Part shown: positions 1-64,000 of the stretch, in pieces
Numbering within the stretch: position 1 is the stretch's first letter
Layout: each line of letters starts with the position of its first letter
IMG/VR virus record: IMGVR_UViG_3300020220_003261
DNA length: 64,000 bases
DNA from: a virus
Direction: 5' to 3' (one strand)
Notes under the pieces: generated by a model
Seen by the model: the letters and a program-made list of their open reading frames with translations, nothing else
Told to the model about the DNA's origin: nothing
The model's database searches: none
Position numbers and translations under genes: made by a program

Positions 1-699
1 TTTAACCCTTTATATGATAAATTTTTGTTTCTGTCTTATAACAGACAATGCAGACACCATAGGATTAGATTTATAATTGATTTGTTAGATAAGAATTTAA
101 TTAACAAAGGATTAATAAGTTTAAATAAATTAAATAATATTCCATATGAAACAACGGATCAAAATAAAGATTTTTTAATTAACAAAACACCGTTGATTAT
201 TGATTCACTTCCTGATTTAACGAATAACTTGGCTGTAAACATAACCACTCAAGACTACGAAAGAACATTTATGTCTATTGTCACCGAAACTTTAGCAGAT
301 GATAATACTTTATTTTTTTCTGAAAAAGTATGGAAACCTATTATGGTTGGTCATCCTTTCATGATTTATGGTAATCGTGGGTCATTAAAATATTTGAAAG
401 ATTTAGGATTTAAAACATATGATAAATGGTTTGATGAATCATATGATAACGAACTTGATAGGGACATTAGATCAAAAAAAATTGTAAATGAAATAGAAAG
501 ATTAAGTAAAAAAAGTTTAGAAGAATTGAAAATAATAAGAGAGGAAATGAAAGAAACTTGTCAATATAATTTTCATTTTTATAAAAAATATTATTCAGAA
601 AAGTATGGTAATAATGACCAATCTAAAGCAATAAGAGATATTTTATTAGAAATTTGGTCATCAATTTCTAATACAACGCCAAAACCAAATTTAATATGA
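1..699 (+). CDS. Glycosyltransferase-like phage protein, 5'-truncated (frame open from base 1)
   Basis: SIVTETL..FFSEKVWKPI..HPFMIYG..LGFKTY..DESYD block, shared with 3840..4847; ends PKPNLI. Confidence 0.5.
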   Translation, partial: FNPLYDKFLFLSYNRQCRHHRIRFIIDLLDKNLINKGLISLNKLNNIPYETTDQNKDFLINKTPLIIDSLPDLTNNLAVNITTQDYERTFMSIVTETLADDNTLFFSEKVWKPIMVGHPFMIYGNRGSLKYLKDLGFKTYDKWFDESYDNELDRDIRSKKIVNEIERLSKKSLEELKIIREEMKETCQYNFHFYKKYYSEKYGNNDQSKAIRDILLEIWSSISNTTPKPNLI

Positions 700-1376
700 A
701 AACATTGTGGACATTTGGTGATAGCTACACTGCGGAATATGATTATAGTAACAATGATTCTTATAGTAGATATAAAGAAATAATAGGAAAAGAGATAAAA
801 ACATGGCCAACTATATTGTCTGATAAATTAAACATACGACTCGAAAATTTGGGGAAAAGAGGAAGTGGAAATTCGGACATATTTGAAACTTTAATAAACA
901 ATATTAGATATATTAATGAAGACGATATTGTTATTATTGGTTGGGGGCTTAACTCTAAATTCAGAATTGCAAGTAATAATAAACTTATAACATTATTTCC
1001 TTTCGGTTCACATACTGATAATAATATGTCCAAAGAATGTTTGAATTTATTGTCAAAAAATAAAGAAGAAAGGATTTGGAATGATGAAATATATCAATGG
1101 GAAAAAATTATAAAATATATTTCAGAACTTAAAAATTTTTACGTGTTTTTTTGGAATTCGGAAGATCCAAACTTGATATATGGACTTTCAAATAAAAATA
1201 AAAAAGAATATATTTTGTCTGAAAGCAATATCGGGTTGATTTTTTATTTAAAAAACTTGGGAGCTAGAACTATTTCAGATGACACCGAAAACATTATAAA
1301 CGATTGTCATTTTGGAGAACATGGACATATTTTTCAAGCCGATTGTTTTTATAAACATATAAATGAATTTTTATGA
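696..1376 (+). CDS. SGNH/GDSL-like fold protein
   Basis: N-terminal FGDSYT, G-x-G-N block, C-terminal DCHFGEHGH. Confidence 0.55.
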   Translation: MKTLWTFGDSYTAEYDYSNNDSYSRYKEIIGKEIKTWPTILSDKLNIRLENLGKRGSGNSDIFETLINNIRYINEDDIVIIGWGLNSKFRIASNNKLITLFPFGSHTDNNMSKECLNLLSKNKEERIWNDEIYQWEKIIKYISELKNFYVFFWNSEDPNLIYGLSNKNKKEYILSESNIGLIFYLKNLGARTISDDTENIINDCHFGEHGHIFQADCFYKHINEFL

Positions 1377-1954
1377 CACTATTAGATTTATACTATCAAA
1401 ATGAGTATGATAAACTAGATGTTGGTTTCCAATTAGATAAGTTTGATCACATGTATCTTCAGAAATATTATGATAAAGAATTTACACCGAGAAGAAATGA
1501 CGAAATTAATTTATTAGAAATAGGTGTAGCCACTGGTATATCTATGAAATTTTGGTCGGAATGGTTTGTTAATGGTAAAATTTACGGTGTTGATTTGGGA
1601 CACGAAAGCAGGTTAAGTGATTTTTACAAAAAACATAATTTAAATAACATTTATTGGGAAAACGCACTTACAAATTCATTTGTAAACAGATTTGAAAATG
1701 ATTATTTTGATTATGTAATTGATGACGGTAGTCATAGAATTGAAGACCAAATTGTTGCGATAAAAAAATATCTACCAAAAATTAAATCAGGTGGAAAACT
1801 TGTTATTGAAGATATCATGAACATACATTATATCCCAATAATAATAGAAAGTATTGATAAAAAATTATCAGATGAATGGAATCTTTATGATTTAAGATAT
1901 GTCGGAGGAAGACATTATCCCAATAGTGTGTTTTTTGAAATTATTAGAAAATGA
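1373..1954 (+). CDS. Class I SAM-dependent methyltransferase (sugar O-methyltransferase-like)
   Basis: LLEIGVATG motif I, YGVD, VIDDGSH, LKSGG-like ..VIED. Confidence 0.8.
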   Translation: MTLLDLYYQNEYDKLDVGFQLDKFDHMYLQKYYDKEFTPRRNDEINLLEIGVATGISMKFWSEWFVNGKIYGVDLGHESRLSDFYKKHNLNNIYWENALTNSFVNRFENDYFDYVIDDGSHRIEDQIVAIKKYLPKIKSGGKLVIEDIMNIHYIPIIIESIDKKLSDEWNLYDLRYVGGRHYPNSVFFEIIRK

Positions 1955-2715
1955 ACAGATTATTTGCTTTAGGTTGTAGTTTTACCGATTATATGTGGCC
2001 AACGTGGGTTGATTTTATATCAAATAAATTTGATTTTACATACAACTTGGGTCACAGTGGTGCGGGTAATTTTTATATTGCAACTCAATTATATGAAATT
2101 AATTTAAAAGAAAAAATTACAAAGGATGATACTGTGCTAATTATGTTAACTAGTTTTACCAGATATGACACTATTCTTAGAGATTTTGGGTGGTCTAATA
2201 GTGGTAATATATACTCCCAAACAATTTTTGGAAAAGAATTTATTGAAAAATATTGGTCAGAAGAATTTGGGTTTTACAACACGTGGTTTTCAATAATGTC
2301 TATGAAATCACTTTTGGACAATATAGGTTGTAAATATAAATTCATGTGTGCATTTAATTTAACAAAAAAAGAAACAGATCCTTTATTATTTGAAGAATTA
2401 GATAAACCAAGATTAAGTAATGTTTGGTCGTCTTTGCTTGATATAATTTCTGAAAATAATTTTAGAGATTTTTGTGATCAAAATAAAAGATATTACAGTT
2501 TTAATGGTGAAACCGATTTTCACCCCACAATTTCTGACCACCATGATTGGGTTGAACAAGAATTACCCGAATATTATGACAAGTCATATGATAATATTAG
2601 GCAAGAGTGGGAGAGTAATGTCACTGATGATTTGGAAAAAACGGTGATAAATTTTTTCAACGTTAAACCTGAGTTTAAAAATAAATTTAATAAAAGATTT
2701 AATTGGAATTTTTAA
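1951..2715 (+). CDS. SGNH/GDSL-like fold protein
   Basis: FALGCSFT, GHSGAGN, DFHPTISDH. Confidence 0.5.
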   Translation: MNRLFALGCSFTDYMWPTWVDFISNKFDFTYNLGHSGAGNFYIATQLYEINLKEKITKDDTVLIMLTSFTRYDTILRDFGWSNSGNIYSQTIFGKEFIEKYWSEEFGFYNTWFSIMSMKSLLDNIGCKYKFMCAFNLTKKETDPLLFEELDKPRLSNVWSSLLDIISENNFRDFCDQNKRYYSFNGETDFHPTISDHHDWVEQELPEYYDKSYDNIRQEWESNVTDDLEKTVINFFNVKPEFKNKFNKRFNWNF

Positions 2716-2716
2716 T

Positions 2717-3853
2717 ATGAAAGTAGGATTTATTGGTGTTGGTAAATTGGGAAAAGATGTTGCCGAGGTTATGGCGGAAAAATATTATGTGGAGGGTTAT
2801 GATGTAAAAAATATCAAACCAATTAACTTTAAAATGGTGGAAACACTTAAAGAGGTGTGTTCCGATAAAGACATAATTTTTATCGCAGTCCCCACACCTC
2901 ATCATGTAGATTATGATGGTAGTAAACCAACATCAAACTTAGAACCAAAGGATTTTGATTATACTACCGTAAAAAATATTTTATTGGAAATAAATAAATT
3001 TACAAATATAAAACAACTTGTTGTTTTAATTTCAACCGTTCTACCAGGAACAATTAGACGTGAATTTATACCATTGGTTCAAAATTATAGATTTATTTAT
3101 AATCCTTATTTGATTGCAATGGGGACAGTAAAATACGATATGGTTAATCCCGAAATGGTGATTATAGGAACTGAAGATGGGTCATTTACATCGGACGCAA
3201 AAATATTAATAGATTTTTATGAAACAATTATAAAACCCGATACACGATATGAGATCGGTACTTGGGACGATGCTGAAGCCATTAAAATATTCTACAACAC
3301 ATTCATATCTGCTAAAATATCAATTGTTAACATGATAATGGATGTTGCTGAAATAAATGGTAACATGAACACAGATGTGGTGACTGGTGCACTTGAAAGA
3401 AGTTCATACAGAATTACGGGTCCTGCATATATGAAAGCAGGAATGGGGGATGGAGGGGCTTGTCACCCAAGAGATAATATTGCTCTTAGATATATGGCGG
3501 AGAAATATGATTTAGGTTATGATTTATTTGATGCAATTATGAAGTCTAGAGAAAAACAAGCTGAGAATATCGCGAAAAAACTTACAGAATTAAAAAATCT
3601 TCATAACCTACCAATAGTAATCATGGGAAAAAGTTATAAACCTGGTGTTGAATATGTGGATGGATCATATTCTATTTTGATTTCTCATTATTTACCAAAC
3701 GACATAAAATTTGATGATAATACTACACCCGCAATTTATCTTTTAGGACATAGAAAAGTTTTTAATAACACAATATTTCCAAAAGGAAGCGTAGTTTTAG
3801 ATCCATGGAGAGAAAGAACAAAAAAAGATACAATATACTATGGAGGAAAGTAA
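2717..3853 (+). CDS. UDP-glucose/GDP-mannose dehydrogenase family protein
   Basis: GFIGVGKLG Rossmann motif, FIAVPTP, STVLPGT, GMGDGGACHPRD catalytic Cys. Confidence 0.9.
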   Translation: MKVGFIGVGKLGKDVAEVMAEKYYVEGYDVKNIKPINFKMVETLKEVCSDKDIIFIAVPTPHHVDYDGSKPTSNLEPKDFDYTTVKNILLEINKFTNIKQLVVLISTVLPGTIRREFIPLVQNYRFIYNPYLIAMGTVKYDMVNPEMVIIGTEDGSFTSDAKILIDFYETIIKPDTRYEIGTWDDAEAIKIFYNTFISAKISIVNMIMDVAEINGNMNTDVVTGALERSSYRITGPAYMKAGMGDGGACHPRDNIALRYMAEKYDLGYDLFDAIMKSREKQAENIAKKLTELKNLHNLPIVIMGKSYKPGVEYVDGSYSILISHYLPNDIKFDDNTTPAIYLLGHRKVFNNTIFPKGSVVLDPWRERTKKDTIYYGGK

Positions 3854-4847
3854 AAAAGAATTTATAATATGTTTTTCAAGCCATTACGGTAAAAATGTTT
3901 TGAAACCGTTGATGGAGGATATTAAAAAATATTCACCAAAAAAGGTTCTGTATTGGGCAGGTGATGAATGGGCATTACCTGGGGATATGATTATAGAAGA
4001 TTTAGATAATCTAAAAGATTTGATCATAGACACAAATACACAATTATATGTTCTTTTTGGAAGTTGTGAAACTGAGAAAGGTCATTTCTACAAAAAAGTT
4101 TACCCACAAGAAAACTTTAAAATTTTAAATTGGCCGACTTATTTCATACACAGGGTTAACTACGATACTAATAATTTTTTAAACGAATTTAACTATCTTT
4201 TTTCCAACTTAAATTATATACCACATCATCACAGATGTGTTTTAATGGATGAGTTATATAATGTAAATTTATTTAATGTTGGAAAAATATCATGGAACTT
4301 AATTGATGAAAATTATTCACAATATGATTTTAAGTATTGGAAACAAGAACTTATAGAAATAGACAACTTTATTAAAAACAAAAAAAATTTCACAAATACC
4401 TTTTATGAAACCGATGACTCACTAATATCAATAGTAACAGAATCAACCACAAGAGATATGTTTTTTACTGAAAAAACATTTAAACCAATCATATCGGAAA
4501 GACCATTTATAGTTTTGGGGTATAAGGGTCAAAATTTAGAATTAAAAAAATATGGATTTGAATTATTCGATGAAATATTTAATTATGAGTTTGATTTATC
4601 TGATGATGTGGTTTATCGAGCAAAAGGTATTGTTCAAAACCTACAAAATTTAAAAAATGAAAACTATAACTTATTATATAATAAAGTATCAGAAAAGTTA
4701 AGACATAATAAAGAAGTCGCACTTAACATATTAGAAAATGACTTATTTATACCACAAGAAATATTGGAATTTAAAAACTTATATAAAGACGAATTCATCG
4801 AAGGTTTACACCATAAAGTTCCTCAATTTTTCTCAAAGTATTTGTAA
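3840..4847 (+). CDS. Glycosyltransferase-like phage protein (paralogue of 1..699)
   Basis: SIVTESTT..FFTEKTFKPI..RPFIVLG..FELFDEIFNYEFD. Confidence 0.5.
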   Translation: MEESKKEFIICFSSHYGKNVLKPLMEDIKKYSPKKVLYWAGDEWALPGDMIIEDLDNLKDLIIDTNTQLYVLFGSCETEKGHFYKKVYPQENFKILNWPTYFIHRVNYDTNNFLNEFNYLFSNLNYIPHHHRCVLMDELYNVNLFNVGKISWNLIDENYSQYDFKYWKQELIEIDNFIKNKKNFTNTFYETDDSLISIVTESTTRDMFFTEKTFKPIISERPFIVLGYKGQNLELKKYGFELFDEIFNYEFDLSDDVVYRAKGIVQNLQNLKNENYNLLYNKVSEKLRHNKEVALNILENDLFIPQEILEFKNLYKDEFIEGLHHKVPQFFSKYL

Positions 4848-6517
4848 TGTATATTATTGGAATATCGGCATTTTATCATGATTCATCGGTCTGTTTATTC
4901 AGAAACGACCAACTTATATTTGCATGTGAAGAAGAAAAATTCACAGGTATAAAACACGATAGTTCCTTTCCCGAAAAAACATTGAATTATATTTTTAAAA
5001 AATATAAAATTCAAAAAAATGAAATTGAAAGTGTTTGTTATTATGAAAATCCACGTATAAAATTAAATAGAGTAATTAAAAACTTAAAGAAGAATATTTT
5101 CAATAGTCCATTATATTGTATAAAATCATATTTGACAATTAAAAAAAACATTAAATATTTGGATAAAAGGTTAAATGAAATATGTCCAAATGTTTTTTAT
5201 TCAACACATCATGAAGCTCATCAGTATTATTCATTTTACTCATCTCCATTTGATAAATCTGTCTGTCTGTCTGTAGACGGGGTAGGTGAAATTGACACAT
5301 TGTCTATGGGTGAAACTAAATATAATGGAATATTATATACTCCTATTGCAGAATATCCTAATTCACTAGGTTTGTTTTATTCTGCCATGACATCATTTTT
5401 AGGTTTTAGACCAAATGAAGGTGAATATAAAGTCATGGGTCTCGCATCATATGGAAACCCTGTAGATCATATTGATAAAGTAAGAAAATTAATAAGATTC
5501 AAAAATGGTAGACTCGAATGTAACATGGATGTTTTTTGTTGGGATCGATCAGATAGAATTATGTTTAATGAGAAATTACCCTCTTTATTGGAAATTGATC
5601 AGAGATTACCAAACGAGAAGTTGGAAAAAATTCACGAAAATTTGGCAGCTTCGGTTCAAAAAGTATATGAAGAAATTCTGTTTAATATTTTAAAAATGGT
5701 TTCATTATGTTCTGAAAGTGGAAATTTATGTTTAAGTGGTGGTTGTGCATATAATGGAACCGCAAACGGAAAAATTACAAGTTTTACCAATTTCAAACAT
5801 CTTTGGATACCACCCGCCCCATCTGACGCTGGATCCACAATTGGTTCATGCGTACACTATATGGTTAAAATTAAAAAAAATGATAATAAAATAACAAGGA
5901 ATCCTTTCTTGGGTCCTGAATATAATGTTGATGACTATACAAAATATATAAAATCATCTTCCAAGACTTATAAAATATTAAACGAATCTAAAATTAGATC
6001 TATTATCTCTAAAGAATTATTAGATGGAAAAGTGGTAGGTTGGTTTCAAGGTCATATTGAATTTGGTGCCAGAGCATTAGGAAACAGATCAATATTAGCA
6101 AACCCAACTGTTGATGGAATGAAAGATAAAATAAATAGAGTTATTAAAAAAAGAGAGGGTTTTAGACCATTCGCACCTATGGTTGTCAAAGAAAAACAAC
6201 ATTTATATTTTGATGTTACGGATGATGTTCCATACATGAATCAAGTGGTCAAAGTTAAACCTGAATATGTCGATAAATTAAAAGCTGTTACACATGTCGA
6301 TGGTACCGCTAGAATTCAGACGGTATATGAACACACCAGAATTCATGAATTATTAATAGACTTTGAAAAGTTAAGTGGATTTCCTATATTATTGAATACG
6401 TCGTTTAATGTAAAAGATAAAACGATGGTATTAACACCCAAAGATGCGATAGATACATTTTATGATACTGAAATGGATATATTAGTTATGGGTAATTATA
6501 TTATATACAAATCTTAA
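4847..6517 (+). CDS. Carbamoyltransferase, NodU/CmcH/TobZ family
   Basis: GISAFYHDSS, EEEKFTGIKH, HHEAH, VDGVGE, EGEYKVMGLASYG, EFGARALGNRSILA, KREGFRPFAP, HVDGTARIQTV, LLNTSFN. Confidence 0.95.
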   Translation: MYIIGISAFYHDSSVCLFRNDQLIFACEEEKFTGIKHDSSFPEKTLNYIFKKYKIQKNEIESVCYYENPRIKLNRVIKNLKKNIFNSPLYCIKSYLTIKKNIKYLDKRLNEICPNVFYSTHHEAHQYYSFYSSPFDKSVCLSVDGVGEIDTLSMGETKYNGILYTPIAEYPNSLGLFYSAMTSFLGFRPNEGEYKVMGLASYGNPVDHIDKVRKLIRFKNGRLECNMDVFCWDRSDRIMFNEKLPSLLEIDQRLPNEKLEKIHENLAASVQKVYEEILFNILKMVSLCSESGNLCLSGGCAYNGTANGKITSFTNFKHLWIPPAPSDAGSTIGSCVHYMVKIKKNDNKITRNPFLGPEYNVDDYTKYIKSSSKTYKILNESKIRSIISKELLDGKVVGWFQGHIEFGARALGNRSILANPTVDGMKDKINRVIKKREGFRPFAPMVVKEKQHLYFDVTDDVPYMNQVVKVKPEYVDKLKAVTHVDGTARIQTVYEHTRIHELLIDFEKLSGFPILLNTSFNVKDKTMVLTPKDAIDTFYDTEMDILVMGNYIIYKS

Positions 6518-6520
6518 AGT

Positions 6521-6637
6521 ATGAAAAAATTGATAGAATGGTTAGTAAACAAGGTAAAAGATTACAAAAAAAAGAGAAAATTCAAAAAGAAATTAGAGGA
6601 ATTGAAGAAAAGAGACCCATTTATTTATAAACATTAA
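6521..6637 (+). CDS. Small basic protein, 38 aa (MKKLIEWLVNK...LEELKKRDPFIYKH); not in ORF track
   Basis: ATG 4 nt after the carbamoyltransferase stop; the PFIY tail resembles small proteins that accompany carbamoyltransferase clusters. Confidence 0.6.
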   Translation: MKKLIEWLVNKVKDYKKKRKFKKKLEELKKRDPFIYKH

Positions 6638-6674
6638 TTTTATTTTTTGAAAGGAAATCATTATATTATATATT

Positions 6675-7109
6675 ATGATATATTGGTTTACAGGACAGCC
6701 CGGATCGGGTAAAACAACATTAGCTCTGGAATTAATGAAACATCTTCCGGCCGCAACCACTGTTCATATTGACGGTGATCACTTAAGGGATATTTTTAAA
6801 AATAAGGACTATTCTGAAGCAGGACGGAGAAAGAATATAGAAAGAGCGCAAGATATTGCTAAGTTCTTAAATACCAAAGGTTATTCGGTTATAGTGTCTT
6901 TAGTTTCCCCATATAAGGACCAAAGAGATAAATTCAAATCAGAAAATTCTGTAGTAGAGATATATGTTCATACCAACGAAACAAGAGGTAGAGAACACTT
7001 TTCTGTAGATGACTACAACCCACCAACTGAAAGATATCTTGATATGGATACAACAAATCAAACAATAGAAGAATCCACTAATAAATTACTTAATACTATA
7101 TTTTTATGA
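6675..7109 (+). CDS. cysC: Adenylyl-sulfate (APS) kinase
   Basis: WFTGQPGSGKTT P-loop, IDGDHLR, DYSEAGRRKNI, VSLVSPY. Confidence 0.85.
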   Translation: MIYWFTGQPGSGKTTLALELMKHLPAATTVHIDGDHLRDIFKNKDYSEAGRRKNIERAQDIAKFLNTKGYSVIVSLVSPYKDQRDKFKSENSVVEIYVHTNETRGREHFSVDDYNPPTERYLDMDTTNQTIEESTNKLLNTIFL

Positions 7110-7480
7110 AAAGGTACGCAATGTACATTGGCAGGTGGCAAAATTGGCACGCCGGTCACGAATGGCTTATTCGCCAGCAATTAGATAAAGGTAAAAATGT
7201 ATGGGTAGCTATCAGAGATGTACAAGTTGATGAAAATAATCCAAAATCAGCAAAAGAGGTATTTTGGTCATTAAAAAATGAACCATTTTTTGCTAATAAT
7301 ACGGACAAAATAATGGTATCTGTCATTCCAGATATAGAATCCGTGAATTATGGTAGAGGTGTTGGATATGATGTTATTTATCATGAGCCGCCAAATGAAA
7401 TCGCCGAAATAAGCGGAACTAAAATTAGAAAAGGAGAAATTGATGTCAATGGTAAAACGACACATAGCAAAGAGTATTAG
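7106..7480 (+). CDS. Small HxGH nucleotidyltransferase (cytidylyltransferase-like)
   Basis: GRWQNWHAGH and C-terminal ISGTKIRK motifs. Confidence 0.75.
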   Translation: MKRYAMYIGRWQNWHAGHEWLIRQQLDKGKNVWVAIRDVQVDENNPKSAKEVFWSLKNEPFFANNTDKIMVSVIPDIESVNYGRGVGYDVIYHEPPNEIAEISGTKIRKGEIDVNGKTTHSKEY

Positions 7481-7658
7481 CTATAGATTTGTAGGTACAA
7501 TAACCACAATCATATTATCTGTATCTGCTGGCCTACCACTAAAGTGGGCGGGTATGGTTGGTTTGGGTGAGTTTATTTTGAAGCCTATCATATATTTTTT
7601 ACATGAGAGAGTTTGGTACAAATGGATAAAATATGGGTTAAAAAATAAAACAATTTAG
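7449..7658 (+). CDS. DUF2061-like small membrane protein
   Basis: KRHIAKSISYRFVGT...YFLHERVW; cysC neighbourhood. Confidence 0.75.
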   Translation: MVKRHIAKSISYRFVGTITTIILSVSAGLPLKWAGMVGLGEFILKPIIYFLHERVWYKWIKYGLKNKTI

Positions 7659-7757
7659 TATATTTATCTATAAAAGGAAAAATTTCTTTTTTAAAACGAC
7701 TTCCCCCCTACCCCCAACCCCTTTGGTAAATTAAAATATTTTTCGTATAATTACAAT

Positions 7758-8264
7758 ATGATAAAAGTAATTGATAATATTTTAACTAAATCTGAGTTTT
7801 CTTTTCTAAAAAAAATTATTAACAACCCCAATTTCTATGCGGACAATAAACCACATACTAAGGTTGATTCAAAAAATTATTACAATCGTAAATTCATAAC
7901 ACCTACGGATAATATAGAAAAAAGGATATATGAGTGTTTAAAATTAGAATATGACTCGCTTAAATTCAAAATTTCTAATTGTTGGATAAACCATATATAT
8001 GTGGATACAAACAAAAATGATAATTTTCATAAAGACAGTTCAGATGTTTCTACGGTACTTTTTTTAAATGAGGGATTTATTGGTGGTAATTTTGAATATA
8101 AAGATTTTAATGGTGATATTAATATTATAACACCGAAAGAAAATCGTTTAATCGTAATCGATAAAGAATGTTTACATAGAGTTAGCAACGTAATTGAAGG
8201 TAATAGATACACTTTTGTAGCGTTTTTACATTTTCAAGAAAAAACAAGTAAAACAATAATATGA
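7758..8264 (+). CDS. 2OG-Fe(II) oxygenase
   Basis: FHKD, VLFLNEGFIGGNF, LHRV, GNRYT; ends SKTII. Confidence 0.85.
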   Translation: MIKVIDNILTKSEFSFLKKIINNPNFYADNKPHTKVDSKNYYNRKFITPTDNIEKRIYECLKLEYDSLKFKISNCWINHIYVDTNKNDNFHKDSSDVSTVLFLNEGFIGGNFEYKDFNGDINIITPKENRLIVIDKECLHRVSNVIEGNRYTFVAFLHFQEKTSKTII

Positions 8265-8272
8265 AATTGATA

Positions 8273-8280
8273 TATTTATA
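8273..8280 (+). promoter_or_regulatory. TATTTATA motif (putative phage late promoter) upstream of the ATP-grasp-Hint gene
   Basis: The same 8-mer lies shortly upstream of about ten starts on both strands; AT-rich, so individually weak. Confidence 0.4.
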
Positions 8281-8297
8281 AAAAAAGGAAAAAATCT

Positions 8298-9746
8298 ATG
8301 AAATCAGTATTAATAGCAACAGATTTAATAAAAACAACTTCAGGAGAAATTAAGGTACTCGAAACCAATACTAATGTAAAAATAGGTCAACCTTTTGGTA
8401 CTAACACACATTACATGGATGGTATCATACCATTTATACAGAATGGTGGTTTTCAAACAGTTCATTGTATTTTGCCAAGAAGTTCACATTATTTTAGTGA
8501 TGAATTAAATAGGGTTTGTAATTCTTTAAACATACCACTAACCATACACTTTACTACACCTGACGCCATTACAGTTCCTTTTATTGAGGATTCAGATGAT
8601 GTGTTAATCATAAGATTAACATACGATACAACAGCAATAATCGATGATGATTATTGTAGAGATAAATTCGCATTACAGAAAATAATTAATACTAAATCTT
8701 ATGGTTCAAAAACATATATACCAAATGTTTTAGATGATTTTGATGGTATTGAAGATTTTATATTCAATGAGAACGCTCCAAATTTTATAATTAAAAAACG
8801 TTTTCCAAACTACAATAAAGAAGTGTGGCCAAAATTGTATAAAATTGAAAATTTAAACCAATTAAACACATTAAAATCAGAAATCGAATCTGATTGTTAT
8901 TTACAGGAATTCCATAATTCCGAATTGATTGATGGAAAAAGATGTATTATCAGAACTCTCGATTTATTATATGGTTCAAATTTAGATGTTTTGAATATTT
9001 GTAGTTTTTATAGAACATCAGAATTGGCCGAGGGCTATTGGCCGAATACGTTTGATGAAAATGGATTACTAGCCTTTAAAGACAGATTTAAATATTTATC
9101 TCACGCCTCACATGAGGATTCATATATATCAGAATATGTTTACGATGTTGACCAAGAAGTTGTAATGGGTGATGGTAGTAAAAAAATGTTCGCACTTTTA
9201 GAAGTTGGAGACCAAGTAAAAGGAATTCACATTGAGGGATTGGATTTAGATGAATCATCATACGATTTAAAAACTTGGACTGGTAATTATTCTGATTTTA
9301 TTCAAAATTACAATTTAGTAACAACCGAAGTAAAATATACACACACTTCACCCCCAACAAACAAATTATTTTTAAGAGTTACTCTTAACGATGGTAATAC
9401 ACAATGGGATGATTTGGGTATTTCTCGAATATTAATAAAGGATAACGATTTGATTAGATTTACATTATTTGAAAATTTAGAAGTGGGTGATGAAATTGTC
9501 ACATATAATTTTGAAACTAATTCTGTAGAAATCAAATCAATTCAAACAATAGAAGTTGTTTATAAAGAAAATCAAATTTTAGGCGTTCTTGATGCAGAAC
9601 CAACTGATTTATATCTACCATTAGTTTCTGATAAAATAACAATTATACAACATAACCTGTGTAAAGCTCTATGTAGAAGTACTCAATGTGCTAATGCGAC
9701 ACAATGCGGTGACTGCACTACATTTCAATGTTTAAACCAAAAATAA
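8298..9746 (+). CDS. Fusion: circularly permuted ATP-grasp-like ligase + Hint domain + C-terminal six-Cys peptide
   Basis: N-terminal DLIKTTSGEIKVLETNTN and FIIKKRFPN/YLQEF; Hint-like VVMGDGSKKM..LEVGDQV..LEVGDEI..IIQHN (about 9138-9656); then LCKALCRSTQCANATQCGDCTTFQCLNQK (9657-9743). Confidence 0.7.
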   Translation: MKSVLIATDLIKTTSGEIKVLETNTNVKIGQPFGTNTHYMDGIIPFIQNGGFQTVHCILPRSSHYFSDELNRVCNSLNIPLTIHFTTPDAITVPFIEDSDDVLIIRLTYDTTAIIDDDYCRDKFALQKIINTKSYGSKTYIPNVLDDFDGIEDFIFNENAPNFIIKKRFPNYNKEVWPKLYKIENLNQLNTLKSEIESDCYLQEFHNSELIDGKRCIIRTLDLLYGSNLDVLNICSFYRTSELAEGYWPNTFDENGLLAFKDRFKYLSHASHEDSYISEYVYDVDQEVVMGDGSKKMFALLEVGDQVKGIHIEGLDLDESSYDLKTWTGNYSDFIQNYNLVTTEVKYTHTSPPTNKLFLRVTLNDGNTQWDDLGISRILIKDNDLIRFTLFENLEVGDEIVTYNFETNSVEIKSIQTIEVVYKENQILGVLDAEPTDLYLPLVSDKITIIQHNLCKALCRSTQCANATQCGDCTTFQCLNQK

Positions 9747-9769
9747 ATTACTTATAAAATAATTAGAAT

Positions 9770-9880
9770 ATGTTAATAAAAATTATATTTCAGCCAACAG
9801 AAGAGTCTACGAAACTAAATTTGGATACCGTGATAAAGGATGTTGCCTCCACTATTAAGACAGACATTCAAAACGGTTAA
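9770..9880 (+). CDS. Small protein, 36 aa (MLIKIIFQPTEESTKLNLDTVIKDVASTIKTDIQNG); not in ORF track
   Basis: ATG-to-TAA ORF that fills the gap between 9746 and 9887. Confidence 0.5.
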   Translation: MLIKIIFQPTEESTKLNLDTVIKDVASTIKTDIQNG

Positions 9881-9886
9881 AATACT

Positions 9887-10180
9887 ATGGGATTAGATAT
9901 TAAAGAAATAACTAAAGCTTGGTTTGATTCTTATTTTGCAAAAGAAGAACAAAAAGCTTTAGCAAAAAAAAGATTTGAAATATGTAAAAATTGTCCATCT
10001 TTAAAGAATAAGTTTCAAATACTTTGGCCAAAAATGGAAATAACAGTTTGTGGTGAATGTGGATGTCCAATAAAAAAAAAGATTTTTTCATCTAACTTTA
10101 ATGCGTGTCCATTAAAAAAATGGAAGGAGGTGGATATGGAAAATATGAAACTATTTGAAAAAAATAAAACTTTAATATAA
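9887..10180 (+). CDS. Cys-rich putative metal-binding protein
   Basis: CKNC..CGECGCP..CPLKKW; ends NKTLI. Confidence 0.65.
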   Translation: MGLDIKEITKAWFDSYFAKEEQKALAKKRFEICKNCPSLKNKFQILWPKMEITVCGECGCPIKKKIFSSNFNACPLKKWKEVDMENMKLFEKNKTLI

Positions 10181-10237
10181 ATTACTTAAAAGTGTGATTT
10201 ACTAAAAAATTTATAGTAAAGGAATAAATTAATTAAT

Positions 10238-10837
10238 GTGAATTATCCTTTTTATCAAGAAGTTATTTTTACGGGAGAAGAATGTAAAAAAATAATAGAA
10301 TATTCTAAAAAATATCCGGCACTCGCTGAAAAGAGAAAATTAGAACCAAAAATAGATTTGACCACAGGTAGAGTAGAACAATTGTTCCAATCTAACGATG
10401 GTGATAAGAAAGGAAAGGCTTTCTTCGTTTATGATATTGTTAGAGATGAGACTACTGAATGGGTTTTTAAAAAACTATTAAATTGGTTTCAAATGGTTTC
10501 GGATATTAAATTAAAAGAAACGCCCGTAGTAAATGGTATGACTCTACTTAATTATAGAGTTGGTGATTTTTTTATGAAACATACGGATATATATGAAAAT
10601 TTTGAGTGGAGAAGATGGACATTAAACATTCAATTAGGTAATCAATATAAAGGGGGTGATTATGTTTTGTATTTAGATGACAAAGAAGTTATCTTAAATA
10701 AAGATACGGGAAACGCAATTGCATATTGGGCCGGTACTGAACACGAAATAAAAGAAATAGAAGAAGGAGAAAGGTGGTCTATTGTTTGTACTATTACTAA
10801 GTATATGATTGTTGAAAAAGAAAAGAAGTTATTTTAA
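10238..10837 (+). CDS. 2OG-Fe(II) oxygenase
   Basis: KHTD, LNIQLGNQYKGGD, EHEI, GERWSIV. Confidence 0.85.
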   Translation: MNYPFYQEVIFTGEECKKIIEYSKKYPALAEKRKLEPKIDLTTGRVEQLFQSNDGDKKGKAFFVYDIVRDETTEWVFKKLLNWFQMVSDIKLKETPVVNGMTLLNYRVGDFFMKHTDIYENFEWRRWTLNIQLGNQYKGGDYVLYLDDKEVILNKDTGNAIAYWAGTEHEIKEIEEGERWSIVCTITKYMIVEKEKKLF

Positions 10838-10838
10838 A

Positions 10839-11531
10839 ATGTCCCTATTAATAAATGATGAGTTAATATGGGTATCAATACCGAAAAATGCGAGTCATTC
10901 GATTGAAAATTCACTTTATTTATCTAATCTTAAAATTGAAAACTTTGATTCCAAACTTAATAATTTAAATCCATCTAATCCAAAATTTTTGCATAAACAC
11001 CATAAGTTAGATGATATGTGTAAATATTGGAAAAACAAAAAATCAATTTGTGTAAAAAGAGACTTTGTGGATAGATGGATTTCCGCATTATCGTACACTT
11101 GGGACCAATTTAAAAAAAAAGAATTATCTCCGATTATTGAGTATGAGGATATAGACAATAATTTTATTTATAAAACCTTTGATAAAAAATTTTCAGATAT
11201 TTTATATGGTCATGATGGTAGAGTTGAAATTATAAAATATCTAATTAAAGATAAATTAAACGAAGATAGTTTATTTGAAAATAGAATAAGCGTATTTTTT
11301 TCACAAAATTATTGGCTTGGATTAAGTAAAAATTGTGATTATGAATTCAATATAAATGAGTTAGATAAGTTGGTTGATTTTATTGAAAACAAATATGGGG
11401 AAAAATTATTGTTAAATAAATTTAACGTATCAAAAAAACAAAGGAATAAAATAATAATAAATAACGAGTTTAAAAACCACATATGGGAGATTTTTGAAAA
11501 ACCATTTGTAAAAACGAAAAAAATTTTGTAA
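10839..11531 (+). CDS. Sulfotransferase-like protein (family 2-like)
   Basis: WVSIPKNASHSI PAPS-binding loop, KRDFVDRWISA; start moved to ATG 10839. Confidence 0.7.
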   Translation: MSLLINDELIWVSIPKNASHSIENSLYLSNLKIENFDSKLNNLNPSNPKFLHKHHKLDDMCKYWKNKKSICVKRDFVDRWISALSYTWDQFKKKELSPIIEYEDIDNNFIYKTFDKKFSDILYGHDGRVEIIKYLIKDKLNEDSLFENRISVFFSQNYWLGLSKNCDYEFNINELDKLVDFIENKYGEKLLLNKFNVSKKQRNKIIINNEFKNHIWEIFEKPFVKTKKIL

Positions 11532-11536
11532 ATAAG

Positions 11537-12154
11537 ATGCACGGTAAAGAAAAAATAAAGATTTCTAAAGATGAGATAAAAATTATTAATAGTAATTTGC
11601 CAACAAATACTATAATGCATTCGGGTGAAAAACATTTAATGGCTAGACTTGCGGACATTGCAACAAAAAATGGCGGTGATATTTTAGAAATTGGTTTTGG
11701 TTTACACCTATCCGCCGATGCTGTTCAGAGTAATCCAAATGTAAAATCACATACTATCATTGAAATACATCCTGAAATATATAAATCGGCATTAACTTGG
11801 GCAAAAGATAAACCAAATGTTAATATTATTTTAGGTGATTGGATTAAAATTTTACCAATATTAGGGGGAAAATTTGATGGTATAATTCACGATACTCATA
11901 TAGATAGAAACATTCCATTTTTTTTGGATTATGTTAAAAATAATTGTAAAAAGGGTGCCATTGTCGCTTTTTTTGAGTATATGTTATTTGATACAAGATT
12001 TAATGGAGTTAGATATAAATTGAACAAAGAAGACTACGATTCTTTACCTTACAGAAATAATCAATGTTTTTTTAATTACGAATACGAATTAAAATATACA
12101 ACATTTAATGGTATTGATTTTTATTCAGATAGAAAAGTTGACAAATTAATTTAA
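11537..12154 (+). CDS. Guanidinoacetate/arginine N-methyltransferase-like (GAMT/Rmt2-like)
   Basis: MHSGEKHLM..GGDILEIGFGL..HTIIEIHP..WA..GDW..FDGIIHDT. Confidence 0.7.
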   Translation: MHGKEKIKISKDEIKIINSNLPTNTIMHSGEKHLMARLADIATKNGGDILEIGFGLHLSADAVQSNPNVKSHTIIEIHPEIYKSALTWAKDKPNVNIILGDWIKILPILGGKFDGIIHDTHIDRNIPFFLDYVKNNCKKGAIVAFFEYMLFDTRFNGVRYKLNKEDYDSLPYRNNQCFFNYEYELKYTTFNGIDFYSDRKVDKLI

Positions 12155-12156
12155 AA

Positions 12157-13203
12157 ATGATTGATTTAAAGAATTATATATGTAGAGTACCTTTTGATTC
12201 ATTAGAAATACATAATAATGTTTGTTTTGTCTGCTGTCCTTCTTGGTTACCAAATAGAGTAGAACTAAATAAAATTCCATTAAGAGATGTTTATAATAGT
12301 AAACCAATAATTGATATTCGAAAATCAATTTTGGATGGTACATTTAAATACTGTGATAAAGAAATGTGTCCTCATTTGAGTAAAGTAATAAAATATGATA
12401 TTCCTGCAGGCCCGATTATTAAAAAAAATAGTGTAGAAAAATTTGATTTAATAATAAAAAATAATACACCAGATAATGTGGTAATGAACTTTGATAGAAC
12501 ATGTAATTATAAATGCCCTTCGTGTAGAATAAATTTAATTGTTGAGGATAGTAATGGAATTAAAAGAATTGAAAAAACAATAGAAGAAATTGATACTTAC
12601 TATTCTGCAAATGTAAAAACATTGTATATTACAGGTACAGGCGACCCATTTGTATCAGTAGGGTTTAGAAATTATTTAAGAAATTTTAACACTAAAAAAT
12701 ATCCAAAATTACAATCAATACATTTACATACAAACGCATCAATGTGGAATCAAGAAATGTGGGAATCAATGCCAAACGTACACAAATATGTAAAAACGTG
12801 TGAAATTAGTATTGATGCCGGAACAAAGGATACTTATGAAAATAAAACTAGATTGGGTGGTAATTGGGAAAATTTACTAAATAACTTAAAGTTTATATCT
12901 ACGATACCAACATTGTATAGAGTTAAAACATCATTTGTGGTACAAGATTCCAATTATATGGAAATGGAAACATTTTATAATTTAATGTATTCTATATTTG
13001 GTGAAAAAGTAAATGTATTTTTTGGTAAAATAACAAATTGGGGAACATATTCTGAAGGTGAGTTTAAATTAAAGCAAGTTTGGAATTTTGAACATCCGGA
13101 ACATATGTTATTTAAAAAAGAATTTAATAAGATATGGAGGAACCAACGACTTTTTCATAATTTATATGAGTTCATTGATAATACAAATAAAACGTTAATA
13201 TAA
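12157..13203 (+). CDS. Radical SAM protein with N-terminal Cys-rich auxiliary domain
   Basis: CNYKCPSC (CxxxCxxC), GTGDPF, HTNA, ISIDAG; N-terminal CRVPF..CFVCC..CDKEMC. Confidence 0.9.
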   Translation: MIDLKNYICRVPFDSLEIHNNVCFVCCPSWLPNRVELNKIPLRDVYNSKPIIDIRKSILDGTFKYCDKEMCPHLSKVIKYDIPAGPIIKKNSVEKFDLIIKNNTPDNVVMNFDRTCNYKCPSCRINLIVEDSNGIKRIEKTIEEIDTYYSANVKTLYITGTGDPFVSVGFRNYLRNFNTKKYPKLQSIHLHTNASMWNQEMWESMPNVHKYVKTCEISIDAGTKDTYENKTRLGGNWENLLNNLKFISTIPTLYRVKTSFVVQDSNYMEMETFYNLMYSIFGEKVNVFFGKITNWGTYSEGEFKLKQVWNFEHPEHMLFKKEFNKIWRNQRLFHNLYEFIDNTNKTLI

Positions 13204-13700
13204 TGAAGATTTTATTAATAACCCTACCCAGAACAGGATCCACTTCATTATTAAAAAATTTATCAGAACAATATAATTTAAATGCAATAAGTGAACCATT
13301 CAACCCATCTACTAAAAATTTAGAACAATATAAAAATTTTGATTGGAATACTACAAATGAAATATGTGTTAAAACCCATATAAATCACAAAGACATATCA
13401 TTCTATACAGATTTTGTAAAACTATTTGATAAAGTAATTTTAGTATCTAGAAAGGATTTAAAGTTGTGTGCTGAGAGTTTGGCATATGCAAATCATTTTG
13501 GAAATTTTAGTGAAAAATACAAATGGATTAATACACCTAATTTAACACATAATGTAAAATTAGTAAAAAAATTTGACGCAGATTTAAAAAAATTATCAGA
13601 ACTAATTAATATTGATATATTATACTATGAAGATTTGTTTGATATAAATTCTGAAAATAAATTAAGAAAAAATGTTGTTAAAAGAAAAAATCTTATTTAG
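13203..13700 (+). CDS. Short sulfotransferase-like (P-loop-like) protein
   Basis: LPRTGSTS, SEPFN, VKTH, YYEDLF. Confidence 0.6.
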   Translation: MKILLITLPRTGSTSLLKNLSEQYNLNAISEPFNPSTKNLEQYKNFDWNTTNEICVKTHINHKDISFYTDFVKLFDKVILVSRKDLKLCAESLAYANHFGNFSEKYKWINTPNLTHNVKLVKKFDADLKKLSELINIDILYYEDLFDINSENKLRKNVVKRKNLI

Positions 13701-14190
13701 TAAAAAAGAGTGTGAATATATTATTGAGTTATCTAAAAATTTACCAAATACTAAACCATACACTAGTAAAAGTGACCAATTTAAAGTTTCTTATGATGCT
13801 TGGAAATTAATTTTAGATAATAATTCTCAATGGATTTTTGATAAAATCACTCAATACTTTACATATGCAACTAATCTAAAAATAAAAAAAGAATTAAGTA
13901 CGTTATATATCCACAAATATAATGTAGGTCAACAATTTGAAAAGCATAACGATACGCAATATAAAACTCAAATACACAATGTAGGTGTATGTTTAAATGA
14001 TGATTATGTAGGTGGTGATTTTATCTTATATAATCCAAAGGAAATACTACCGAAAAGACAAGGTGAAATATACACATTTCCTAGTAGTAGATTTCATGAG
14101 GTTGAACAAATAGTAAAGGGTGAACGATGGAGTATAATTGGATTTATACATATAGAAAATATTTATTTATCTAATAAAACTTTAATATGA
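13672..14190 (+). CDS. 2OG-Fe(II) oxygenase
   Basis: KHND, VCLNDDYVGGDF, FHEV, GERWSII. Confidence 0.85.
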   Translation: MLLKEKILFSKKECEYIIELSKNLPNTKPYTSKSDQFKVSYDAWKLILDNNSQWIFDKITQYFTYATNLKIKKELSTLYIHKYNVGQQFEKHNDTQYKTQIHNVGVCLNDDYVGGDFILYNPKEILPKRQGEIYTFPSSRFHEVEQIVKGERWSIIGFIHIENIYLSNKTLI

Positions 14191-14744
14191 AAATCGCAAT
14201 AACCGGTCACAGCGATGGCGTTGGTAAAAGTATTTATGAAAAACTTTTGAAAGAGTTTAGTGTAATTGGACTAAGTAGGACTAATGGATATGATATTAAA
14301 AACGTTGACGAAATATTGAAACAAGTAGAAGAGTGTGATGTTTTTATTAATAACGCTTTCCAACAAAACTACCAAACGTTATTATTTGAAAAACTTTTTT
14401 ACAGATGGAAATATACCACAAAGTTAATTATTAATATGAACAGTAGTTGTGTATACGAGTCGTCAGACTGGAATCCGACATATGCGAATATTAAAAAGGA
14501 TTTTAAAGAAGTTTCTATGAATATCATAAGAAGCAATATTGATAAGAAAGTTAGGATAACTAATTTGTATCCATCAACACTATCTTCTCACACAAGATTT
14601 GAAAAATTAAATAAAATTGATATTAACTATATTTCAGACGTTATTCTTTGGTTAGTGTCTCAACCTAAAGAGGTCGAAATAAGAGAAATGAGTATTTATA
14701 GTACAACTTTGGAGAAAGAATTTAAAATAGATAAGTTAATGTGA
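14187..14744 (+). CDS. Short-chain dehydrogenase/reductase (compact)
   Basis: ITGHSDGVG, FINNA, YANIK (YxxxK). Confidence 0.8.
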   Translation: MKIAITGHSDGVGKSIYEKLLKEFSVIGLSRTNGYDIKNVDEILKQVEECDVFINNAFQQNYQTLLFEKLFYRWKYTTKLIINMNSSCVYESSDWNPTYANIKKDFKEVSMNIIRSNIDKKVRITNLYPSTLSSHTRFEKLNKIDINYISDVILWLVSQPKEVEIREMSIYSTTLEKEFKIDKLM

Positions 14745-15280
14745 ATGTTTGTATAGTTTGTTATAGTAGAGTCGGTGGTACATCTTTTGGAAAATGGTTA
14801 AGTTTAGAATTAAACTACACTTATATACAGGAACCATTTAATCAAAATCATAACGAATTATATAAAAACACAGATTATTCCGAAAATAAATTTGTTATAA
14901 AATTAGAACCTGAACAAGTTGAATTAATTAAAACAGATAAAAAAACGATTGGATTAATAAGAGAAAACACAATGGATTGTGCAATAAGTTTACTACATTG
15001 TTTAGAAAGTGGTAAATGGCACAGAGAATATAGTGTAAATCAAAATTAGATTGATTACAACAAAAAAAGGTTAGAAGAAATAGAACTACAAATAAAAAAT
15101 CAGAACACTAATATTAAAAAAATGAATACGGATATTTTAGTAACATATGAAGGTATATATAATACACGTTCAGATATACTAAAACTAAAAGAATTTTTTA
15201 ATATTAAAAATTTTTCATATATTTCTACATATTTAAACCCAAAAATACGTTATAGAAATGGTAATAAAATAATAATATAA
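14741..15280 (+). pseudogene. Sulfotransferase-like gene interrupted by one in-frame TAG at 15047-15049
   Basis: YSRVGGTS and QEPFN resemble 13203..13700; the frame stays open for 76 codons after the TAG (IDYNKKR..TYEGIY..GNKIII-stop). Confidence 0.7.
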
Positions 15281-15350
15281 ATTTGGAGCGATTCTCATTA
15301 CTTTGGTTCTTGCAAAAAGAAAATATAAAATTTAAAACAAATAAACTATT

Positions 15351-16148
15351 ATGAATCCTTTACAATATTGGAAACCAGAAGGATTCGAAATTTCATCTTA
15401 CAAATATTCATTAAGAGAAAGAGTAAATCAAACATATACAACTTCGGGTGGAGATAATACAAATTTATGTACTTACACATATAATGAATTGGGATTTAGA
15501 GGTGATAGTATAAAAAAAGAAGGTTTCAAAGTAATGTCATTAGGATGTTCAATCACAGAAGGGGTTGGGGTAAATGATGACGAGACCTGGCCCGCGCAAT
15601 TTTGTAACCATATTGAAAACGGGGTAAATTTAAATTTTGGAACCGGAGGAAGAAGTAACGATTTTATTTGCAGATGTTTAATAAGTTATTATGATTTAAT
15701 ACAACCTGATTTAGTTTTAATTATGTATACATTTCCGCATAGAAGAGAAGTTTATACAGAAGATAACGGAATAGAACCATATGTACCAACAAAAGTTTGG
15801 GGAAAATTATTAGAAACTAAAGAGGGACAAATTATACAAAATAGTATGGATGTTTTACAAAACGATAACTCTGATTTTATAAACTGGTATAAAAATCATA
15901 TTCTAATTAAGTACTTTTTAGAAAGTAAAAAATGTAATTGGTTGTGGAATGGGAAAAACTTAAATATCAATTACAATGAATTCAATAGATTTGATGGGGA
16001 AAAATCATTTTTAGATAAGGGAAGTGACGATAAGCACCCTGGTCCAAAAACACATAATAGAGATGCAAATTTATTATACGATTATATTAGAATGAAATTT
16101 CCAAACTATATTCCAAAAAACGAACATGCCTTTCTTAAAATAATTTAG
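15351..16148 (+). CDS. SGNH/GDSL-like fold protein
   Basis: SLGCSITEGVGV, GTGGRSND, DDKHPG. Confidence 0.6.
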   Translation: MNPLQYWKPEGFEISSYKYSLRERVNQTYTTSGGDNTNLCTYTYNELGFRGDSIKKEGFKVMSLGCSITEGVGVNDDETWPAQFCNHIENGVNLNFGTGGRSNDFICRCLISYYDLIQPDLVLIMYTFPHRREVYTEDNGIEPYVPTKVWGKLLETKEGQIIQNSMDVLQNDNSDFINWYKNHILIKYFLESKKCNWLWNGKNLNINYNEFNRFDGEKSFLDKGSDDKHPGPKTHNRDANLLYDYIRMKFPNYIPKNEHAFLKII

Positions 16149-16184
16149 TTGGTTTTTCCCTATTTTTTTCGTATATTTTATACG

Positions 16185-18911
16185 ATGAAAATACTCGCTC
16201 ACGCCCCTTTTATTGGAACGACTGGTTATGCTAATCATGCTCGTTCCTTTTTTTGTGCTCTAAACAAATATCATATTGTTAAAATACGTAATCTAACCAT
16301 AGGAAATAGTTGGAAAGGAATGAACAATCGTCCACATGACGGCGAATCCTATTTCACTAAAGAAATGGAAAAAATGTTGATTTTACAAACACTACACAGA
16401 TCTGATGGAAATGGTAGAATTGACGAACCCATGTATGGTTATAAAGGAGATTTTGTTCCTGATGTTCATATTGTTTTAATGGAAACTAATAATCATTATT
16501 TTTATGATGATTATGAAGGTTATAAAATTGCGTATAATGTTTGGGAATCAACAAGATATCCTGAAGAATTTTTTCAAAGACTTTTTTATTTTGATGAGGT
16601 TTGGGTTCCGACTCAATGGCAGTTTGATTGTTTAGTTGAACAAGGATATCCATCTTATAAAATATTCGTAGTTCCCGAAGGTGTAGATGTAGATGTTTTT
16701 AAACCTATAAATAAATTTCCAAAAAGAGATAAGATTAGATTTGTCCTTTTTGGAAGATGGGACTATAGAAAGGGGACTACAGAAATTTTACAAGCATTCT
16801 CTGAGGAATTTAAAGATAACGATGATATCGAATTGTTAGCATCAGTTGAGAATCCGTATCCTTATGATGGTTTATATTCAACCGAAGAAAGAATTAAACA
16901 TTACAATATAGACACAAAAAATATTCAGTTTTTAAAATTTCCATCAAGAGAACATTATGTAAATTATCTACAAACTGCACAAGTTTTTGTCTCATGTTCT
17001 AGAAGTGAGGGATGGAATTTACCATTAATTGAGGCAATGGCGTGTGGAACACCATCAATATATTCAAACTGGGGTGGTCAATTACAGTTCGCAAAAGATA
17101 AGGGTATTCCTGTTGATATAAAAGGATTAAGACCTGCAAATATAGAACATAAAGAATGGCCTGGAGAATACTGTGAACCAGATTGGAAAGATCTCAGATA
17201 TAAAATGAGGGAAGCTTACAACTATCATTCTGCTATGTGGATAAAAGCGGTAGATGACGCGAAAGATATTCATAAAAAATTTAATTGGAATACTATAGCC
17301 AAGGGTGCATCTGATATTTTGACGAGAAATAAAAAACCATTTGCGTTTGTTACAACTGGCAACATTGGTTATATGCCAGTAATAGAAAAACTTGTTCAGT
17401 CATTATTAGAATTTTCTGAACAAAAAATTATTGTATATGGTGTAGATTGTGATGTTCCTTTTGATTATCCAAATGTAATTAAAAGAAGAATCAACCCACC
17501 AAAAATATCTGAACACGATAAATGGTATTGGAAACAACATGCTTGTGCTGAATCACTGAAAGAAATTTTTGATTATTTTATTTGGATAGATGGTGATGTA
17601 GTTGTAAATTATAACATAGACAATGTCCGTCAGTATTTCAATAAAGTTGGTAAATATCCATTGTCAGATATACACGTTCAAGAGGAATTTTTTGGTTTAT
17701 ATGACAAAGGAAATAAATCACAATTGTTTAATCAACAATTAAGTCATGAATGGGGCGTAAAGAAATCAAATCCATACGCACATGTTTGTTTTTACATATA
17801 TAATTTAGAATCTAAACTTTGGTTTGAAGAAATTATCAATCATTATGAAACTATAATGAAAAATAACCCGAGTGATTATAAAAGACTTTATTTATGGAAC
17901 GATGAAGGAATAGATAATGCAATGAGATGGAAATATGGTTTCACAAATCATTTACCATTATCTAATTTTGACACATCGTCATATGACGGTGATGAAGGGT
18001 ATATAAATCAAACTTTAAATCAATTTTATAAATTTTGGAATGAGGATGGACCACAAAATTTCAATAGAATATTTGGATATCAATTTATACCCAAAGATAA
18101 ATCAAACATAATTTATTTTCACGGTAATAAAAACGCACAGGTATCTGATAAAATGATTGAATTTATAAAAATGAAAAGAGACAATTCTTTTTATAAATCG
18201 AAATGTTTTTATTGTGATCTTTATAAATTAGAAAACTTTGATAGCTTATTCGAATGTGAAGGAAGTACTTTAGATATTGCTGACAAATTTGGTTGGTCGG
18301 CGGCAATCTTTCATGAAATATATAACCTGAGAGATTATTATAGGAATAGAGAAAAAAGAATACACGAGGGTGATATTGTCGTTGATTTAGGCGGAAATAT
18401 TGGTATCTTTAATAGATGGGCCTATAATGAAGGTGCAAGTAAAGTTATATCTTTTGAACCAGACAAAAGGTACTTTAAATTACTTTCATTAAATGCGGAC
18501 CCACGTTCAATTTTGTTTAATGCAGCTGTTAGTAATCAAATAAATGAAATGACTTTATACGAGAGTACACACTTAGGTGGATCAAATTTATTTAGAATAC
18601 AACAGAATTCAACTTCGTATAGTGTTAGAACTTACAATTTAGATTATCTATTTGAGTCCAACTTAATTGATAGGATTGATTTTTTAAAGATTGATATCGA
18701 AGGTTCTGAACACTATGCTCTATCAGGAATTAGTGATGAAAACTTGATGAAGGTAAAAACAATCTCGATTGAGTATCACCATTCACATTTTAATTATGAT
18801 GAAGAACTAAGACAGAAACTTATAAACAGAATGATTATACTCGGATTTAATTCTTATCTTATGTTTATGGGTTCAAATAATGCATCACAAATGATATATT
18901 TTAATAGATGA
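16185..18911 (+). CDS. Multidomain GT4 glycosyltransferase + GT-A-like domain + FkbM-family methyltransferase
   Basis: TGYANHAR..SRSEGWNLPLIEAMACG (GT4); WIDGD (DxD); VVDLGGNIG..FEP..LKIDIEGSE (FkbM); start moved to ATG 16185. Confidence 0.85.
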   Translation: MKILAHAPFIGTTGYANHARSFFCALNKYHIVKIRNLTIGNSWKGMNNRPHDGESYFTKEMEKMLILQTLHRSDGNGRIDEPMYGYKGDFVPDVHIVLMETNNHYFYDDYEGYKIAYNVWESTRYPEEFFQRLFYFDEVWVPTQWQFDCLVEQGYPSYKIFVVPEGVDVDVFKPINKFPKRDKIRFVLFGRWDYRKGTTEILQAFSEEFKDNDDIELLASVENPYPYDGLYSTEERIKHYNIDTKNIQFLKFPSREHYVNYLQTAQVFVSCSRSEGWNLPLIEAMACGTPSIYSNWGGQLQFAKDKGIPVDIKGLRPANIEHKEWPGEYCEPDWKDLRYKMREAYNYHSAMWIKAVDDAKDIHKKFNWNTIAKGASDILTRNKKPFAFVTTGNIGYMPVIEKLVQSLLEFSEQKIIVYGVDCDVPFDYPNVIKRRINPPKISEHDKWYWKQHACAESLKEIFDYFIWIDGDVVVNYNIDNVRQYFNKVGKYPLSDIHVQEEFFGLYDKGNKSQLFNQQLSHEWGVKKSNPYAHVCFYIYNLESKLWFEEIINHYETIMKNNPSDYKRLYLWNDEGIDNAMRWKYGFTNHLPLSNFDTSSYDGDEGYINQTLNQFYKFWNEDGPQNFNRIFGYQFIPKDKSNIIYFHGNKNAQVSDKMIEFIKMKRDNSFYKSKCFYCDLYKLENFDSLFECEGSTLDIADKFGWSAAIFHEIYNLRDYYRNREKRIHEGDIVVDLGGNIGIFNRWAYNEGASKVISFEPDKRYFKLLSLNADPRSILFNAAVSNQINEMTLYESTHLGGSNLFRIQQNSTSYSVRTYNLDYLFESNLIDRIDFLKIDIEGSEHYALSGISDENLMKVKTISIEYHHSHFNYDEELRQKLINRMIILGFNSYLMFMGSNNASQMIYFNR

Positions 18912-19567
18912 GTACCTTAAACAAAATTGCACAATCGTATGGAACGGATAAAAGTTCAGATATACACAACTACTGTGTAAAATATGAAAAATATCTACCA
19001 TTTAATAGATACGAAGAATTGAACATTTTAGAAATTGGAATCTTAAACGGTAAGTCACTTAAAACATGGAAAGAATATTACTATCGTTCTAAAATTGTCG
19101 GTATTGACATCAATCCTGATTGTAAACAATATGAAGAAGAAAGAGTAAGTGTTGAAATTGGATCACAGGTAGATGGAAGTTTTCTATCTCGTGTTCGGCA
19201 ACAATATGGTCCATTTGATATGATATTAGATGATGGTTCACATATGAATTCACATGTTATATACTCTTTTCAAAACTTGTGGAAAAGCCTAAAATCTGGC
19301 GGTGTTTATATAATAGAAGATTGTGGAACTGCATATTGGGAAGATTATGAGGGCGGTTATTTGAAACCAACAACAAGTGTTGAGGCATTTAAATCTTTAG
19401 TTGATGATGTAAATTTTAGAGGACTAATGAATTTAGATAAACCAAATGTACATGCAAGAAGAGAAGATTGGTTAATAGAATTATCAAAAAAAACACAACC
19501 ATTTTGTGTTGTGGATATCGAGTCAATAAACTTTTTAAACGGAATTATTATAATAACAAAAAGATAA
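18908..19567 (+). CDS. Class I SAM methyltransferase (sugar O-methyltransferase-like)
   Basis: YGTDK, ILEIGI, GIDI, GSQVD, ILDDGSH, LKSGGVYIIED. Confidence 0.85.
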   Translation: MSTLNKIAQSYGTDKSSDIHNYCVKYEKYLPFNRYEELNILEIGILNGKSLKTWKEYYYRSKIVGIDINPDCKQYEEERVSVEIGSQVDGSFLSRVRQQYGPFDMILDDGSHMNSHVIYSFQNLWKSLKSGGVYIIEDCGTAYWEDYEGGYLKPTTSVEAFKSLVDDVNFRGLMNLDKPNVHARREDWLIELSKKTQPFCVVDIESINFLNGIIIITKR

Positions 19568-21687
19568 TGGGATATACGTTCGAAGAGGATATTTTTGTAA
19601 TTGATTGTTGGTTAGATACTGTCGAAAAGGAAAACACTCTATTAAAATTAATTGAAAGAATTAAAGTTTTTAATATACCAATAATTTTATGTGGGCATTT
19701 TCCTGTAAATCCAAAAATTCAGAAACAAGTTGATTATTTTATTTATGATAAAAATAATGATATTTTGTTGGAAAAAGATTTTAATCAGTATGAAGTAATG
19801 AGTGATAGGTGGTCAATTATGAATGACTATAAAGTTTTTAACAAAGTAGATTTTCATCATGACTATGCTATTTGGATCACTATGAAAAATGCTTTTAATT
19901 TAGTTAAACAACTAAATAAAAAATATATCCATTTTCTCGAATATGATAACATACCCGACGAAATTCAATATCGACAAGCTTTTATGGAATATATTAGAAA
20001 CCACGATGCTGTTGTATATGAATATATGCCAGGTTCAACCAATCAAATGCAACCATATTGTTCGACATATATTTTTTCAATAAAAACCGATGTTGCATTA
20101 TCAGTGATTAATAAAGTTAATAATAAAGAAGAGTATTTCAAAAATAGACCAAATGGTTGGCAATTAGAAAAAGTTTTCTTTCAAACGTTAAAAGGTGTGA
20201 CAAGTAATATATTTGTAAGTAAGTATATACCTAATGATAATGAACTTAATATATATGCAGCTTGGAACAGAAATGGAATTTTAAAAAATGGTGCAATTTT
20301 TCAAACTTACTTGGCTGTAGACGAATCCAACAAATTACATATTCATTTCATTTCTGGATTTTCAGAAAAAGACGCTGATAAAGATTACTTATGTGAGATA
20401 AACTATTCAAACACCAAATTTTTCTTTACTGTAAAAAGAAAACAATATCACTTAGAATTGTTGGGTGACTATATAGAAAATGAAACTGTTAGAGTTTTTT
20501 ATCAGGGTATTGAAGTTTTCACACAAAAACTGACCGAAGATGTTATAAAATTTAAAAGAAAAAACATTTTAGAATGGAAAAATAAAGTATCAAATAGAAA
20601 GATAAATGTTCATTTTATTGATGGTGCATATGTTGAAATATTGGACAACATACCTTTGAAATATAATGTTCAATTTATTGATAAAAAAAATAACAATATT
20701 GTTTATAGCACAGAATTAATCAGCAACCATTGGTGTAAGACTTCTTTGAAATATTATGTCGACTGGGAAATTAGGATAAAAGGAATAGATAACGATTATT
20801 TGGAATATCACAATTTTACAACTGAGAATAATAAATTTTATATCTCTTTTGAGACAAAATCTTTGGGTGACACATTAGCTTTTATACCTTATGTTGAGGA
20901 ATTTAGAAAAGAAAAAAAATGTAAAATAATATGTTCGACTTTCCATAATGAATTGTTCAGAAAACAGTATCCCGAAATTGAGTTTGTAAATCCTGGAACA
21001 AATGTTAACAATATTATGGGTCTTTACAGATTAGGACTCTTTTATAATGGATCTAATGTTGATTATGAAAAACATCCTTATAATCCTCTTAAAGAACCGT
21101 TACAAAAAATTGCATCAGATATACTAGGTTTAGACTACAAAGAAATTAAACCATTTTTACCAAAATTAGGAGGACATAAAAAGAAAAGAGTGTGTATTGC
21201 AATTCACTCTACATCACAATGTAAATATTGGAATAACCCACATGGATGGCAAGAAGTAGTTGATTATATAAAATCCCAAGGATATGAAGTTAGGTTACTA
21301 TCAAGAGAAGAAGACGGTTACATGGGAAATAAAAACCCGAAAGGAATAAAACAACAACCAAATAGTTCAACTATCGAAATACTTAAAGTTCTACAAGAGT
21401 CACATTTATTTATAGGAATAAGTAGTGGTTTGAGTTGGTTGGCATGGGCTTCAGATATACCTGTAATATTGGTATCGGGATTTACAGATGTTTATTTAGA
21501 ACCATTTAAAGATGTGACTAGAATTATAAATAAAGATGTGTGTAACGGATGTTGGCATAATCATAAGTTTGATCCGGGAGATTGGTATTGGTGTCCAATT
21601 CATAAAGGAACAGACAAACAATACGAATGTTCAAAAGAAATAAGTGGGCAAAATGTTATTTCTTCGATAAAAAAATTTTTAGTTTAA
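19567..21687 (+). CDS. Unknown N-terminal domain + TibC/Aah-like (autotransporter O-heptosyltransferase family, GT9-related) domain
   Basis: KSLGDTLAFIPY, AIHSTSQCKYWNN..W, FIGISSGLSWLAW, four-Cys CNGC..WCP..ECS; start at ATG 19567 (TAATG overlap). Confidence 0.8.
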   Translation: MGYTFEEDIFVIDCWLDTVEKENTLLKLIERIKVFNIPIILCGHFPVNPKIQKQVDYFIYDKNNDILLEKDFNQYEVMSDRWSIMNDYKVFNKVDFHHDYAIWITMKNAFNLVKQLNKKYIHFLEYDNIPDEIQYRQAFMEYIRNHDAVVYEYMPGSTNQMQPYCSTYIFSIKTDVALSVINKVNNKEEYFKNRPNGWQLEKVFFQTLKGVTSNIFVSKYIPNDNELNIYAAWNRNGILKNGAIFQTYLAVDESNKLHIHFISGFSEKDADKDYLCEINYSNTKFFFTVKRKQYHLELLGDYIENETVRVFYQGIEVFTQKLTEDVIKFKRKNILEWKNKVSNRKINVHFIDGAYVEILDNIPLKYNVQFIDKKNNNIVYSTELISNHWCKTSLKYYVDWEIRIKGIDNDYLEYHNFTTENNKFYISFETKSLGDTLAFIPYVEEFRKEKKCKIICSTFHNELFRKQYPEIEFVNPGTNVNNIMGLYRLGLFYNGSNVDYEKHPYNPLKEPLQKIASDILGLDYKEIKPFLPKLGGHKKKRVCIAIHSTSQCKYWNNPHGWQEVVDYIKSQGYEVRLLSREEDGYMGNKNPKGIKQQPNSSTIEILKVLQESHLFIGISSGLSWLAWASDIPVILVSGFTDVYLEPFKDVTRIINKDVCNGCWHNHKFDPGDWYWCPIHKGTDKQYECSKEISGQNVISSIKKFLV

Positions 21688-21709
21688 GTTTTTTAATTGT
21701 AATATCCAA

Positions 21710-21717
21710 TATTTATA
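21710..21717 (+). promoter_or_regulatory. TATTTATA motif upstream of the tail fibre
   Basis: 21 nt before ATG 21739. Confidence 0.4.
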
Positions 21718-21738
21718 TGAGTATAATACCATATAAAT

Positions 21739-24333
21739 ATGAAAATATTTCAGCCTTTAATAACTGGTTCGTTAAGTGTATCAGGCTCAACGACGATTAG
21801 TCAAGATTTAACAGTCCTTGGAACCATCAATGCGACGATTAGTGGTACCACAACAAACGCAATTACCGCTTCATATGCTTTAAATGCAGATACTATTGAT
21901 AATATTGATTCATTAAGATTAGCAACAACTGGAAGTAACACATTTAATGCAGATCAAACAGTAACTGGATCAATAAAGATTCAAGGAGATTTATACATTA
22001 ACGGGACTCAGTATACGGCTGCAACATCAGGAACCTCAGGAACAAGCGGTTCTTCTGGTTCATCAGGAACTTCAGGATCATCTGGTAGCTCTGGTTCGTC
22101 TGGTTCTTCTGGTAGCTCAGGTTCTTCGGGAACAAGCGGTTCTTCTGGTTCATCAGGAACAAGTGGTAGCTCAGGTACATCAGGAACCTCTGGTACAAGT
22201 GGAACATCAGGAACTTCAGGATCATCTGGTAGCTCTGGTTCGTCTGGTTCTTCTGGTAGCTCAGGTTCTTCGGGAACTAGTGGAACATCTGGTTCATCAG
22301 GAACAAGTGGTAGCTCAGGTACATCAGGAACCTCTGGTACAAGTGGAACATCAGGATCATCAGGATCATCTGGATCGAGTGGTACTGTAACAATGACAGG
22401 AGCTCAAGATAATGGTGTATTAACATTAAACGGTTCCTCTCCAAATGTGACCGCCGAAACTAATTTAACATTTGATGGCACAACATTAACTGTTACTGGT
22501 GACGTATTAATAACAAATAATTTATTAGTACAAGGAACAAATACAAATTTACAAGTTACTCAATTGTTTATTGAGGACAAGACAATAACATTAGCTAGTG
22601 GTTCTTTAACAGCAGCAGCTGCCAATGGTGCAGGTATTGAGGTAGTTGGCCCAACAACAGCGGCAACAATCACATATACAAGTGCGAACGATAGTTGGAA
22701 TACTAATAAAATATTAAGAGTTCCTGAGTTATTCATAAATGGAACACAATATACTGCGGCAACCTCAGGTACAAGTGGTTCATCTGGTTCTTCGGGAACA
22801 AGTGGAACATCGGGATCAAGTGGTTCGTCTGGATCTTCTGGTAGCTCAGGTTCTTCGGGAACAAGTGGAACATCGGGATCAAGTGGTTCGTCTGGATCTT
22901 CTGGTTCATCAGGAACCTCTGGTACAAGTGGAACATCGGGATCAAGTGGTTCGTCTGGATCCTCTGGTAGCTCAGGTTCTTCGGGAACTTCAGGAAGTTC
23001 AGGTTCATCAGGAACCTCAGGTAGTAGTGGTAGCTCAGGTTCATCTGGAACATCAGGTTCTTCTGGATCATCAGGAACCTCAGGTAGTAGTGGTAGCTCA
23101 GGTTCATCAGGAACCTCAGGTAGTAGTGGTAGCTCAGGTTCATCTGGAACATCAGGTTCTTCTGGTTCATCAGGTTCATCAGGAACCTCAGGTAGTAGTG
23201 GTAGCTCAGGTTCATCTGGAACATCAGGTTCTTCTGGTTCTTCTGGATCATCAGGAACCTCAGGTAGTAGTGGTAGCTCAGGTTCATCAGGTTCATCAGG
23301 AAGTTCTGGGTCAAGCGGATCAAGTGGATCAAGTGGATCAAGTGGATCATCAGGTACTTCAGTTTCAGTATCAGGAACTAACAATACATTAGTTAAATTC
23401 ACATCAGCATCAACAGTGGGTAATTCATCCATTACAGATGATGGTACAACAGTAACAATTGGTGGTAACTTAGTTATTTCAGGTACACAAACAACAGTTA
23501 ACTCAACAACCGTTAATATTGCTGATAATATTATTCAATTAAATGGTACTGGAGCAACAAACGCAGGTTTAGTTGTAAGAGACGCTACCGCATCTACGTT
23601 GGTATCAGGTTCATTTTTGTGGGATACAACAAATGATAAATGGATTGCGGGTCCGTTAGGATCTGAAGATGATGTTGTATTAAAAACAGCATCGCAAACT
23701 TTAACGAATAAAACAATTAACGCTTCCCAATTAGTTGATGCATCTGTAACAAATGCTAAATTAACTAACTCATCTTTAACAGTTACGGCTGGTACAGGTA
23801 TGAGTGGTGGAGGATCAGTTGCATTAGGGTCATCGGTAACATTAACAAATGCCGGTGTGACATCGGCGGTTGCAGGAACGGGTGTTAGTGTAAGTGCCGG
23901 AACAGGAGCGGTAACAATTTCAATTGGTCAAGCCGTAGCGACCAACTCGAATGTTCAATTTAACGCTTTAGGTGTTGGAACCGCTGCACCAAACACGGCA
24001 GGTTTGATTAGAGCAACAAATGACGTAATTGCTTTCTATGGCTCAGATATAAGATTAAAAGAAAATATAACACCTATATCTAATCCAATCGAAAAGTTAA
24101 AACAAATAAATGGTTACGAATTTGATTGGATTCCTTTAGAGGGTATTCACGAAAATGAAGGTCATGATATTGGAGTGGTTGCTCAAGAGATTGAAGAAGT
24201 CTTACCTGAAATTGTAACAACAAGAGATAATGGTTATAAGGCTGTTAAGTATGAAAAACTTGTGGCGTTATTAATCGAATCTAATAAAGAATTACTTAGG
24301 AAAATTGAAATACTTGAGAATAAACTTAGGTAA
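21739..24333 (+). CDS. Tail fibre/spike with Gly-Ser/Thr triplet repeats and C-terminal peptidase S74 intramolecular chaperone
   Basis: SDIRLKENI..FDW..IGVVAQEIEEVLPEIV..VKYEKLVALLIE..EL; two long (GSS/GTS)n blocks. Confidence 0.88.
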   Translation: MKIFQPLITGSLSVSGSTTISQDLTVLGTINATISGTTTNAITASYALNADTIDNIDSLRLATTGSNTFNADQTVTGSIKIQGDLYINGTQYTAATSGTSGTSGSSGSSGTSGSSGSSGSSGSSGSSGSSGTSGSSGSSGTSGSSGTSGTSGTSGTSGTSGSSGSSGSSGSSGSSGSSGTSGTSGSSGTSGSSGTSGTSGTSGTSGSSGSSGSSGTVTMTGAQDNGVLTLNGSSPNVTAETNLTFDGTTLTVTGDVLITNNLLVQGTNTNLQVTQLFIEDKTITLASGSLTAAAANGAGIEVVGPTTAATITYTSANDSWNTNKILRVPELFINGTQYTAATSGTSGSSGSSGTSGTSGSSGSSGSSGSSGSSGTSGTSGSSGSSGSSGSSGTSGTSGTSGSSGSSGSSGSSGSSGTSGSSGSSGTSGSSGSSGSSGTSGSSGSSGTSGSSGSSGSSGTSGSSGSSGSSGTSGSSGSSGSSGTSGSSGSSGSSGTSGSSGSSGSSGTSGSSGSSGSSGSSGSSGSSGSSGSSGSSGSSGTSVSVSGTNNTLVKFTSASTVGNSSITDDGTTVTIGGNLVISGTQTTVNSTTVNIADNIIQLNGTGATNAGLVVRDATASTLVSGSFLWDTTNDKWIAGPLGSEDDVVLKTASQTLTNKTINASQLVDASVTNAKLTNSSLTVTAGTGMSGGGSVALGSSVTLTNAGVTSAVAGTGVSVSAGTGAVTISIGQAVATNSNVQFNALGVGTAAPNTAGLIRATNDVIAFYGSDIRLKENITPISNPIEKLKQINGYEFDWIPLEGIHENEGHDIGVVAQEIEEVLPEIVTTRDNGYKAVKYEKLVALLIESNKELLRKIEILENKLR
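22024..22386 (+). repeat. Coding G-[ST]-S repeat block 1 with a 144-bp near-perfect tandem duplication
   Basis: 22061-22133 is identical to 22205-22277; 22147-22212 matches 22291-22356. Confidence 0.9.
22762..23358 (+). repeat. Coding G-[ST]-S repeat block 2
   Basis: 63-bp unit three times (about 22795, 22858, 22921); tcaggaacctcaggtagtagtggtagctcaggttcatc five times between 23008 and about 23290. Confidence 0.9.
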
Positions 24334-24389
24334 TAAAATATTCCCTATATAAAATATTGGGAATACTTATAAATAAAATTTAATAGACA

Positions 24390-24605
24390 ATGGGTCTTAT
24401 ACCTGCCACAGGATCTGAGGTTAGTTTAGGGAGAATAGGTCAAGCATTAGGAATGGGAACAGCAGGAACTGTGGCTGTAGCACTAAATGCTGGTGCAGGA
24501 GCAAACAGAGGAAATAATCAATCAGGTGTAGGAGCAATTTCCTCAGGTTCACAAACAGAAGAGGGTGCCAGTTTCGGTGGTTTAAATGCTAACGGAACAT
24601 ATTAA
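24390..24605 (+). CDS. Small Gly/Ala-rich putative virion protein
   Basis: Directly after the fibre; composition resembles fibre accessory proteins. Confidence 0.55.
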   Translation: MGLIPATGSEVSLGRIGQALGMGTAGTVAVALNAGAGANRGNNQSGVGAISSGSQTEEGASFGGLNANGTY

Positions 24606-24644
24606 TGTCTTTATTATTAAGTTATAAACTCTTATATTTTATTG

Positions 24645-25091
24645 ATGAAATTAAAGTATAAGAGTTTTTCTTGCAAATACGAATTATATTATATAACTTG
24701 GAATGGAATTAATTTCGATAAAGATAAACTTATAAAATTAACAAATAGATTAAAATTACTAAAATTCACATCTCTTTTATTTAAATCACATAAAGAAGAA
24801 TTAAGAATTTTAAAAGAAATATATTCATCTTATGATGAAAAAGTTCTGATAGGTCTATTAAATAATGATGAGAAAATTTGTAGAAATGGTTTTATAGAAA
24901 AATGGGCAAGAATTGGTGCAATAGATATTTTATTGACGGGTGTTTATAGTAGAAATACATTTACAACAATAAGTAACTTACCAGTTGAGGACTATCAATT
25001 AATATGTAAAAGAATTGAGGAATTAGTAAATTACGGAAGAAACTTAACATATCAACAAGATAAAATTAGTAACAATATACCTGGATTATGA
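24645..25091 (+). CDS. Hypothetical protein
   Basis: Open ORF coupled to the next gene. Confidence 0.6.
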   Translation: MKLKYKSFSCKYELYYITWNGINFDKDKLIKLTNRLKLLKFTSLLFKSHKEELRILKEIYSSYDEKVLIGLLNNDEKICRNGFIEKWARIGAIDILLTGVYSRNTFTTISNLPVEDYQLICKRIEELVNYGRNLTYQQDKISNNIPGL

Positions 25092-25729
25092 ATAAATCAT
25101 TTTATAGTCAATCAATGTGGTCTGGTTTACCGAGAAAATTATCAATATTAGTTCCAACAAGGGATATGATTCATTCTCATTTTGCATATTGTTTAACACA
25201 ACTTATCAAAACCACAAATCAAAATAATATTGATACATATCTTTTTTTTGATTCAAGTACAATTTTATTAAATCAAAGAACAAATTTGATCAAGAAATCT
25301 TTAGAGGTTAAATCTGATTATTTGTTATGGTTAGACAGTGATATGATGTTTCCGTCAAGCACCGCATTAAGATTATTAAATCATAATAAAGATATTGTAG
25401 CGTGTAATTACATAAAAAGAACTAAACCACAAAACCCAGTTGCTTATAAAGATATTACAGATTTTAATAGTTTTATACCGCTAACACCTCAAGAAGAGTT
25501 AGTTGAAGTAGAAGGAATAGGAATGGGTTGTATGTTAATGAAGACAGATATATTCAACCAATTAGATAAACCTTACTTCAAATTTATTTATAAGGAAGAT
25601 ACAGATGATTGGCATGGAGAAGATTTTGATATGTTATCAAGATTTAGAAAACTTGGGTATACCATTTATGTTGATTCTTTATTGAGTTTAGAAATAAAAC
25701 ATTTGGGTAACCAAGCATTTGGTGTTTAA
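25088..25729 (+). CDS. GT-A fold glycosyltransferase-like protein
   Basis: LWLDSDMMFP (DxD), GIGMGCML, GEDFD. Confidence 0.75.
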   Translation: MNKSFYSQSMWSGLPRKLSILVPTRDMIHSHFAYCLTQLIKTTNQNNIDTYLFFDSSTILLNQRTNLIKKSLEVKSDYLLWLDSDMMFPSSTALRLLNHNKDIVACNYIKRTKPQNPVAYKDITDFNSFIPLTPQEELVEVEGIGMGCMLMKTDIFNQLDKPYFKFIYKEDTDDWHGEDFDMLSRFRKLGYTIYVDSLLSLEIKHLGNQAFGV

Positions 25730-26835
25730 ATTTCTTTTTTAATTTCGATTAACATATTACCTATATTATATTGATTAGGTTTATATTCAGGAATTGATAA
25801 TCTTAATTTTTGTAATGTATAAACATCTTCATCTGTAAATGGTGAGGTTTCATAAATTATTACATCCACCATGTCAGTTAAAGTAAATTTACTTCTCAAA
25901 TCGTATCTAGTATTCTTCTGTTCGTTTTCAATATAGTCATCAGGTATTATACCTAAATCTATCTTATCAAAAAAAGGTTCAATTTCATATAACCTATTAC
26001 AATTTCTTGTTAATAAAGACATTGTGAATGTTTTAAATTTAAACGGGTTATCCTCCCAATATCTCATCTCATTAAATGCGGATATTGGTATTCCCCATTT
26101 CCTCACAAAGTTTCTATTTGATGATATTTCATATTTAAATCTATCGTTTTTATAATCGTTTCCGAATCTAGATGTTTGAGAAACAAAATGATATGTTATT
26201 GCACATTCAGTTGTTTTTAGATCGTAACCTTTCAATTTAGCACGGATTAAAAAATCATCATCCTCACAAAAACAAGGAATAAAACTGAATCCATCAAACA
26301 TCCCAACATCTTCAAACATTTTTTTATATCCACTCATAAAAAAAACTGCGCCATCATATAGTGTTATGTCATTTTTGTGATCTTCGACATAACTATCAAA
26401 AGATATGTAATCAAATTCTTGAAATGTTCTACCCATATCAATTAAAACTTTACCTGGCCTTCTATGTGTGGTAAAAATTGGAGGTTCAATTGTTGTATAA
26501 CACAAAACCATTTTCTCATTTAACAACCTATCAATATTTTCTAAGAAATTTTTACCAATGACCATGTCATTGTGAATTAAAACTAATTTTTCGGTATCAA
26601 CAAGATTAATACCTGTGTTATATGTTTCAGAAAATGTTAATCTATCATCATCATGAAATATTGTGAGATAATCATCTTCATTTGATGTATTTTCTAACCA
26701 TTGTTTAGTCCCATCATATGACCCACCGCTACTAATTACAATTGGAATTTTAGGGTATATTTCACGTATTCTTTTATAACAATTTTTTGTTAATTCTAAA
26801 TTATTATAAACCGCTAAAACAAAACTTATGTCCAT
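25726..26835 (-). CDS. Glycosyltransferase family 2
   Basis: ISFVLAVYNN, GGSYDGT, LIHNDM, FCEDDDF. Confidence 0.85.
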   Translation of the reverse strand: MDISFVLAVYNNLELTKNCYKRIREIYPKIPIVISSGGSYDGTKQWLENTSNEDDYLTIFHDDDRLTFSETYNTGINLVDTEKLVLIHNDMVIGKNFLENIDRLLNEKMVLCYTTIEPPIFTTHRRPGKVLIDMGRTFQEFDYISFDSYVEDHKNDITLYDGAVFFMSGYKKMFEDVGMFDGFSFIPCFCEDDDFLIRAKLKGYDLKTTECAITYHFVSQTSRFGNDYKNDRFKYEISSNRNFVRKWGIPISAFNEMRYWEDNPFKFKTFTMSLLTRNCNRLYEIEPFFDKIDLGIIPDDYIENEQKNTRYDLRSKFTLTDMVDVIIYETSPFTDEDVYTLQKLRLSIPEYKPNQYNIGNMLIEIKKEI

Positions 26836-27680
26836 TTACTCAAATATGCTTTTATATAGTCATCAATATTTTTTACAGGATTCCAACCTAAAAGTTCTTT
26901 TGCTAAAAAAGATTCACATAAAGTTTCTTGTGATTCTCCAGGTAAATCCTCTGAGTAAATTTTTTCTTTACCATACATTTCTGCAATTTCATTTATAGAA
27001 TAATTATGACCTCTTCCAAATTCAAAGACATTACCCCAACTTTCTTTTTCTTTAATTTTTATTAAACCATCAACAATATCTTCAACATGAGTAAAATCTC
27101 TTCTTTTTTCTCCATTACCATAAATCGTTAAAGGATTGTTGTTTTCGATTAAATTTTCCCATCTACCAATTAATGTTGTATAACCACCCGTTTTTAAATG
27201 ATATGGACCATAAACATTATAAAATCTAGCAATTGAACATTTTAATTTAAAATGTTCTTGATAAAGTTTAATTATTTCTTCACCGATGTCTTTACTGAAA
27301 GTATATGGATTTTTAAACTTACCTGAGTGATGTGAACTACTACCAGCATAAATAAGGGGAACATTATTTTTGGAACAATATTCAACTATTTCAAATGTTC
27401 CGTTTGCATTCACATCAAAGTATTCTTTAGGATTTTTAAAAGATGGTTGTATTCTTGCAACTGCAGCCAAATGATAAATTACATCAATATTTTTACAATT
27501 TCCCCAAGAGTTAAATCTTCTAATATCATCTTCCAAATATTTTATGGCACCATCAATATGATTATCTTTCAAACCTGTTGTGTAATTGTCTATTGATATT
27601 ATAAAATGACCCTCATTTAATAACCTTTTAATTAAATTGGTTCCAACAAAACCAGCTCCACCCGTTACAATAATTCTCAT
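26826..27680 (-). CDS. NAD-dependent epimerase/dehydratase
   Basis: TGGAGFVG, YHLAA, YTFSK, RFYNVYGP, RRDFTHVED; start moved to MRIIV. Confidence 0.9.
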   Translation of the reverse strand: MRIIVTGGAGFVGTNLIKRLLNEGHFIISIDNYTTGLKDNHIDGAIKYLEDDIRRFNSWGNCKNIDVIYHLAAVARIQPSFKNPKEYFDVNANGTFEIVEYCSKNNVPLIYAGSSSHHSGKFKNPYTFSKDIGEEIIKLYQEHFKLKCSIARFYNVYGPYHLKTGGYTTLIGRWENLIENNNPLTIYGNGEKRRDFTHVEDIVDGLIKIKEKESWGNVFEFGRGHNYSINEIAEMYGKEKIYSEDLPGESQETLCESFLAKELLGWNPVKNIDDYIKAYLSKWT

Positions 27681-28648
27681 TTTGAATATATTTTCAACCA
27701 ATGTTCAATCATTTCATCCATCATAGATTCGAAAGTATATTCTGGTTTCCAACCTAAAATATTTCTAACCTTAGATGAATCTCCTTTAAGATAGGATAAT
27801 TCTTCAGGTCGTAAAAATTTTTGATTTTGGATTATATATTCTTGATAATCCAAACCTAATGTTTCAAAAACATATTTACACATGTCTCTTACTGATCTAC
27901 TTTCCCCTGTTGCGACAACAAAATCATCTGGTGATGTGTGATTATTAATCAAATGCATAGCCTTTACATAATCTTTAGAATGCCCCCAATCTCTATATGC
28001 ATCCAAATTTCCTAACTCTAAACTTTTTTGTAATCCAAGTTTTATTCTTACTGCAGCCTTCACAACTTTATTTGTGACAAAGTTGGACCCCCTTCTTGGA
28101 GATTCATGATTAAAAAGAATACCATTTGTTGCAAACAAATTATATGCATGTCTATAATTTCTAACAATATTATACCCAAACACTTTTGTGCAACCATATG
28201 GTGATACTGGTGTCATTCTTGTTGTTTCTCTTTGAAATCCATCATCGTCTACGGAGGAACCAAACATCTCAGATGAAGAGGCTTGATAAAATCTAGCATT
28301 CGGACATGAAGTTCTATACGCCTCCAACATATTTAAAACTCCCACCGCATTTGATTGAGCTGTAAAAATTGGAATATCAAAACTAATTCTTACATGTGAC
28401 TGTGCACCAATATTATAAATTTCATCAGGTTGTATTTGATCTAACAATCTGTGTAAGGTAGAATAATCGATAAGATCACCATAATAAGTTTTTACCTTAT
28501 CTTCAAGATGTCCAATTCTACTTTCTTGATGTTCTGGTGTTGAATTTCTCCTAACAATACCATGTATTTCATATCCTAAATCTAATAAGTGTTCGGCTAA
28601 ATAACTTCCGTCTTGTCCCGCAATACCCGTGATAAATGCTTTCTTCAT
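27677..28648 (-). CDS. gmd: GDP-mannose 4,6-dehydratase
   Basis: ITGIAGQDGSYLAE, AQSHVRISF, YQASSSEMFG, SPYG..K, LFNHESPRRG, GNLDAYRDWGH. Confidence 0.93.
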   Translation of the reverse strand: MKKAFITGIAGQDGSYLAEHLLDLGYEIHGIVRRNSTPEHQESRIGHLEDKVKTYYGDLIDYSTLHRLLDQIQPDEIYNIGAQSHVRISFDIPIFTAQSNAVGVLNMLEAYRTSCPNARFYQASSSEMFGSSVDDDGFQRETTRMTPVSPYGCTKVFGYNIVRNYRHAYNLFATNGILFNHESPRRGSNFVTNKVVKAAVRIKLGLQKSLELGNLDAYRDWGHSKDYVKAMHLINNHTSPDDFVVATGESRSVRDMCKYVFETLGLDYQEYIIQNQKFLRPEELSYLKGDSSKVRNILGWKPEYTFESMMDEMIEHWLKIYSK

Positions 28649-29619
28649 TTTATATTTTTTAATATGTTAATATCATTTTTTACCATTTTTTCAACCATCT
28701 CTTCAAATTTTGTTTTAGGTTCCCATCCCAAAATGTTTTTTGCCTTTGAATAATCACCTCTAATTGCATCCATTTCAATCGGTCTAATAAACTTCGGATC
28801 TACCTTAATATATTTTGTCCATTCAGATTCACCAATGAAATTAAAAGCAATGTTTAACAAATCCTCTATTGTTCTAGATTTATTGGTCGATAAAATATAA
28901 TCATCAGGATTTTCTTGTTGTAACATCAACCACATACCCTCAACAAAATCGAGTGAATAACCCCAATCTTTCGCAATTTTTATATTTCCTAATGTTATTG
29001 AGTCAGATAAACCTAAATGAATTTTAGCAACACCGTTTGTTATTTTTCTTACAACAAATCTAACACCTCTTCTTTCACTTTCATGATTAAATGCAATTCC
29101 ACTACAGTTAAACATTCCATATGATTCTCTATAATTTTTAGTAATCCAATGTGCATATAATTTAGCAACAGCATATGGCGATTTTGGATATAATGGTGTT
29201 GTTTCCTTAACAGGGTTTTCATACATTTTACCAAACATTTCTGATGAAGATGCTTGATAAAATTTTAAGTCTTTATTTCCGTGTTCCCTTATTGCATCTA
29301 ATAATCTGAGAACACCTAATCCGGTTATATTTGCCTGTGATTCGGGTGTCATCCAACTATCACCAACAAAAGACTGTGCTGCAAAGTTATAGACTTCGTC
29401 TGGATTAGATTCCTTTAAACATTTTGAAAGAGAACTTCCATCGACTAAATCACCTTTAAGAAATGTAACTTTACCAATTAAATGTGATGAGTTTATTCTG
29501 TTTTCTTCGGATTCAGTTCTTTCCATACCAAAAACTTCGTAACCTTTTGACAATAAAAAATCTGCCAAATGAGATCCGTCCATACCATTTATTCCAGTAA
29601 TAAGTGCTCTTCTATTCAT
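28645..29619 (-). CDS. gmd: GDP-mannose 4,6-dehydratase paralogue
   Basis: ITGINGMDGSHLAD, AAQSFV, YQASSSEMFG, SPYAVAKLYAHW, FNHESERRG. Confidence 0.88.
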   Translation of the reverse strand: MNRRALITGINGMDGSHLADFLLSKGYEVFGMERTESEENRINSSHLIGKVTFLKGDLVDGSSLSKCLKESNPDEVYNFAAQSFVGDSWMTPESQANITGLGVLRLLDAIREHGNKDLKFYQASSSEMFGKMYENPVKETTPLYPKSPYAVAKLYAHWITKNYRESYGMFNCSGIAFNHESERRGVRFVVRKITNGVAKIHLGLSDSITLGNIKIAKDWGYSLDFVEGMWLMLQQENPDDYILSTNKSRTIEDLLNIAFNFIGESEWTKYIKVDPKFIRPIEMDAIRGDYSKAKNILGWEPKTKFEEMVEKMVKNDINILKNIK

Positions 29620-30214
29620 TTTTGAAAATATCCATTTGTGTTAAATCCGGCCAATCGGTAACAACCCATTGTCTTGGTGTAGTTTCAATTGCCCTTTGTA
29701 ATTTATCCAAACCCATTTGAGCGGTCTCGGGAGTCATATAATAGTGATAACCTATTGTATTAATGTTTTGATTTCTCCAAGGTATATTCGGTAATCTACC
29801 ATCATAAGACATTTTTTTTAATTCCACTGCTGCTTTTTCATCATCAAGTAAGATCATACCTCCCCTACCTAATGATAAATGTTTTTGATATTGAAAACTT
29901 AAACACATAAAAGTGTTAGGAATGTATGAATCCTTTTTCCATAAAACCGCAGCATCTATGATTCTTTTATCACCATAATTCAAAGTGTAGTAATCTGTCC
30001 AAAATTCTTCCCTCCATACTCTTCCGATTCCTAATTTTTCCGATAAAAAAGGAATCGATAGATATGTATTTTTTGGAACATTTATTTTGGTTTCTTTTGT
30101 ATATCTTAAACAAAGTTCTATTCCATGTGTGCAACTATCAACCGCAACCGCATATTTGGAACCAAAAAAGTTAGATATTTCTTTTTCAAAACTTGAAATA
30201 ATATCAAAATTCAT
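29612..30214 (-). CDS. Short DegT/DnrJ/EryC1/StrS-like PLP aminotransferase
   Basis: AVAVDSCTHGIEL, DAA, SFQYQKHLSLGRGG (PLP Lys); only 200 aa. Confidence 0.75.
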   Translation of the reverse strand: MNFDIISSFEKEISNFFGSKYAVAVDSCTHGIELCLRYTKETKINVPKNTYLSIPFLSEKLGIGRVWREEFWTDYYTLNYGDKRIIDAAVLWKKDSYIPNTFMCLSFQYQKHLSLGRGGMILLDDEKAAVELKKMSYDGRLPNIPWRNQNINTIGYHYYMTPETAQMGLDKLQRAIETTPRQWVVTDWPDLTQMDIFKNE

Positions 30215-30248
30215 TTTAAAATATATTAAAAATTTGTTGTTTAAACAA

Positions 30249-30797
30249 TTAAATTGTCATCTTTTTATTACACTCAACATTTAAACTTATTAACACACCA
30301 TTTTCTTTATCCATGTGGGGAATATATGCTTGTGAATGATCATCCTCATTTTCATGATCTGTTAATCTCCAATCATATCTTCTGATACCATCAAATCCAC
30401 ATGAATATAAAATATCTGAAATTGATTTATAATCATAAGTTGTCTTATGATATATTATATTATTACCCATATTCATTTTCCCATATAAAGGTCCTAAAAA
30501 CCTACTCAGCTCAATTTTCCTTTTGACATATAATTCGGTCATAATTTCAAAATCGGGAACAGCAAGTCTTAATAATCCATTTAGTTTTAAAACTCTGTTC
30601 CATTCTTTTAATACGTCAAGAACTTCTACCCTATCAAAGTATTCTATAACGTGAGATGAGTATATTAAATCAACTGAATTATCTTTAAATGGAATTTTAG
30701 TTATATCATGTGAATGTAAATGTGAAAAATTACCACCATCTATATGAATCCAATCAGAACCAAAATTTCTTTTTCCACAACCTAAGTGTAATTTCAT
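30249..30797 (-). CDS. SAM-dependent methyltransferase (type 11-like)
   Basis: LHLGCG, IYSSHVIEY, EWNRVLK..G.L..AVPD. Confidence 0.85.
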   Translation of the reverse strand: MKLHLGCGKRNFGSDWIHIDGGNFSHLHSHDITKIPFKDNSVDLIYSSHVIEYFDRVEVLDVLKEWNRVLKLNGLLRLAVPDFEIMTELYVKRKIELSRFLGPLYGKMNMGNNIIYHKTTYDYKSISDILYSCGFDGIRRYDWRLTDHENEDDHSQAYIPHMDKENGVLISLNVECNKKMTI

Positions 30798-30801
30798 GAT
30801 T

Positions 30802-31215
30802 TTAATTTATGAATGTTTTATCCATTGATTGTCCTTCATAAGGTCCAGTCTTATATTCATAGACTAGTGTCTCATCTTCGAGTATTAAATAGTTATGACC
30901 ACCTTCTAAAGTAAAACTCGTATCACCTGGATATAAAATTGGTTCGGATATAATATTATCATCTAAATCATAAAAAATACATTTTACACTTCCACTTATC
31001 ACAACCCAACTTTCTTGTGCAATAACATTACGATTTCTTTCTTTCCAAATATGTCTGTGAGGTCTAAAAGTTTTACCCTCATTCATGTTCAACATAGAAC
31101 ATTGAATAAAATTATCTTCAGAAATAATATCCTCTCTACCAGGTTTCATATCTTTCTTTCTGACAATTATGTGTAATAATTTATTGGGATCAATTTTACT
31201 ATATATTTTTTCCAT
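30802..31215 (-). CDS. WbuC-like cupin
   Basis: RPHRH, QESWVVISG, GGHNY, EYKTGPY. Confidence 0.75.
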   Translation of the reverse strand: MEKIYSKIDPNKLLHIIVRKKDMKPGREDIISEDNFIQCSMLNMNEGKTFRPHRHIWKERNRNVIAQESWVVISGSVKCIFYDLDDNIISEPILYPGDTSFTLEGGHNYLILEDETLVYEYKTGPYEGQSMDKTFIN

Positions 31216-31216
31216 A

Positions 31217-31963
31217 TTAAATTTTTTCTTTTGCTCTAACTTCTTTTAATGGATTTTTAGAATGATTAATATAATTGTTTATATCAATCGGACAACCAAA
31301 ATCTTCCGTTAAACCACCGTGTTTAAGTTCTTTATTGTACAGTTTAAAACAAGATTCTAAAACCCAATTATCCGCCCATTCAGGTTCATTTACAAAAACA
31401 TTACCTGATAAGTAATAATTTAAATAAAATTTTGCGAAATCTTTAGTCTTTTCATTAATTTTTATGAATTGAAAACCACTTTCTATCCAATCTTTATATC
31501 TCAGTATAACCAACCAATCATTTTCTTCAAAATATTCATAAAAGTTATCAGGTAAATCTTTACATAGATAAGAGTCAACATCCGCCCAAATCATTACATC
31601 ACCTATTTCAAACATTTCAATTGCGTCACAAATTGCAACTACTTTTCTAAACCAAAAGGGAGAATTCTTCATATAATAATTTGAAGATTTATAACAATCT
31701 TTAAAAGGTGATGTGATTAGAAAATCTTTTAACCATTTATTATTTTCAAATAAATCCATGTATTGAATATTTTTATAATTTTCTAATTTTGAAAAATCAA
31801 TAGATTGATTATACATAGAATTATCGAATGAATTTTCATGATAAACAAAAATTTTATTTTTTGTATATGAATTAGGTATGTTTTTCATGAAAAGATTGTG
31901 ACTATGATTATACAATCTTGTATTGAAAGAGGTAACAAATTTATAATTTTCAGGTAATTTCAT
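31217..31963 (-). CDS. Glycosyltransferase-like protein (GT-A)
   Basis: FWFRKVVAI, WADVDS, ESGF. Confidence 0.55.
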   Translation of the reverse strand: MKLPENYKFVTSFNTRLYNHSHNLFMKNIPNSYTKNKIFVYHENSFDNSMYNQSIDFSKLENYKNIQYMDLFENNKWLKDFLITSPFKDCYKSSNYYMKNSPFWFRKVVAICDAIEMFEIGDVMIWADVDSYLCKDLPDNFYEYFEENDWLVILRYKDWIESGFQFIKINEKTKDFAKFYLNYYLSGNVFVNEPEWADNWVLESCFKLYNKELKHGGLTEDFGCPIDINNYINHSKNPLKEVRAKEKI

Positions 31964-31964
31964 T

Positions 31965-32825
31965 TTAATATTTTTGTGATATTACTCTTGATATTTCAGC
32001 AAAACTACTTAGTGGGTGATATATCAATATGTTAGTGTGTGCCAATAAATAAATGTCTTCTAACCCCTCTTGTGCAACTTCTGTGGTTATCGCAAAACTT
32101 GTATGATCATTCCATTCTTTTTTGGAATCTTTTTTAACTATGTAATTTTCTTTTTTCCTTAATATGATACTGTCACTAAACAAATCACATATTACATTTT
32201 CATAATCAGGATCTTCAGTTGATAGAAAAATTTTTTGTTTAGGATTTTGTTCTAATAATTTTTTTATTGCATTAACATATAAGGTCAGAGGTGCACCAAA
32301 ATCTGTTCCTCTAGCATGAACACCAATCACATTTTTATTTAAACCTAATTCCCCAACATAGTGATCTATTTTTTGTTGAACTTTTTTTATTGGTTTAAGA
32401 TTTATTAAGAATTCAGCGCAGTCTTTTTTATCTACAGTTGGTAAAAAGTTATTATGGTATATTATAACATTTTTTTGTTTATCGTCATATGAAAATGATT
32501 CGTAATGTCTATATGGATTCTTCAAAGACAATTCTTTTAAAGTAGTTCTTCCAAACTTTGTGACTTCTCTGTCTATACCGTGACCACCGTGACCCGATTC
32601 TGTTAACAATAAACAATCATCTAAATTAGAAAGATCTTCTAATGAAAGAACATCAAGATCGTTTTCGAATAACTCATCAAATCTTGCTAAACAACCGTTT
32701 GTAGTGATGTTGTCCCAATATGCTTTTAATTGTCTACCAGATTTTTTTGAAATTGCATAACAAGAAGATAATGGTCTCAACCTATTTCCCATTCCACTTG
32801 TTGAATAATTTATTATTGTTTTCAT
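31965..32825 (-). CDS. Fucosyltransferase-like protein (NodZ/GT23/GT11-like)
   Basis: SGMGNRLR, IGVHARGTD, FLSTED, DIYLLA..SSF. Confidence 0.7.
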   Translation of the reverse strand: MKTIINYSTSGMGNRLRPLSSCYAISKKSGRQLKAYWDNITTNGCLARFDELFENDLDVLSLEDLSNLDDCLLLTESGHGGHGIDREVTKFGRTTLKELSLKNPYRHYESFSYDDKQKNVIIYHNNFLPTVDKKDCAEFLINLKPIKKVQQKIDHYVGELGLNKNVIGVHARGTDFGAPLTLYVNAIKKLLEQNPKQKIFLSTEDPDYENVICDLFSDSIILRKKENYIVKKDSKKEWNDHTSFAITTEVAQEGLEDIYLLAHTNILIYHPLSSFAEISRVISQKY

Positions 32826-33524
32826 TTAATATTTTTTATGTTTTCCTTGATCTTCAAAGTATTCATTTCCTTCGTTCTTTCCCCCCATTGAAAATAAGTT
32901 TGAAAATCCCCTTAATCTTTTCTTTTTTATTCTATCTTTCATTCTCCATAAACAGAAAGGAAAACTTATTTGATCTCTTGAACTAAATCTACATAGTTGT
33001 TCCCACCACATTAGTTGTAATTCTTTAACCACATCACTTGTTTTAACAATAAAAGTTGACATTTCGAATAAACCAAAATCGGTTGGCATTCCCATATACT
33101 TATAAAATTTAAACTGATTTTCTAAATTTTCTCTGTGATCAAGTTGCCATTGCGCACAAGCTGATATTTCTTGATATATACATTTTCTGTCAGGATGTTT
33201 AAAAAGAAAAAGATCTACATCAGAACCGTATTCATCTATTATACTTTGAGGATCTTTTTTTAGTTGGTGATTACCGTCTACCCAAATTATGTATTCATAT
33301 TGTGGAAACATCAGGGAACTTATAATTTTGTAAGGCTTAGCGTTTCTTCTGTTTGTAAAATTATCAATATTTGAAAATTTAAAAACATCTTTTTGTTCCC
33401 ATACTTTTACTTCGTACGATTTATCAACAAATGAAATGTAATCACAATTATCAAAAACTATTAGGGGATCCACTAAATCGTCTTTTCCATCTGTGATTGA
33501 TGTTATTACTAAAAATTTTTTCAT
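32826..33524 (-). CDS. DUF616 (TOD1/MUCI70-like) glycosyltransferase-like protein
   Basis: RRNAKPYKI, IWVDGN, HPDRKCIYQE, SRDQISFP. Confidence 0.75.
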   Translation of the reverse strand: MKKFLVITSITDGKDDLVDPLIVFDNCDYISFVDKSYEVKVWEQKDVFKFSNIDNFTNRRNAKPYKIISSLMFPQYEYIIWVDGNHQLKKDPQSIIDEYGSDVDLFLFKHPDRKCIYQEISACAQWQLDHRENLENQFKFYKYMGMPTDFGLFEMSTFIVKTSDVVKELQLMWWEQLCRFSSRDQISFPFCLWRMKDRIKKKRLRGFSNLFSMGGKNEGNEYFEDQGKHKKY

Positions 33525-33525
33525 A

Positions 33526-34512
33526 TTATCGCCAAAATGAATATAATCCGTTTCTTATTTCGTATTCAGACCATTTATATCTTTCTCTTTTTGGTTGTTG
33601 TTTAGCCCATTCCCACATAATTTTAATTCCATCATACAGTGATGTCCTATCACAATAACCAAGGATCTCAACCGATTTTTGCCACGTTGGATGTGCATTT
33701 TTTACTTCATGTCTTTGTTCTATATAAACAGTTTGACCCCCTTGAATGATATCTTTTAAAATATTATTAGCCTCATTTATGGTATAGTATTTTGTGGCAC
33801 CTAAATTAAAAATTTGTTTAGAACAATTATCTTGTTGTGAGGCTCTCCATAAACCCTCTAAAGAATCATCAATAAAACTAAATGCTCTTTTTTGTTCACC
33901 ATCACCAAATATTGTCATCTTTTCACCATTCATATATTGATACATCCAAATACCAATTACGTTTCTATATTTGTCCCAAATATTTTGTTTTACACCATAA
34001 AAATTATGAGGTCTTATAATACACCAATCCAATCCGTGTTGTTCACCTGCTACTTTAATATCCATTTCACATGCATATTTTGCGATACCATAGGGATCAA
34101 CTGGTTGAGGTAAATCATTTTCATTAAACGGAGGGTTACCATTTCCATAAACGGCCATTGAGGAAGTAAAAACCAATCTTTTTATATTATGTTTGATACA
34201 GGCATTTACAATTTTAACTGTTGCAATCAAATTATTTTGATAGTTGTAACTTCTTATAAATGGTGATAGTCCTTCTGCGGCATAGGCTGCGAAATGAAAA
34301 ACATAATCAATTTTTCTTCTACTAAAACAAACATCTAAATCCGCCTCCACCAAATTCATTTTCCAAAAATCAACACGAGTATCAACATTGTCTAAATAAC
34401 CACCACTCAAATCATCTATGCCTGTAATTTTAATATCGGGATACTTTTCTAAAATATAATCTGCTAATCTCGAACCGAGTAAACCAGCAACACCTGTTAT
34501 AAGAACATTCAT
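33526..34512 (-). CDS. NAD-dependent epimerase/dehydratase
   Basis: ITGVAGLLG, FHFAAYAAEGLS, TSSMAVYG, PYGIAK, RPHNFYG. Confidence 0.9.
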   Translation of the reverse strand: MNVLITGVAGLLGSRLADYILEKYPDIKITGIDDLSGGYLDNVDTRVDFWKMNLVEADLDVCFSRRKIDYVFHFAAYAAEGLSPFIRSYNYQNNLIATVKIVNACIKHNIKRLVFTSSMAVYGNGNPPFNENDLPQPVDPYGIAKYACEMDIKVAGEQHGLDWCIIRPHNFYGVKQNIWDKYRNVIGIWMYQYMNGEKMTIFGDGEQKRAFSFIDDSLEGLWRASQQDNCSKQIFNLGATKYYTINEANNILKDIIQGGQTVYIEQRHEVKNAHPTWQKSVEILGYCDRTSLYDGIKIMWEWAKQQPKRERYKWSEYEIRNGLYSFWR

Positions 34513-35132
34513 ATAGTATTATAAAAATTATTTTGATTTTCTTGTCTTGTTATTGTTTTGTTATGTTCAATAAAATATTCATCATTATCCACTGGGATTA
34601 GAGAATAATATTTCGCACCAATAATTTTTTCATGAACTTTACCCTCCCACCTCAAATTACCTTTATAAATTCTTCCTTGATAATCAGGGAAGTTTATTCT
34701 CATTTTATCATCCATATTCCATCGCCAGTTTCTAATATGTTCCATAGTTATACCCTCAACGGTATTTAAACGTGGAATATAAAATAAATCTGTCTCAGGA
34801 TTCAATTCAATAATACTTGGTAAGTCTCTAATCAAATCTTTACTTATCATTTCATCAGCATCTAATTGAAATATATAATCTCCAACACAATAATAATTCA
34901 ATCTGTTTTTCCATTCGGCAAAATCTTTTCTAAATCCATTATTCCTCCAAATCTGAACATCTGGTTTTAAATTATAAGGTAAAAGAAAATCTAAAACTTC
35001 TTTAAATCCATTTTTTTCATCAAATAAAATAACAATTTCATCTTCTATCCTTTTGTTCTCAAGAATAAAGGGTAACAATCTTTTAATTTCATCTAATTCA
35101 TTACAAACTGTAATCGCATAACTTATTTTCAT
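34509..35132 (-). CDS. Glycosyltransferase family 2-like
   Basis: ISYAITVCNE, FQLDADE, FPDYQGRIY, VHEKI. Confidence 0.8.
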   Translation of the reverse strand: MKISYAITVCNELDEIKRLLPFILENKRIEDEIVILFDEKNGFKEVLDFLLPYNLKPDVQIWRNNGFRKDFAEWKNRLNYYCVGDYIFQLDADEMISKDLIRDLPSIIELNPETDLFYIPRLNTVEGITMEHIRNWRWNMDDKMRINFPDYQGRIYKGNLRWEGKVHEKIIGAKYYSLIPVDNDEYFIEHNKTITRQENQNNFYNTI

Positions 35133-35401
35133 GCTCTCTCACCTCCTTGATTTATTTCTCTTGCAAAAATTTTGAATGTTCTTCCGTTATCATTAAAAAT
35201 AATATTTCCATTTGGTGTCGGTGTAATAACTAAATGTAAATTGTTTTCACCAGATCCCAAATGGACAGGATCATTATCATCAAATTGAAAACAGAACTCT
35301 ACATTGTGTCTATCAAATGATAAAATTGGTTGAACTAAAAAAGTTTCATTTTGTAAAAATCTAATTTCAGGATCCTTACCTCTTAGAAATTTAAAATTCA
35401 T
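35129..35401 (-). CDS. Hypothetical protein
   Basis: Coupled by 4-bp overlap inside the operon. Confidence 0.6.
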   Translation of the reverse strand: MNFKFLRGKDPEIRFLQNETFLVQPILSFDRHNVEFCFQFDDNDPVHLGSGENNLHLVITPTPNGNIIFNDNGRTFKIFAREINQGGERA

Positions 35402-35403
35402 AT

Positions 35404-36654
35404 TTAATTTACTTTAGTCAATTTTGGTAGAACAATTTTATTTTCAAATGGTTGATTTATATAAGGCGTTAATATTTCAATTAATTTTTCTTTCATTTTA
35501 TTTAAAGTAAACTTTGATAGGTTCTCTTTTCTTAATGTTTCTGATCTTTCTAAAAAATTATCATAATCCTTTTCTACTATTTTCATAACCTCTATCACCT
35601 CATTGTAATTTGCGGTAAACCATTTTGAACCTTTGATAATAAATTCATTTATGGATGATTCGTGAACTTCGGTCAAAGACCCCCCAACCATTATTGCCTT
35701 ATCCATGGGTAAAAAATCTTTGTGTCCAGACCAATTAGATGCAATTACCGGTTTACCCGTCATTGTGAATTCTAACAATGGTCTACCAAATCCTTCCCCT
35801 TTTGTAATTGAAATCATACACTTTACTTTGGGATGATTATACAGATTATTCATTTCTGAATCACTTAGCTCACCAAATAAAAGATATATCGAAGGTGGAT
35901 TTTCTGATTGATCTATTATGGATTTAATTTTCTTTCGAAAATTTTCTCTTTCTTTGATTGAAAAATTTGCAGAAGACGTTTTTAAAATTAATGCAGGTTT
36001 ATTTTCATGATTTTTAAAAGACTCATTAAAACATTTAATTAACATACCCACATCTTTTCTATCGTGTCCTAATTTACCATTCAACCAATGACCAACAAAT
36101 AAAAATGCAAAATCTTCATTGATTTCTAAATCAATTTTTTCATATGTGTTATTAAAAATATTTTCATTAATACCCTCGAATAGTATTTCAATTGGAGTTT
36201 TAATTTTATGTTGATTTACTAATTTACCGGTATTTTTTTCTGTTTCATTATAAACTGTTTGTAGTAAAACATCTCTTGAAAACAAAGAAGTAGTAATAAT
36301 TAAATCCATTTTATTACAACCATCAATCCAAGATTTAGGTGCGATTGTTGTTTCAATACCCGCAGTTATTCCAATATTGAACTTTCCCTTTCTTTGAAAT
36401 TCGTTTGGAACCGTAACCTCAATATAGATATCTGGAGTGGGAATTGTACTTGTTATAAAATTTGACTCAATCCATTTATGAAATTGATTGGTCTCTTCCA
36501 ACGCTGTCATCGGATTCATACCCCAACCACAACTATCAATTTTAATATCGAACAAATCTGATTCATATAAAACCTCCAATAAATCTCTTGAATGTGATCC
36601 ATAACCACTTCTTGATTTTACTGGTCCTCTAAATAATAAAAAGGGTTTATTCAT
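35404..36654 (-). CDS. Glycosyltransferase family 4
   Basis: SRSGYGSHSRD, FVGHW, TKGEGFGRPLLE. Confidence 0.85.
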   Translation of the reverse strand: MNKPFLLFRGPVKSRSGYGSHSRDLLEVLYESDLFDIKIDSCGWGMNPMTALEETNQFHKWIESNFITSTIPTPDIYIEVTVPNEFQRKGKFNIGITAGIETTIAPKSWIDGCNKMDLIITTSLFSRDVLLQTVYNETEKNTGKLVNQHKIKTPIEILFEGINENIFNNTYEKIDLEINEDFAFLFVGHWLNGKLGHDRKDVGMLIKCFNESFKNHENKPALILKTSSANFSIKERENFRKKIKSIIDQSENPPSIYLLFGELSDSEMNNLYNHPKVKCMISITKGEGFGRPLLEFTMTGKPVIASNWSGHKDFLPMDKAIMVGGSLTEVHESSINEFIIKGSKWFTANYNEVIEVMKIVEKDYDNFLERSETLRKENLSKFTLNKMKEKLIEILTPYINQPFENKIVLPKLTKVN

Positions 36655-38009
36655 ACAATTTTATATAAGTCGAATTTTTTTCTTGGTTTGAAATTTTTTA
36701 TTACACTATCAATACCCTCTGACATTTTTTCACACATAATTTTACTTGATAAATTTTTTAACATAAATTCTCTTCCTAACAAACCTCTTCTTTTTCTTTC
36801 CTCTCTTGTCCAATTATAAACTTTTTCTATAGCATCCGCAACTTCATAATCGTCTACTCTGTCATCGAAAATATATGGAGTTGCGGGTGATCCATTTATA
36901 TTAATCGCTGATGGCCATATTGGAACAACCCATTCACCATAATTTATTGATCCATGTATTCTTTTATCATGTAACGTTCCTAAAGAAATATAATCATTTT
37001 CATTGAAATCAAACCCCATTTGGTCTTGTAAACCACCTGTGACATTTGCTATAATCGGTGTTCCAGCCATCAATGATTCTGCGGTAGTTAATCCAAACCC
37101 CTCATTATTTGCAATGTTAATTGTGCAATCAACAATATTATAAATCTCATTTAACTTTTCCTGTTCAATTTTTTGACCAATAAACTTTACATTATATTTA
37201 GGACAAACTGTATTTACCACCTCGTATAAATCCGTCCCATTGTCATCAATCGGTATTGTATGCATCAACAACAAACATTTATTTGCCCTCTCTTTAGGTA
37301 ATCTATCACAAAATAGTTTGAAAGAATAGACAACATCTGATGGTTGTTTTCTTCTTATGTTTCTATTATTATAAAACAAAATGAAATCTAAGTCCTCACT
37401 CCCTTTTATAAGATCGTATATATCATTACCAACATTTTGTAATGGTTTAAAAGTGTTGTGATTAATACCATGTGGGACATAACTTATCTGCCAATCATCT
37501 AATGGTTTAAATGTTATTTCATCTTTTCTTTTACCTACTCTATGAACTATACCATATGTTTGTTTCGAGATGCAACCTATCCAATCGCAGCTTTCATAAT
37601 AATTTCTATTATAAAAAGGATCAGGTAGATTATCCCAAATGTGATAATAAAGTATTGGAACTTGTTGTCTTATTTCGTGTTCGTTGTCATATAACCACTG
37701 CCAATAATGAGGATCAGTAAAATGTAAAATTGCATCAGGTTTTTCTTCTTGCAAAAGTTTTCTGATAACAGAAATATCACCATATCCGTTGTATGGTATT
37801 ATTTTAAGACTCGCATCTTTTATACCTGTTCTTTTTTTTATATCATCATCAATAGATACAATTTTTCCTAATTCAGGATGATTAATCGCGGAACCTAGTT
37901 GAACCCAATCATATTTTTCTATCGTTCCCATGACAAATTCTTTCGACATAGTAGATATGCCAGATGTCATCCTCAAGTCATCCGATAGTAATAATATCTT
38001 TTTTTTCAT
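36651..38009 (-). CDS. Glycosyltransferase family 4
   Basis: LSDD..TSG, NRNIRRK, NEGFGLTTAESLMAGTP. Confidence 0.88.
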   Translation of the reverse strand: MKKKILLLSDDLRMTSGISTMSKEFVMGTIEKYDWVQLGSAINHPELGKIVSIDDDIKKRTGIKDASLKIIPYNGYGDISVIRKLLQEEKPDAILHFTDPHYWQWLYDNEHEIRQQVPILYYHIWDNLPDPFYNRNYYESCDWIGCISKQTYGIVHRVGKRKDEITFKPLDDWQISYVPHGINHNTFKPLQNVGNDIYDLIKGSEDLDFILFYNNRNIRRKQPSDVVYSFKLFCDRLPKERANKCLLLMHTIPIDDNGTDLYEVVNTVCPKYNVKFIGQKIEQEKLNEIYNIVDCTINIANNEGFGLTTAESLMAGTPIIANVTGGLQDQMGFDFNENDYISLGTLHDKRIHGSINYGEWVVPIWPSAININGSPATPYIFDDRVDDYEVADAIEKVYNWTREERKRRGLLGREFMLKNLSSKIMCEKMSEGIDSVIKNFKPRKKFDLYKIV

Positions 38010-38012
38010 TAA

Positions 38013-38210
38013 TTAAAATTTCGACCCACTTGATGCCAATCCATCATGGTTATTAATTAAGTCTCTAAATTTTTCATCTTTGATATAGAGATCTAATGAT
38101 CTGTTTACCAATTTTTGTAAATTGATTGATCCTTCAATTGATTTGACTTTAAATTTTTTGTAGACATCGTCTAAAATATTGACGCTTGTTAATTTAGTTT
38201 CTGCTTTCAT
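38013..38210 (-). CDS. Small protein, possibly a ribbon-helix-helix DNA-binding protein
   Basis: TSVNI strand followed by two helices (DDVYKKFK, LQKLVNRSLDLY). Confidence 0.45.
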   Translation of the reverse strand: MKAETKLTSVNILDDVYKKFKVKSIEGSINLQKLVNRSLDLYIKDEKFRDLINNHDGLASSGSKF

Positions 38211-38265
38211 ATTAGTATATATATTCTTATATATTATTTTACTAAAAAAAATCGGAATTTACCGA

Positions 38266-38442
38266 TTATTCATTTTTTGTTAACTCTTTGATTCGATTAA
38301 CAATTTCGTTTAACTGTTCATCTTGTTTTGATTTCTCTATTTCAGTCTGATTTAGTAGTGAAGCTTCTGTAACTGTTAAAGAAACTTGTTGTGGCTCAGA
38401 TGAAGGTTGAATGATCTTCTTTTTTTTACATCCACATCCCAT
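38266..38442 (-). CDS. Small protein, 58 aa, starting MGCGCKKKK; not in ORF track
   Basis: Hand-translated; minus-strand TATTTATA at 38455-38462, about 13 nt upstream. Confidence 0.7.
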   Translation of the reverse strand: MGCGCKKKKIIQPSSEPQQVSLTVTEASLLNQTEIEKSKQDEQLNEIVNRIKELTKNE

Positions 38443-38521
38443 GTCTATTTTTTTTATAAATATTTTGATTTATATTTTTATAAAATATAGAGAAAAAAAT
38501 AATTACAGTCAACAGTTAGTA

Positions 38522-39244
38522 ATGAAAATTGGAGTCACAGGTTGTTCACATTCAAGTTATATTTGGGGTAATCCTTGGCATTTTTACTTATCCGAAGAAT
38601 TTAAAGCAGAAGTTATTTATACATGTTCACCTGGTGCAGGTAACGAAATGAATTTCGAAAAAATGAAATATACGATAGAAACATATAATGTGGATTATTT
38701 TATATTTCAAATATCTGATCCCTCAAGGTTGGTTATGGGTATTAATAATTGGGTAAATGAACATGAAATTAACAGAAACCAAATGATACCAAACCTGAGT
38801 ATAAATGAACAGATGAGACATGGTCAAATTTTTAGAGACTTATATTTTTATACTTTTAATGCACATAAAAACGAAAAAAACTTAGAAAAAATATTTGAGA
38901 AGAAACTACCCGTGGATGATTTTATGATTAATCATGTCATGACATCAACATATAACATTGAATATAAAGTGTTCATGACTATGTGTGCAACAAAGTTTAT
39001 CTGTGATTTTTATGGTATTCCTCTAATATTTTTTAGTTGGTTTACGGATATAAACGAACTATCAAAAAAAGTAGGATATAATAACATTTTAGAAAAAATG
39101 AATATAGTTCCTGGTTGTGTTATTGACTTTATAAATGAGAACAAAATAGAAGCAATACCGAACGATGGACACTACGATGGTGATTCTCATCTTAAAATTT
39201 ATCGAGAATATCTTAGTCCATATATTAAAACAATTATAAAATAA
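38522..39244 (+). CDS. SGNH/GDSL-like fold protein
   Basis: GVTGCSHS, PGAGNE, DGHYD; start moved to ATG 38522. Confidence 0.5.
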   Translation: MKIGVTGCSHSSYIWGNPWHFYLSEEFKAEVIYTCSPGAGNEMNFEKMKYTIETYNVDYFIFQISDPSRLVMGINNWVNEHEINRNQMIPNLSINEQMRHGQIFRDLYFYTFNAHKNEKNLEKIFEKKLPVDDFMINHVMTSTYNIEYKVFMTMCATKFICDFYGIPLIFFSWFTDINELSKKVGYNNILEKMNIVPGCVIDFINENKIEAIPNDGHYDGDSHLKIYREYLSPYIKTIIK

Positions 39245-39302
39245 TAGATCTGAAAAATACACTAAAATTTTTAAACAAAGAGAAGAAATAACAAATTAGT
39301 AG

Positions 39303-39310
39303 TATTTATA
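39303..39310 (+). promoter_or_regulatory. TATTTATA motif upstream of the stand-alone Hint gene
   Basis: 13 nt before ATG 39324. Confidence 0.4.
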
Positions 39311-39323
39311 TTAAAACAAATAT

Positions 39324-39746
39324 ATGGCTTGCACATTTCTAAGGGGTAGTAACGTATTTTACGATGGATTAGCGTCTATTGTTATAGAAGATTTTCATAA
39401 TGGTCAAGGCCTTTTAAGTTATGATTTCGAAATTGCAGAATCTGTTAACGGAACTGTCTTTGAAAATGAAGAAATTACTATAGATTCTTACCTTAAAATA
39501 ACTTGTGAAGACGGAGCTGTTTTAAAAACTGTTGATAATCAAAAATTTTACGTAAACGAATCTTGGATTCAAGCTAAAAACTTAGAGATTGGTAATGAAC
39601 TAACCAAGTTTAAAGAAAATGAAATGTTGGAGAAAGTTGTTATTACTGATATTGAGGTGGTAAATGAGTCTGCAACCGCATTTATTTTCAATGAAATTTT
39701 AGATAAACATATTTTATTCGTTGAAAGAATAATGGTTCATGACTAA
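39324..39746 (+). CDS. Stand-alone Hint-domain protein (degenerate)
   Basis: MAC-TFLRGSNV, IED..LLSYD, ITCEDG..LKT, WIQAKNLEIGNEL, ends IMVHD-stop. Confidence 0.65.
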   Translation: MACTFLRGSNVFYDGLASIVIEDFHNGQGLLSYDFEIAESVNGTVFENEEITIDSYLKITCEDGAVLKTVDNQKFYVNESWIQAKNLEIGNELTKFKENEMLEKVVITDIEVVNESATAFIFNEILDKHILFVERIMVHD

Positions 39747-40108
39747 ATAATAGGATTCTCAGGACTTCCTAAATATAGATTTACTCTGTCCCCAACTTTA
39801 AATTTTGAACAGGTTCCTCCTTTAAATTCAATAACATGGTCTCCTATTCCTGTATATCTAAGTGGGTTTAGTTGATGTTTGTCGGCTGGGGGACAATTGT
39901 GGTGAATTCTTGATATTCTGTTATTGTTAACAAAGACAATATCCAATGGGATTAGACAATTCTTCATCCAAAATGAATGATGACCTTTACCGATTTTGAA
40001 TACCATACATCCATTTAATTCTTTTCTACCCATCATACCACGTCGGATATCATCAGGGTTAGTTAAGTATTCGGCCTCAAATGTTTTGTTGTTAATGTGT
40101 ACAGACAT
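39743..40108 (-). CDS. DUF192 family protein
   Basis: RRGMMGR, FWMKNCLIPLDIVF, VIEF. Confidence 0.85.
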   Translation of the reverse strand: MSVHINNKTFEAEYLTNPDDIRRGMMGRKELNGCMVFKIGKGHHSFWMKNCLIPLDIVFVNNNRISRIHHNCPPADKHQLNPLRYTGIGDHVIEFKGGTCSKFKVGDRVNLYLGSPENPII

Positions 40109-40155
40109 ATCTATAATTATTTTGTATTGCCAAATAAATTTAATATATTCGAGTT

Positions 40156-40365
40156 ATGGAAAATATATTTGGTGGATTAATTGAATTTCCTTCAGAAAAA
40201 GAGTTCGATGAATTTCTTAGTAAAATGGACAAAGAAACAGCACTATCTGTGGTAGAAAAGGCTATAGAATTTGCGTATCAAAATAATACATTTTCTGTTC
40301 AGGAAACATATTTTATATATAAATCCTTGAAAATATTGAAAGATAAAAATTTGAATAATGAGTAA
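40156..40365 (+). CDS. Hypothetical protein
   Basis: ORF overlapping the next start. Confidence 0.6.
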   Translation: MENIFGGLIEFPSEKEFDEFLSKMDKETALSVVEKAIEFAYQNNTFSVQETYFIYKSLKILKDKNLNNE

Positions 40366-41455
40366 AATTGCTGTTTTAGGTGCTGGATTGGTCGGAAGAA
40401 CAATTGCGGTCGATTTAAGTAGAAGTGATCATAATGTTGTAAGTTATGATATGGATAAAAATAATCTGAATCTACTATCAAACTATACTGACATAGAAAA
40501 AAAACAAGTTGATTTGACAATGTTCAATTACGAAACACAACTTATTGATTTTGATTTGGTTGTGTCGGCGGTACCTGGTCGTGTTGGTTATAGAGTTTTG
40601 AAAGATATAATTTGTTGGGCAAAAAAAGATTGTGTCGATATATCATTCTTTATTGAAGACTATAGACCACTCGATGCTTTAGCAAAAGAAAATAATTTGC
40701 GTGTCGTAATCGACTGTGGTATTGCACCAGGTATGAGTAATATAATTTTAGGTCGGGAGTCCGAAAATATGTTAGTAAAAAATTATAAGTTCAGCGTCGG
40801 AGGGTTACCCCAAGAGAGAGTTTTACCGTTTGAATATAAAGCCCCATATTCACCATCAGATGTTATTGAATTTTATACTAGACCAGTAAGAAAAAGAATT
40901 AATGGTGTTGATGTAATCGAGGAACCATTATCTGATATTGAAAATTTGTATGTAGAAAATGTTGGAACTTTGGAAGCATTTGAAACCGATGGACTAAGAA
41001 CACTTCTCACATCATTTCCTGAGATTCAAAATATGACAGAAAAAACCATCAGATATCCAGGTTATGCCGATAAAATTAATCTTTTGAAAGATATGGGTTT
41101 CTTTAAAAAAGAAAATTTAAATAACACCGTACAAGTATTGATAAACGAGTGGAAAATGAAACCGAGTGATAAAGATTTAACTGTTATGATAGCCGATATC
41201 AATGGTATCGATTTGTTAGGTAATAAAATTCATTTACAATATTCATTAGTTGATAAACATGACGGTGAATTCAGCTCAATGTCAAGGTGCACCGCTTTCA
41301 CTTGTACTGCAGTTGTTGATTTGATTTTGAATAAAAATATAAATGAATTTGGTGTTTACCCACCAGAAATAATTGCAAAAGATAATAATTGTTTTGATGA
41401 AATTTTGAATCATTTAAAAAATAGAAACGTATTATGGCAAAAAAAGTATATCTAA
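40358..41455 (+). CDS. Saccharopine dehydrogenase / lysine dehydrogenase family oxidoreductase
   Basis: VLGAGLVG, VSAVPG, DCGIAPGMSN, VGGLP, TDGLRTL, KTIRYPG, MSRCT. Confidence 0.88.
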   Translation: MSKIAVLGAGLVGRTIAVDLSRSDHNVVSYDMDKNNLNLLSNYTDIEKKQVDLTMFNYETQLIDFDLVVSAVPGRVGYRVLKDIICWAKKDCVDISFFIEDYRPLDALAKENNLRVVIDCGIAPGMSNIILGRESENMLVKNYKFSVGGLPQERVLPFEYKAPYSPSDVIEFYTRPVRKRINGVDVIEEPLSDIENLYVENVGTLEAFETDGLRTLLTSFPEIQNMTEKTIRYPGYADKINLLKDMGFFKKENLNNTVQVLINEWKMKPSDKDLTVMIADINGIDLLGNKIHLQYSLVDKHDGEFSSMSRCTAFTCTAVVDLILNKNINEFGVYPPEIIAKDNNCFDEILNHLKNRNVLWQKKYI

Positions 41456-41628
41456 AAGATTTTTTTGTTTATAAAAAAAAACATCATTGGTTTATTTTTC
41501 CCGCAATAATATTTTACTATGACAAATATTCATATTATGACGATGGGAAAATGTCGCCTTCATGGGGTTTTACTATTAGATGGTTAACATTTATGATTGG
41601 ATTTCAAATACAGAAAATACATGAATAA
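41434..41628 (+). CDS. Hypothetical protein
   Basis: ORF track; overlaps its neighbours. Confidence 0.5.
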   Translation: MAKKVYLKDFFVYKKKHHWFIFPAIIFYYDKYSYYDDGKMSPSWGFTIRWLTFMIGFQIQKIHE

Positions 41629-41776
41629 TATAGACAGACAATCAGTTGAAAAATGTGTTGAGGAATCTTATAATTTAGGTGTTAACGATGTGTTGAGTTG
41701 GTTATCTAAAATAGATTATCTTTCCGATAACTTAGGATACATTATAGAGGAATGGAACAATAAACATTTGTTATGA
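41621..41776 (+). CDS. Small hypothetical protein, 51 aa (MNNIDRQSVEKC..); not in ORF track
   Basis: Fills the gap with coupled overlaps. Confidence 0.55.
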   Translation: MNNIDRQSVEKCVEESYNLGVNDVLSWLSKIDYLSDNLGYIIEEWNNKHLL

Positions 41777-41940
41777 CAAACGAAGAAATTATAGATGAGC
41801 TGATGCACCAGGCTTATGAGTTAAAAATTCGTGATCAGGTATTAGATCTTTCAAGGCTTTTGAGAGAAAAAAATAATAAAATGACGATGTTAGAATCACT
41901 CGAATTAGCAATGAGTCACATAAAATCTAGCTATGAATAA
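41773..41940 (+). CDS. Small hypothetical protein, 55 aa (MTNEEIIDELMHQAYE..); not in ORF track
   Basis: ATGA overlap with the previous ORF; overlaps the thyA start. Confidence 0.6.
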   Translation: MTNEEIIDELMHQAYELKIRDQVLDLSRLLREKNNKMTMLESLELAMSHIKSSYE

Positions 41941-43045
41941 TTTAGATTCAAGTTATCAAGCCTTATTGGAAGATATTCTAAATACAGGTGTGGAAAAAAA
42001 GGATAGAACAGGAACAGGTACCATATCAGTTTTTGGTAGACAAATTCGTCACAAGATGTCTGAAGGATTTCCTATTTTAACAACAAAGAAAATGGCTTGG
42101 AAAACTGTGGTTGCAGAACTTTTATGGTTTCTTCGTGGAGACACTAACATAAAATTCTTATTGGATTATGATTGCCACATATGGGATGGAGACGCTTATA
42201 AAAACTGGGTATTAAAAAATTCAGAACCTGACCCATATTGGTTGACACAAGAAGAATTCATCAACAAAATTAAAACAGATGATAAGTTTGAAAAAAAATG
42301 GGGTAAATTAGGACCAATTTATGGTGAACAATGGAGAAATTGGAAACAATATAAATGGGATAAAGTCGATATGGATACTCGTATTGAATATGTTGACCAA
42401 ATCGCAAACCTAATCAACACCCTAAAAACAAATCCCGATAGTAGAAGATTGATGGTTAGTGCTTGGAATGTGGGTGAGTTAGACCAAATGGTTCTTCCAC
42501 CTTGTCATTATGGATTTCAAGTTTATACAAGAGAATTGAGTGGCAAGGAGAGATGGAAACTATTGGAACAAAAAATGGGTACAGAAAAATTCAAATCTAC
42601 AGTCGATGATTTAATACCATTCGGTGGTGGGTTGAGTGAAGAATTGCAATTATACAATATACCAAAACGAACAATCTCTTTAATGTGGAATCAACGTTCA
42701 GTAGATACATTTTTAGGATTACCATTTAATATTGCTTCATACGCATTATTACTTGAAATAATTGCTAAGGAAGTGAACATGTTACCTGATGAACTTATTG
42801 GTAATTTAGGAGATACTCATCTCTATATCAACCATATTGAGCAAGCAAAAGAACAAATTGGAAGAACTCCATTTGAATTACCTACTGTTCAAATTACCGA
42901 GCGTAATTGGTACATGCACGAGGCAGTTAAAGAACATTTGGGAGAAAAAACATTTGAACAAAAAATAATGAGTTATAGACCGGATTGTTTTGTACTAATT
43001 GATTATCAATCACATCCGTCAATTAAAGCTCCCTTAAGTAATTAA
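41933..43045 (+). CDS. thyA: Thymidylate synthase (dUMP type) with insertions
   Basis: DRTGTGT, ELLWFL, LGPIYG.QWR, SRRLMVSAWN, LPPCH, QRSVDTFLGLPFNIASY, GDTHLY.NH. Confidence 0.97.
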   Translation: MNNLDSSYQALLEDILNTGVEKKDRTGTGTISVFGRQIRHKMSEGFPILTTKKMAWKTVVAELLWFLRGDTNIKFLLDYDCHIWDGDAYKNWVLKNSEPDPYWLTQEEFINKIKTDDKFEKKWGKLGPIYGEQWRNWKQYKWDKVDMDTRIEYVDQIANLINTLKTNPDSRRLMVSAWNVGELDQMVLPPCHYGFQVYTRELSGKERWKLLEQKMGTEKFKSTVDDLIPFGGGLSEELQLYNIPKRTISLMWNQRSVDTFLGLPFNIASYALLLEIIAKEVNMLPDELIGNLGDTHLYINHIEQAKEQIGRTPFELPTVQITERNWYMHEAVKEHLGEKTFEQKIMSYRPDCFVLIDYQSHPSIKAPLSN

Positions 43046-43173
43046 CGACCTTGTCCTCTATAATTTTTTTCGGATTTGTCATTCTTATTTCTTGATTTAT
43101 AGGCCTTTCCACCTTTTCTTTTACCAAAAGAAACCTTTCTTGACTCACCCTTAGTTGATTTTCCTTTCGCCAT
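43042..43173 (-). CDS. Small highly basic protein, 43 aa (MAKGKSTKG..KNYRGQGR); not in ORF track
   Basis: Convergent TTAA overlap with thyA; minus-strand TATTTATA at 43186-43193. Confidence 0.7.
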   Translation of the reverse strand: MAKGKSTKGESRKVSFGKRKGGKAYKSRNKNDKSEKNYRGQGR

Positions 43174-43215
43174 AAAAATATTTTATATAAATAAGTATAT
43201 CTTAAATTATTTTCT

Positions 43216-43223
43216 TATATTTG
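43216..43223 (+). promoter_or_regulatory. Bacteroidota-type -7 promoter element TAnnTTTG (TATATTTG)
   Basis: Upstream of the PcfJ-like gene; matches the established Bacteroidota sigma-A consensus. Confidence 0.5.
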
Positions 43224-43243
43224 ACTTTTAAATGTTTAATTAT

Positions 43244-45103
43244 ATGGAGATTATATTATCTCAAAGGTTTAATTATTCAATAATAGAGTCATATAAAGAT
43301 CATTCACTATTATCTGACAGAGAAAAGCCGACCCCTTTTCAGGTGGACGAGAGTACTATAGTCATCCCAGCTACAATGGAAAAGCTTTTGGCATACTACA
43401 AAGACAATAACCAGGATGTTTTTTCAATAAAAAAATTACCCGTTTTAAACTATCATTTACCCCCAAGTAATAAAAAACACATTTATTATTTTAGCGGAGA
43501 AAAATTAAATAGATCGGAAAATGATAGTGTAAATTTTGTAAATGAAAACACATTTAACCACGAAATTTATACGACCGATGATGATTTAATTAAAAAACAT
43601 TACGGTAGACCCTTTAGTTCTATTACAACAATATTAATCGAAAGGTCAATTGTTAAAAGGGGTGATAAGGTCACATTAAAACTATATAAAAATATAAAAT
43701 CAAGAAAGTTTAATTGTAAACATTTTAGAAAAATGTTTTCAGTTATATCTTTAACTATAAACACAAACACGGGAAATTTTACAATAGGTAATATCACTAA
43801 AAACGGCAAAATTACGAAAAAATCTTTCAGAGTAAATAACTTTAGTAAGTTAGGAACAGACTTTTTTAATAAAATTTTACACCCGAACATAATAAAAACA
43901 AAAATCAACGAAAGTGTTTTTGATGAATATATAAAAATTTTAAATAATACAGAATTAATTAATTCAGTGTTAGAATTATTTGAATCACAAAAAAAATTAG
44001 TGTCAAACAGTAAAAATTATTCAACGGAATTGTTTAGAGAATTTTTACGATATTTTATTCAAAAGAAAAAAATTAAAATACCTAACGGAGATTGGATTTT
44101 TTGGATTAACAATTTTTATCCTACTGAAAAGTTTCTGAAAAAAAATGATAGAAAACTTCTATCTTCAATTTTAGATATGTTTGAAATAAAATCAAAGATT
44201 ACCATAAAAATATTGCATGAAAATCCTAATATAGATCTGTTTGGACTTTATATTATATGTAATCTTTTTGGTAAAAATTACACAAATTACATTGGGAATA
44301 TTGATAAAAAAATATTAGAAAATTCAACAAGACTTGATAAAGAACCTACAAATACAAAAACATTTATTATTAATTTTCAATATTCAAAATATAAGTTATC
44401 AGAGATTGAGAAAGATAATCTTTTGAAAATTATAAATTCAACTGGTATAGGTGAAAAAACTTTTATAACAACCGATTTAGTAAATACAATAAATGATCAC
44501 TTTAATATGTTAAATAAGATAAGAGAATATGATACTAGTGTTTACATGAGAGCTAAAAATTCTGTGGAATTTCATGAGGAGCATAGAGAGCTTTCTAAGT
44601 TAGTATCTGCTATAATAAAGGGTTGGGTTGTAACATATGAATACCATCAAAAGACCTTAGATGATATTGAAAAAACTATTGAGAGTCACTATTTTTCTTA
44701 TGAAACTGAAGAAAGGTCTAAGATGGTATTGATATATCCACATATATTAAAAAGAGAGGAGGAGTACAACGAAGAAGGTTTATTCATGCATCATTGTGTG
44801 GCATCTTATACTGACAAAGACAAATCAATTATTGTATCATTAAGAACCGAAGATCAATTAGATAGAGTTACATGTGAGTTTGATATTCAAACTGGTGAGT
44901 GTCTTCAATCGAGACATTTTTGTAACGGAAAACCACCTGAAAAATTTGATCAGGCAATTTTTGTGTTAAAACAAAGAATAAAAAGAAATGCAAATTGGGG
45001 GACGTTAATTTGGAAAGAAAAGAAAAAAGTTCCAGTTATAATAAACGGAAAAGAAGTTAGTCCTCAAACAAATCTTCCTTTACCTGACGAGATTCTATTT
45101 TAA
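43244..45103 (+). CDS. PcfJ-like domain protein
   Basis: C-terminal EEGLFMHHCVASY..IIVSLR..RVTCEF..QSRHFCN. Confidence 0.7.
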   Translation: MEIILSQRFNYSIIESYKDHSLLSDREKPTPFQVDESTIVIPATMEKLLAYYKDNNQDVFSIKKLPVLNYHLPPSNKKHIYYFSGEKLNRSENDSVNFVNENTFNHEIYTTDDDLIKKHYGRPFSSITTILIERSIVKRGDKVTLKLYKNIKSRKFNCKHFRKMFSVISLTINTNTGNFTIGNITKNGKITKKSFRVNNFSKLGTDFFNKILHPNIIKTKINESVFDEYIKILNNTELINSVLELFESQKKLVSNSKNYSTELFREFLRYFIQKKKIKIPNGDWIFWINNFYPTEKFLKKNDRKLLSSILDMFEIKSKITIKILHENPNIDLFGLYIICNLFGKNYTNYIGNIDKKILENSTRLDKEPTNTKTFIINFQYSKYKLSEIEKDNLLKIINSTGIGEKTFITTDLVNTINDHFNMLNKIREYDTSVYMRAKNSVEFHEEHRELSKLVSAIIKGWVVTYEYHQKTLDDIEKTIESHYFSYETEERSKMVLIYPHILKREEEYNEEGLFMHHCVASYTDKDKSIIVSLRTEDQLDRVTCEFDIQTGECLQSRHFCNGKPPEKFDQAIFVLKQRIKRNANWGTLIWKEKKKVPVIINGKEVSPQTNLPLPDEILF

Positions 45104-45139
45104 CTTCACAAATAGAAACCATCTATATATATTTTATGG

Positions 45140-46534
45140 ATGGATCTTATATTTTTTCATTATCAAATAAAAAAGGATAGAAAAAGTCCTGCAGAATCTA
45201 TTTGTAATTTAGAATTATATAAAAATGAAATTACAATAGAGTTTAAATCAAGTTTCAATTTAAATTATAATCGTTATGGAAAAAAGAAACACGTAGTATT
45301 TGAACACGGCTTTATTTTATGTTTAAACAGCGGAGATATTACCACAAGTTATAGAATCATAAACGACAATTTAACAGATGACAAAATGTTTAAAAATTGT
45401 TACATTCGAAAGAAAAACAATTTTAAAAACCTTTTTGAATTAACTGAAAGTGGTTTTATAAGAGGAGAAAAAAGGTTAAAATTTTGGGGAGTCAAGTATG
45501 ATAGACAAACTAAACAAATGATAACATTATTAAAAAATATATTATATAAAAATTTTAATAATAATTTCAATATTGAAAAAGATTGGGACAATAAATTTGT
45601 TATAAATCCATTGTTTGATTTACTCGTTGACTATCATTTAGATAAGAAATCAATTAAAGGACATGATAATGTTTACTTTGATATTCAAAATGATTATCCT
45701 AAAAAAAGATACTTGGGAAAAAATGATAATAAATTTCTACCTGCGGTTCTTGATTCATATGGAATCAAATCAAAATATTTAATATCTGAGTTAAATAAAC
45801 AAATTGGAAAACACATTAATATATCCACATTAAACTATTTCTGCAAACTTTTTGGTGAAAATTTTGTAGACTACATCAGACAAATACCATGGTCAAATCA
45901 TTGTTATGACTTACCACCCACAAAAAAAACCCACGAATTAAAAAATGAAGCTGAAAAAAAATGTTTAGTTGATATTTTTAATAAATGGGAAAAAGAAACA
46001 TTAAAATCTGATTCTTTAATATACAATCTACATAAATTATTTTCGTTAAGAAAACTAATAGAAGAAAAAGGAGTGAAATTAAAATTTAAAGCTAAAAATG
46101 ATCATGAATTTGAATCTATTATGGACATTTGGTCAAGTATTAAATTACATTTTGCTAGAGGATTCAAAGTAAAATATGATTTTAGTAATGAATTTATTAA
46201 TGAGATAGAAGAAAAAATCAAAGTGGATGATGAAATATACAATCCAAAAATTTTAATTTCTGAAGAGGATTTTAGGGTGGAAGGGTTTTTAATGAAAAAC
46301 TGTATGTCAAAACAATTTCCTCACGGTGCTTTGTATATTTACATATCTTTGTCAAACAATAATAGAAGAATTAATTTACAATATAGAAAAGGTAATCTTG
46401 TTCAATCATTTGGAAAAGCTAATACTCCAGTAAATGAATATTTTTTTGATGCAATCGAAGTTCTCAATAATAGAATGAAAAAATACAAAGACATGGAATG
46501 GAAAAAAGAAAAATATGATTTCTTAATGAATTGA
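45140..46534 (+). CDS. PcfJ-like domain protein (paralogue)
   Basis: EGFLMKNCMS..IYISL..RINLQY..QSFGKAN. Confidence 0.6.
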   Translation: MDLIFFHYQIKKDRKSPAESICNLELYKNEITIEFKSSFNLNYNRYGKKKHVVFEHGFILCLNSGDITTSYRIINDNLTDDKMFKNCYIRKKNNFKNLFELTESGFIRGEKRLKFWGVKYDRQTKQMITLLKNILYKNFNNNFNIEKDWDNKFVINPLFDLLVDYHLDKKSIKGHDNVYFDIQNDYPKKRYLGKNDNKFLPAVLDSYGIKSKYLISELNKQIGKHINISTLNYFCKLFGENFVDYIRQIPWSNHCYDLPPTKKTHELKNEAEKKCLVDIFNKWEKETLKSDSLIYNLHKLFSLRKLIEEKGVKLKFKAKNDHEFESIMDIWSSIKLHFARGFKVKYDFSNEFINEIEEKIKVDDEIYNPKILISEEDFRVEGFLMKNCMSKQFPHGALYIYISLSNNNRRINLQYRKGNLVQSFGKANTPVNEYFFDAIEVLNNRMKKYKDMEWKKEKYDFLMN

Positions 46535-46617
46535 AAATTAATTAGTTATAAAAATATTAGTAAAATGCTTTTGTATTTTCGAAAAAATATGATAAATTTA
46601 TTATCAATATTCTGTAT

Positions 46618-46899
46618 ATGATAGTCAATAAAAGACCACATTTGTTCAAAATGGTTGATATTTTATATGATCATCATTATGAAATAGCTACATCATTATA
46701 TCCAAAAGGAACCCCAACAATGATTGACAGGACAATAAATAAAATAGCGTGTCTTGCGTCAATAGAACATTGTGATAGACAGATTGTTAGTTTAAAAGAA
46801 AATAAAAAGAAAACCCAATTTAATGCTGATAGATTTTCAGATGATTTAGTATATTGGATTGCGGTAAAAGAAATTTTGAAAAATAAAATGATAAATTAA
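46618..46899 (+). CDS. Hypothetical protein
   Basis: ORF track. Confidence 0.55.
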   Translation: MIVNKRPHLFKMVDILYDHHYEIATSLYPKGTPTMIDRTINKIACLASIEHCDRQIVSLKENKKKTQFNADRFSDDLVYWIAVKEILKNKMIN

Positions 46900-46904
46900 A
46901 AATT

Positions 46905-47069
46905 ATGCAACCAAAAGAAAGTAAATCAAAAAGTCACTTTCGCATATCTCTTGTTAAAAGTGGATTTAGGTTTGGTGCTTGTTACGGGTTGTTTGTGAGT
47001 GATCTTTACACAGCAGCTACATTTTTAGCACTTGCAGAAATATTAGGAATTGCCGAAGAAATATTTTAA
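46905..47069 (+). CDS. Small membrane protein, 54 aa (MQPKESKSKSHFRISLVKS..AEILGIAEEIF); not in ORF track
   Basis: Hand-translated; hydrophobic core. Confidence 0.65.
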   Translation: MQPKESKSKSHFRISLVKSGFRFGACYGLFVSDLYTAATFLALAEILGIAEEIF

Positions 47070-47080
47070 AACTAAACAAT

Positions 47081-47347
47081 ATGAAAACATTTAAAGATTT
47101 ATCGTTTGAAGAATTTAAAAATGAAGTTATTGGTGGCAAAAAAACCCGTATTAATTTTGAAAATGGGTGGGGTGCATCTGTTGTTAGTCATAATTCTTCA
47201 TATGGTGGTGCCGAAGGACTATATGAACTTGCAGTATTATTTGAAAATGAGATACATTATGACAACCCTGTAGCCGGTGGAGACGTAAAAGGTTACTTAA
47301 CAGAGGAGGATGTCACCAATTTATTAACTCAAATACAAAATCTTTGA
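47081..47347 (+). CDS. Hypothetical phage protein
   Basis: FENGWGASVV..SYGG..GLYELAVL. Confidence 0.7.
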   Translation: MKTFKDLSFEEFKNEVIGGKKTRINFENGWGASVVSHNSSYGGAEGLYELAVLFENEIHYDNPVAGGDVKGYLTEEDVTNLLTQIQNL

Positions 47348-47616
47348 AAAAGATATTAGAAATATTACAAGACACAAGGTTTTATTTTGTTACAATTTCA
47401 TTAACATGTTTAGTGTTAATTGTCAAGTACAACAATCTAAAAGAAAATCATTTAGAAATTATAGAGGAGAATCTAGAGTCGAAAGGCACTGTTGATAGTT
47501 TACAAAGTGAAATGTTTGTAAAAGAAATTGAATTGGGTTCTTATCAAGTTATGTGGGAAATATTGGAAGAAGTTAATAGACCCCTAGCAGATTCAATTAA
47601 CAACCAAGTTGAATAA
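47344..47616 (+). CDS. Membrane-anchored coiled-coil protein
   Basis: N-terminal hydrophobic stretch FYFVTISLTCLVLIV. Confidence 0.55.
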   Translation: MKKILEILQDTRFYFVTISLTCLVLIVKYNNLKENHLEIIEENLESKGTVDSLQSEMFVKEIELGSYQVMWEILEEVNRPLADSINNQVE

Positions 47617-47917
47617 AATGAATAACGATTATATAATTGGGTCAAAATATCTTACAATAAAAACTAGTACGATAGTAAAACTATCAGAAACGTTTGTTGT
47701 TGAAACTTTAGAAGGACCGGTATCATTAGATGTTGAAATAGTTGCAGATCTTCGTGAGGTGCCTGAAAGATACCATGAAGTTTTTTTAAATGTTTTGACG
47801 TCAAAATATACCAATAGGGTTTCATTTGGTGATAATCCATTCTCTGAATGTAAACCAATCGTGAAAAGAAAATGGTGGCAGTTTTGGAAATCAAAATATT
47901 TTATGAAAAATCTTTAA
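47609..47917 (+). CDS. Hypothetical protein
   Basis: ORF track; C-terminal KRKWWQFWK. Confidence 0.6.
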   Translation: MNKMNNDYIIGSKYLTIKTSTIVKLSETFVVETLEGPVSLDVEIVADLREVPERYHEVFLNVLTSKYTNRVSFGDNPFSECKPIVKRKWWQFWKSKYFMKNL

Positions 47918-47919
47918 TT

Positions 47920-48126
47920 ATGATATACATTGGGATAGGATTTATTGTAACTGCAATTTGGATTGCATTTGAAATCTGGAGAGCCCCTATAATGGAGGAA
48001 ACAGATTCCGGAAAACTAATAACGAAGAGACCAACAAAAAAAATATCAGATTTATTCAAAAAGAAACAAAAATCTGGAACATTTTCTTATTTAGAGAAAT
48101 ACAAACGAGGTAAAAGTAAATATTAA
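47920..48126 (+). CDS. Small membrane protein
   Basis: MIYIGIGFIVTAIWIAFEIW; start moved to ATG 47920. Confidence 0.55.
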   Translation: MIYIGIGFIVTAIWIAFEIWRAPIMEETDSGKLITKRPTKKISDLFKKKQKSGTFSYLEKYKRGKSKY

Positions 48127-48172
48127 AACATGCCAAAAGCAATTTTAGAATTAAATTTAAATATTTATAATC

Positions 48173-48358
48173 ATGATAGAATTTTTTAAGAAGAATCAAA
48201 AAAACGTAACAATGGGAGCGGCGATTGCTTTGTTACTCGTTTGTTATTTTCAACAGAAAGAATTGTCTAAACTTAGAAAAGAGACACAAACATTCCGAGA
48301 AATAAAAACGAATCAAAAAACTATTGATTCGTTGTTGAATCAAACTGAGGTAAAATGA
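48173..48358 (+). CDS. Small membrane-anchored protein
   Basis: Hydrophobic MGAAIALLLVCYF followed by a coil. Confidence 0.55.
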   Translation: MIEFFKKNQKNVTMGAAIALLLVCYFQQKELSKLRKETQTFREIKTNQKTIDSLLNQTEVK

Positions 48359-48684
48359 TCACAGTTTCCGATACCGCTAAAAAACACATATTTGATATAA
48401 TGAAAGAAGAAAATCTACCAACAGACAACTTTAAACTTAGAGTAGGAGTTAAAGGTGGTGGATGTAGTGGTTTATCATATGTAATGGATTTTGACGACCA
48501 AATTACTGAAAATGATGAAATAGTGGATTTAGGAGATTTGAAAGTTATAATTGATAAAAAATCTGTTTTATATCTTTTTGGGACAGAACTTCAATATTCA
48601 AGTGGTTTAAATGGTAAGGGATTTCAATGGGTAAACCCAAATGCATCTCGAACTTGTGGTTGTGGTGAGAGTTTTGCATTATAA
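48355..48684 (+). CDS. iscA: Fe-S cluster A-type carrier (IscA/SufA/HesB family)
   Basis: LRVGVKGGGCSGLSY, NPNASRTCGCGESF. Confidence 0.95.
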   Translation: MITVSDTAKKHIFDIMKEENLPTDNFKLRVGVKGGGCSGLSYVMDFDDQITENDEIVDLGDLKVIIDKKSVLYLFGTELQYSSGLNGKGFQWVNPNASRTCGCGESFAL

Positions 48685-48709
48685 CTGATATTTATATAAA
48701 AACAAAACT

Positions 48710-48934
48710 ATGTGGATAATCGTATTAGAAAACACTCAAAAATCAGCAGAAGGAACCGAACACTTAAAGGGTGATAAAGAGGCTTGTGTATCTTGGTTAG
48801 AAACAAATCAAGTATTTTACTCTGAAGAATCTCCTAATCCTGTAAACGGTGAAACATCAGGAAGTAAATATGTTCTTTTAGATTTAGAAGAAGAAATTGA
48901 AACTGTTGTTGAGGAAGAAAGTCCTTCAACATAA
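48710..48934 (+). CDS. Acidic hypothetical protein
   Basis: ORF with TATTTATA at 48689-48696. Confidence 0.55.
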   Translation: MWIIVLENTQKSAEGTEHLKGDKEACVSWLETNQVFYSEESPNPVNGETSGSKYVLLDLEEEIETVVEEESPST

Positions 48935-49001
48935 CCAGCTGAATAAAATTTCTTTTTTTAAAAAATATTTAATATCTTTTAAGAAATTAAAAGATATTTT
49001 T

Positions 49002-49286
49002 ATGCCTATATTTTCCACAAACGATTTAGAAATTTGTCCATCGGAGTATATAAATTCATGTGATCAAAAAGAAATTAATCAAATATTAGATCATTTGATT
49101 ATGGTTGGATATATCAAGGAAGAACAAATTACATCCAAGACATATGGTGTCAGAAGACCAAATATTATGGATGAGGAATTTTGGAATAATCTTGAATATT
49201 TGAAAAGGTGCAGAGATTTACTATCTGTTGAAGATGAACAATATATAAAAAACTTAGTAAAAAAATACGAAGGCATAAGACGTTGA
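49002..49286 (+). CDS. Hypothetical protein
   Basis: Start moved to ATG 49002. Confidence 0.55.
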   Translation: MPIFSTNDLEICPSEYINSCDQKEINQILDHLIMVGYIKEEQITSKTYGVRRPNIMDEEFWNNLEYLKRCRDLLSVEDEQYIKNLVKKYEGIRR

Positions 49287-49359
49287 TTATCAATAAAATA
49301 AAAATTTTTTTGTATATCCATTTTTATTTTTAAATTTGTTCAAATATATCAATTATCAC

Positions 49360-50043
49360 ATGAAGATATCAAATGACTACGTAAAAGGTGAAGTAAAAGA
49401 AATTTTACCCAAAATATTTGCTGTTTCTGTGAAAGACAAATATCAAAGAGCAATGTTGTTTTGTAGATATCAAGAATTCTATGAATCATCGTACGATGAA
49501 ATTAGAGGAAAAGAATTTTCATGGGAAAGGTTTATGTATATTTATAAAACAAAAAATAAACAAGATATTTTCACATACCCTAAAGATTGGAGTGGTTTCA
49601 ATATACCATCTAAAATAGTGGAAAAAGGTTTATCAACATTTTCATACAGAACTTGGGGACCATATGACAAAATAATGAGTGATATCTATTCTTACTGTGA
49701 AAACTATCCTTTAAAATTTCAGAAGTTTAGAAGTAAATGGTATTTAATTGGTGCTGATAACTTTAAATCCAATACAATGGATCATGAAATTGCACATGGT
49801 CTATTTTATACAAACTCAAAATATAAAAAAAATTCTTTGATTTTAATTAATGAAATGAAATCGGCTGATTACAAAAAAATAAAAAAGGTTTTGATTGGTA
49901 TGGGATATATGGATGATAAAAATATTATTAATGATGAAATACAAGCATACATGTCAACTGGACTACTAAAAAGTTTTAGTGACAATCAAATAAAAAAATA
50001 TCAAAAAGGATTTATAGATAATTTTAAAAATTTTAAAAAATGA
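49360..50043 (+). CDS. Hypothetical protein with HExxH (possible zincin-like metalloprotein)
   Basis: DHEIAHGLFY, later DEIQAY; TAAATTTG at 49331-49338. Confidence 0.55.
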   Translation: MKISNDYVKGEVKEILPKIFAVSVKDKYQRAMLFCRYQEFYESSYDEIRGKEFSWERFMYIYKTKNKQDIFTYPKDWSGFNIPSKIVEKGLSTFSYRTWGPYDKIMSDIYSYCENYPLKFQKFRSKWYLIGADNFKSNTMDHEIAHGLFYTNSKYKKNSLILINEMKSADYKKIKKVLIGMGYMDDKNIINDEIQAYMSTGLLKSFSDNQIKKYQKGFIDNFKNFKK

Positions 50044-50150
50044 AAACTAACTCGTATTCAAAAATTTATTCTATATGGAAACAATAATTTTAATTTTATC
50101 ATTTTGTTTTGGTTGTTCATTAGGGGTTGTTTTATGTCTTAAACTTTACA

Positions 50151-50675
50151 ATGAGACAAAAAATAATATTTATTGATATTGACGGACCATTAGCATGGGG
50201 AACATTCGGTGATGGTAGGGTTACTCTTAATGAGACTAATAAAACTTTCACAATACCATACCCTTGGGTAGAAGAAGATTGTCAAGCACTTCAAAAGATT
50301 TGTGATGAAACAAACGCAAGTTTGGTAGTGAGTTCAGATTGGAGAAAACATTTTAGTTTTATTCAACTAAAAAGTATATTTCAATACTATGGTATCACCA
50401 CACCAATTGTGGATATAACAACACATCAGAACCTTTGGAATAAATTAAGTAGACCTTCAGTTGAATGGGAAAGAGCTGCTGAAATAGTAAAGTGGGTTAA
50501 AGATAACAAAATATCTAATTGGATTTCTATTGATGATATGAAATTAGACCAACAATATAAATGGATGAAACCAAGAGTACTAATGTGGAGACACGTTCAG
50601 GTAAATGGTGATTATGGATATGGTGGTAAATTAAGATATAAAATAGAAGAATGTATTAATAAATTAAACCGTTAA
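50151..50675 (+). CDS. HAD-family protein (Swiss Army Knife RNA-repair-like HAD)
   Basis: IFIDIDGPL, VVSSDWR, WISIDD. Confidence 0.75.
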   Translation: MRQKIIFIDIDGPLAWGTFGDGRVTLNETNKTFTIPYPWVEEDCQALQKICDETNASLVVSSDWRKHFSFIQLKSIFQYYGITTPIVDITTHQNLWNKLSRPSVEWERAAEIVKWVKDNKISNWISIDDMKLDQQYKWMKPRVLMWRHVQVNGDYGYGGKLRYKIEECINKLNR

Positions 50676-50677
50676 TT

Positions 50678-50896
50678 ATGAGTTATTTAATCACAATTTT
50701 AATTACTTTAGTCGTCGTAATTCCAATTTCTTGGTTATGGGTTAAAGGTATTGATACTATGAAAAAAAAATATCCAAATTACAAAGGTAAAGATTTTTTG
50801 AATTGGGATAATAAAAATGACGAGTGGGACAAAACCCGAAATACGGGTGGTAGAGATGATTGGGATAAAATTTCTCATACAGAAGGAGATTTTTGA
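50678..50896 (+). CDS. Small membrane protein
   Basis: N-terminal hydrophobic helix. Confidence 0.55.
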   Translation: MSYLITILITLVVVIPISWLWVKGIDTMKKKYPNYKGKDFLNWDNKNDEWDKTRNTGGRDDWDKISHTEGDF

Positions 50897-50908
50897 AATA
50901 TTTATTAT

Positions 50909-51077
50909 TGACACTTCATACTTCCTTCAAAGGATTATACTAATTCCGGTAACCCAGGAGGAACAGAAGTCGGGTTGGTAAACCCAAATAGGGTGGAGAT
51001 TGTCCCCGATAGTGTCATAAATGGTTATCATATAATACCATGTGGGTGAAACGCTGATGGTTTGAAGTTGATAACTT
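50909..51077 (+). ncRNA. Candidate structured non-coding RNA
   Basis: No credible ORF; about 42% GC by hand count; several complementary stems; TATTTATT just upstream. Confidence 0.4.
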
Positions 51078-51121
51078 AAGATAATATATAAGAAGGATTA
51101 CTATGCAATATTTATTATAGT

Positions 51122-52693
51122 ATGAAAAAAAATATAATTGAAGATTTAGAAAGGATCCATTCTATAACATATGGAGAAAGAACTTTAAAAGAACAAAAGT
51201 TTTTCGATAAAATATTAAGGACATTAGGAATTAAGAAAAAAGAAGATAAGAAAGTAGATGACCCTAAAAAAGCTGATTTTGTGGGTGAAGATGTTAAACA
51301 GTTTTTTGATACTTTAGAAAAAATTGATAATGATATTAAACAACAATCTTCGGGAAATTACGAATACCAAAAAGAAGTTGAAACAATTCAAATTGGTCTA
51401 ACACTACTCGGATATAGTTTACCTAAACATGGTGTAGATGGAAAGTTTGGTCCAGAAACTGCTTCTGCAGTTCAAAAATTTAAAAAAGATAATGATTTGG
51501 AAGAGAAAGAACCAATATCAGAAGTTTCTTTTGCGGATTTAATGAACGAAATTACACTAATTCAATTAGATGATACTAATTATTCCAATGTTAAATTTGA
51601 TAATGATGAAACCAAATATGACGAAGTCAACAAGTCATTGTTAGATGATCTACAAAAAGCTGCGTCAGCCGCTAACGTAGTTGTGACAATTACGACTGCA
51701 AAATCAGGTCATGGTTATCATACAAAATCAGGTCGTAGGAGTAGACATATGACAAATACTGCCGTTGATATAGCAATATTAGACGGTGAAAGTGCTAAAG
51801 GTGCTACTAATTCTTCAAATGGTAACCCAACATTTAGAGATAAAGGAAACTTGGTAAAAGATGCGTTGTTAAAATTAGGATATACTTGGAATACAGAAAG
51901 TGGAAACGATAAAGCAGTTCTGTGGCAAACTAATACGGGAGGAAATCATTACAATCACCTTCATGTTTCAAACAATTCAGGTGCGTCACCTGATGAACTA
52001 GATTCAATGGTAGGATATTCGACAACGGGTTTAGGTTCGGTAATGACAGTCAGAGATATTGAAGTTTTAATTACAAAATTAAAAGCAAAGGGTGTAAAAT
52101 CTGAAGATCTTAAAAAACTAATTGATACTGTTGTAACCGGAGGAAGTGCACAGTTCACCGATATAGATTTAACAACAGAGGAAGGAACAAAAAAATACAC
52201 TGAAATTTGTCAGAAGTTTATATCAACCAGAAGTAGTAATTTATTAAATATTACGGGTGATATGTTAACTAAAGGTGCGGTTAGTGCATTTCAAAGACAC
52301 GGAAGATATGTACCACCAGAATTGGCACTTGCACAATTAACAGCTGAGGGTGGTTTTTCAAAAGATCCTAATGCAAGACCGATAAGAACAAAAAACCCAT
52401 TTAATGTTGGAAATACAGATAGTGGTAAAAACTGGTTCGCCAATTCGGTACAAAGTGGTATTGACAGATATTACGATTTAATTGCAAAAAATTACTTAGG
52501 TAAGGGTAAAACGGCCGCAGACCTTGTTCAGAATTTTGTTAATAAGAACGACAACAGATACGCTTCAAGTGAGACTTACGAAAGAGATGTTAACACCATT
52601 GCGCTTCAGGCTAACAGGTTGGCTCAGTCTGTTATGATGGCTGAAGACGCAACTCTCATGAACATGCCTTCAAATATATCTCCTTTTAAGTAA
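51122..52693 (+). CDS. Multidomain peptidoglycan hydrolase: PG-binding + M15-like Zn peptidase + glucosaminidase-like domain
   Basis: LLGYSLPKHGVDGKFGPETASAVQKFK; SRHMTNTAVD..HYNHLH; ALAQLTAEGG..NPFNVG..YASSETY. Confidence 0.75.
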   Translation: MKKNIIEDLERIHSITYGERTLKEQKFFDKILRTLGIKKKEDKKVDDPKKADFVGEDVKQFFDTLEKIDNDIKQQSSGNYEYQKEVETIQIGLTLLGYSLPKHGVDGKFGPETASAVQKFKKDNDLEEKEPISEVSFADLMNEITLIQLDDTNYSNVKFDNDETKYDEVNKSLLDDLQKAASAANVVVTITTAKSGHGYHTKSGRRSRHMTNTAVDIAILDGESAKGATNSSNGNPTFRDKGNLVKDALLKLGYTWNTESGNDKAVLWQTNTGGNHYNHLHVSNNSGASPDELDSMVGYSTTGLGSVMTVRDIEVLITKLKAKGVKSEDLKKLIDTVVTGGSAQFTDIDLTTEEGTKKYTEICQKFISTRSSNLLNITGDMLTKGAVSAFQRHGRYVPPELALAQLTAEGGFSKDPNARPIRTKNPFNVGNTDSGKNWFANSVQSGIDRYYDLIAKNYLGKGKTAADLVQNFVNKNDNRYASSETYERDVNTIALQANRLAQSVMMAEDATLMNMPSNISPFK

Positions 52694-52775
52694 ATTTTCT
52701 GACGTTTTGTTGTATTTTTAAAATTTAATTTTTTTTTATAAAAATATTATTTAACTTTCAATTTAAACTACTATT

Positions 52776-53174
52776 ATGGCACAACATCACGTTCAATTAA
52801 AAATTAACAATGAAGGATTGGTAACATCTGTGGAAGACCTAAACCAAAATGAAATTTATGAAACTTGTGTTTTGTGTGGTAAATTAACTGACGTTTTAAT
52901 TAACACCCACATAGATTATAGGTATGGATATGTAGAGGGTTCGGGACAAGCATGTAGAAATTGTTATAATAAAACATACAATGTACAAAATGATTATGTG
53001 AAAACCATAATGAAAAATAGAACAACACTAATTACCATTTCCGCTGAAGACATTTTAAATACTCCTAACGATTTTGATTTGGGTGCAAAAGTCAGATCTA
53101 TCTATTGGTCACAGAATAATCAAAATACATCTAATATTAATTATGATTATCTTGATGGAACAGACGACTTGTAA
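52776..53174 (+). CDS. Hypothetical protein with two Cys pairs
   Basis: CVLCG..RYGYVEGSGQACRNC. Confidence 0.6.
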   Translation: MAQHHVQLKINNEGLVTSVEDLNQNEIYETCVLCGKLTDVLINTHIDYRYGYVEGSGQACRNCYNKTYNVQNDYVKTIMKNRTTLITISAEDILNTPNDFDLGAKVRSIYWSQNNQNTSNINYDYLDGTDDL

Positions 53175-53246
53175 TTATAAAAATAGAGACACACCCTATT
53201 GGTTCTAAACTTAAGTATCAAAGTATTTATATGAATAAGTGTACAT

Positions 53247-54539
53247 ATGAAAAAATATACAAAAGAAAAACTATTATTTCTCATTAAAGAAAGTCTAAAT
53301 CAAGATTTACCTGAGATGGCACAACCTGAAAGTGCGATTTATAGACCTATAAGTCTATATGAAAATAAAATTCACGTAGGTTGGAAAAAAGAATTGACAG
53401 TATCCGGTAATAGACAAAAATTTAAAGAAGGTGTTGTTCATGTCGGATGGTTATTGGGTGATAAAAATCCAATTTTATTTAACCCTGATAAAGATGTTTT
53501 TGAATTTTATGAAGAACATAAGGATATCATATTGAAATTGTATAATGAATATGGTAAAGAAAATACAAAATGGGTTCAAGAATCAAATCCAAAATATCAA
53601 CCATTTAGAGGAAAAAATAAAAGTCCAGAATTCAAATCATTTCCCGATGACGAGGGTGGAAATGAGGATGATATAAAATATGGATATGTTTCGACTGGAG
53701 AATCATTACCGTTGAATGAAAAAATTAATAGAGTATTGGTAGACGTTTTATATGACGAATTTGAAAATGAAACCGAACAAGGTAGACAATTCCAAGAGAT
53801 ATTAAGTAGAAGAAGTATACCAACAATTCACCCAAGATTTAGAGAATTTGTTGATGAGGATTTACAAAAAAAGAACAATAACCAAAGTGTTAATTTTAGT
53901 TGTTTAGCTTACAACTCATATAATTCAAAAGAAGACTTTTTGGAATTAGTGTTTGCTAGAATTACTGGTGAATTTGAAAGTGAAGAACAAAAAGAAAAAA
54001 TGAAAACTCATGCTTTAGCTAGACAATTCAATAGAAACTATAGAAATTGGGAGGAAGACAGAAAAAATGAAAGAAGGTATAGAGGTAAAACCAATATATA
54101 TAAATTGGATAGATTAGGATATGAAAGTTTGAATTTGGATGTATCGTTAAGAATGACTTTTAAGGTGTCTGGTATTAATTCAGGAAATAATTTTAAATGG
54201 AAAATTTCAATGTCAAATAAATTCGGCCAAAAATTACCAACAGAAGCATTCGTAAAAGAAAAATTCAAAGAGGTAACATATAGAGTAAGTTTTAATCCTG
54301 GTAGTGTTTTAGATGAGAAAGAAATATCGTCAGAGGTAAATGTAGATATTAGTAATGAGAGTTTTGATGATAATCGTTTCATTTTAGATATTAAATCAAA
54401 GAATCCCGTTTACGATGGTTTGATAAGAGCAATTGACGAATTCAAAACAAGAGTGGCATCAATTAAACCAAAAGAAGCACTAAAATTGGCATCTATTGAG
54501 GAAAGAGACGTTAAAAGATCAGATTTAGATTTTAAATGA
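53247..54539 (+). CDS. Hypothetical protein (possible virion/internal protein)
   Basis: TATTTATA at 53224-53231; N-terminal LLFLIKESL. Confidence 0.6.
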   Translation: MKKYTKEKLLFLIKESLNQDLPEMAQPESAIYRPISLYENKIHVGWKKELTVSGNRQKFKEGVVHVGWLLGDKNPILFNPDKDVFEFYEEHKDIILKLYNEYGKENTKWVQESNPKYQPFRGKNKSPEFKSFPDDEGGNEDDIKYGYVSTGESLPLNEKINRVLVDVLYDEFENETEQGRQFQEILSRRSIPTIHPRFREFVDEDLQKKNNNQSVNFSCLAYNSYNSKEDFLELVFARITGEFESEEQKEKMKTHALARQFNRNYRNWEEDRKNERRYRGKTNIYKLDRLGYESLNLDVSLRMTFKVSGINSGNNFKWKISMSNKFGQKLPTEAFVKEKFKEVTYRVSFNPGSVLDEKEISSEVNVDISNESFDDNRFILDIKSKNPVYDGLIRAIDEFKTRVASIKPKEALKLASIEERDVKRSDLDFK

Positions 54540-54599
54540 TGGAGAGACCATCAAGTTAGTAAAGAGTTTTCTCAAAAAGTAAAAAGAAAATAATCTCTT

Positions 54600-54633
54600 A
54601 ATCCTCACAATTTTTTTGTGAGGATTTTTTTTT
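54600..54633 (+). terminator. Rho-independent terminator
   Basis: 11-bp stem AATCCTCACAA/TTGTGAGGATT followed by a T tract. Confidence 0.8.
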
Positions 54634-54659
54634 ACCAAAAATTTATATTATATTTTTTT

Positions 54660-54743
54660 ATGAATAAATTTATAAACTTTCTCAAGTTGATCGAAGAATA
54701 CAGATTGAAATGTATGGAATGGTCAGGTTGGGGTAAAATCTAA
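54660..54743 (+). CDS. Possible 27-aa peptide (MNKFINFLKLIEEYRLKCMEWSGWGKI)
   Basis: ATG-to-TAA ORF ending 4 nt before 54748. Confidence 0.3.
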   Translation: MNKFINFLKLIEEYRLKCMEWSGWGKI

Positions 54744-54747
54744 TGAT

Positions 54748-55185
54748 ATGAATGTTAAAAAAGCATTAAAGAAGAAAAACAAATTAGTCGGTATGATGGC
54801 CGAAGAATTTTTCAAAGCATCACAATATAATGTTGTTGATGAAGGTAATCCTCGTCCATACTCGGCAGTGGAGTCTATTAAAAAATGGATGGAATTGTCA
54901 AATGAATTGATTTTATTAAAAACAAAAATTCATGAAGCAAATAGCCCAATATATTATAAGATTTTTGAATTGTCTGAATTAAAAAGCCAAGTAAAACTAT
55001 TGAAAGGTTTGAACTGTGTATCAGGTAAAGTAAGTAGTGGAAAATGGGGTGATGGTGAACTAGTTGTTAAACATGCCGAACTAAATATCATTGAAAGAGA
55101 TGGTATGATTAAGACAATTGAATCAAAAATTGAATATTTGCAAGAAGAATTAGACCAATGGAATCATAATACATTGATCAATTAA
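54748..55185 (+). CDS. Helical protein resembling the DIP1984/DUF6847-like family
   Basis: KKALKKKNKL..LKTKIHEAN..IFELSELK..YLQEELDQWNHNT. Confidence 0.5.
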   Translation: MNVKKALKKKNKLVGMMAEEFFKASQYNVVDEGNPRPYSAVESIKKWMELSNELILLKTKIHEANSPIYYKIFELSELKSQVKLLKGLNCVSGKVSSGKWGDGELVVKHAELNIIERDGMIKTIESKIEYLQEELDQWNHNTLIN

Positions 55186-55187
55186 AA

Positions 55188-55390
55188 TGTTGGTTGGGGG
55201 AAGAGTTGTAGTAATTTAAATCCTTTTAGACGGCTACAAGCCATTGCTACAATCTATTGTTGAGAAGTTGTCTGATGATTAGATTTAGAACAAAGTATTC
55301 AAAAAGTCAAAAGTCAAAACGATCAAAATTTACTCATCAAACTTTAACACTCACTTTAGGTTTATTTTACTTGACTCCGAACCCAATCAT
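55188..55390 (+). ncRNA. Candidate structured 3' RNA element
   Basis: Non-coding; imperfect end-to-end pairing; TTGTAG/CTACAA stems; TCAAAA repeated four times. Confidence 0.4.
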
Positions 55391-55537
55391 TTAGAGAATT
55401 TTTGGACTAATGTTTCGATTAAGCTCAAGCATTTATTACTTGTTTGAATTTTTTTTATTAAAACATCCCTTTACCTATATTTAATCCTTTATTAAAAACT
55501 TTATGCTGACGATTTACAATATTCTCACCTTTGCAAA

Positions 55538-56620
55538 ATGGAAATTAATTCAACGACACATAGCATAATCATAGGAGCAGCTCAAAATATGGAGCAACTA
55601 AAAGACAACTCAATTGAACTTGTTGTAACATCACCACCTTACCCAATGATTGAAATGTGGGACGAAATTATGGCAAAGCAAAATACAGAAGTTCAAACTG
55701 CAATATACAAAAATGACGGAGCAAAAGCATTTGAGCTTATGCATTTGGAACTGGATAAGGTTTGGGCAGAAGTTAAAAGGGTTTTAATTCCAGGCGGATT
55801 TGCCTGCATTAATATTGGTGACTCAACAAGAACAATAAATGGGGAGTTTGCAATCTATCCAAATCATTCAAGGATTACATCAGCATTTCAAAAATTAGGT
55901 TTTACCAACTTGCCAAACATACTTTGGAGAAAACAGACAAACGCACCAAACAAGTTTATGGGTTCGGGAATGTTGCCTTCAGGTGCTTATGTTACATTAG
56001 AACACGAGTGGATATTGATTTTCAGAAAAGGTGGCAAACGACAATTTAAAACTGAAAGTGAAAAACTAAGAAGAAAAGAAAGCTCATTCTTTTGGGAAGA
56101 AAGAAATGTTTGGTTTTCTGATCTGTGGCATTTAAAAGGAACAAAACAAAAAATTGACAACTCCGAAACAAGAAAACGAAGTGCAGCTTATCCTTTTGAC
56201 TTACCCTACAGACTTATAAATATGTATTCGCTTCAGGGTGATACAGTTTTAGACCCGTTTTTAGGAACAGGAACAACATCATTGGCCGCAATTTCCTCAA
56301 ACAGAAATAGCATAGGTTATGAAATTGACCCAATATTTTTAAATATAATAACTGAGAATATAGAATCAACGTCTGTTACATTTTACAACTCGATTATTCA
56401 AAACCGAATTAACCAGCATATCAACTTTGTAGGGGAAAGAAACGCAGACATTAAAAAATCAGAGATTAGGTATTATAATGAAAATTTGAAACTTCCTGTT
56501 ATGACCAATCAGGAAACAGATATAAAATTTCTATTTGTGAATAGTGTTAATAGAGATAGGCAAGGTACTATTGTAGCAACTTATTCTGAAGTAAAACCAA
56601 GTGTAGAAAGGAAACCTTAA
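55538..56620 (+). CDS. DNA N4-cytosine/N6-adenine methyltransferase (beta class), orphan
   Basis: VTSPPY near the N-terminus, DPFLGTGTT near the C-terminus. Confidence 0.9.
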   Translation: MEINSTTHSIIIGAAQNMEQLKDNSIELVVTSPPYPMIEMWDEIMAKQNTEVQTAIYKNDGAKAFELMHLELDKVWAEVKRVLIPGGFACINIGDSTRTINGEFAIYPNHSRITSAFQKLGFTNLPNILWRKQTNAPNKFMGSGMLPSGAYVTLEHEWILIFRKGGKRQFKTESEKLRRKESSFFWEERNVWFSDLWHLKGTKQKIDNSETRKRSAAYPFDLPYRLINMYSLQGDTVLDPFLGTGTTSLAAISSNRNSIGYEIDPIFLNIITENIESTSVTFYNSIIQNRINQHINFVGERNADIKKSEIRYYNENLKLPVMTNQETDIKFLFVNSVNRDRQGTIVATYSEVKPSVERKP

Positions 56621-56728
56621 TTTGTTAAGATAAGGAAAAAACAAGAAAATAATATGGTGAAATTGATTTGGAATATATTTAATGTCTAAAATCAATAAAG
56701 TCTATATTTATATAAAAAGATTGTGGAT

Positions 56729-56953
56729 ATGAGAGAGTTTACAAAAGAACAAATATTAAAAAACCTTACAGAAAATGAGGGTGTCGATGATTTTGATAAC
56801 AAAATAAAACCTGAGGAAAACCCTGAAGCTGACATTAAACCCGAATTCGATCCTGGAGGTAATTTCACCTTAGGTGAGGATCCACAAGGTAATCAATATA
56901 TCATTAAGAATGCCTTCAGTGGGACCCCTGAATTTACACCTGTAAAAGGATAA
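56729..56953 (+). CDS. Acidic hypothetical protein
   Basis: TATTTATA at 56705-56712; start ATG 56729. Confidence 0.55.
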   Translation: MREFTKEQILKNLTENEGVDDFDNKIKPEENPEADIKPEFDPGGNFTLGEDPQGNQYIIKNAFSGTPEFTPVKG

Positions 56954-56977
56954 TAATTTTATACACATAATCGGGGT

Positions 56978-57015
56978 AAAAAAAAAACAACTCTAATTTT
57001 TGAGTTGTTTTTTTT
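56978..57015. terminator. Rho-independent terminator, potentially bidirectional
   Basis: A-tract-CAACTC / loop / GAGTTG-T-tract. Confidence 0.7.
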
Positions 57016-57066
57016 ATGAGTAAATTCGTTTTAAACTACCATTTAATAACTTATAAAAATTAAAAA

Positions 57067-57960
57067 ATGTTAAAATTTAAAAATGTTCTTTCGTGTTTTG
57101 ACGGTGCAAGTTGTGCTCAAATGGCTCTAAAAAGAGCGGGTATAGAATTTCAAAATTATTATGCGAGTGAAATCAATACAGAAGCCGTTAAAGTTTCAAA
57201 CAAAAATTTTCCAAACACAATTCATTTAGGTGACATCACTAAAATCAATTTCAAAAAACTACCAAAAATTGGAATAGTATTTGCTGGAAGTCCTTGTCAG
57301 AATTTATGTGGATCTGGTCTTCGGAATGGTATGAGAACTACTGATGGTAAACCTGTTCATAGTTATAAAACATATATGAAATATAAAAAACAGGATAAAA
57401 AATTTACAGAGTCTTGTTTGTTTTGGGAATTTATAAGAGCGATAAAAGAAACGGTTGCAGAGTATTTCTTTTTTGAAAACACTAATATGAGTGGATTCTA
57501 TTTAAACCTGATAACAAAAGAACTTGGCGTTTCACCGATATTAATAAACTCTTCATTAGTTTCTGCACAAAATAGAGAAAGACAATATTGGACAAACCTT
57601 AAGGGTTTTAAAATGCCAAAAGACAAAGGAATCACATTTGATCAGATTGTTCCTAATGGTGTTAGTTCGGGTAAAAGAGGTCGAAAAAAACCTGGCGAAA
57701 CAAAATACATTACAAAGTATACAACAAGGAAAGATGGGAAAGCTAATTGTATTGTTTGTAAACCACATAACACTAATTTAGTTGAGGTTAATGGTAAGGT
57801 AAGGTTAATGTCAATTGAAGAGGGTTTGAAATTACAAACATGGCCAAAAAATTATTTTGATATTGATGGACTATCTAATACAGCCAAGTACGAAATTTTA
57901 GGTAATGGTTGGACAACAGAACTGGTAACACACTTTCTCAAATGTGCAAAAACTTCATAA
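57067..57960 (+). CDS. DNA cytosine-C5 methyltransferase, orphan
   Basis: FDG motif I, AGSPCQ (catalytic PC), FFENT, QNRERQYW, LGNGW. Confidence 0.9.
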   Translation: MLKFKNVLSCFDGASCAQMALKRAGIEFQNYYASEINTEAVKVSNKNFPNTIHLGDITKINFKKLPKIGIVFAGSPCQNLCGSGLRNGMRTTDGKPVHSYKTYMKYKKQDKKFTESCLFWEFIRAIKETVAEYFFFENTNMSGFYLNLITKELGVSPILINSSLVSAQNRERQYWTNLKGFKMPKDKGITFDQIVPNGVSSGKRGRKKPGETKYITKYTTRKDGKANCIVCKPHNTNLVEVNGKVRLMSIEEGLKLQTWPKNYFDIDGLSNTAKYEILGNGWTTELVTHFLKCAKTS

Positions 57961-57965
57961 AAAGT

Positions 57966-58286
57966 ATGAGTTACATTATAGGAAGTAAATGTGTGAGTTG
58001 TGTTGATGGTTCATGTTTAAAGGTTTGTCCTGTAGATTGTATTCACGGACCCTTTGATCCGAATGGTAATGGTTCTGAATTATCATCACTGGAAAAAGAT
58101 TCATTAACCGATAAACAATTATACATAAATCCAGATGTTTGTATAGATTGTGGAGCATGTTTACCTGAATGTCCAGTTGATGCAATTCATGCTAATGAAG
58201 AAACCGCCACGGCTTTTGGTGAAATTGAATATGTTCATAAAAACTATAATTTTTTTAATTTAATTTACAAATCTAGAAATTTTTAA
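57966..58286 (+). CDS. 4Fe-4S dicluster (7Fe/8Fe) ferredoxin
   Basis: CVSCVDGSCLKVCPVDCI and CIDCGACLPECPVDAI; start moved to ATG 57966. Confidence 0.92.
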   Translation: MSYIIGSKCVSCVDGSCLKVCPVDCIHGPFDPNGNGSELSSLEKDSLTDKQLYINPDVCIDCGACLPECPVDAIHANEETATAFGEIEYVHKNYNFFNLIYKSRNF

Positions 58287-58288
58287 AA

Positions 58289-59167
58289 ATGTCACGAACT
58301 AAACAACTTAAAGAGTTACCTGAAAATAACATCAATCTGTATAATTTATTTTCATTTTTTTCACCTGAGAAAAAAAGTAAGTATACTGAACTTCTTTTAA
58401 GATTGATGAAAAATACACCAAATCTAAATGATGTTTGTGGTGAAGTCAAATCAACATTAAAAAAAGAATTTAATTTTGTTGATTCGGATTTCGAAAACAT
58501 CCATACAATGGAAATTTTATTTTTTTATAAAATTTTAGAATCATTATTTGAGTTTAGTGATCTTAGATCCTATCAAAAATTTTGTCAATTTAATGAAAAG
58601 GGATTAATAAAGCAAAACGATTTGAGTAAATACAAATCTTTACAAGAAATTTTAAATCAAGTGAGTGTTACCGAATTAATTGCCGAGACAAAAATTTTAG
58701 AAAAACAAATAAAGATTGTATATGAAGACGAAACTTGGATTTTGATTAGACCACTAACATTTGTTTCTTCAAAAAAATACGGATCAAACACGAAATGGTG
58801 CACAACTACAGAAAATAATCCTGAATATTTTTATAAATACACTAAGAAGGGAATTTTAATTTATTGTATAAATAAAAAAACCGGATATAAAGTCGCAAGT
58901 TTTTGTTCTTTAGATGTTAATGATCCCGAATTTTCTTTTTGGGATCAAAAAGACAATAAAATAGATTCTTTGATAACGGAATTAACAGATGAATTAAGAG
59001 GTGTTATTCTTAAAGAGTGCACAAGTAAGGATAAAAAAACTAACTTTTTCTTGTTACCCGAAACAGAAAGAATAAAAGAAGAAGAGTTGATTAAAAGAAA
59101 TGTTCGTATCGCGGAAGAAAATGTAGTCACAGTTTGGCCCTCAACAAATGTTACGGTATCAAGATAG
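58289..59167 (+). CDS. Phage protein with PLT..G..TKWC motif (possibly PcfJ-related)
   Basis: IRPLTFVSSKKYGSNTKWCTT..YFYKY..GILIY. Confidence 0.6.
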   Translation: MSRTKQLKELPENNINLYNLFSFFSPEKKSKYTELLLRLMKNTPNLNDVCGEVKSTLKKEFNFVDSDFENIHTMEILFFYKILESLFEFSDLRSYQKFCQFNEKGLIKQNDLSKYKSLQEILNQVSVTELIAETKILEKQIKIVYEDETWILIRPLTFVSSKKYGSNTKWCTTTENNPEYFYKYTKKGILIYCINKKTGYKVASFCSLDVNDPEFSFWDQKDNKIDSLITELTDELRGVILKECTSKDKKTNFFLLPETERIKEEELIKRNVRIAEENVVTVWPSTNVTVSR

Positions 59168-59212
59168 TTAAAAAATATTCCACCTCGTAAATAAAATAAA
59201 AATCTAAAACCT

Positions 59213-59587
59213 ATGCCTATCAGTCCTTACGTTTTTCCTGGTATTAAAGAACAATACCGAACATCTTGTAGTAGGAAATATTTGAAGAGCGTGATTTCAC
59301 CCGAAGATGTTTTAAAGATTATTTCTGAAAATTGCAATGTTAATATAGAAGATGTCCTTTCTAAGACTAGAAAGAAAGATATGGTTGAGGCTAGACATAT
59401 ATTTTGTGCAATTATGAGAAATCATTTTGGTCATTCGTATACCACGATAGGTCAATTTATTGGACACAGAGATCACACAACTGTAATTCATTCAATCAAA
59501 GTATTCAACAACAGATGTTTTTGTGAAGAGGGATATAAAGAGTTGATTACCAACATTTTATATCAAATAGACACAAATATAAAGTAA
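59213..59587 (+). CDS. Stand-alone DnaA C-terminal (domain IV) HTH protein
   Basis: EDVLSKTRKKDMVEARHI..SYTTIGQFIGHRDHTTVIHS. Confidence 0.88.
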   Translation: MPISPYVFPGIKEQYRTSCSRKYLKSVISPEDVLKIISENCNVNIEDVLSKTRKKDMVEARHIFCAIMRNHFGHSYTTIGQFIGHRDHTTVIHSIKVFNNRCFCEEGYKELITNILYQIDTNIK

Positions 59588-59625
59588 AATATCATAAAAA
59601 ATTTTTTGATATTCTTATTTATACC

Positions 59626-59633
59626 TATATTTG
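59626..59633 (+). promoter_or_regulatory. Bacteroidota-type -7 element TATATTTG with upstream TTTG
   Basis: TTTG at 59605-59608; ATG at 59638. Confidence 0.55.
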
Positions 59634-59637
59634 TAAT

Positions 59638-60186
59638 ATGAGAACATTAATTATACATCCTGAAGATCCGAGCACAAGTTTCTTGGACATTGTTTATTCT
59701 CTAATCCCTGATAAAACAGTTATCACTGGTGGTGTTAGCAAAAGTGATGTTAGAAAACTTATTAAGGAACATGACAGAGTTATGATGATGGGACATGGTA
59801 ATCCTAGTGGATTGTTTAGTGTTGGTAAGTTTACTGATACAAGTGTTTTTATAATAGATAAGACAATGGTTAAGGAACTAAGTAGAAAGAAAAATAACGT
59901 TTTTATTTGGTGTAATGCTGATAGATTTGTTGAACAATTTGAACTTAATGGTTTTTATAGTGGTATGTTTATCAGTGAGGTCGGTGAGGCATATTATTGT
60001 GGTTTATTAGGAACCAAACAAGATATTGTTGATGAATCTAATTATGGTTTTTGTTCTATTTTATCTGAACACATAAATGAAGATACAAAGACAATTTATA
60101 AAAATGTCAGATCTCAATACAAACTTATTGCGAACGAAAATCCTGTTGCATTTTATAACTACAACAGATTGTATTGTTCCATATGA
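59638..60186 (+). CDS. Hypothetical protein with GHG / WCNA motifs
   Basis: MMMGHGNPSGL, FIWCNAD. Confidence 0.55.
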   Translation: MRTLIIHPEDPSTSFLDIVYSLIPDKTVITGGVSKSDVRKLIKEHDRVMMMGHGNPSGLFSVGKFTDTSVFIIDKTMVKELSRKKNNVFIWCNADRFVEQFELNGFYSGMFISEVGEAYYCGLLGTKQDIVDESNYGFCSILSEHINEDTKTIYKNVRSQYKLIANENPVAFYNYNRLYCSI

Positions 60187-60386
60187 AAAGAATAAAAAAT
60201 GTTTACATTAAGCAAGCGGTAGAAATGTCAGAAGAAGAAAAAAAATATATGATATTGAAATCCTCAATTGTTCAAAGTTTAATTTGTGATTGTGAATTAG
60301 GAAAAGTTGTTAGGGAAATGATGAATGAGAAAATAAAAAAATGTGATGAATATATTAATCACATGAAATCTTTAGAAAACAAGTAA
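60183..60386 (+). CDS. Hypothetical protein
   Basis: ATGA overlap with the previous gene. Confidence 0.5.
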   Translation: MKRIKNVYIKQAVEMSEEEKKYMILKSSIVQSLICDCELGKVVREMMNEKIKKCDEYINHMKSLENK

Positions 60387-60430
60387 TATGAAAATAACAG
60401 TAACATTTGATGAAAAAATAAAATGAGTTT

Positions 60431-61162
60431 ATGAAATTATTTGTTTTTGGGGATAGTTTTAGTGCAACATTCACAACATATGAAAATCATGATGGTGGTG
60501 AAAGTCAATATACAAAATATAAAAAATGGAGAGGTGGTAATTTTCCACCGATATGGCCGGAATTACTTTCAGAAAAATTAGGGTGTCAATTAAAAAATTT
60601 CAGTGAAGGTGGGTCGTGTAACTATAAAATATTTAATAAGATCTGTGATAATTGTAGGGATTTCGAAAATGGTGATATTGTAATTGTTGGTTGGACTTTT
60701 GTTACAAGATTTAGATTATCTAATAACAATAGTTTTGTTTCAATATCTTATTCAGATGTTGATGGACAAGAATACTGGGGTGGACATGAAGTGATAAAAA
60801 ATATTGCATTAAATAGAATGGAGTATTCCTATGTTAAAGAAATCTATAGTTTCGAGAACATTGTAGATGAACTTTGTAAAGTTAAAGGTGTGAATGTGTT
60901 TTATTGGTCAGCTGATGATTTAATAATCAATTCTGAACCATATGAATTTAGAAATAAAAACAAATACATGATACCAGAATGTGATAGAGGTATGTTAAGA
61001 TACTTGGAAATAAGATATGGTGCACAGAGAATATCTAAAGAAACTAGAATGGAAATTCATGATATGCATTTTGGTCAAGTTGGACATGAAGTCATGGCAG
61101 ATAGATTTCATAAATCAATGTTAACAAGAAATGTAATTAATTACAACACAAAATTAATATAA
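60431..61162 (+). CDS. SGNH/GDSL-like fold protein (close paralogue of 696..1376)
   Basis: FVFGDSFS, WP.LLS.KL, DIVIVGW, DMHFGQVGH..AD.F; ends NTKLI. Confidence 0.6.
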   Translation: MKLFVFGDSFSATFTTYENHDGGESQYTKYKKWRGGNFPPIWPELLSEKLGCQLKNFSEGGSCNYKIFNKICDNCRDFENGDIVIVGWTFVTRFRLSNNNSFVSISYSDVDGQEYWGGHEVIKNIALNRMEYSYVKEIYSFENIVDELCKVKGVNVFYWSADDLIINSEPYEFRNKNKYMIPECDRGMLRYLEIRYGAQRISKETRMEIHDMHFGQVGHEVMADRFHKSMLTRNVINYNTKLI

Positions 61163-61164
61163 TT

Positions 61165-61452
61165 ATGGAACATCATTTTAAATCTTCATTTACAAGAGGT
61201 GGTAATATTCTTACACCTGTGAAAATTACAATAACGGATAAACATGTAATTTGGAAAAAAAACAGAGGGTTGGATTGGTTATATTTAGCAAAAGATTCTG
61301 TAAGAATTAGTAAGAGAGCAGTGACGGGAGTAACATTGATAGATAATATTATCGGAATGACCGTATTAATTGAAACAAATGGTTCACCAGCAATTATTGC
61401 TGAAAATTTTACGCTTTCAGATGCGGAGCAGATTCAAGATCTTTTAACATGA
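61165..61452 (+). CDS. Hypothetical protein (possible bacterial PH-like fold)
   Basis: Beta-rich pattern TITDKHVIW..VTGVTL..VLIET. Confidence 0.45.
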   Translation: MEHHFKSSFTRGGNILTPVKITITDKHVIWKKNRGLDWLYLAKDSVRISKRAVTGVTLIDNIIGMTVLIETNGSPAIIAENFTLSDAEQIQDLLT

Positions 61453-61880
61453 AAAATTTTAAAATTTTTAAGGGTTATTATGATTTGACACCTGAACCTG
61501 AAATTATATCTCAAAACGAATATAATCGTAGAAGAGATTTGATGGCAGAAGAACAATATAGAACGAAATATTATGAACAAATGAGAATATTAGACGATCT
61601 TCTCGAGGAAAATAGATTTTATACTCGAAAAAGATTAAAATTTAATCCGCAATTTTGTACCAATATAAAAATATTTTTATATTCAATTTTATCCTCATGG
61701 AAAAAAATTAAAATTATTTTGTTTTTAATTACAATCACATCTTGTAATCCACAAATGCATATCATCGGTGTGGGTATGAGACATCATAATTTATCTCAAA
61801 ACAAAAAACAACCAAATAAACAAAGGAAACCTGTAAGAATTAATAATAGAATTCCATTTTTTATTTTTCAAAGTTTATAA
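61449..61880 (+). CDS. Hypothetical protein
   Basis: ORF track; hydrophobic LFLITITSC segment. Confidence 0.45.
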   Translation: MKNFKIFKGYYDLTPEPEIISQNEYNRRRDLMAEEQYRTKYYEQMRILDDLLEENRFYTRKRLKFNPQFCTNIKIFLYSILSSWKKIKIILFLITITSCNPQMHIIGVGMRHHNLSQNKKQPNKQRKPVRINNRIPFFIFQSL

Positions 61881-61881
61881 T

Positions 61882-62088
61882 ATGACACCAAGACAGTACA
61901 ACGAAATGATGAGACAAGCGGAAGTTATCGAGCAAGATAAAGAAAACAAAATGTTTCGTGATTTATGGGATCAATTTACCAAAGAGAACCCAAACCACAC
62001 TATTGAACAATATTCTGCATTTCAATGGTTATTCGGTGTTTTGGTTAGAGATAAAAAAAAAATTAGTAAAGACGTTTATGAAAAATAA
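61882..62088 (+). CDS. Hypothetical protein
   Basis: ORF track. Confidence 0.5.
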   Translation: MTPRQYNEMMRQAEVIEQDKENKMFRDLWDQFTKENPNHTIEQYSAFQWLFGVLVRDKKKISKDVYEK

Positions 62089-62201
62089 ACGGATCTATAT
62101 GGTTCATGGTAACAGATATAGAACGTAAAAATAAACACTCGAAAATTAATTTAATCGTACATAATTCCGAAGGATACTTAGAATAATGGTATTTATAAAA
62201 G

Positions 62202-64000
62202 ATGAATTTTGATCTTTTATTAGAGGAACTATTGAATGAACTATCAGGGGAAGAAATATATAAAAAATTCTACTCTAAGATTCCATATGAACAATTTTTA
62301 GAAATAGTATCTGCAGACCCACAATCTTCTGTTGAGGGTGGTAAAATTCAAAGAATGGGGAAATATGCAAAACTCCTCATAACACTTTTCCAAAAGGGTA
62401 CATTACAGTTTGAAGACTTAGATAAAGCCAAAGAATACCTTGAATATGTGTATCAACATAAGATACCGGTTGATTTGGGTAAGATTAAACAACTCGGGGA
62501 CTTATATAATATCGTTAAAGACTATATTGCTAAGGATACAAAGAGTTTAGATGAGATATTGAAGGTTTTATCCGAAGACGAATTTAAAGTCCTTCACGAC
62601 GGGGAAACGTGGTTTATTTTCCAACCTTTAACAGAGAAGGCTGCATGTTATTTAGGGGTTAGTACAGAATGGTGTACAACTTGGGGTCCCTACTCCCTAA
62701 ATAAAAAACACAAGGATAGAAGTAATCAATTTACAAATTATTCCTCAAAAGGTCCGTTATTCATAATGGTTAACAAAAATAATTTTGGTGACAAATACCA
62801 ATTTCATTTTGAAACAAATCAATTTATGGATAAAGATGATAGGAGAATTAATACTTCTAATTTCTTTTCCGATAAAAATAAGTTAGAAGTTTTACATTAT
62901 TTTTTTCCATCTCTTGTTAGAAAAGTAGACGAAAAACAAATGCGTTTGGAATTAAATAAAATAGATATTCTACCTGAAGAATTAGGTTTAACTATTTTTG
63001 AAAAATCAATAAAGAAGATAAATAACCCATTGACAAAGGCGATATTGGATAAAGATGTTGATACTGTTGTTGATTTAATGCAAGGTGCTGTTGATGTGGA
63101 TATTAATGATGCCAGAATAGAAATTATAGTTAGTGATTTACAATCCGATGTTCAACAACTCGAACAAAACATTGGTTGGTACGAATACGAGGCATCCAAT
63201 GGTTGGGAGTTTATCTATGATGATATGAGAGACAGAGGTATGGATGATGAATATGAGAAAGAAAAGTTGGAAGAATTTTTAAAACCATATTATGAACAAA
63301 ATGTAGATGATTTTAGAGATGCATTTAGTGTTAGAAATTTTGATGAATTTTTGAAATTATTTTTTGATAACTATATAAGTGAAGAAGATATTAAAGACGG
63401 ATTTTGGTCTGATATTGCTAATTTATCACACGAAAGTTATGAAAGTTTAAATGATGTACAGGTTAAGACCATAGAAAAAGATATACAATTTTTTAGTAAT
63501 AGAAGTAATCATACTATTAGTCTCAGTACTGTTAAGTTTTTACAATTTATTCTAAAGAAAAATATCACAGATATACCTTATAGGGATTTCTTAAATGAAG
63601 TTCTTGACGATTATGTTAATTATTGTGGTCACGGTGGTGAATTTGAAAGAATATATGATTATAATTTACAATACCCAAAGTATGGGGATAACAACTACTT
63701 AACAAAAGCAACAGACAAATACTTTAATAATATTTTAGAAAATAAAAAAAATAATATTGATTGTATTGAGCTTAGAAGAAAATTAAATGGTATTGTTGAA
63801 AAGTATTTTAAGAATTCAACAAGATACGAAAACGAACATATTATTGTTAGATTAAAATCAATGGGAATTGATTGTGCAAATGGTATGGTTAAAATAGAAT
63901 ATCAAAACAAAGATACTGGTGAACGTTTTGGTGGTTGGGGTGAGAAAGACGGTGTAAAGATTGATAATCTTGTTTCTTTATTAACTAACTATAAATTGTT
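62202..64000 (+). CDS. Large protein, 3'-truncated, with PLT..G..TEWC motif (paralogue of 58289..59167); not in ORF track
   Basis: ATG 62202 after TATTTATA (62190-62197); FQPLTEKAACYLGVSTEWCTT..KGPLFI..KYQFHF; start and final codons hand-checked in frame. Confidence 0.75.
   Translation, partial: MNFDLLLEELLNELSGEEIYKKFYSKIPYEQFLEIVSADPQSSVEGGKIQRMGKYAKLLITLFQKGTLQFEDLDKAKEYLEYVYQHKIPVDLGKIKQLGDLYNIVKDYIAKDTKSLDEILKVLSEDEFKVLHDGETWFIFQPLTEKAACYLGVSTEWCTTWGPYSLNKKHKDRSNQFTNYSSKGPLFIMVNKNNFGDKYQFHFETNQFMDKDDRRINTSNFFSDKNKLEVLHYFFPSLVRKVDEKQMRLELNKIDILPEELGLTIFEKSIKKINNPLTKAILDKDVDTVVDLMQGAVDVDINDARIEIIVSDLQSDVQQLEQNIGWYEYEASNGWEFIYDDMRDRGMDDEYEKEKLEEFLKPYYEQNVDDFRDAFSVRNFDEFLKLFFDNYISEEDIKDGFWSDIANLSHESYESLNDVQVKTIEKDIQFFSNRSNHTISLSTVKFLQFILKKNITDIPYRDFLNEVLDDYVNYCGHGGEFERIYDYNLQYPKYGDNNYLTKATDKYFNNILENKKNNIDCIELRRKLNGIVEKYFKNSTRYENEHIIVRLKSMGIDCANGMVKIEYQNKDTGERFGGWGEKDGVKIDNLVSLLTNYKL

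Follow-up and report, generated by a model that had tools for sequence, protein, structure and literature searches.

An ATP-grasp/Hint gene (AGH) of an uncultured jumbo phage is surrounded by enzyme genes whose products share a short C-terminal tail, also found in at least 150 related phage contigs; the tail works at the level of the protein, has to stand at the extreme C-terminus and sets apart the enzyme families that accompany AGH. In the window, i.e. the whole stretch of 64,000 nucleotides analysed here (IMG/VR record IMGVR_UViG_3300020220_003261), K-x(0-1)-[LI]-[ILFM] (scored as K.?[LI][ILFM]$) closes 10 of the 12 ORFs between positions 7758 and 16148 vs 1 of 68 elsewhere (Fisher p=4.3e-10; Table 1), and the same pattern occurs at 0.95% of internal positions of the window's proteins. 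The tail, first reported in the initial annotation, is thereby confirmed, and more strongly than reported there: all C-termini listed are present in the sequence at their stops, including PNLI (699) and NTKLI (61162), and GNKIII (15280) shares its frame with 14741-15049, from which it is separated by one TAG that aligns with a conserved Trp of the orthologues (TGG to TAG), homology running on to the tail. The tightly coupled minus-strand operon at 25.7-38 kb, from which the pattern was said to be missing, indeed carries it on 0/16 ORFs. An NKTI ending on the DUF2061 gene (7440-7658) was rejected as a coincidence, as its family is never tailed. Our preferred reading, at a rough probability of 0.45, is that the tail is a docking or recognition handle tying these enzymes to the AGH module.

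Table 1. Tailed genes, untailed neighbours and controls in the window
Position	Strand	Feature	C-terminus	Evidence
25..699	+	Outlying tailed-family member	PNLI	
4847..7658	+	Controls in the same tightly coupled operon	untailed	Pfam; families 0-25% tailed
7758..8264	+	2OG-Fe(II) oxygenase (P4H-like)	SKTII	Pfam PF13640 E=3e-6; family 92% tailed
8298..9746	+	AGH: permuted ATP-grasp + Hint + 29-aa six-Cys peptide	untailed	AF2, Foldseek
9770..9880	+	Tiny conserved 36-aa ORF directly 3' of AGH	untailed	
9887..10180	+	Small Cys-motif (zinc-ribbon-like) protein	NKTLI	CxxC...CxxCxC read from translation
10238..10837	+	2OG-Fe(II) oxygenase	EKKLF	PF13640 E=3e-8
10809..11531	+	Weakly sulfotransferase-like protein	TKKIL	Family 99-100% tailed
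11537..12154	+	Tailed protein	VDKLI	Family 100% tailed
12157..13203	+	Radical SAM enzyme	NKTLI	PF04055 E=2e-7
13203..13700	+	P-loop (sulfotransferase-like PRTGST motif) protein	RKNLI	Motif from sequence; family 95% tailed
13672..14190	+	2OG-Fe(II) oxygenase	NKTLI	PF13640 E=1e-9
14187..14744	+	Rossmann/SDR-like protein (weak)	IDKLM	PF00106 E=9e-4, below cut-off; family 100% tailed
14741..15280	+	Second P-loop paralogue, in-frame TAG 15047-15049	GNKIII	Orthologue alignment
15351..16148	+	DUF6071/GDSL-like protein (weak)	FLKII	Family 71% tailed
25726..38009	-	Control operon (nucleotide-sugar/glycan genes)	untailed	0/16 ORFs with motif
60431..61162	+	Outlying GDSL-like hydrolase	NTKLI	PF00657 E=4e-4; family 57% tailed

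The consensus tail is K-x-x-K-[T/S]-L-I with a free carboxylate, and its strict core is exactly terminal in 532 unique tails vs 9 in which it is displaced by one residue. The last residue is aliphatic in 90% of tails and Thr or Ser stands at -3 from the end in 54%, that position being held by Lys, Asn or another non-hydroxyl residue in about 46%. The motif is borne on an extension of 8-15 residues past the fold, predicted to be disordered; the AF2 model of 13672..14190, for example, shows a fold that is complete by about residue 160 and a pLDDT below 50 for residues 169-172. Relative to homologues the tail is an addition: in the radical SAM enzyme it forms an extension of 8-10 aa that distant homologues, which stop at ...HNFHHLL, do not have, and a 2OG cluster of cultured cyanophages is untailed. 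A 2OG subfamily ending right after the last strand (...NFWFH) provides an internal untailed control.

How widely is the tail distributed? The comparison set comprised 159 related IMG/VR loci collected with homologues of radical SAM and AGH as seeds, so that the co-occurrence of tail and AGH in it is not independent of phylogeny. Gene families in these loci are bimodal, 30 being tailed (almost always), 70 untailed (never) and 15 intermediate. At gene positions ±1-3 from AGH the tail frequency is 80-88%, falling to 10-20% by ±10 genes (66 loci, whose AGH proteins are only 27-59% identical to that of the window), and a complete 335-kb relative has tails on 9/13 genes of its AGH island vs ~6% elsewhere (p=5e-8). 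AGH is present in 61/80 loci seeded with radical SAM, and in all those without it the sequence upstream of radical SAM is <5 kb long. Among the tailed families are 2OG oxygenases, radical SAM enzymes, Trp halogenase, SET, GDSL-like and sulfotransferase-like proteins, whereas cofactor-supply enzymes of the same operon (PAPS supply, sugar precursors) are untailed, as is AGH itself (0/140 members); the control genes at 4847..7658 encode a carbamoyltransferase, an APS kinase, a 124-aa protein and DUF2061. Within families the ending is well kept: relatives of 25..699 end in LI in 24/24 cases (PKTLI, SSSLI, PNSLI, FQSLI, NNKLI), those of the radical SAM enzyme in [LI][ILMF] in 82/83, and orthologues of the Cys-motif protein in KTII, KTLI, NSLI or KSII. 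The assertion that six or more unrelated folds carry the tail is not proven by Pfam within the window alone, because three tailed genes there are 2OG-oxygenase paralogues and two belong to one P-loop family (13203..13700 having no significant Pfam match). For the separate family of 10809..11531, a relative gives a weak match to PF00685 (E=0.009). The assertion of unrelated folds does hold across the clade, where DSBH, radical SAM and FAD halogenase exceed the Pfam cut-offs, SET lies just under and GDSL-like below them, and many further tailed families have no Pfam match.

The AGH protein was modelled with AF2 (pLDDT 81), and Foldseek returned Hint/BIL/intein matches (target TM 0.8), among the best of which for the Hint part is the Tetrahymena BUBL BIL2 domain, and, for the N-domain, glutathione synthetase and YgiC/GspS-type ligases. 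The ATP-grasp is thus a structural neighbour of glutathione synthetase, glutathionylspermidine synthetase and the YgiC-YjfC ligases, but it does not belong to them by sequence, with no Pfam match and nothing significant in a PDB profile search. The C-cleaving Hint part has an invariant His-Asn. The Cys-rich peptide is hypervariable and rich in Pro, Tyr, Trp and Cys; it always contains at least one Lys (exactly one in 66/89 unique peptides), and 25/89 have neither Asp nor Glu, so that an internal carboxylate partner is often absent. Nearly all loci have an ORF of 24-50 aa in a similar place after AGH. Characterised enzymes of the glutathione synthetase/glutathionylspermidine-synthetase type acyl-phosphorylate a peptide's C-terminal carboxylate and add an amine. 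Since the tail presents such a carboxylate, this fold class keeps alive both docking on AGH and the use of the tail as a handle for ligation. In the latter case, the ATP-grasp would activate the carboxylate of the tail Ile/Leu and join it to an AGH-borne amine, either the peptide's one Lys or the N-terminus newly created by Hint cleavage, and Hint would then free the conjugate, amounting to ATP-driven protein tagging. The strictly terminal motif, the ever-present Lys and the BIL2 likeness would all fit, as would an AGH variant that is devoid of the peptide and still ends in His-Asn-Lys. We nonetheless consider ligation unlikely: each target would use up one AGH, while a genome encodes about ten targets, there is no clear reason for tagging enzymes instead of structural proteins, and head-to-tail cyclisation or another ligase use would explain the ATP-grasp equally well.

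It is also conceivable, if rather improbable, that the tail addresses the enzymes to a receptor, of the host or of the phage, that lies outside the island, such as a PDZ-like domain, a compartment or an encapsulin-like virion-loading system. Class I PDZ ligands follow the pattern [S/T]-x-hydrophobic-COOH, which K-[T/S]-L-I-COOH formally fits, and the tail is conserved clade-wide with little lineage-specific drift, as expected of a conserved reader. However, nearly half of the tails have no hydroxyl at the PDZ P-2 position, and a search of a complete relative found no PDZ domain (PF13180, PF00595) and no S41 tail-specific protease; moreover, bacterial PDZ proteases are largely periplasmic, whereas the tailed enzymes need cytoplasmic cofactors. 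Encapsulin cargo-loading and microcompartment encapsulation peptides are likewise short terminal address labels on unrelated enzymes, but their motifs are unrelated and, by gene content, no shell or compartment gene is linked to the island.

Alternatively, the tail could be a degron or unfoldase signal through which a Clp-type AAA+ protein (host ClpX or a phage ClpC-like/ClpP system) limits enzyme lifetime or remodels the enzymes. RRKKAI, the C-terminus of MuA, is among the ClpX degrons listed in Table 1 of PMC8138137, and the Lys-rich tails with two aliphatic residues at a free C-terminus resemble such degrons (MuA RRKKAI, ssrA LAA). ClpP (E=4e-58) and a ClpC-like double-AAA+ protein of 670 aa occur in the complete relative G001, and ClpP is also present in four other genomes (G002, G006, G007, G008). 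On the other hand, three complete, tailed and AGH-bearing genomes (G003, G004, G005) have no phage ClpP and only weak AAA_2 matches. A degron would also leave unexplained why tails are confined to AGH-linked families and track AGH so closely, and why the operon's cofactor-supply enzymes have no tail; we regard it as a doubtful candidate.

Might the tail be a mere nucleotide-level by-product of A/T-rich start regions, an RNA signal or microhomology for cassette recombination? Tails are indeed more frequent where genes overlap or follow each other closely (52-57%) than where a larger gap comes next, and the last codon shows a bias towards ATA, allowing ATGA start/stop overlaps. This very improbable explanation is largely refuted, and with it the caveat about A-rich start regions. 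Synonymous codons vary, as had been noted, with tail positions using background frequencies (Leu at -2: TTA 70% vs 62%, TTG 13 vs 15, CTN 17 vs 23), and [LI][ILMF] still closes 24-34% of the genes that precede gaps >15 nt or a convergent gene. Equal coupling without a tail is seen in AGH, the APS kinase, the 124-aa protein, DUF2061 and the 25.7-38 kb operon; tight gene coupling is neither sufficient nor necessary. The tail persists in members of tailed families encoded at remote sites (699 and 61162 in the window; 21, 310, 332 and 335 kb in G001), the motif tracking gene family rather than position. Descent of the tails from one ancestral gene by paralogy, to which the 2OG and P-loop paralogues of the window might point, is refuted as a general explanation, because the 30 tailed families have no detectable mutual similarity, DSBH, the radical SAM barrel, FAD halogenase and SET are folds that cannot be homologous, and the linkers joining fold to tail are not similar.

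What has thus held up of the earlier interpretation is a protein-level, strictly terminal tag on unrelated enzymes, tied to the ATP-grasp/Hint gene; docking, degron and carboxylate handle are candidate roles. If the tail is a docking handle, as we tentatively favour, AGH or a complex formed by it would be the most likely partner, because, among genes of at least 60 codons within the tailed block, AGH alone is both universal and untailed, and because known members of the structural class of its ligase domain bind peptide C-terminal carboxylates. Two observations count against docking: tails are found on only part of the members in some glycosyltransferase (GT9) and GDSL-like families, and the variants of the tail within one genome show hardly any co-variation (z=2.4, tiny effect), which gives no co-evolution signal favouring a phage-encoded over a host reader.

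Tails that dock on a hub are well known from the QL[SD]LF-type motifs of the beta-clamp, the PIP boxes of PCNA and the EEVD-TPR pairing of Hsp70/Hsp90. There, a few end residues on a flexible extension are common to structurally unrelated, modular carriers that work on one substrate, as the phage enzymes may do; the phage motif differs, however, its carriers are peptide- or protein-tailoring enzymes, and its hub is one that we infer. In RiPP clusters, a leader peptide is read by RRE domains of the tailoring enzymes. The phage loci resemble them in fusing a hypervariable core peptide to a conserved N-terminal part and in surrounding it with oxygenases, radical SAM, halogenase, methyl- and sulfotransferase-like enzymes in varying combination. 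By contrast, the phage ‘leader’ is a ligase-Hint protein of 450 residues, the enzymes and not the substrate carry the common recognition element, and one phage lineage (L061-L070 type) has no core peptide. AGH in that lineage has three extra Hint domains, and about ten tailed enzymes are retained, so the peptide cannot be the enzymes' only required substrate.

The tailed oxygenases, Trp halogenase, SET, sulfotransferase-like and radical SAM proteins are of tailoring type and suit a peptide with abundant Pro, Tyr, Trp and Cys and a single Lys. We found no paper on a shared-tail system of this kind, and the tail looks like an undescribed address label. It may serve as a plug-in handle that would take each phage's own tailoring enzymes to one common partner, where the docked enzymes would act on the tethered peptide or on another AGH-bound substrate.

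Every C-terminus that the initial annotation had quoted is present in the window, which is densely coding and poor in G+C (about 28%), and the shared motif (henceforth the tail, consensus K-[T/S]-L-I-stop) is concentrated where it had been placed: K.?[LI][ILFM] closes 10 of the 12 ORFs between positions 7758 and 16148 versus 1 of 68 elsewhere in the window (Fisher p=4.3e-10), and 0.95% of the internal positions of the window's proteins match the same pattern. Not one ORF of the minus-strand operon at 25.7-38 kb bears it. The two cluster ORFs without the motif are AGH (8298-9746), which encodes a permuted ATP-grasp domain, a Hint domain and a Cys-rich peptide, and 14741-15049, the latter being the first part of a gene whose frame stays open, but for a single TAG, up to 15280 (tail GNKIII). 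Because this TAG aligns with a Trp conserved in orthologues, a TGG-to-TAG change has taken place in this paralogue of 13203-13700, as either a nonsense allele or a sequencing error; the window holds no tRNA genes, suppressors included, so that suppression of the TAG is unsupported. Identical copies of TAAATTACTTA lie at 9744-9757 and 10178-10191, 3' of the stop codons of AGH (9746) and of the next tailed gene (10180); as a repeat following stops, this sequence was rejected, its 3 matches in the window versus 1.2 expected being not above chance. The window also contains a plus-strand fibre gene (21739-24333) with collagen triple-helix repeats and an S74 intramolecular-chaperone domain, whose G+C is about 43% versus 28% around it.

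Relatives were drawn from IMG/VR, on contigs of up to 335 kb: 80 loci were seeded with homologues of the radical SAM enzyme (64-85% identical) and a further 79 with homologues of AGH (27-59% identical). The motif ends 480 of 1477 ORFs in the radical-SAM-seeded loci, and the final two residues over all unique ORFs are Leu (36%) and Ile (38%). When all 3277 ORFs were clustered and families with five or more members scored, these proved bimodal: the tail is borne by 65% or more of the members in 30 families (by 85-100% in most of them), by no more than 10% in 70, and at intermediate rates in 15. Pfam backs several of the tailed families: 2OG-Fe(II) oxygenases in several subfamilies, radical SAM enzymes and a tryptophan halogenase (E=1e-89), with a SET family just under the cut-off and a GDSL-like family below it. 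The tail is also carried by two P-loop families whose motifs resemble those of sulfotransferases, by an SDR-like family, by a small protein with Cys motifs and by many unknown families; shared descent of the carriers (paralogy), the least probable account of the tails, is essentially excluded as a general explanation. The untailed families include AGH, APS kinase, DUF2061, carbamoyltransferase, UDP-glucose dehydrogenase, Hsp20, a GT4-FkbM fusion and methyltransferases. A logo, as called for in the initial annotation and built here from 879 unique tails of tailed families, yields K-[T/S]-L-I, with frequencies of K 0.37 at position -7; K 0.53 and N 0.17 at -4; T 0.28, S 0.26 and K 0.19 at -3; L 0.66 and I 0.23 at -2; and I 0.66 and L 0.24 at -1. 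The strict four-residue core is exactly terminal in 532 unique tails, one residue off in 9, and found in 2 of the 666 tails of untailed families, a distribution that marks the signal as position-dependent and tied to the free terminus. Co-variation of tails across families within genomes, taken as a possible sign of co-evolution with a phage reader, reaches statistical detection but is of negligible size (1.825 vs 1.784 shared residues, z=2.4).

Could the tails be a by-product of the DNA beneath them? The initial annotation had cautioned that A-rich start regions overlapping the next gene can encode K, N and I. At positions -4 to -1, however, codon usage equals the background, with Leu at -2 encoded by TTA in 70% vs 62%, TTG in 13 vs 15% and CTN in 17 vs 23%, and Thr, Ser, Lys and Asn codons in the tail are likewise at background; the last codon alone is skewed to ATA, as ATGA overlaps predict. 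Ends of the form [LI][ILMF] occur in 52-57% of genes where the following gene overlaps or is no more than 15 nt away, and still in 24-34% of genes before larger gaps or a convergent gene. Equally coupled genes of the same operon, namely those for carbamoyltransferase, APS kinase, a 124-aa protein, DUF2061 and AGH, are untailed, as is the 25.7-38 kb operon, so that the motif is not equally frequent at all coupled gene ends. Background codons, tails before gaps and untailed coupled genes together make an origin in start regions, RNA or a recombination site very unlikely, and a nucleotide-level by-product is essentially excluded as a general explanation. In orthologues at 30-40% identity the tail is kept with conservative variation; by these comparisons it is conserved as amino acids rather than as nucleotides.

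The tail is also an addition to the enzymes that carry it. In tailed enzymes the Pfam domains stop 10-15 residues before the C-terminus, and in the one tailed enzyme modelled, a 2OG oxygenase, AF2 is confident to about residue 160, with pLDDT falling below 50 at 169-172, so the tail is predicted to follow the fold on a disordered extension. One 2OG subfamily ends directly after its last strand (...NFWFH) with no extension; its sister subfamilies continue into a variable linker and the tail. Among radical SAM enzymes, cluster representatives at 40% identity or more are mostly tailed and more distant ones end at a conserved ...HNFHHLL, which likewise marks the extension as an add-on. The GenBank phage collection gave no DNA match to the cluster and no tblastn match to AGH or the radical SAM enzyme; its matches to the 2OG oxygenase are cyanophage genes only, with alignments ending before the tail, and the 2OG neighbourhood in cyanophage S-SSM6a has no such tails. 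Three distant tailed radical SAM homologues (P0007, P0016 and P0013) have APS kinase as a recurrent neighbour, on contigs of 1.7-3.8 kb that are too short to judge co-occurrence with AGH. On short contigs, marine or other (L098, L100-L102), an APS kinase gene directly adjoins distant tailed homologues, and this adjacency suggests a functional tie of the radical SAM family to PAPS/sulfation chemistry.

Tailed genes cluster around AGH. AGH itself is never tailed in the 66 loci centred on it (0%), where the tailed fraction is 79-88% in the three genes on either side and 10-20% ten genes away, and in G001, a complete 335-kb relative, [LI][ILMF] ends are found in 9 of 13 genes of the 280-290 kb bin that holds AGH versus 26 of 395 elsewhere (p=5e-8). 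AGH, of which IMG/VR holds at least 271 homologues, is present in 61 of the 80 radical-SAM-seeded loci; the 19 loci lacking it all extend less than 5 kb upstream of the radical SAM gene, AGH's usual place. Besides AGH, no gene of 60 codons or more within the tailed block is both universal and untailed. Members of tailed families that lie far off keep their tails (at 699 and 61162 in the window; at 21, 310, 332 and 335 kb in G001), and the label is thus a property of the protein rather than of its place in the genome. Strictly confined to the C-terminus, the tail is a signal at the protein level that marks enzymes travelling with AGH. The initial observation is confirmed and generalised to relatives, and its interpretation is supported in part, as a tag linked to AGH, with docking, a degron and a carboxylate handle for the ligase as candidate roles.

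Further features of the window and of related loci
Feature	Location	Strand	Remarks
In-frame TAG	window 15047-15049	+	at conserved Trp codon of orthologues; second P-loop (sulfotransferase-like) paralogue
Tiny ORF, 36 aa	window 9770-9880	+	directly after AGH
AGH variant, 912 aa	L069:3218-5956		also in L061, L062, L064, L067, L068 and L070
ClpC-like double-AAA+ ATPase, 670 aa	L086:9705-11717	-	G001; no Clp_N match
ClpP	L091:12530-13207	+	G001; bona fide ClpP, adjoins sigma-70-type factor gene

AGH has no Pfam match, and a PDB sequence-profile search with its alignment returned nothing significant. Its AF2 model (pLDDT 81) ends in a C-terminal Hint fold whose matches include Hedgehog, mini-inteins and BIL2 from the BUBL locus of Tetrahymena (target TM about 0.8); the N-terminal domain matches glutathione synthetase, itself a permuted ATP-grasp, and the YgiC/YjfC/GspS ligases, a likeness at the level of fold only. 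In AGH homologues an invariant His-Asn precedes a hypervariable peptide (9660-9746 in the window) rich in Gly, Ser, Pro, Tyr and Trp, with 6 Cys in 66 of 89 unique peptides and 8 in 17. All of these peptides contain Lys, 66 of the 89 exactly one, mostly penultimate (...PKL, ...EKV), and 25 of the 89 have neither Asp nor Glu. The tiny ORF following AGH has a counterpart of 24-50 aa, in a similar place, in almost every related locus. To the eye these counterparts look helical and amphipathic, and none is tailed; the product of the ORF could be part of a tail reader. In the 912-aa variant, the ATP-grasp and first Hint domain are followed by three tandem Hint domains, each Cys...His-Asn, and the protein ends in ...His-Asn-Lys without a Cys-rich peptide; no Cys-rich ORF lies near it in this lineage, and about ten tailed enzymes are still around it.

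What, then, might read the tail? The favoured answer, to which we would give a probability of roughly 0.45, is that it serves as a docking handle, by which an exchangeable set of tailoring enzymes would be recruited to AGH or its complex; we infer that one of these is the reader. Docking is preferred because AGH is the one universal untailed gene, because its ligase class binds peptide C-terminal carboxylates and because the enzymes suit the composition of the peptide: P4H-like oxygenases would act on Pro, sulfotransferase-like proteins with a PAPS supply on Tyr, the halogenase on Trp and SET on Lys. A complex prediction of AGH with ATP, Mg and a tailed 2OG oxygenase scored 0.00 and counts neither way.

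Alternatively, the tail carboxylate might itself be the substrate end for the AGH ligase, a proposal that fits the single-Lys rule, the many peptides with no acidic residue and the Lys that still ends the peptide-less variant; it is unlikely, though it ranks first among the alternatives. ATP-grasp enzymes are known to act on substrate tails, as RimK does on S6, TTL on tubulin and GspS on glutathione. Spelled out as ATP-driven conjugation, a more doubtful proposal, the ATP-grasp domain would acyl-phosphorylate the -Leu-Ile carboxylate and join it to the peptide's Lys or to a Hint-made N-terminus, Hint would free the conjugate, and the enzymes would gain a hypervariable knotted peptide; the logic would be ubiquitin-like, but with a ligase and an intein-like domain as its parts. 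Another reader, either a host protein or an unrecognised one, is also unlikely and comes second. At the two positions that define the PDZ class I pattern, the tails have Thr plus Ser in 54% (P-2) and Leu/Ile in 90% (P0); G001 has no match to PF13180, PF00595 or PF03572 that would provide a PDZ/S41 reader. A Clp-type degron, improbable and third in rank, has a precedent in the C-terminus of MuA, RRKKAI, a ClpX degron (PMC8138137), and ClpP with a ClpC-like protein is encoded in G001 and four other relatives (G002, G006-G008); the pair is absent, however, from three complete tail-bearing genomes (G003-G005), which lack ClpP, and a phage ClpP/ClpC reader is thus not universal.

Short terminal motifs common to unrelated proteins are familiar from clamp and PCNA tails, EEVD-TPR, PTS1, encapsulin cargo peptides and degrons. 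For the present motif, its set of carriers or its tie to a ligase/Hint/peptide gene, no paper was found, and a literature search on this gene layout or on a shared enzyme tail in biosynthetic clusters gave nothing relevant. As in RiPP-type clusters, an encoded precursor with a variable core (the 6- or 8-Cys peptide after His-Asn) lies beside tailoring enzymes; no RRE-type Pfam domain was detected among the proteins scanned. If docking is the true role, the AGH module would differ from RiPP pathways in that its recognition element sits on the enzymes, which would leave the set of enzymes open to free exchange; as a ligation handle, the tail would stand for a new type of protein conjugation. In both cases a portable tool to recruit or ligate proteins could result. 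Terminal labels uniting unrelated proteins, such as clamp tails, PTS1, encapsulin peptides and degrons, have each exposed some part of how cells are organised. In the present case, the members of an undescribed phage module, built around a ligase/Hint/Cys-peptide protein and comprising about 30 enzyme families, can be told by sequence alone from a label of four residues, and this label provides both a clean experimental handle and a simple rule by which all components, enzymes of unassigned fold included, can be found.

Follow-up and report, generated by a model that had tools for sequence, protein, structure and literature searches.

A predicted self-processing fusion of an ATP-grasp ligase, a one-sided Hint domain and a six-cysteine peptide in large tailed phages

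Within a 64,000 nucleotide stretch of the IMG/VR virus record IMGVR_UViG_3300020220_003261 (hereafter the window) a single gene appears to join a ligase, an autoproteolytic domain and a short cysteine-rich tail, which raises the question of whether an enzyme can carry its own peptide and then cut it loose. The original prediction proposed just this, and knew of no described pathway built in this way; a literature search agrees, having turned up no paper on this architecture, nor any on an ATP-grasp joined with a Hint domain in phages. We consider it reasonably probable that in large tailed phages this gene gives rise to a three-part protein that processes itself, made up of a ligase, a Hint domain that would cut on one side only and a Cys peptide that would be released. 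The features of the gene are as follows.

8298..9746, plus strand: the 482-aa ATP-grasp, Hint and six-Cys-tail fusion (P0001), an open frame without stops
8298..9107, plus strand: predicted circularly permuted ATP-grasp ligase domain, residues 1-270, assigned from predicted fold matches
8322..8369, plus strand: putative Mg-binding triad D9 ... E22-x-N24, invariant in 104 homologues
8793..8954, plus strand: putative nucleotide-binding elements (the K166 strand, Q203-E204 and R219), from conservation and analogy with ATP-grasp motifs
9138..9656, plus strand: predicted Hint domain, residues 281-453, without the N-terminal catalytic residues, from structural and profile alignment
9651..9656, plus strand: His452-Asn453, predicted Asn-cyclisation site with the cut after Asn453, which aligns with the terminal His-Asn of inteins
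9657..9743, plus strand: 29-aa tail with six Cys, the peptide predicted to be set free, 3153.6 Da when reduced and pI 8.3

The claimed frame does indeed translate without stops to 482 aa, and the motifs that had been read in it are all present, namely D9-x12-E22-T-N24, F-I-I-K-K-R (containing K166), Y-L-Q-E-F (containing E204) and His452-Asn453. The AF2 model of the whole fusion has a mean pLDDT of 90.5 and a pTM of 0.87. A word search found 119 homologues, and the family extends to at least 227 representative clusters when grouped at 50% identity, and to 269 stretches of IMG/VR, figures which are a lower bound; all of its members are unnamed. Sequence searches of Pfam, PHROG, NCBIfam and the PDB with P0001 returned nothing usable, with Pfam and NCBIfam giving no match even at E 10, and a profile of the N-terminal domain built from 52 sequences found no match among PDB chains. 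Neither tblastn of P0001 nor megablast of the first 20 kb of the window found a match in 50,697 GenBank phage records. Among 104 diverse homologues D9, E22, N24, R106, D116 and R219 are invariant, and dN/dS is 0.13 for the ligase part and likewise 0.13 for the Hint part, so that both appear from these sequence comparisons to be under equal purifying selection.

A circularly permuted ATP-grasp had been expected in residues 1-280, and the structural matches (PDB representatives, Foldseek and the ESM Atlas) agree with this. The ligase domain modelled alone has a pLDDT of 87, and in a VIA comparison with 48,161 PDB representatives the 11 best matches are without exception ATP-grasps of the permuted clade, covering residues 1-273 with Z 7.0-9.7; the top matches include GspS (2io7, Z 9.7), YgiC (7uka, Z 9.2), eukaryotic GSS, 3n6x, 3k1t and Cp1B (9cjn), and non-permuted ATP-grasps align to the domain only from about residue 50. 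Foldseek matches the domain to YgiC with E 2.6e-7, and in the ESM Atlas the nearest structures outside the family are YgiC and CP_ATPgrasp_1/2 (TM 0.55-0.58). The fold predicted for residues 1-270 is that of a circularly permuted ATP-grasp of the GspS/YgiC/CP_ATPgrasp clade. In the GspS alignment, which runs from 1..273 to 310..610, GspS residues about 318-332 align with the D9/E22/N24 region, and the spacing D9-x12-E22-x-N24 is identical to that of D257/E270/N272 in D-Ala-D-Ala ligase (D-x12-E-x-N). At least 90% of the 104 homologues in which R219 is invariant keep K166, E204 is at least 90% conserved in alignment A1, and by analogy K166, Q203-E204 and R219 are putative ATP-binding elements. 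The curated models GSP_synth and CP_ATPgrasp_1/2 gave no sequence-level match to the domain, and as there is no Pfam, NCBIfam or PDB sequence match it would constitute a new sequence family within the ATP-grasp fold. The ATP-grasp Z-scores are moderate (8-10) and come without a supporting sequence-model match, which was counted against the best explanation.

The limits given originally for the second domain, 9138-9656 or residues 281-453, coincide with those of the structural alignment, and the Hint, intein or BIL fold anticipated there was found by Foldseek (E 1.5e-8), VIA and hhalign. The best VIA matches include BIL2 6y75 (Z 16.8) and the BIL domain 2lwy (Z 15.8), with Z 16.2 to both the Npu DnaB intein and hedgehog HhC, and residues 281..453 of the model align end to end with whole inteins, HhC and BIL domains (Z 13-17, rmsd about 2 A). 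Alignment by hhalign with canonical second Hint domains that occur in long homologues gave Prob 98.3 and E 1.4e-14. The Pfam Hint models do not match P0001, and the PT-HINT model matches its distant homologues and a standalone Hint in the window. Residues 281-453 are, as modelled, a Hint fold.

In the hhalign equivalences Cys1 falls on V281, T-x-x-H on D372..S376 and the block-F His on D437; position 1 is Y280/V281 here, and the family has Tyr/His/Ile/Val. The loss of the position-1 Cys and of TxxH together with the retention of His-Asn, which the original prediction had pointed out, is thus confirmed, and His-Asn is kept in 227/234 homologues (97%). As the position-1 nucleophile and TxxH are absent only a C-terminal cut would be possible. 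Furthermore the first residue after Asn, which is Leu454 here, is Cys/Ser/Thr in only 19/227 homologues, a rarity that excludes protein splicing and still allows C-terminal cleavage. The block-F His assists Asn cyclisation in many inteins, and with Asp437 in its place the predicted cleavage may proceed at a different rate.

What follows His-Asn proves to be hypervariable and Cys-rich, as had been claimed. The short tails have 6 (92), 8 (43), 10 (17) or 12 (1) Cys, an even number in 153/159, and follow the framework x1-C-x3/4-C-x4-10-C-x5-C-x2-C-x4-C. Identity at non-Cys tail positions is 16.5%, compared with 46% and 41% for the ligase and Hint domains, and within clusters of >90% identity 38% of the tail columns vary against 10-11% in the domains and 1.5% for the Cys. 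The tail Cys have a dN of 0; its non-Cys positions have a dN 5-6-fold higher and a dN/dS of 0.39, which, being below 1, would also fit relaxed constraint, and tail dS is raised too (0.56 vs 0.25-0.33). No non-Cys position is conserved, the tail is disordered in the AF2 model (pLDDT below 50) and on its own it matches no Pfam family. From this pattern of substitution it appears to evolve like a Cys-framework peptide.

Further evidence comes from the longer members of the family. No homologue ends at or before His-Asn, the closest being P0112, P0192, P0166 and P0167, which have only 5-7 residues after it and 0-1 Cys; in all, the regions after His-Asn run from 5 to 1242 aa and comprise Cys peptides, further Hints, S74, BACON and CBM. 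In 11 longer homologues His-Asn is followed by a segment of 24-33 aa containing 5-8 Cys and then by the Cys1 of a second Hint, which is canonical in that it has TxxH and a His-Asn of its own. In 25 other homologues the Cys segment is followed by a self-cleaving Peptidase_S74 domain with the motif S-D-x-x-x-K, and the short tails end (mostly ...K) exactly at the point where this motif begins. Since the Cys segment is bracketed by a second Hint or by S74, the release of a free peptide is the best-supported reading. There are also 14 tandem-Hint homologues with linkers of 0-8 residues and without Cys, and these sequences, together with those of P0112 and its like, suggest that some homologues release no Cys peptide.

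We infer the following course of events. The N-terminal domain is probably an active carboxylate-amine ligase, as predicted from its fold and invariant residues, and the Hint domain no longer has the residues that the N-terminal thioester step requires but retains the terminal His-Asn. Asn453 would cyclise and the Asn453-Leu454 bond would be cut, the 55-kDa protein giving a 52-kDa ligase-Hint and setting free a peptide of 29 residues and about 3.15 kDa, whose six Cys might be paired in three disulfides or hold a metal cluster. This peptide and the products of two small genes that lie beside the fusion, which the original prediction had not mentioned, would be likely partners or substrates for the ligase.

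9770..9880, plus strand: 36-aa micro-ORF immediately after the fusion, conserved and without Cys (4018.6 Da, pI 4.9)
9887..10180, plus strand: 97-aa six-Cys, zinc-ribbon-like partner with a K-T-L-I tag at its C-terminus, weakly DUF6171-like

An ORF of the same family as the first, 36-52 aa long, begins 1-63 nt past the fusion stop in 63/63 loci (non-identical IMG/VR loci with downstream room, 50 found by HMM and 13 by reading), and by analogy with PT-HINT this universal micro-ORF could encode an immunity-like partner. The six-Cys protein is a same-strand neighbour in 74/80 loci, following the fusion in close relatives and preceding it in distant ones, and its invariant residues are W12, R29, C33, C36, C55, C58, C60, K65, C74 and W79. 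DUF6171, for which the literature search found no paper, matches 25/41 of its members, with a best E of 6e-5 that is below cut-off. No longer fused forms of it were found, in a search that is weak evidence, and a complex prediction for the fusion with this partner scored 0.25, below the mark of 0.32, and was non-discriminating. The reaction expected of the ligase is the coupling of a carboxylate to an amine, which could for instance be the alpha-amine that the cut lays bare or that of the conserved C-terminal Lys.

The fusion also lies in a larger group of genes, which is given for context.

7443..16148, plus strand: cassette with products ending K-x-hydrophobic-hydrophobic

This tag is carried by 12 consecutive genes of the window with the fusion as the exception, and indeed it is found on 0/64 of the fusions themselves. 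At 65 loci the share of same-strand ORFs that carry it drops from 50% within 2 kb to 31% at 2-5 kb and 9% farther than 5 kb away, and 5/9 tagged ORFs of a complete genome of 238 kb are within 5.4 kb of the fusion. The codons of the tag differ, and the motif therefore exists at the protein level. The neighbours that recur across 80 loci are a nucleotidyltransferase and DUF2061 (43 each), a 2OG oxygenase (42), the protein encoded at 13203-13700 (39), a radical SAM protein (32) and an APS kinase (28). The octamer TAYTTATA was considered as a promoter and rejected, as it occurs upstream of the fusion and the micro-ORF but is unenriched (30 observed, 24 +/- 5 expected).

It is possible, if rather doubtful, that the locus is a RiPP-like factory, in which the 52-kDa ligase-Hint would serve as a giant self-removing leader and the tagged neighbour enzymes would tailor the Cys peptide before or after its release, the tailoring enzymes being 2OG oxygenases, sulfotransferase-like proteins with a PAPS module, a methyltransferase and a radical SAM protein. 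The recurrence of neighbour genes by the fusion in other phages (28-43/80 loci), the concentration of the shared tag around it and the richness of the tail in Tyr/Ser/Thr/Asn are consistent with this, as is the radical SAM protein encoded 2.4 kb downstream, which is twitch-like (NF033640, E 6e-13, far below cut-off). However, the set of neighbours varies by locus with only the micro-ORF and the six-Cys protein near-universal, the tail has no conserved non-Cys residue that might be a tailoring target, and the same island contains many glycosyltransferases together with fibre genes, such that the targets of these enzymes may rather be glycans or fibres. A bolder form, which we regard as unlikely, makes the fusion the hub of a new peptide or protein-tagging factory, where the 52-kDa enzyme would again be a self-removing leader, the ATP-grasp would join the peptide amine to a carboxylate and the tag would act as a docking handle or an activated carboxylate. 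Candidate carboxylates are those of the micro-protein, of a tagged protein or of the C-terminal Lys of the peptide itself, and the last would give a backbone-cyclised cystine-knot-like peptide.

A collagen-like fibre with S74, encoded at 21739-24333, also bears on a reading that seems to us quite unlikely, in which the Hint cut would free the N-terminus of a variable cargo and the ATP-grasp would ligate it to a carboxylate of the fibre or capsid, producing a hypervariable decoration or adhesin; the cargo might be a Cys knot or BACON or CBM arrays. Long homologues carry BACON, CBM_4_9 and S74 chaperone domains typical of tail fibres, the tail is fast-evolving in the manner of receptor-binding tips and its raised dS suggests cassette exchange, but the fusion itself has no virion-anchoring domain and matches no PHROG structural family. 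The least probable reading, and one we would think very unlikely, is that no cleavage occurs, the Hint being an inert scaffold or spacer, the tail an attached zinc or disulfide module and the ligase acting on an unrelated substrate such as a sugar acid or polyamine of the glycan island: six, eight or ten Cys would also fit Zn2Cys6 plus ZnCys4 clusters, the catalytic block-F His is replaced, the gene sits in a glycan-modification island and the window carries a saccharopine-dehydrogenase-like (polyamine-type) gene, yet retention of His-Asn at such a level is hard to explain structurally when the other catalytic residues are lost and the Hint is only 41% identical, and the second self-cleaving domain that brackets the Cys segment in 36 homologues points to excision.

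As to the virus itself, a giant-virus origin was rejected, as four related records yielded no NCLDV capsid and three complete ones have a T4-type gp23. A 176-kb record that is syntenic with the window and 53% complete yielded no portal, terminase or sheath.

Should the predicted cut take place, a family of small and rapidly diversifying Cys-framework peptides would be produced in large aquatic phages by an undescribed route, in which the enzyme would come with its peptide attached and use a one-sided Hint domain to set it free. The fusion, the universal micro-protein and the conserved six-Cys partner form a compact three-gene module, and its study could lead to new ligase chemistry, to a new class of phage-made peptide (a toxin, adhesin or signal) or to a natural Hint domain that cleaves only at its C-terminus and is of use in protein engineering. 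It would also provide a functional handle on the many orphan 2OG oxygenase and sulfotransferase-like genes of marine and freshwater myophages.

A number of known systems share parts of this arrangement. In Peptidase S74 a Ser and a Lys catalyse autoproteolytic detachment (PMC7824862). This domain of phage-fibre chaperones directly follows the Cys segment in the 25 homologues described above and is absent from the protein of the window, the tail of which comes to an end at the point where the S74 motif would start. In BIL and PT-HINT proteins too, the C-terminal cargo is variable and has a Hint immediately in front of it, which is expected to detach it autoproteolytically without splicing, whereas the fusion has neither the position-1 nucleophile nor TxxH and its cargo is a 29-aa Cys-framework peptide. 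Furthermore the N-terminal partner in PT-HINT is a secretion or trafficking domain, and that of the fusion is the predicted ATP-grasp ligase, with no signal-like region.

The long homologues, with a segment between a Hint His-Asn and a Hint Cys1, resemble the Tetrahymena BUBL loci (BIL - ubiquitin-like - BIL), the BIL2 domain of which is the top VIA match of the Hint domain, and SICLOPPS; in both, flanking by two Hints frees and activates the middle segment. The protein of the window differs in having no downstream Hint, its tail being the natural C-terminus, and in an upstream Hint that is N-terminally dead, and the phage family differs in having an ATP-grasp and in a middle segment that is a Cys-rich peptide and not a ubiquitin-like fold.

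GspS, YgiC, YjfC, eukaryotic GSS and CP_ATPgrasp_1-2 have the same permuted topology, with the metal-binding D...E-x-N strands N-terminal, and these enzymes couple a small Cys-containing peptide or acid, through its carboxylate, to an amine. The phage domain, at about 270 aa, is far shorter than they are, carries a Hint fused to it and has no sequence match to GSP_synth or CP_ATPgrasp models.

Finally, graspetides and SCIFF/ranthipeptides, the latter with a six-Cys precursor next to a radical SAM/SPASM maturase, likewise have a short hypervariable ribosomal peptide encoded with a ligase or near a radical SAM gene. The fusion does not qualify as a graspetide-type RiPP; the graspetide ATP-grasp 7mgv is non-permuted and aligns with a Z of only 4.8 from residue 52, and none of the Asp/Glu/Lys/Ser/Thr that lactone or lactam rings would need is conserved in the phage tail. 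It differs from SCIFF/ranthipeptides in that radical SAM is present in only 32/80 loci and is non-adjacent, and from RiPPs generally in that the part of the leader would fall here to an enzyme of 453 aa, which its own Hint would remove.

The fusion protein P0001, a product of 482 residues from an uninterrupted frame (8298-9746, +), has no sequence match in Pfam, PHROG, NCBIfam or PDB and none to the curated ATP-grasp and Hint sequence models, and no relatives of it were found among GenBank phages. A word search gives a family of 119 proteins, an exhaustive phmmer search 227 clusters at 50% identity and IMG/VR 269 stretches, with every named member annotated as 'hypothetical protein'. The motifs quoted in the original prediction were all located where it had placed them, namely D9-x12-E22-T-N24, the K166 strand, Q203-E204, His452-Asn453 and a 29-residue tail with six Cys. 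Across 104 divergent homologues M1, D9, E22, N24, R106, D116 and R219 are invariant, and K166, N162, D98, H452 and N453 reach 90% conservation or more; the AlphaFold2 model made with these homologues as input has a mean pLDDT of 90.5 and a pTM of 0.87, with disorder confined to residues 457-482.

Residues 1-280 had been predicted to be a circularly permuted ATP-grasp ligase, and this is what the structural comparison returned. Modelled alone (pLDDT 87) and compared with 48,161 PDB representatives, this domain has eleven top matches, every one a permuted ligase: GspS (Z 9.7), YgiC (Z 9.2), the trypanosome, plant, nematode and yeast glutathione synthetases, 3k1t, 3n6x, the fungal E-64 ligase Cp1B and trypanothione synthetase, with alignments that cover residues 1-273. 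For ordinary ATP-grasps (TTLL, RimK, LysX/ArgX) the alignment starts only at around residue 50, as it should if those opening 50 residues correspond to the transposed C-terminal strands. The Z-scores of the modelled domain are moderate, yet the match list is homogeneous and coverage is full, and Foldseek, an ESM Atlas shape search (YgiC, CP_ATPgrasp_1/2, TM 0.55-0.58) and language-model features all concur. The D-x12-E-x-N motif sits where GspS residues ~318-332 align, and the Mg ligands of D-Ala-D-Ala ligase have the same spacing. The nearest structural relatives of the domain work on small thiol peptides or acids, whose carboxylate they activate. In some phages a stand-alone ligase-only paralogue of 274 aa (L081 4001-4825, an IMG/VR locus; also L082 and L083), 52% identical over residues 1-238, lies ~3.4 kb upstream of a 770-aa paralogue with a ligase and three Hint domains (L081 8255 onward; L082, L083), a tandem-Hint form.

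Residues 281-453 match inteins, the hedgehog autoprocessing domain and BIL domains end-to-end (Z 13-17, rmsd ~2 A; Foldseek E 1.5e-8), so the Hint domain claimed for them stands, as do its missing N-terminal Cys and TxxH and its terminal His-Asn, the last retained in 227 of 234 homologues. Profile-profile comparison with the canonical second Hint domains of longer homologues (probability 98.3%, E 1.4e-14) pairs Cys1 with V281, T-x-x-H with D372..S376, block-F His with D437, and His-Asn with His-Asn. Positions 280-281 are Tyr, His, Ile or Val across the 234 homologues, and Cys, Ser or Thr follows the Asn in only 19. Lacking Cys1, T-x-x-H and the usual residue after Asn, the domain is therefore capable of neither splicing nor N-terminal thioester formation, but the requirements for Asn cyclisation are retained. 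Nor is it decaying, since purifying selection on it equals that on the ligase part (dN/dS 0.13 each, 48 locus pairs). Identity as an intein was ruled out, as three of four defining features fail. Elsewhere in the window, P0417 (39324-39746, +), 140 aa long, consists of a PT-HINT domain alone (31.7 bits, above cut-off). It starts Met-Ala-Cys, leaving a two-residue 'N-extein', and ends His-Asp in place of His-Asn; it would be a mirror image of the fusion's Hint, with N-terminal chemistry retained and the C-terminal cut gone.

Tails of 80 aa or less follow the His-Asn in 159 of 227 homologues and carry a nearly always even number of Cys (6 in 92, 8 in 43, 10 in 17 and 12 in one), which fits disulfide pairs but Zn2Cys6/ZnCys4 combinations as well. 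The six-Cys framework, from 88 tails, is x1-C-x3/4-C-x4-10-C-x5-C-x2-C-x4-C-x2-5. Outside the Cys the tail is only 16.5% identical, against 46% for the ligase and 41% for the Hint part, and within clusters of >90% identity 38% of its non-Cys columns vary, the corresponding shares being 9.6% and 11.4% for the two domains and 1.5% for the Cys; this is the 'hypervariable but Cys-rich' pattern for which the original prediction had asked. The tail has a pooled dN/dS of 0.39 and its Cys a value of 0; the variability is not in itself proof of positive selection. In the same gene pairs, tail dS (codons 9657-9743 and locus equivalents) is roughly double the ligase and Hint values (0.56 against 0.25-0.33), which hints at recombinational tail swapping or older alleles.

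In 11 longer homologues a segment of 24-33 aa with 5-8 Cys separates the first His-Asn from Cys1 of a canonical Hint domain that has T-x-x-H and its own terminal His-Asn, and in one homologue a Cys segment is found between the second and third Hint. Another 25 continue from the Cys segment into the S-D-x-x-x-K start of a Peptidase_S74 domain, in which Ser and Lys drive autoproteolytic detachment (PMC7824862), the boundary reading C-N-x-x-K then S-D in 19. Short tails end in Lys in 89 of 154 cases, 2-5 residues past the last Cys, which is precisely the S74 start point. The same segment is thus delimited in three architectures, by self-cleaving junctions or a natural C-terminus; this is the strongest argument, drawn from sequence comparison, that the product would be a free peptide with defined ends. 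Counting against a universal peptide role are a few homologues with merely 5-7 residues after His-Asn, and 14 tandem-Hint forms whose linkers (0-8 residues) are Cys-free.

Two small genes accompany the fusion:

9770-9880, + strand, micro-ORF of 36 aa, 23 nt past the fusion stop
9887-10180, + strand, six-Cys partner of 97 aa, next to the fusion on the same strand in 74 of 80 loci

Every one of the 63 non-identical IMG/VR loci with enough sequence downstream has a related ORF of 36-52 aa that begins 1-63 nt past the fusion stop (50 by an HMM from the close group, 13 by direct reading); its product lacks Cys and is conserved in the C-terminal region. The partner follows the fusion in close relatives and precedes it in distant ones; it has six invariant Cys and a weak likeness to DUF6171/zinc ribbons. 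The octamer TAYTTATA occurs 17 nt ahead of the fusion ATG (8273-8280) and 13 nt ahead of the micro-ORF ATG (9749-9756); it is not enriched across the window (30 observed, 24 +/- 5 expected).

The reading we favour, and think reasonably probable, is that the fusion protein processes itself: a single Hint cut after Asn453 would free a Cys-framework peptide of 3.15 kDa from a 52-kDa ligase-Hint protein (computed masses), and the ligase would act with or on the released peptide, the micro-protein and the six-Cys partner.

The other recurrent neighbours are all rarer than these two genes, being, in 80 loci, nucleotidyltransferase and DUF2061 (43), 2OG oxygenase (42), the 13203-13700 protein (39), radical SAM (32) and APS kinase (28). 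A block at 6675-7658 (+) combines genes for APS kinase, an HxGH-type nucleotidyltransferase of 124 aa and a DUF2061 membrane protein; it recurs in 28-43 of the 80 loci, at 4-7 kb upstream of the fusion. A K-x-hydrophobic-hydrophobic C-terminus is shared by 12 consecutive window genes (region 7443-16148), its codons differing from gene to gene. Among same-strand ORFs it occurs on 50% of those within 2 kb of the fusion, on 31% of those 2-5 kb away and on 9% of those farther off; none of 64 fusions has it. In a complete 238-kb genome, five of the nine ORFs with the tag are no more than 5.4 kb from the fusion. The tag, often K-T/S-L/I-I/L, resembles a class I PDZ ligand, and its bearers (window 7443-16148; IMG/VR loci L001-L080; G004 116-124 kb) are otherwise unrelated enzymes. 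A complete RiPP-like pathway employing these tagged neighbours is a reading to which we give perhaps limited credence.

Further off, a saccharopine-dehydrogenase-like gene (40358-41455, +) is of the type serving homospermidine or carboxyspermidine synthesis, and the ligase's nearest structural relatives join polyamines to thiol peptides; a tie between the two, 30 kb apart, is speculative. An 864-aa protein (21739-24333, +), preceded by a heptosyltransferase-family gene (19468-21687), combines collagen triple-helix repeats with a Peptidase_S74 chaperone domain at its C-terminus and is therefore fibre-like. In the ESM Atlas the family's clusters are 100% viral (Uroviricota). Distant members occur in three records of 238-316 kb, complete or nearly so, which encode a T4-type gp23 but no NCLDV capsid. 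A 176-kb record syntenic with the window (65-77% nucleotide identity), itself half complete, yielded no structural markers. That a variable cargo is delivered and attached to the virion seems to us improbable, and that no cleavage whatever takes place, more improbable still.

The original prediction knew of no described pathway with such an architecture, and likewise we found no paper on a phage protein that fuses ATP-grasp with Hint. The module as a whole has a real chance of being something categorically new; the principle behind the fusion, Hint-mediated release of a C-terminal cargo, is a known one. Self-processing after Asn453 would resemble the cargo release of BIL/PT-HINT systems, and the longer homologues match the layout of BIL-Ubl-BIL or SICLOPPS.
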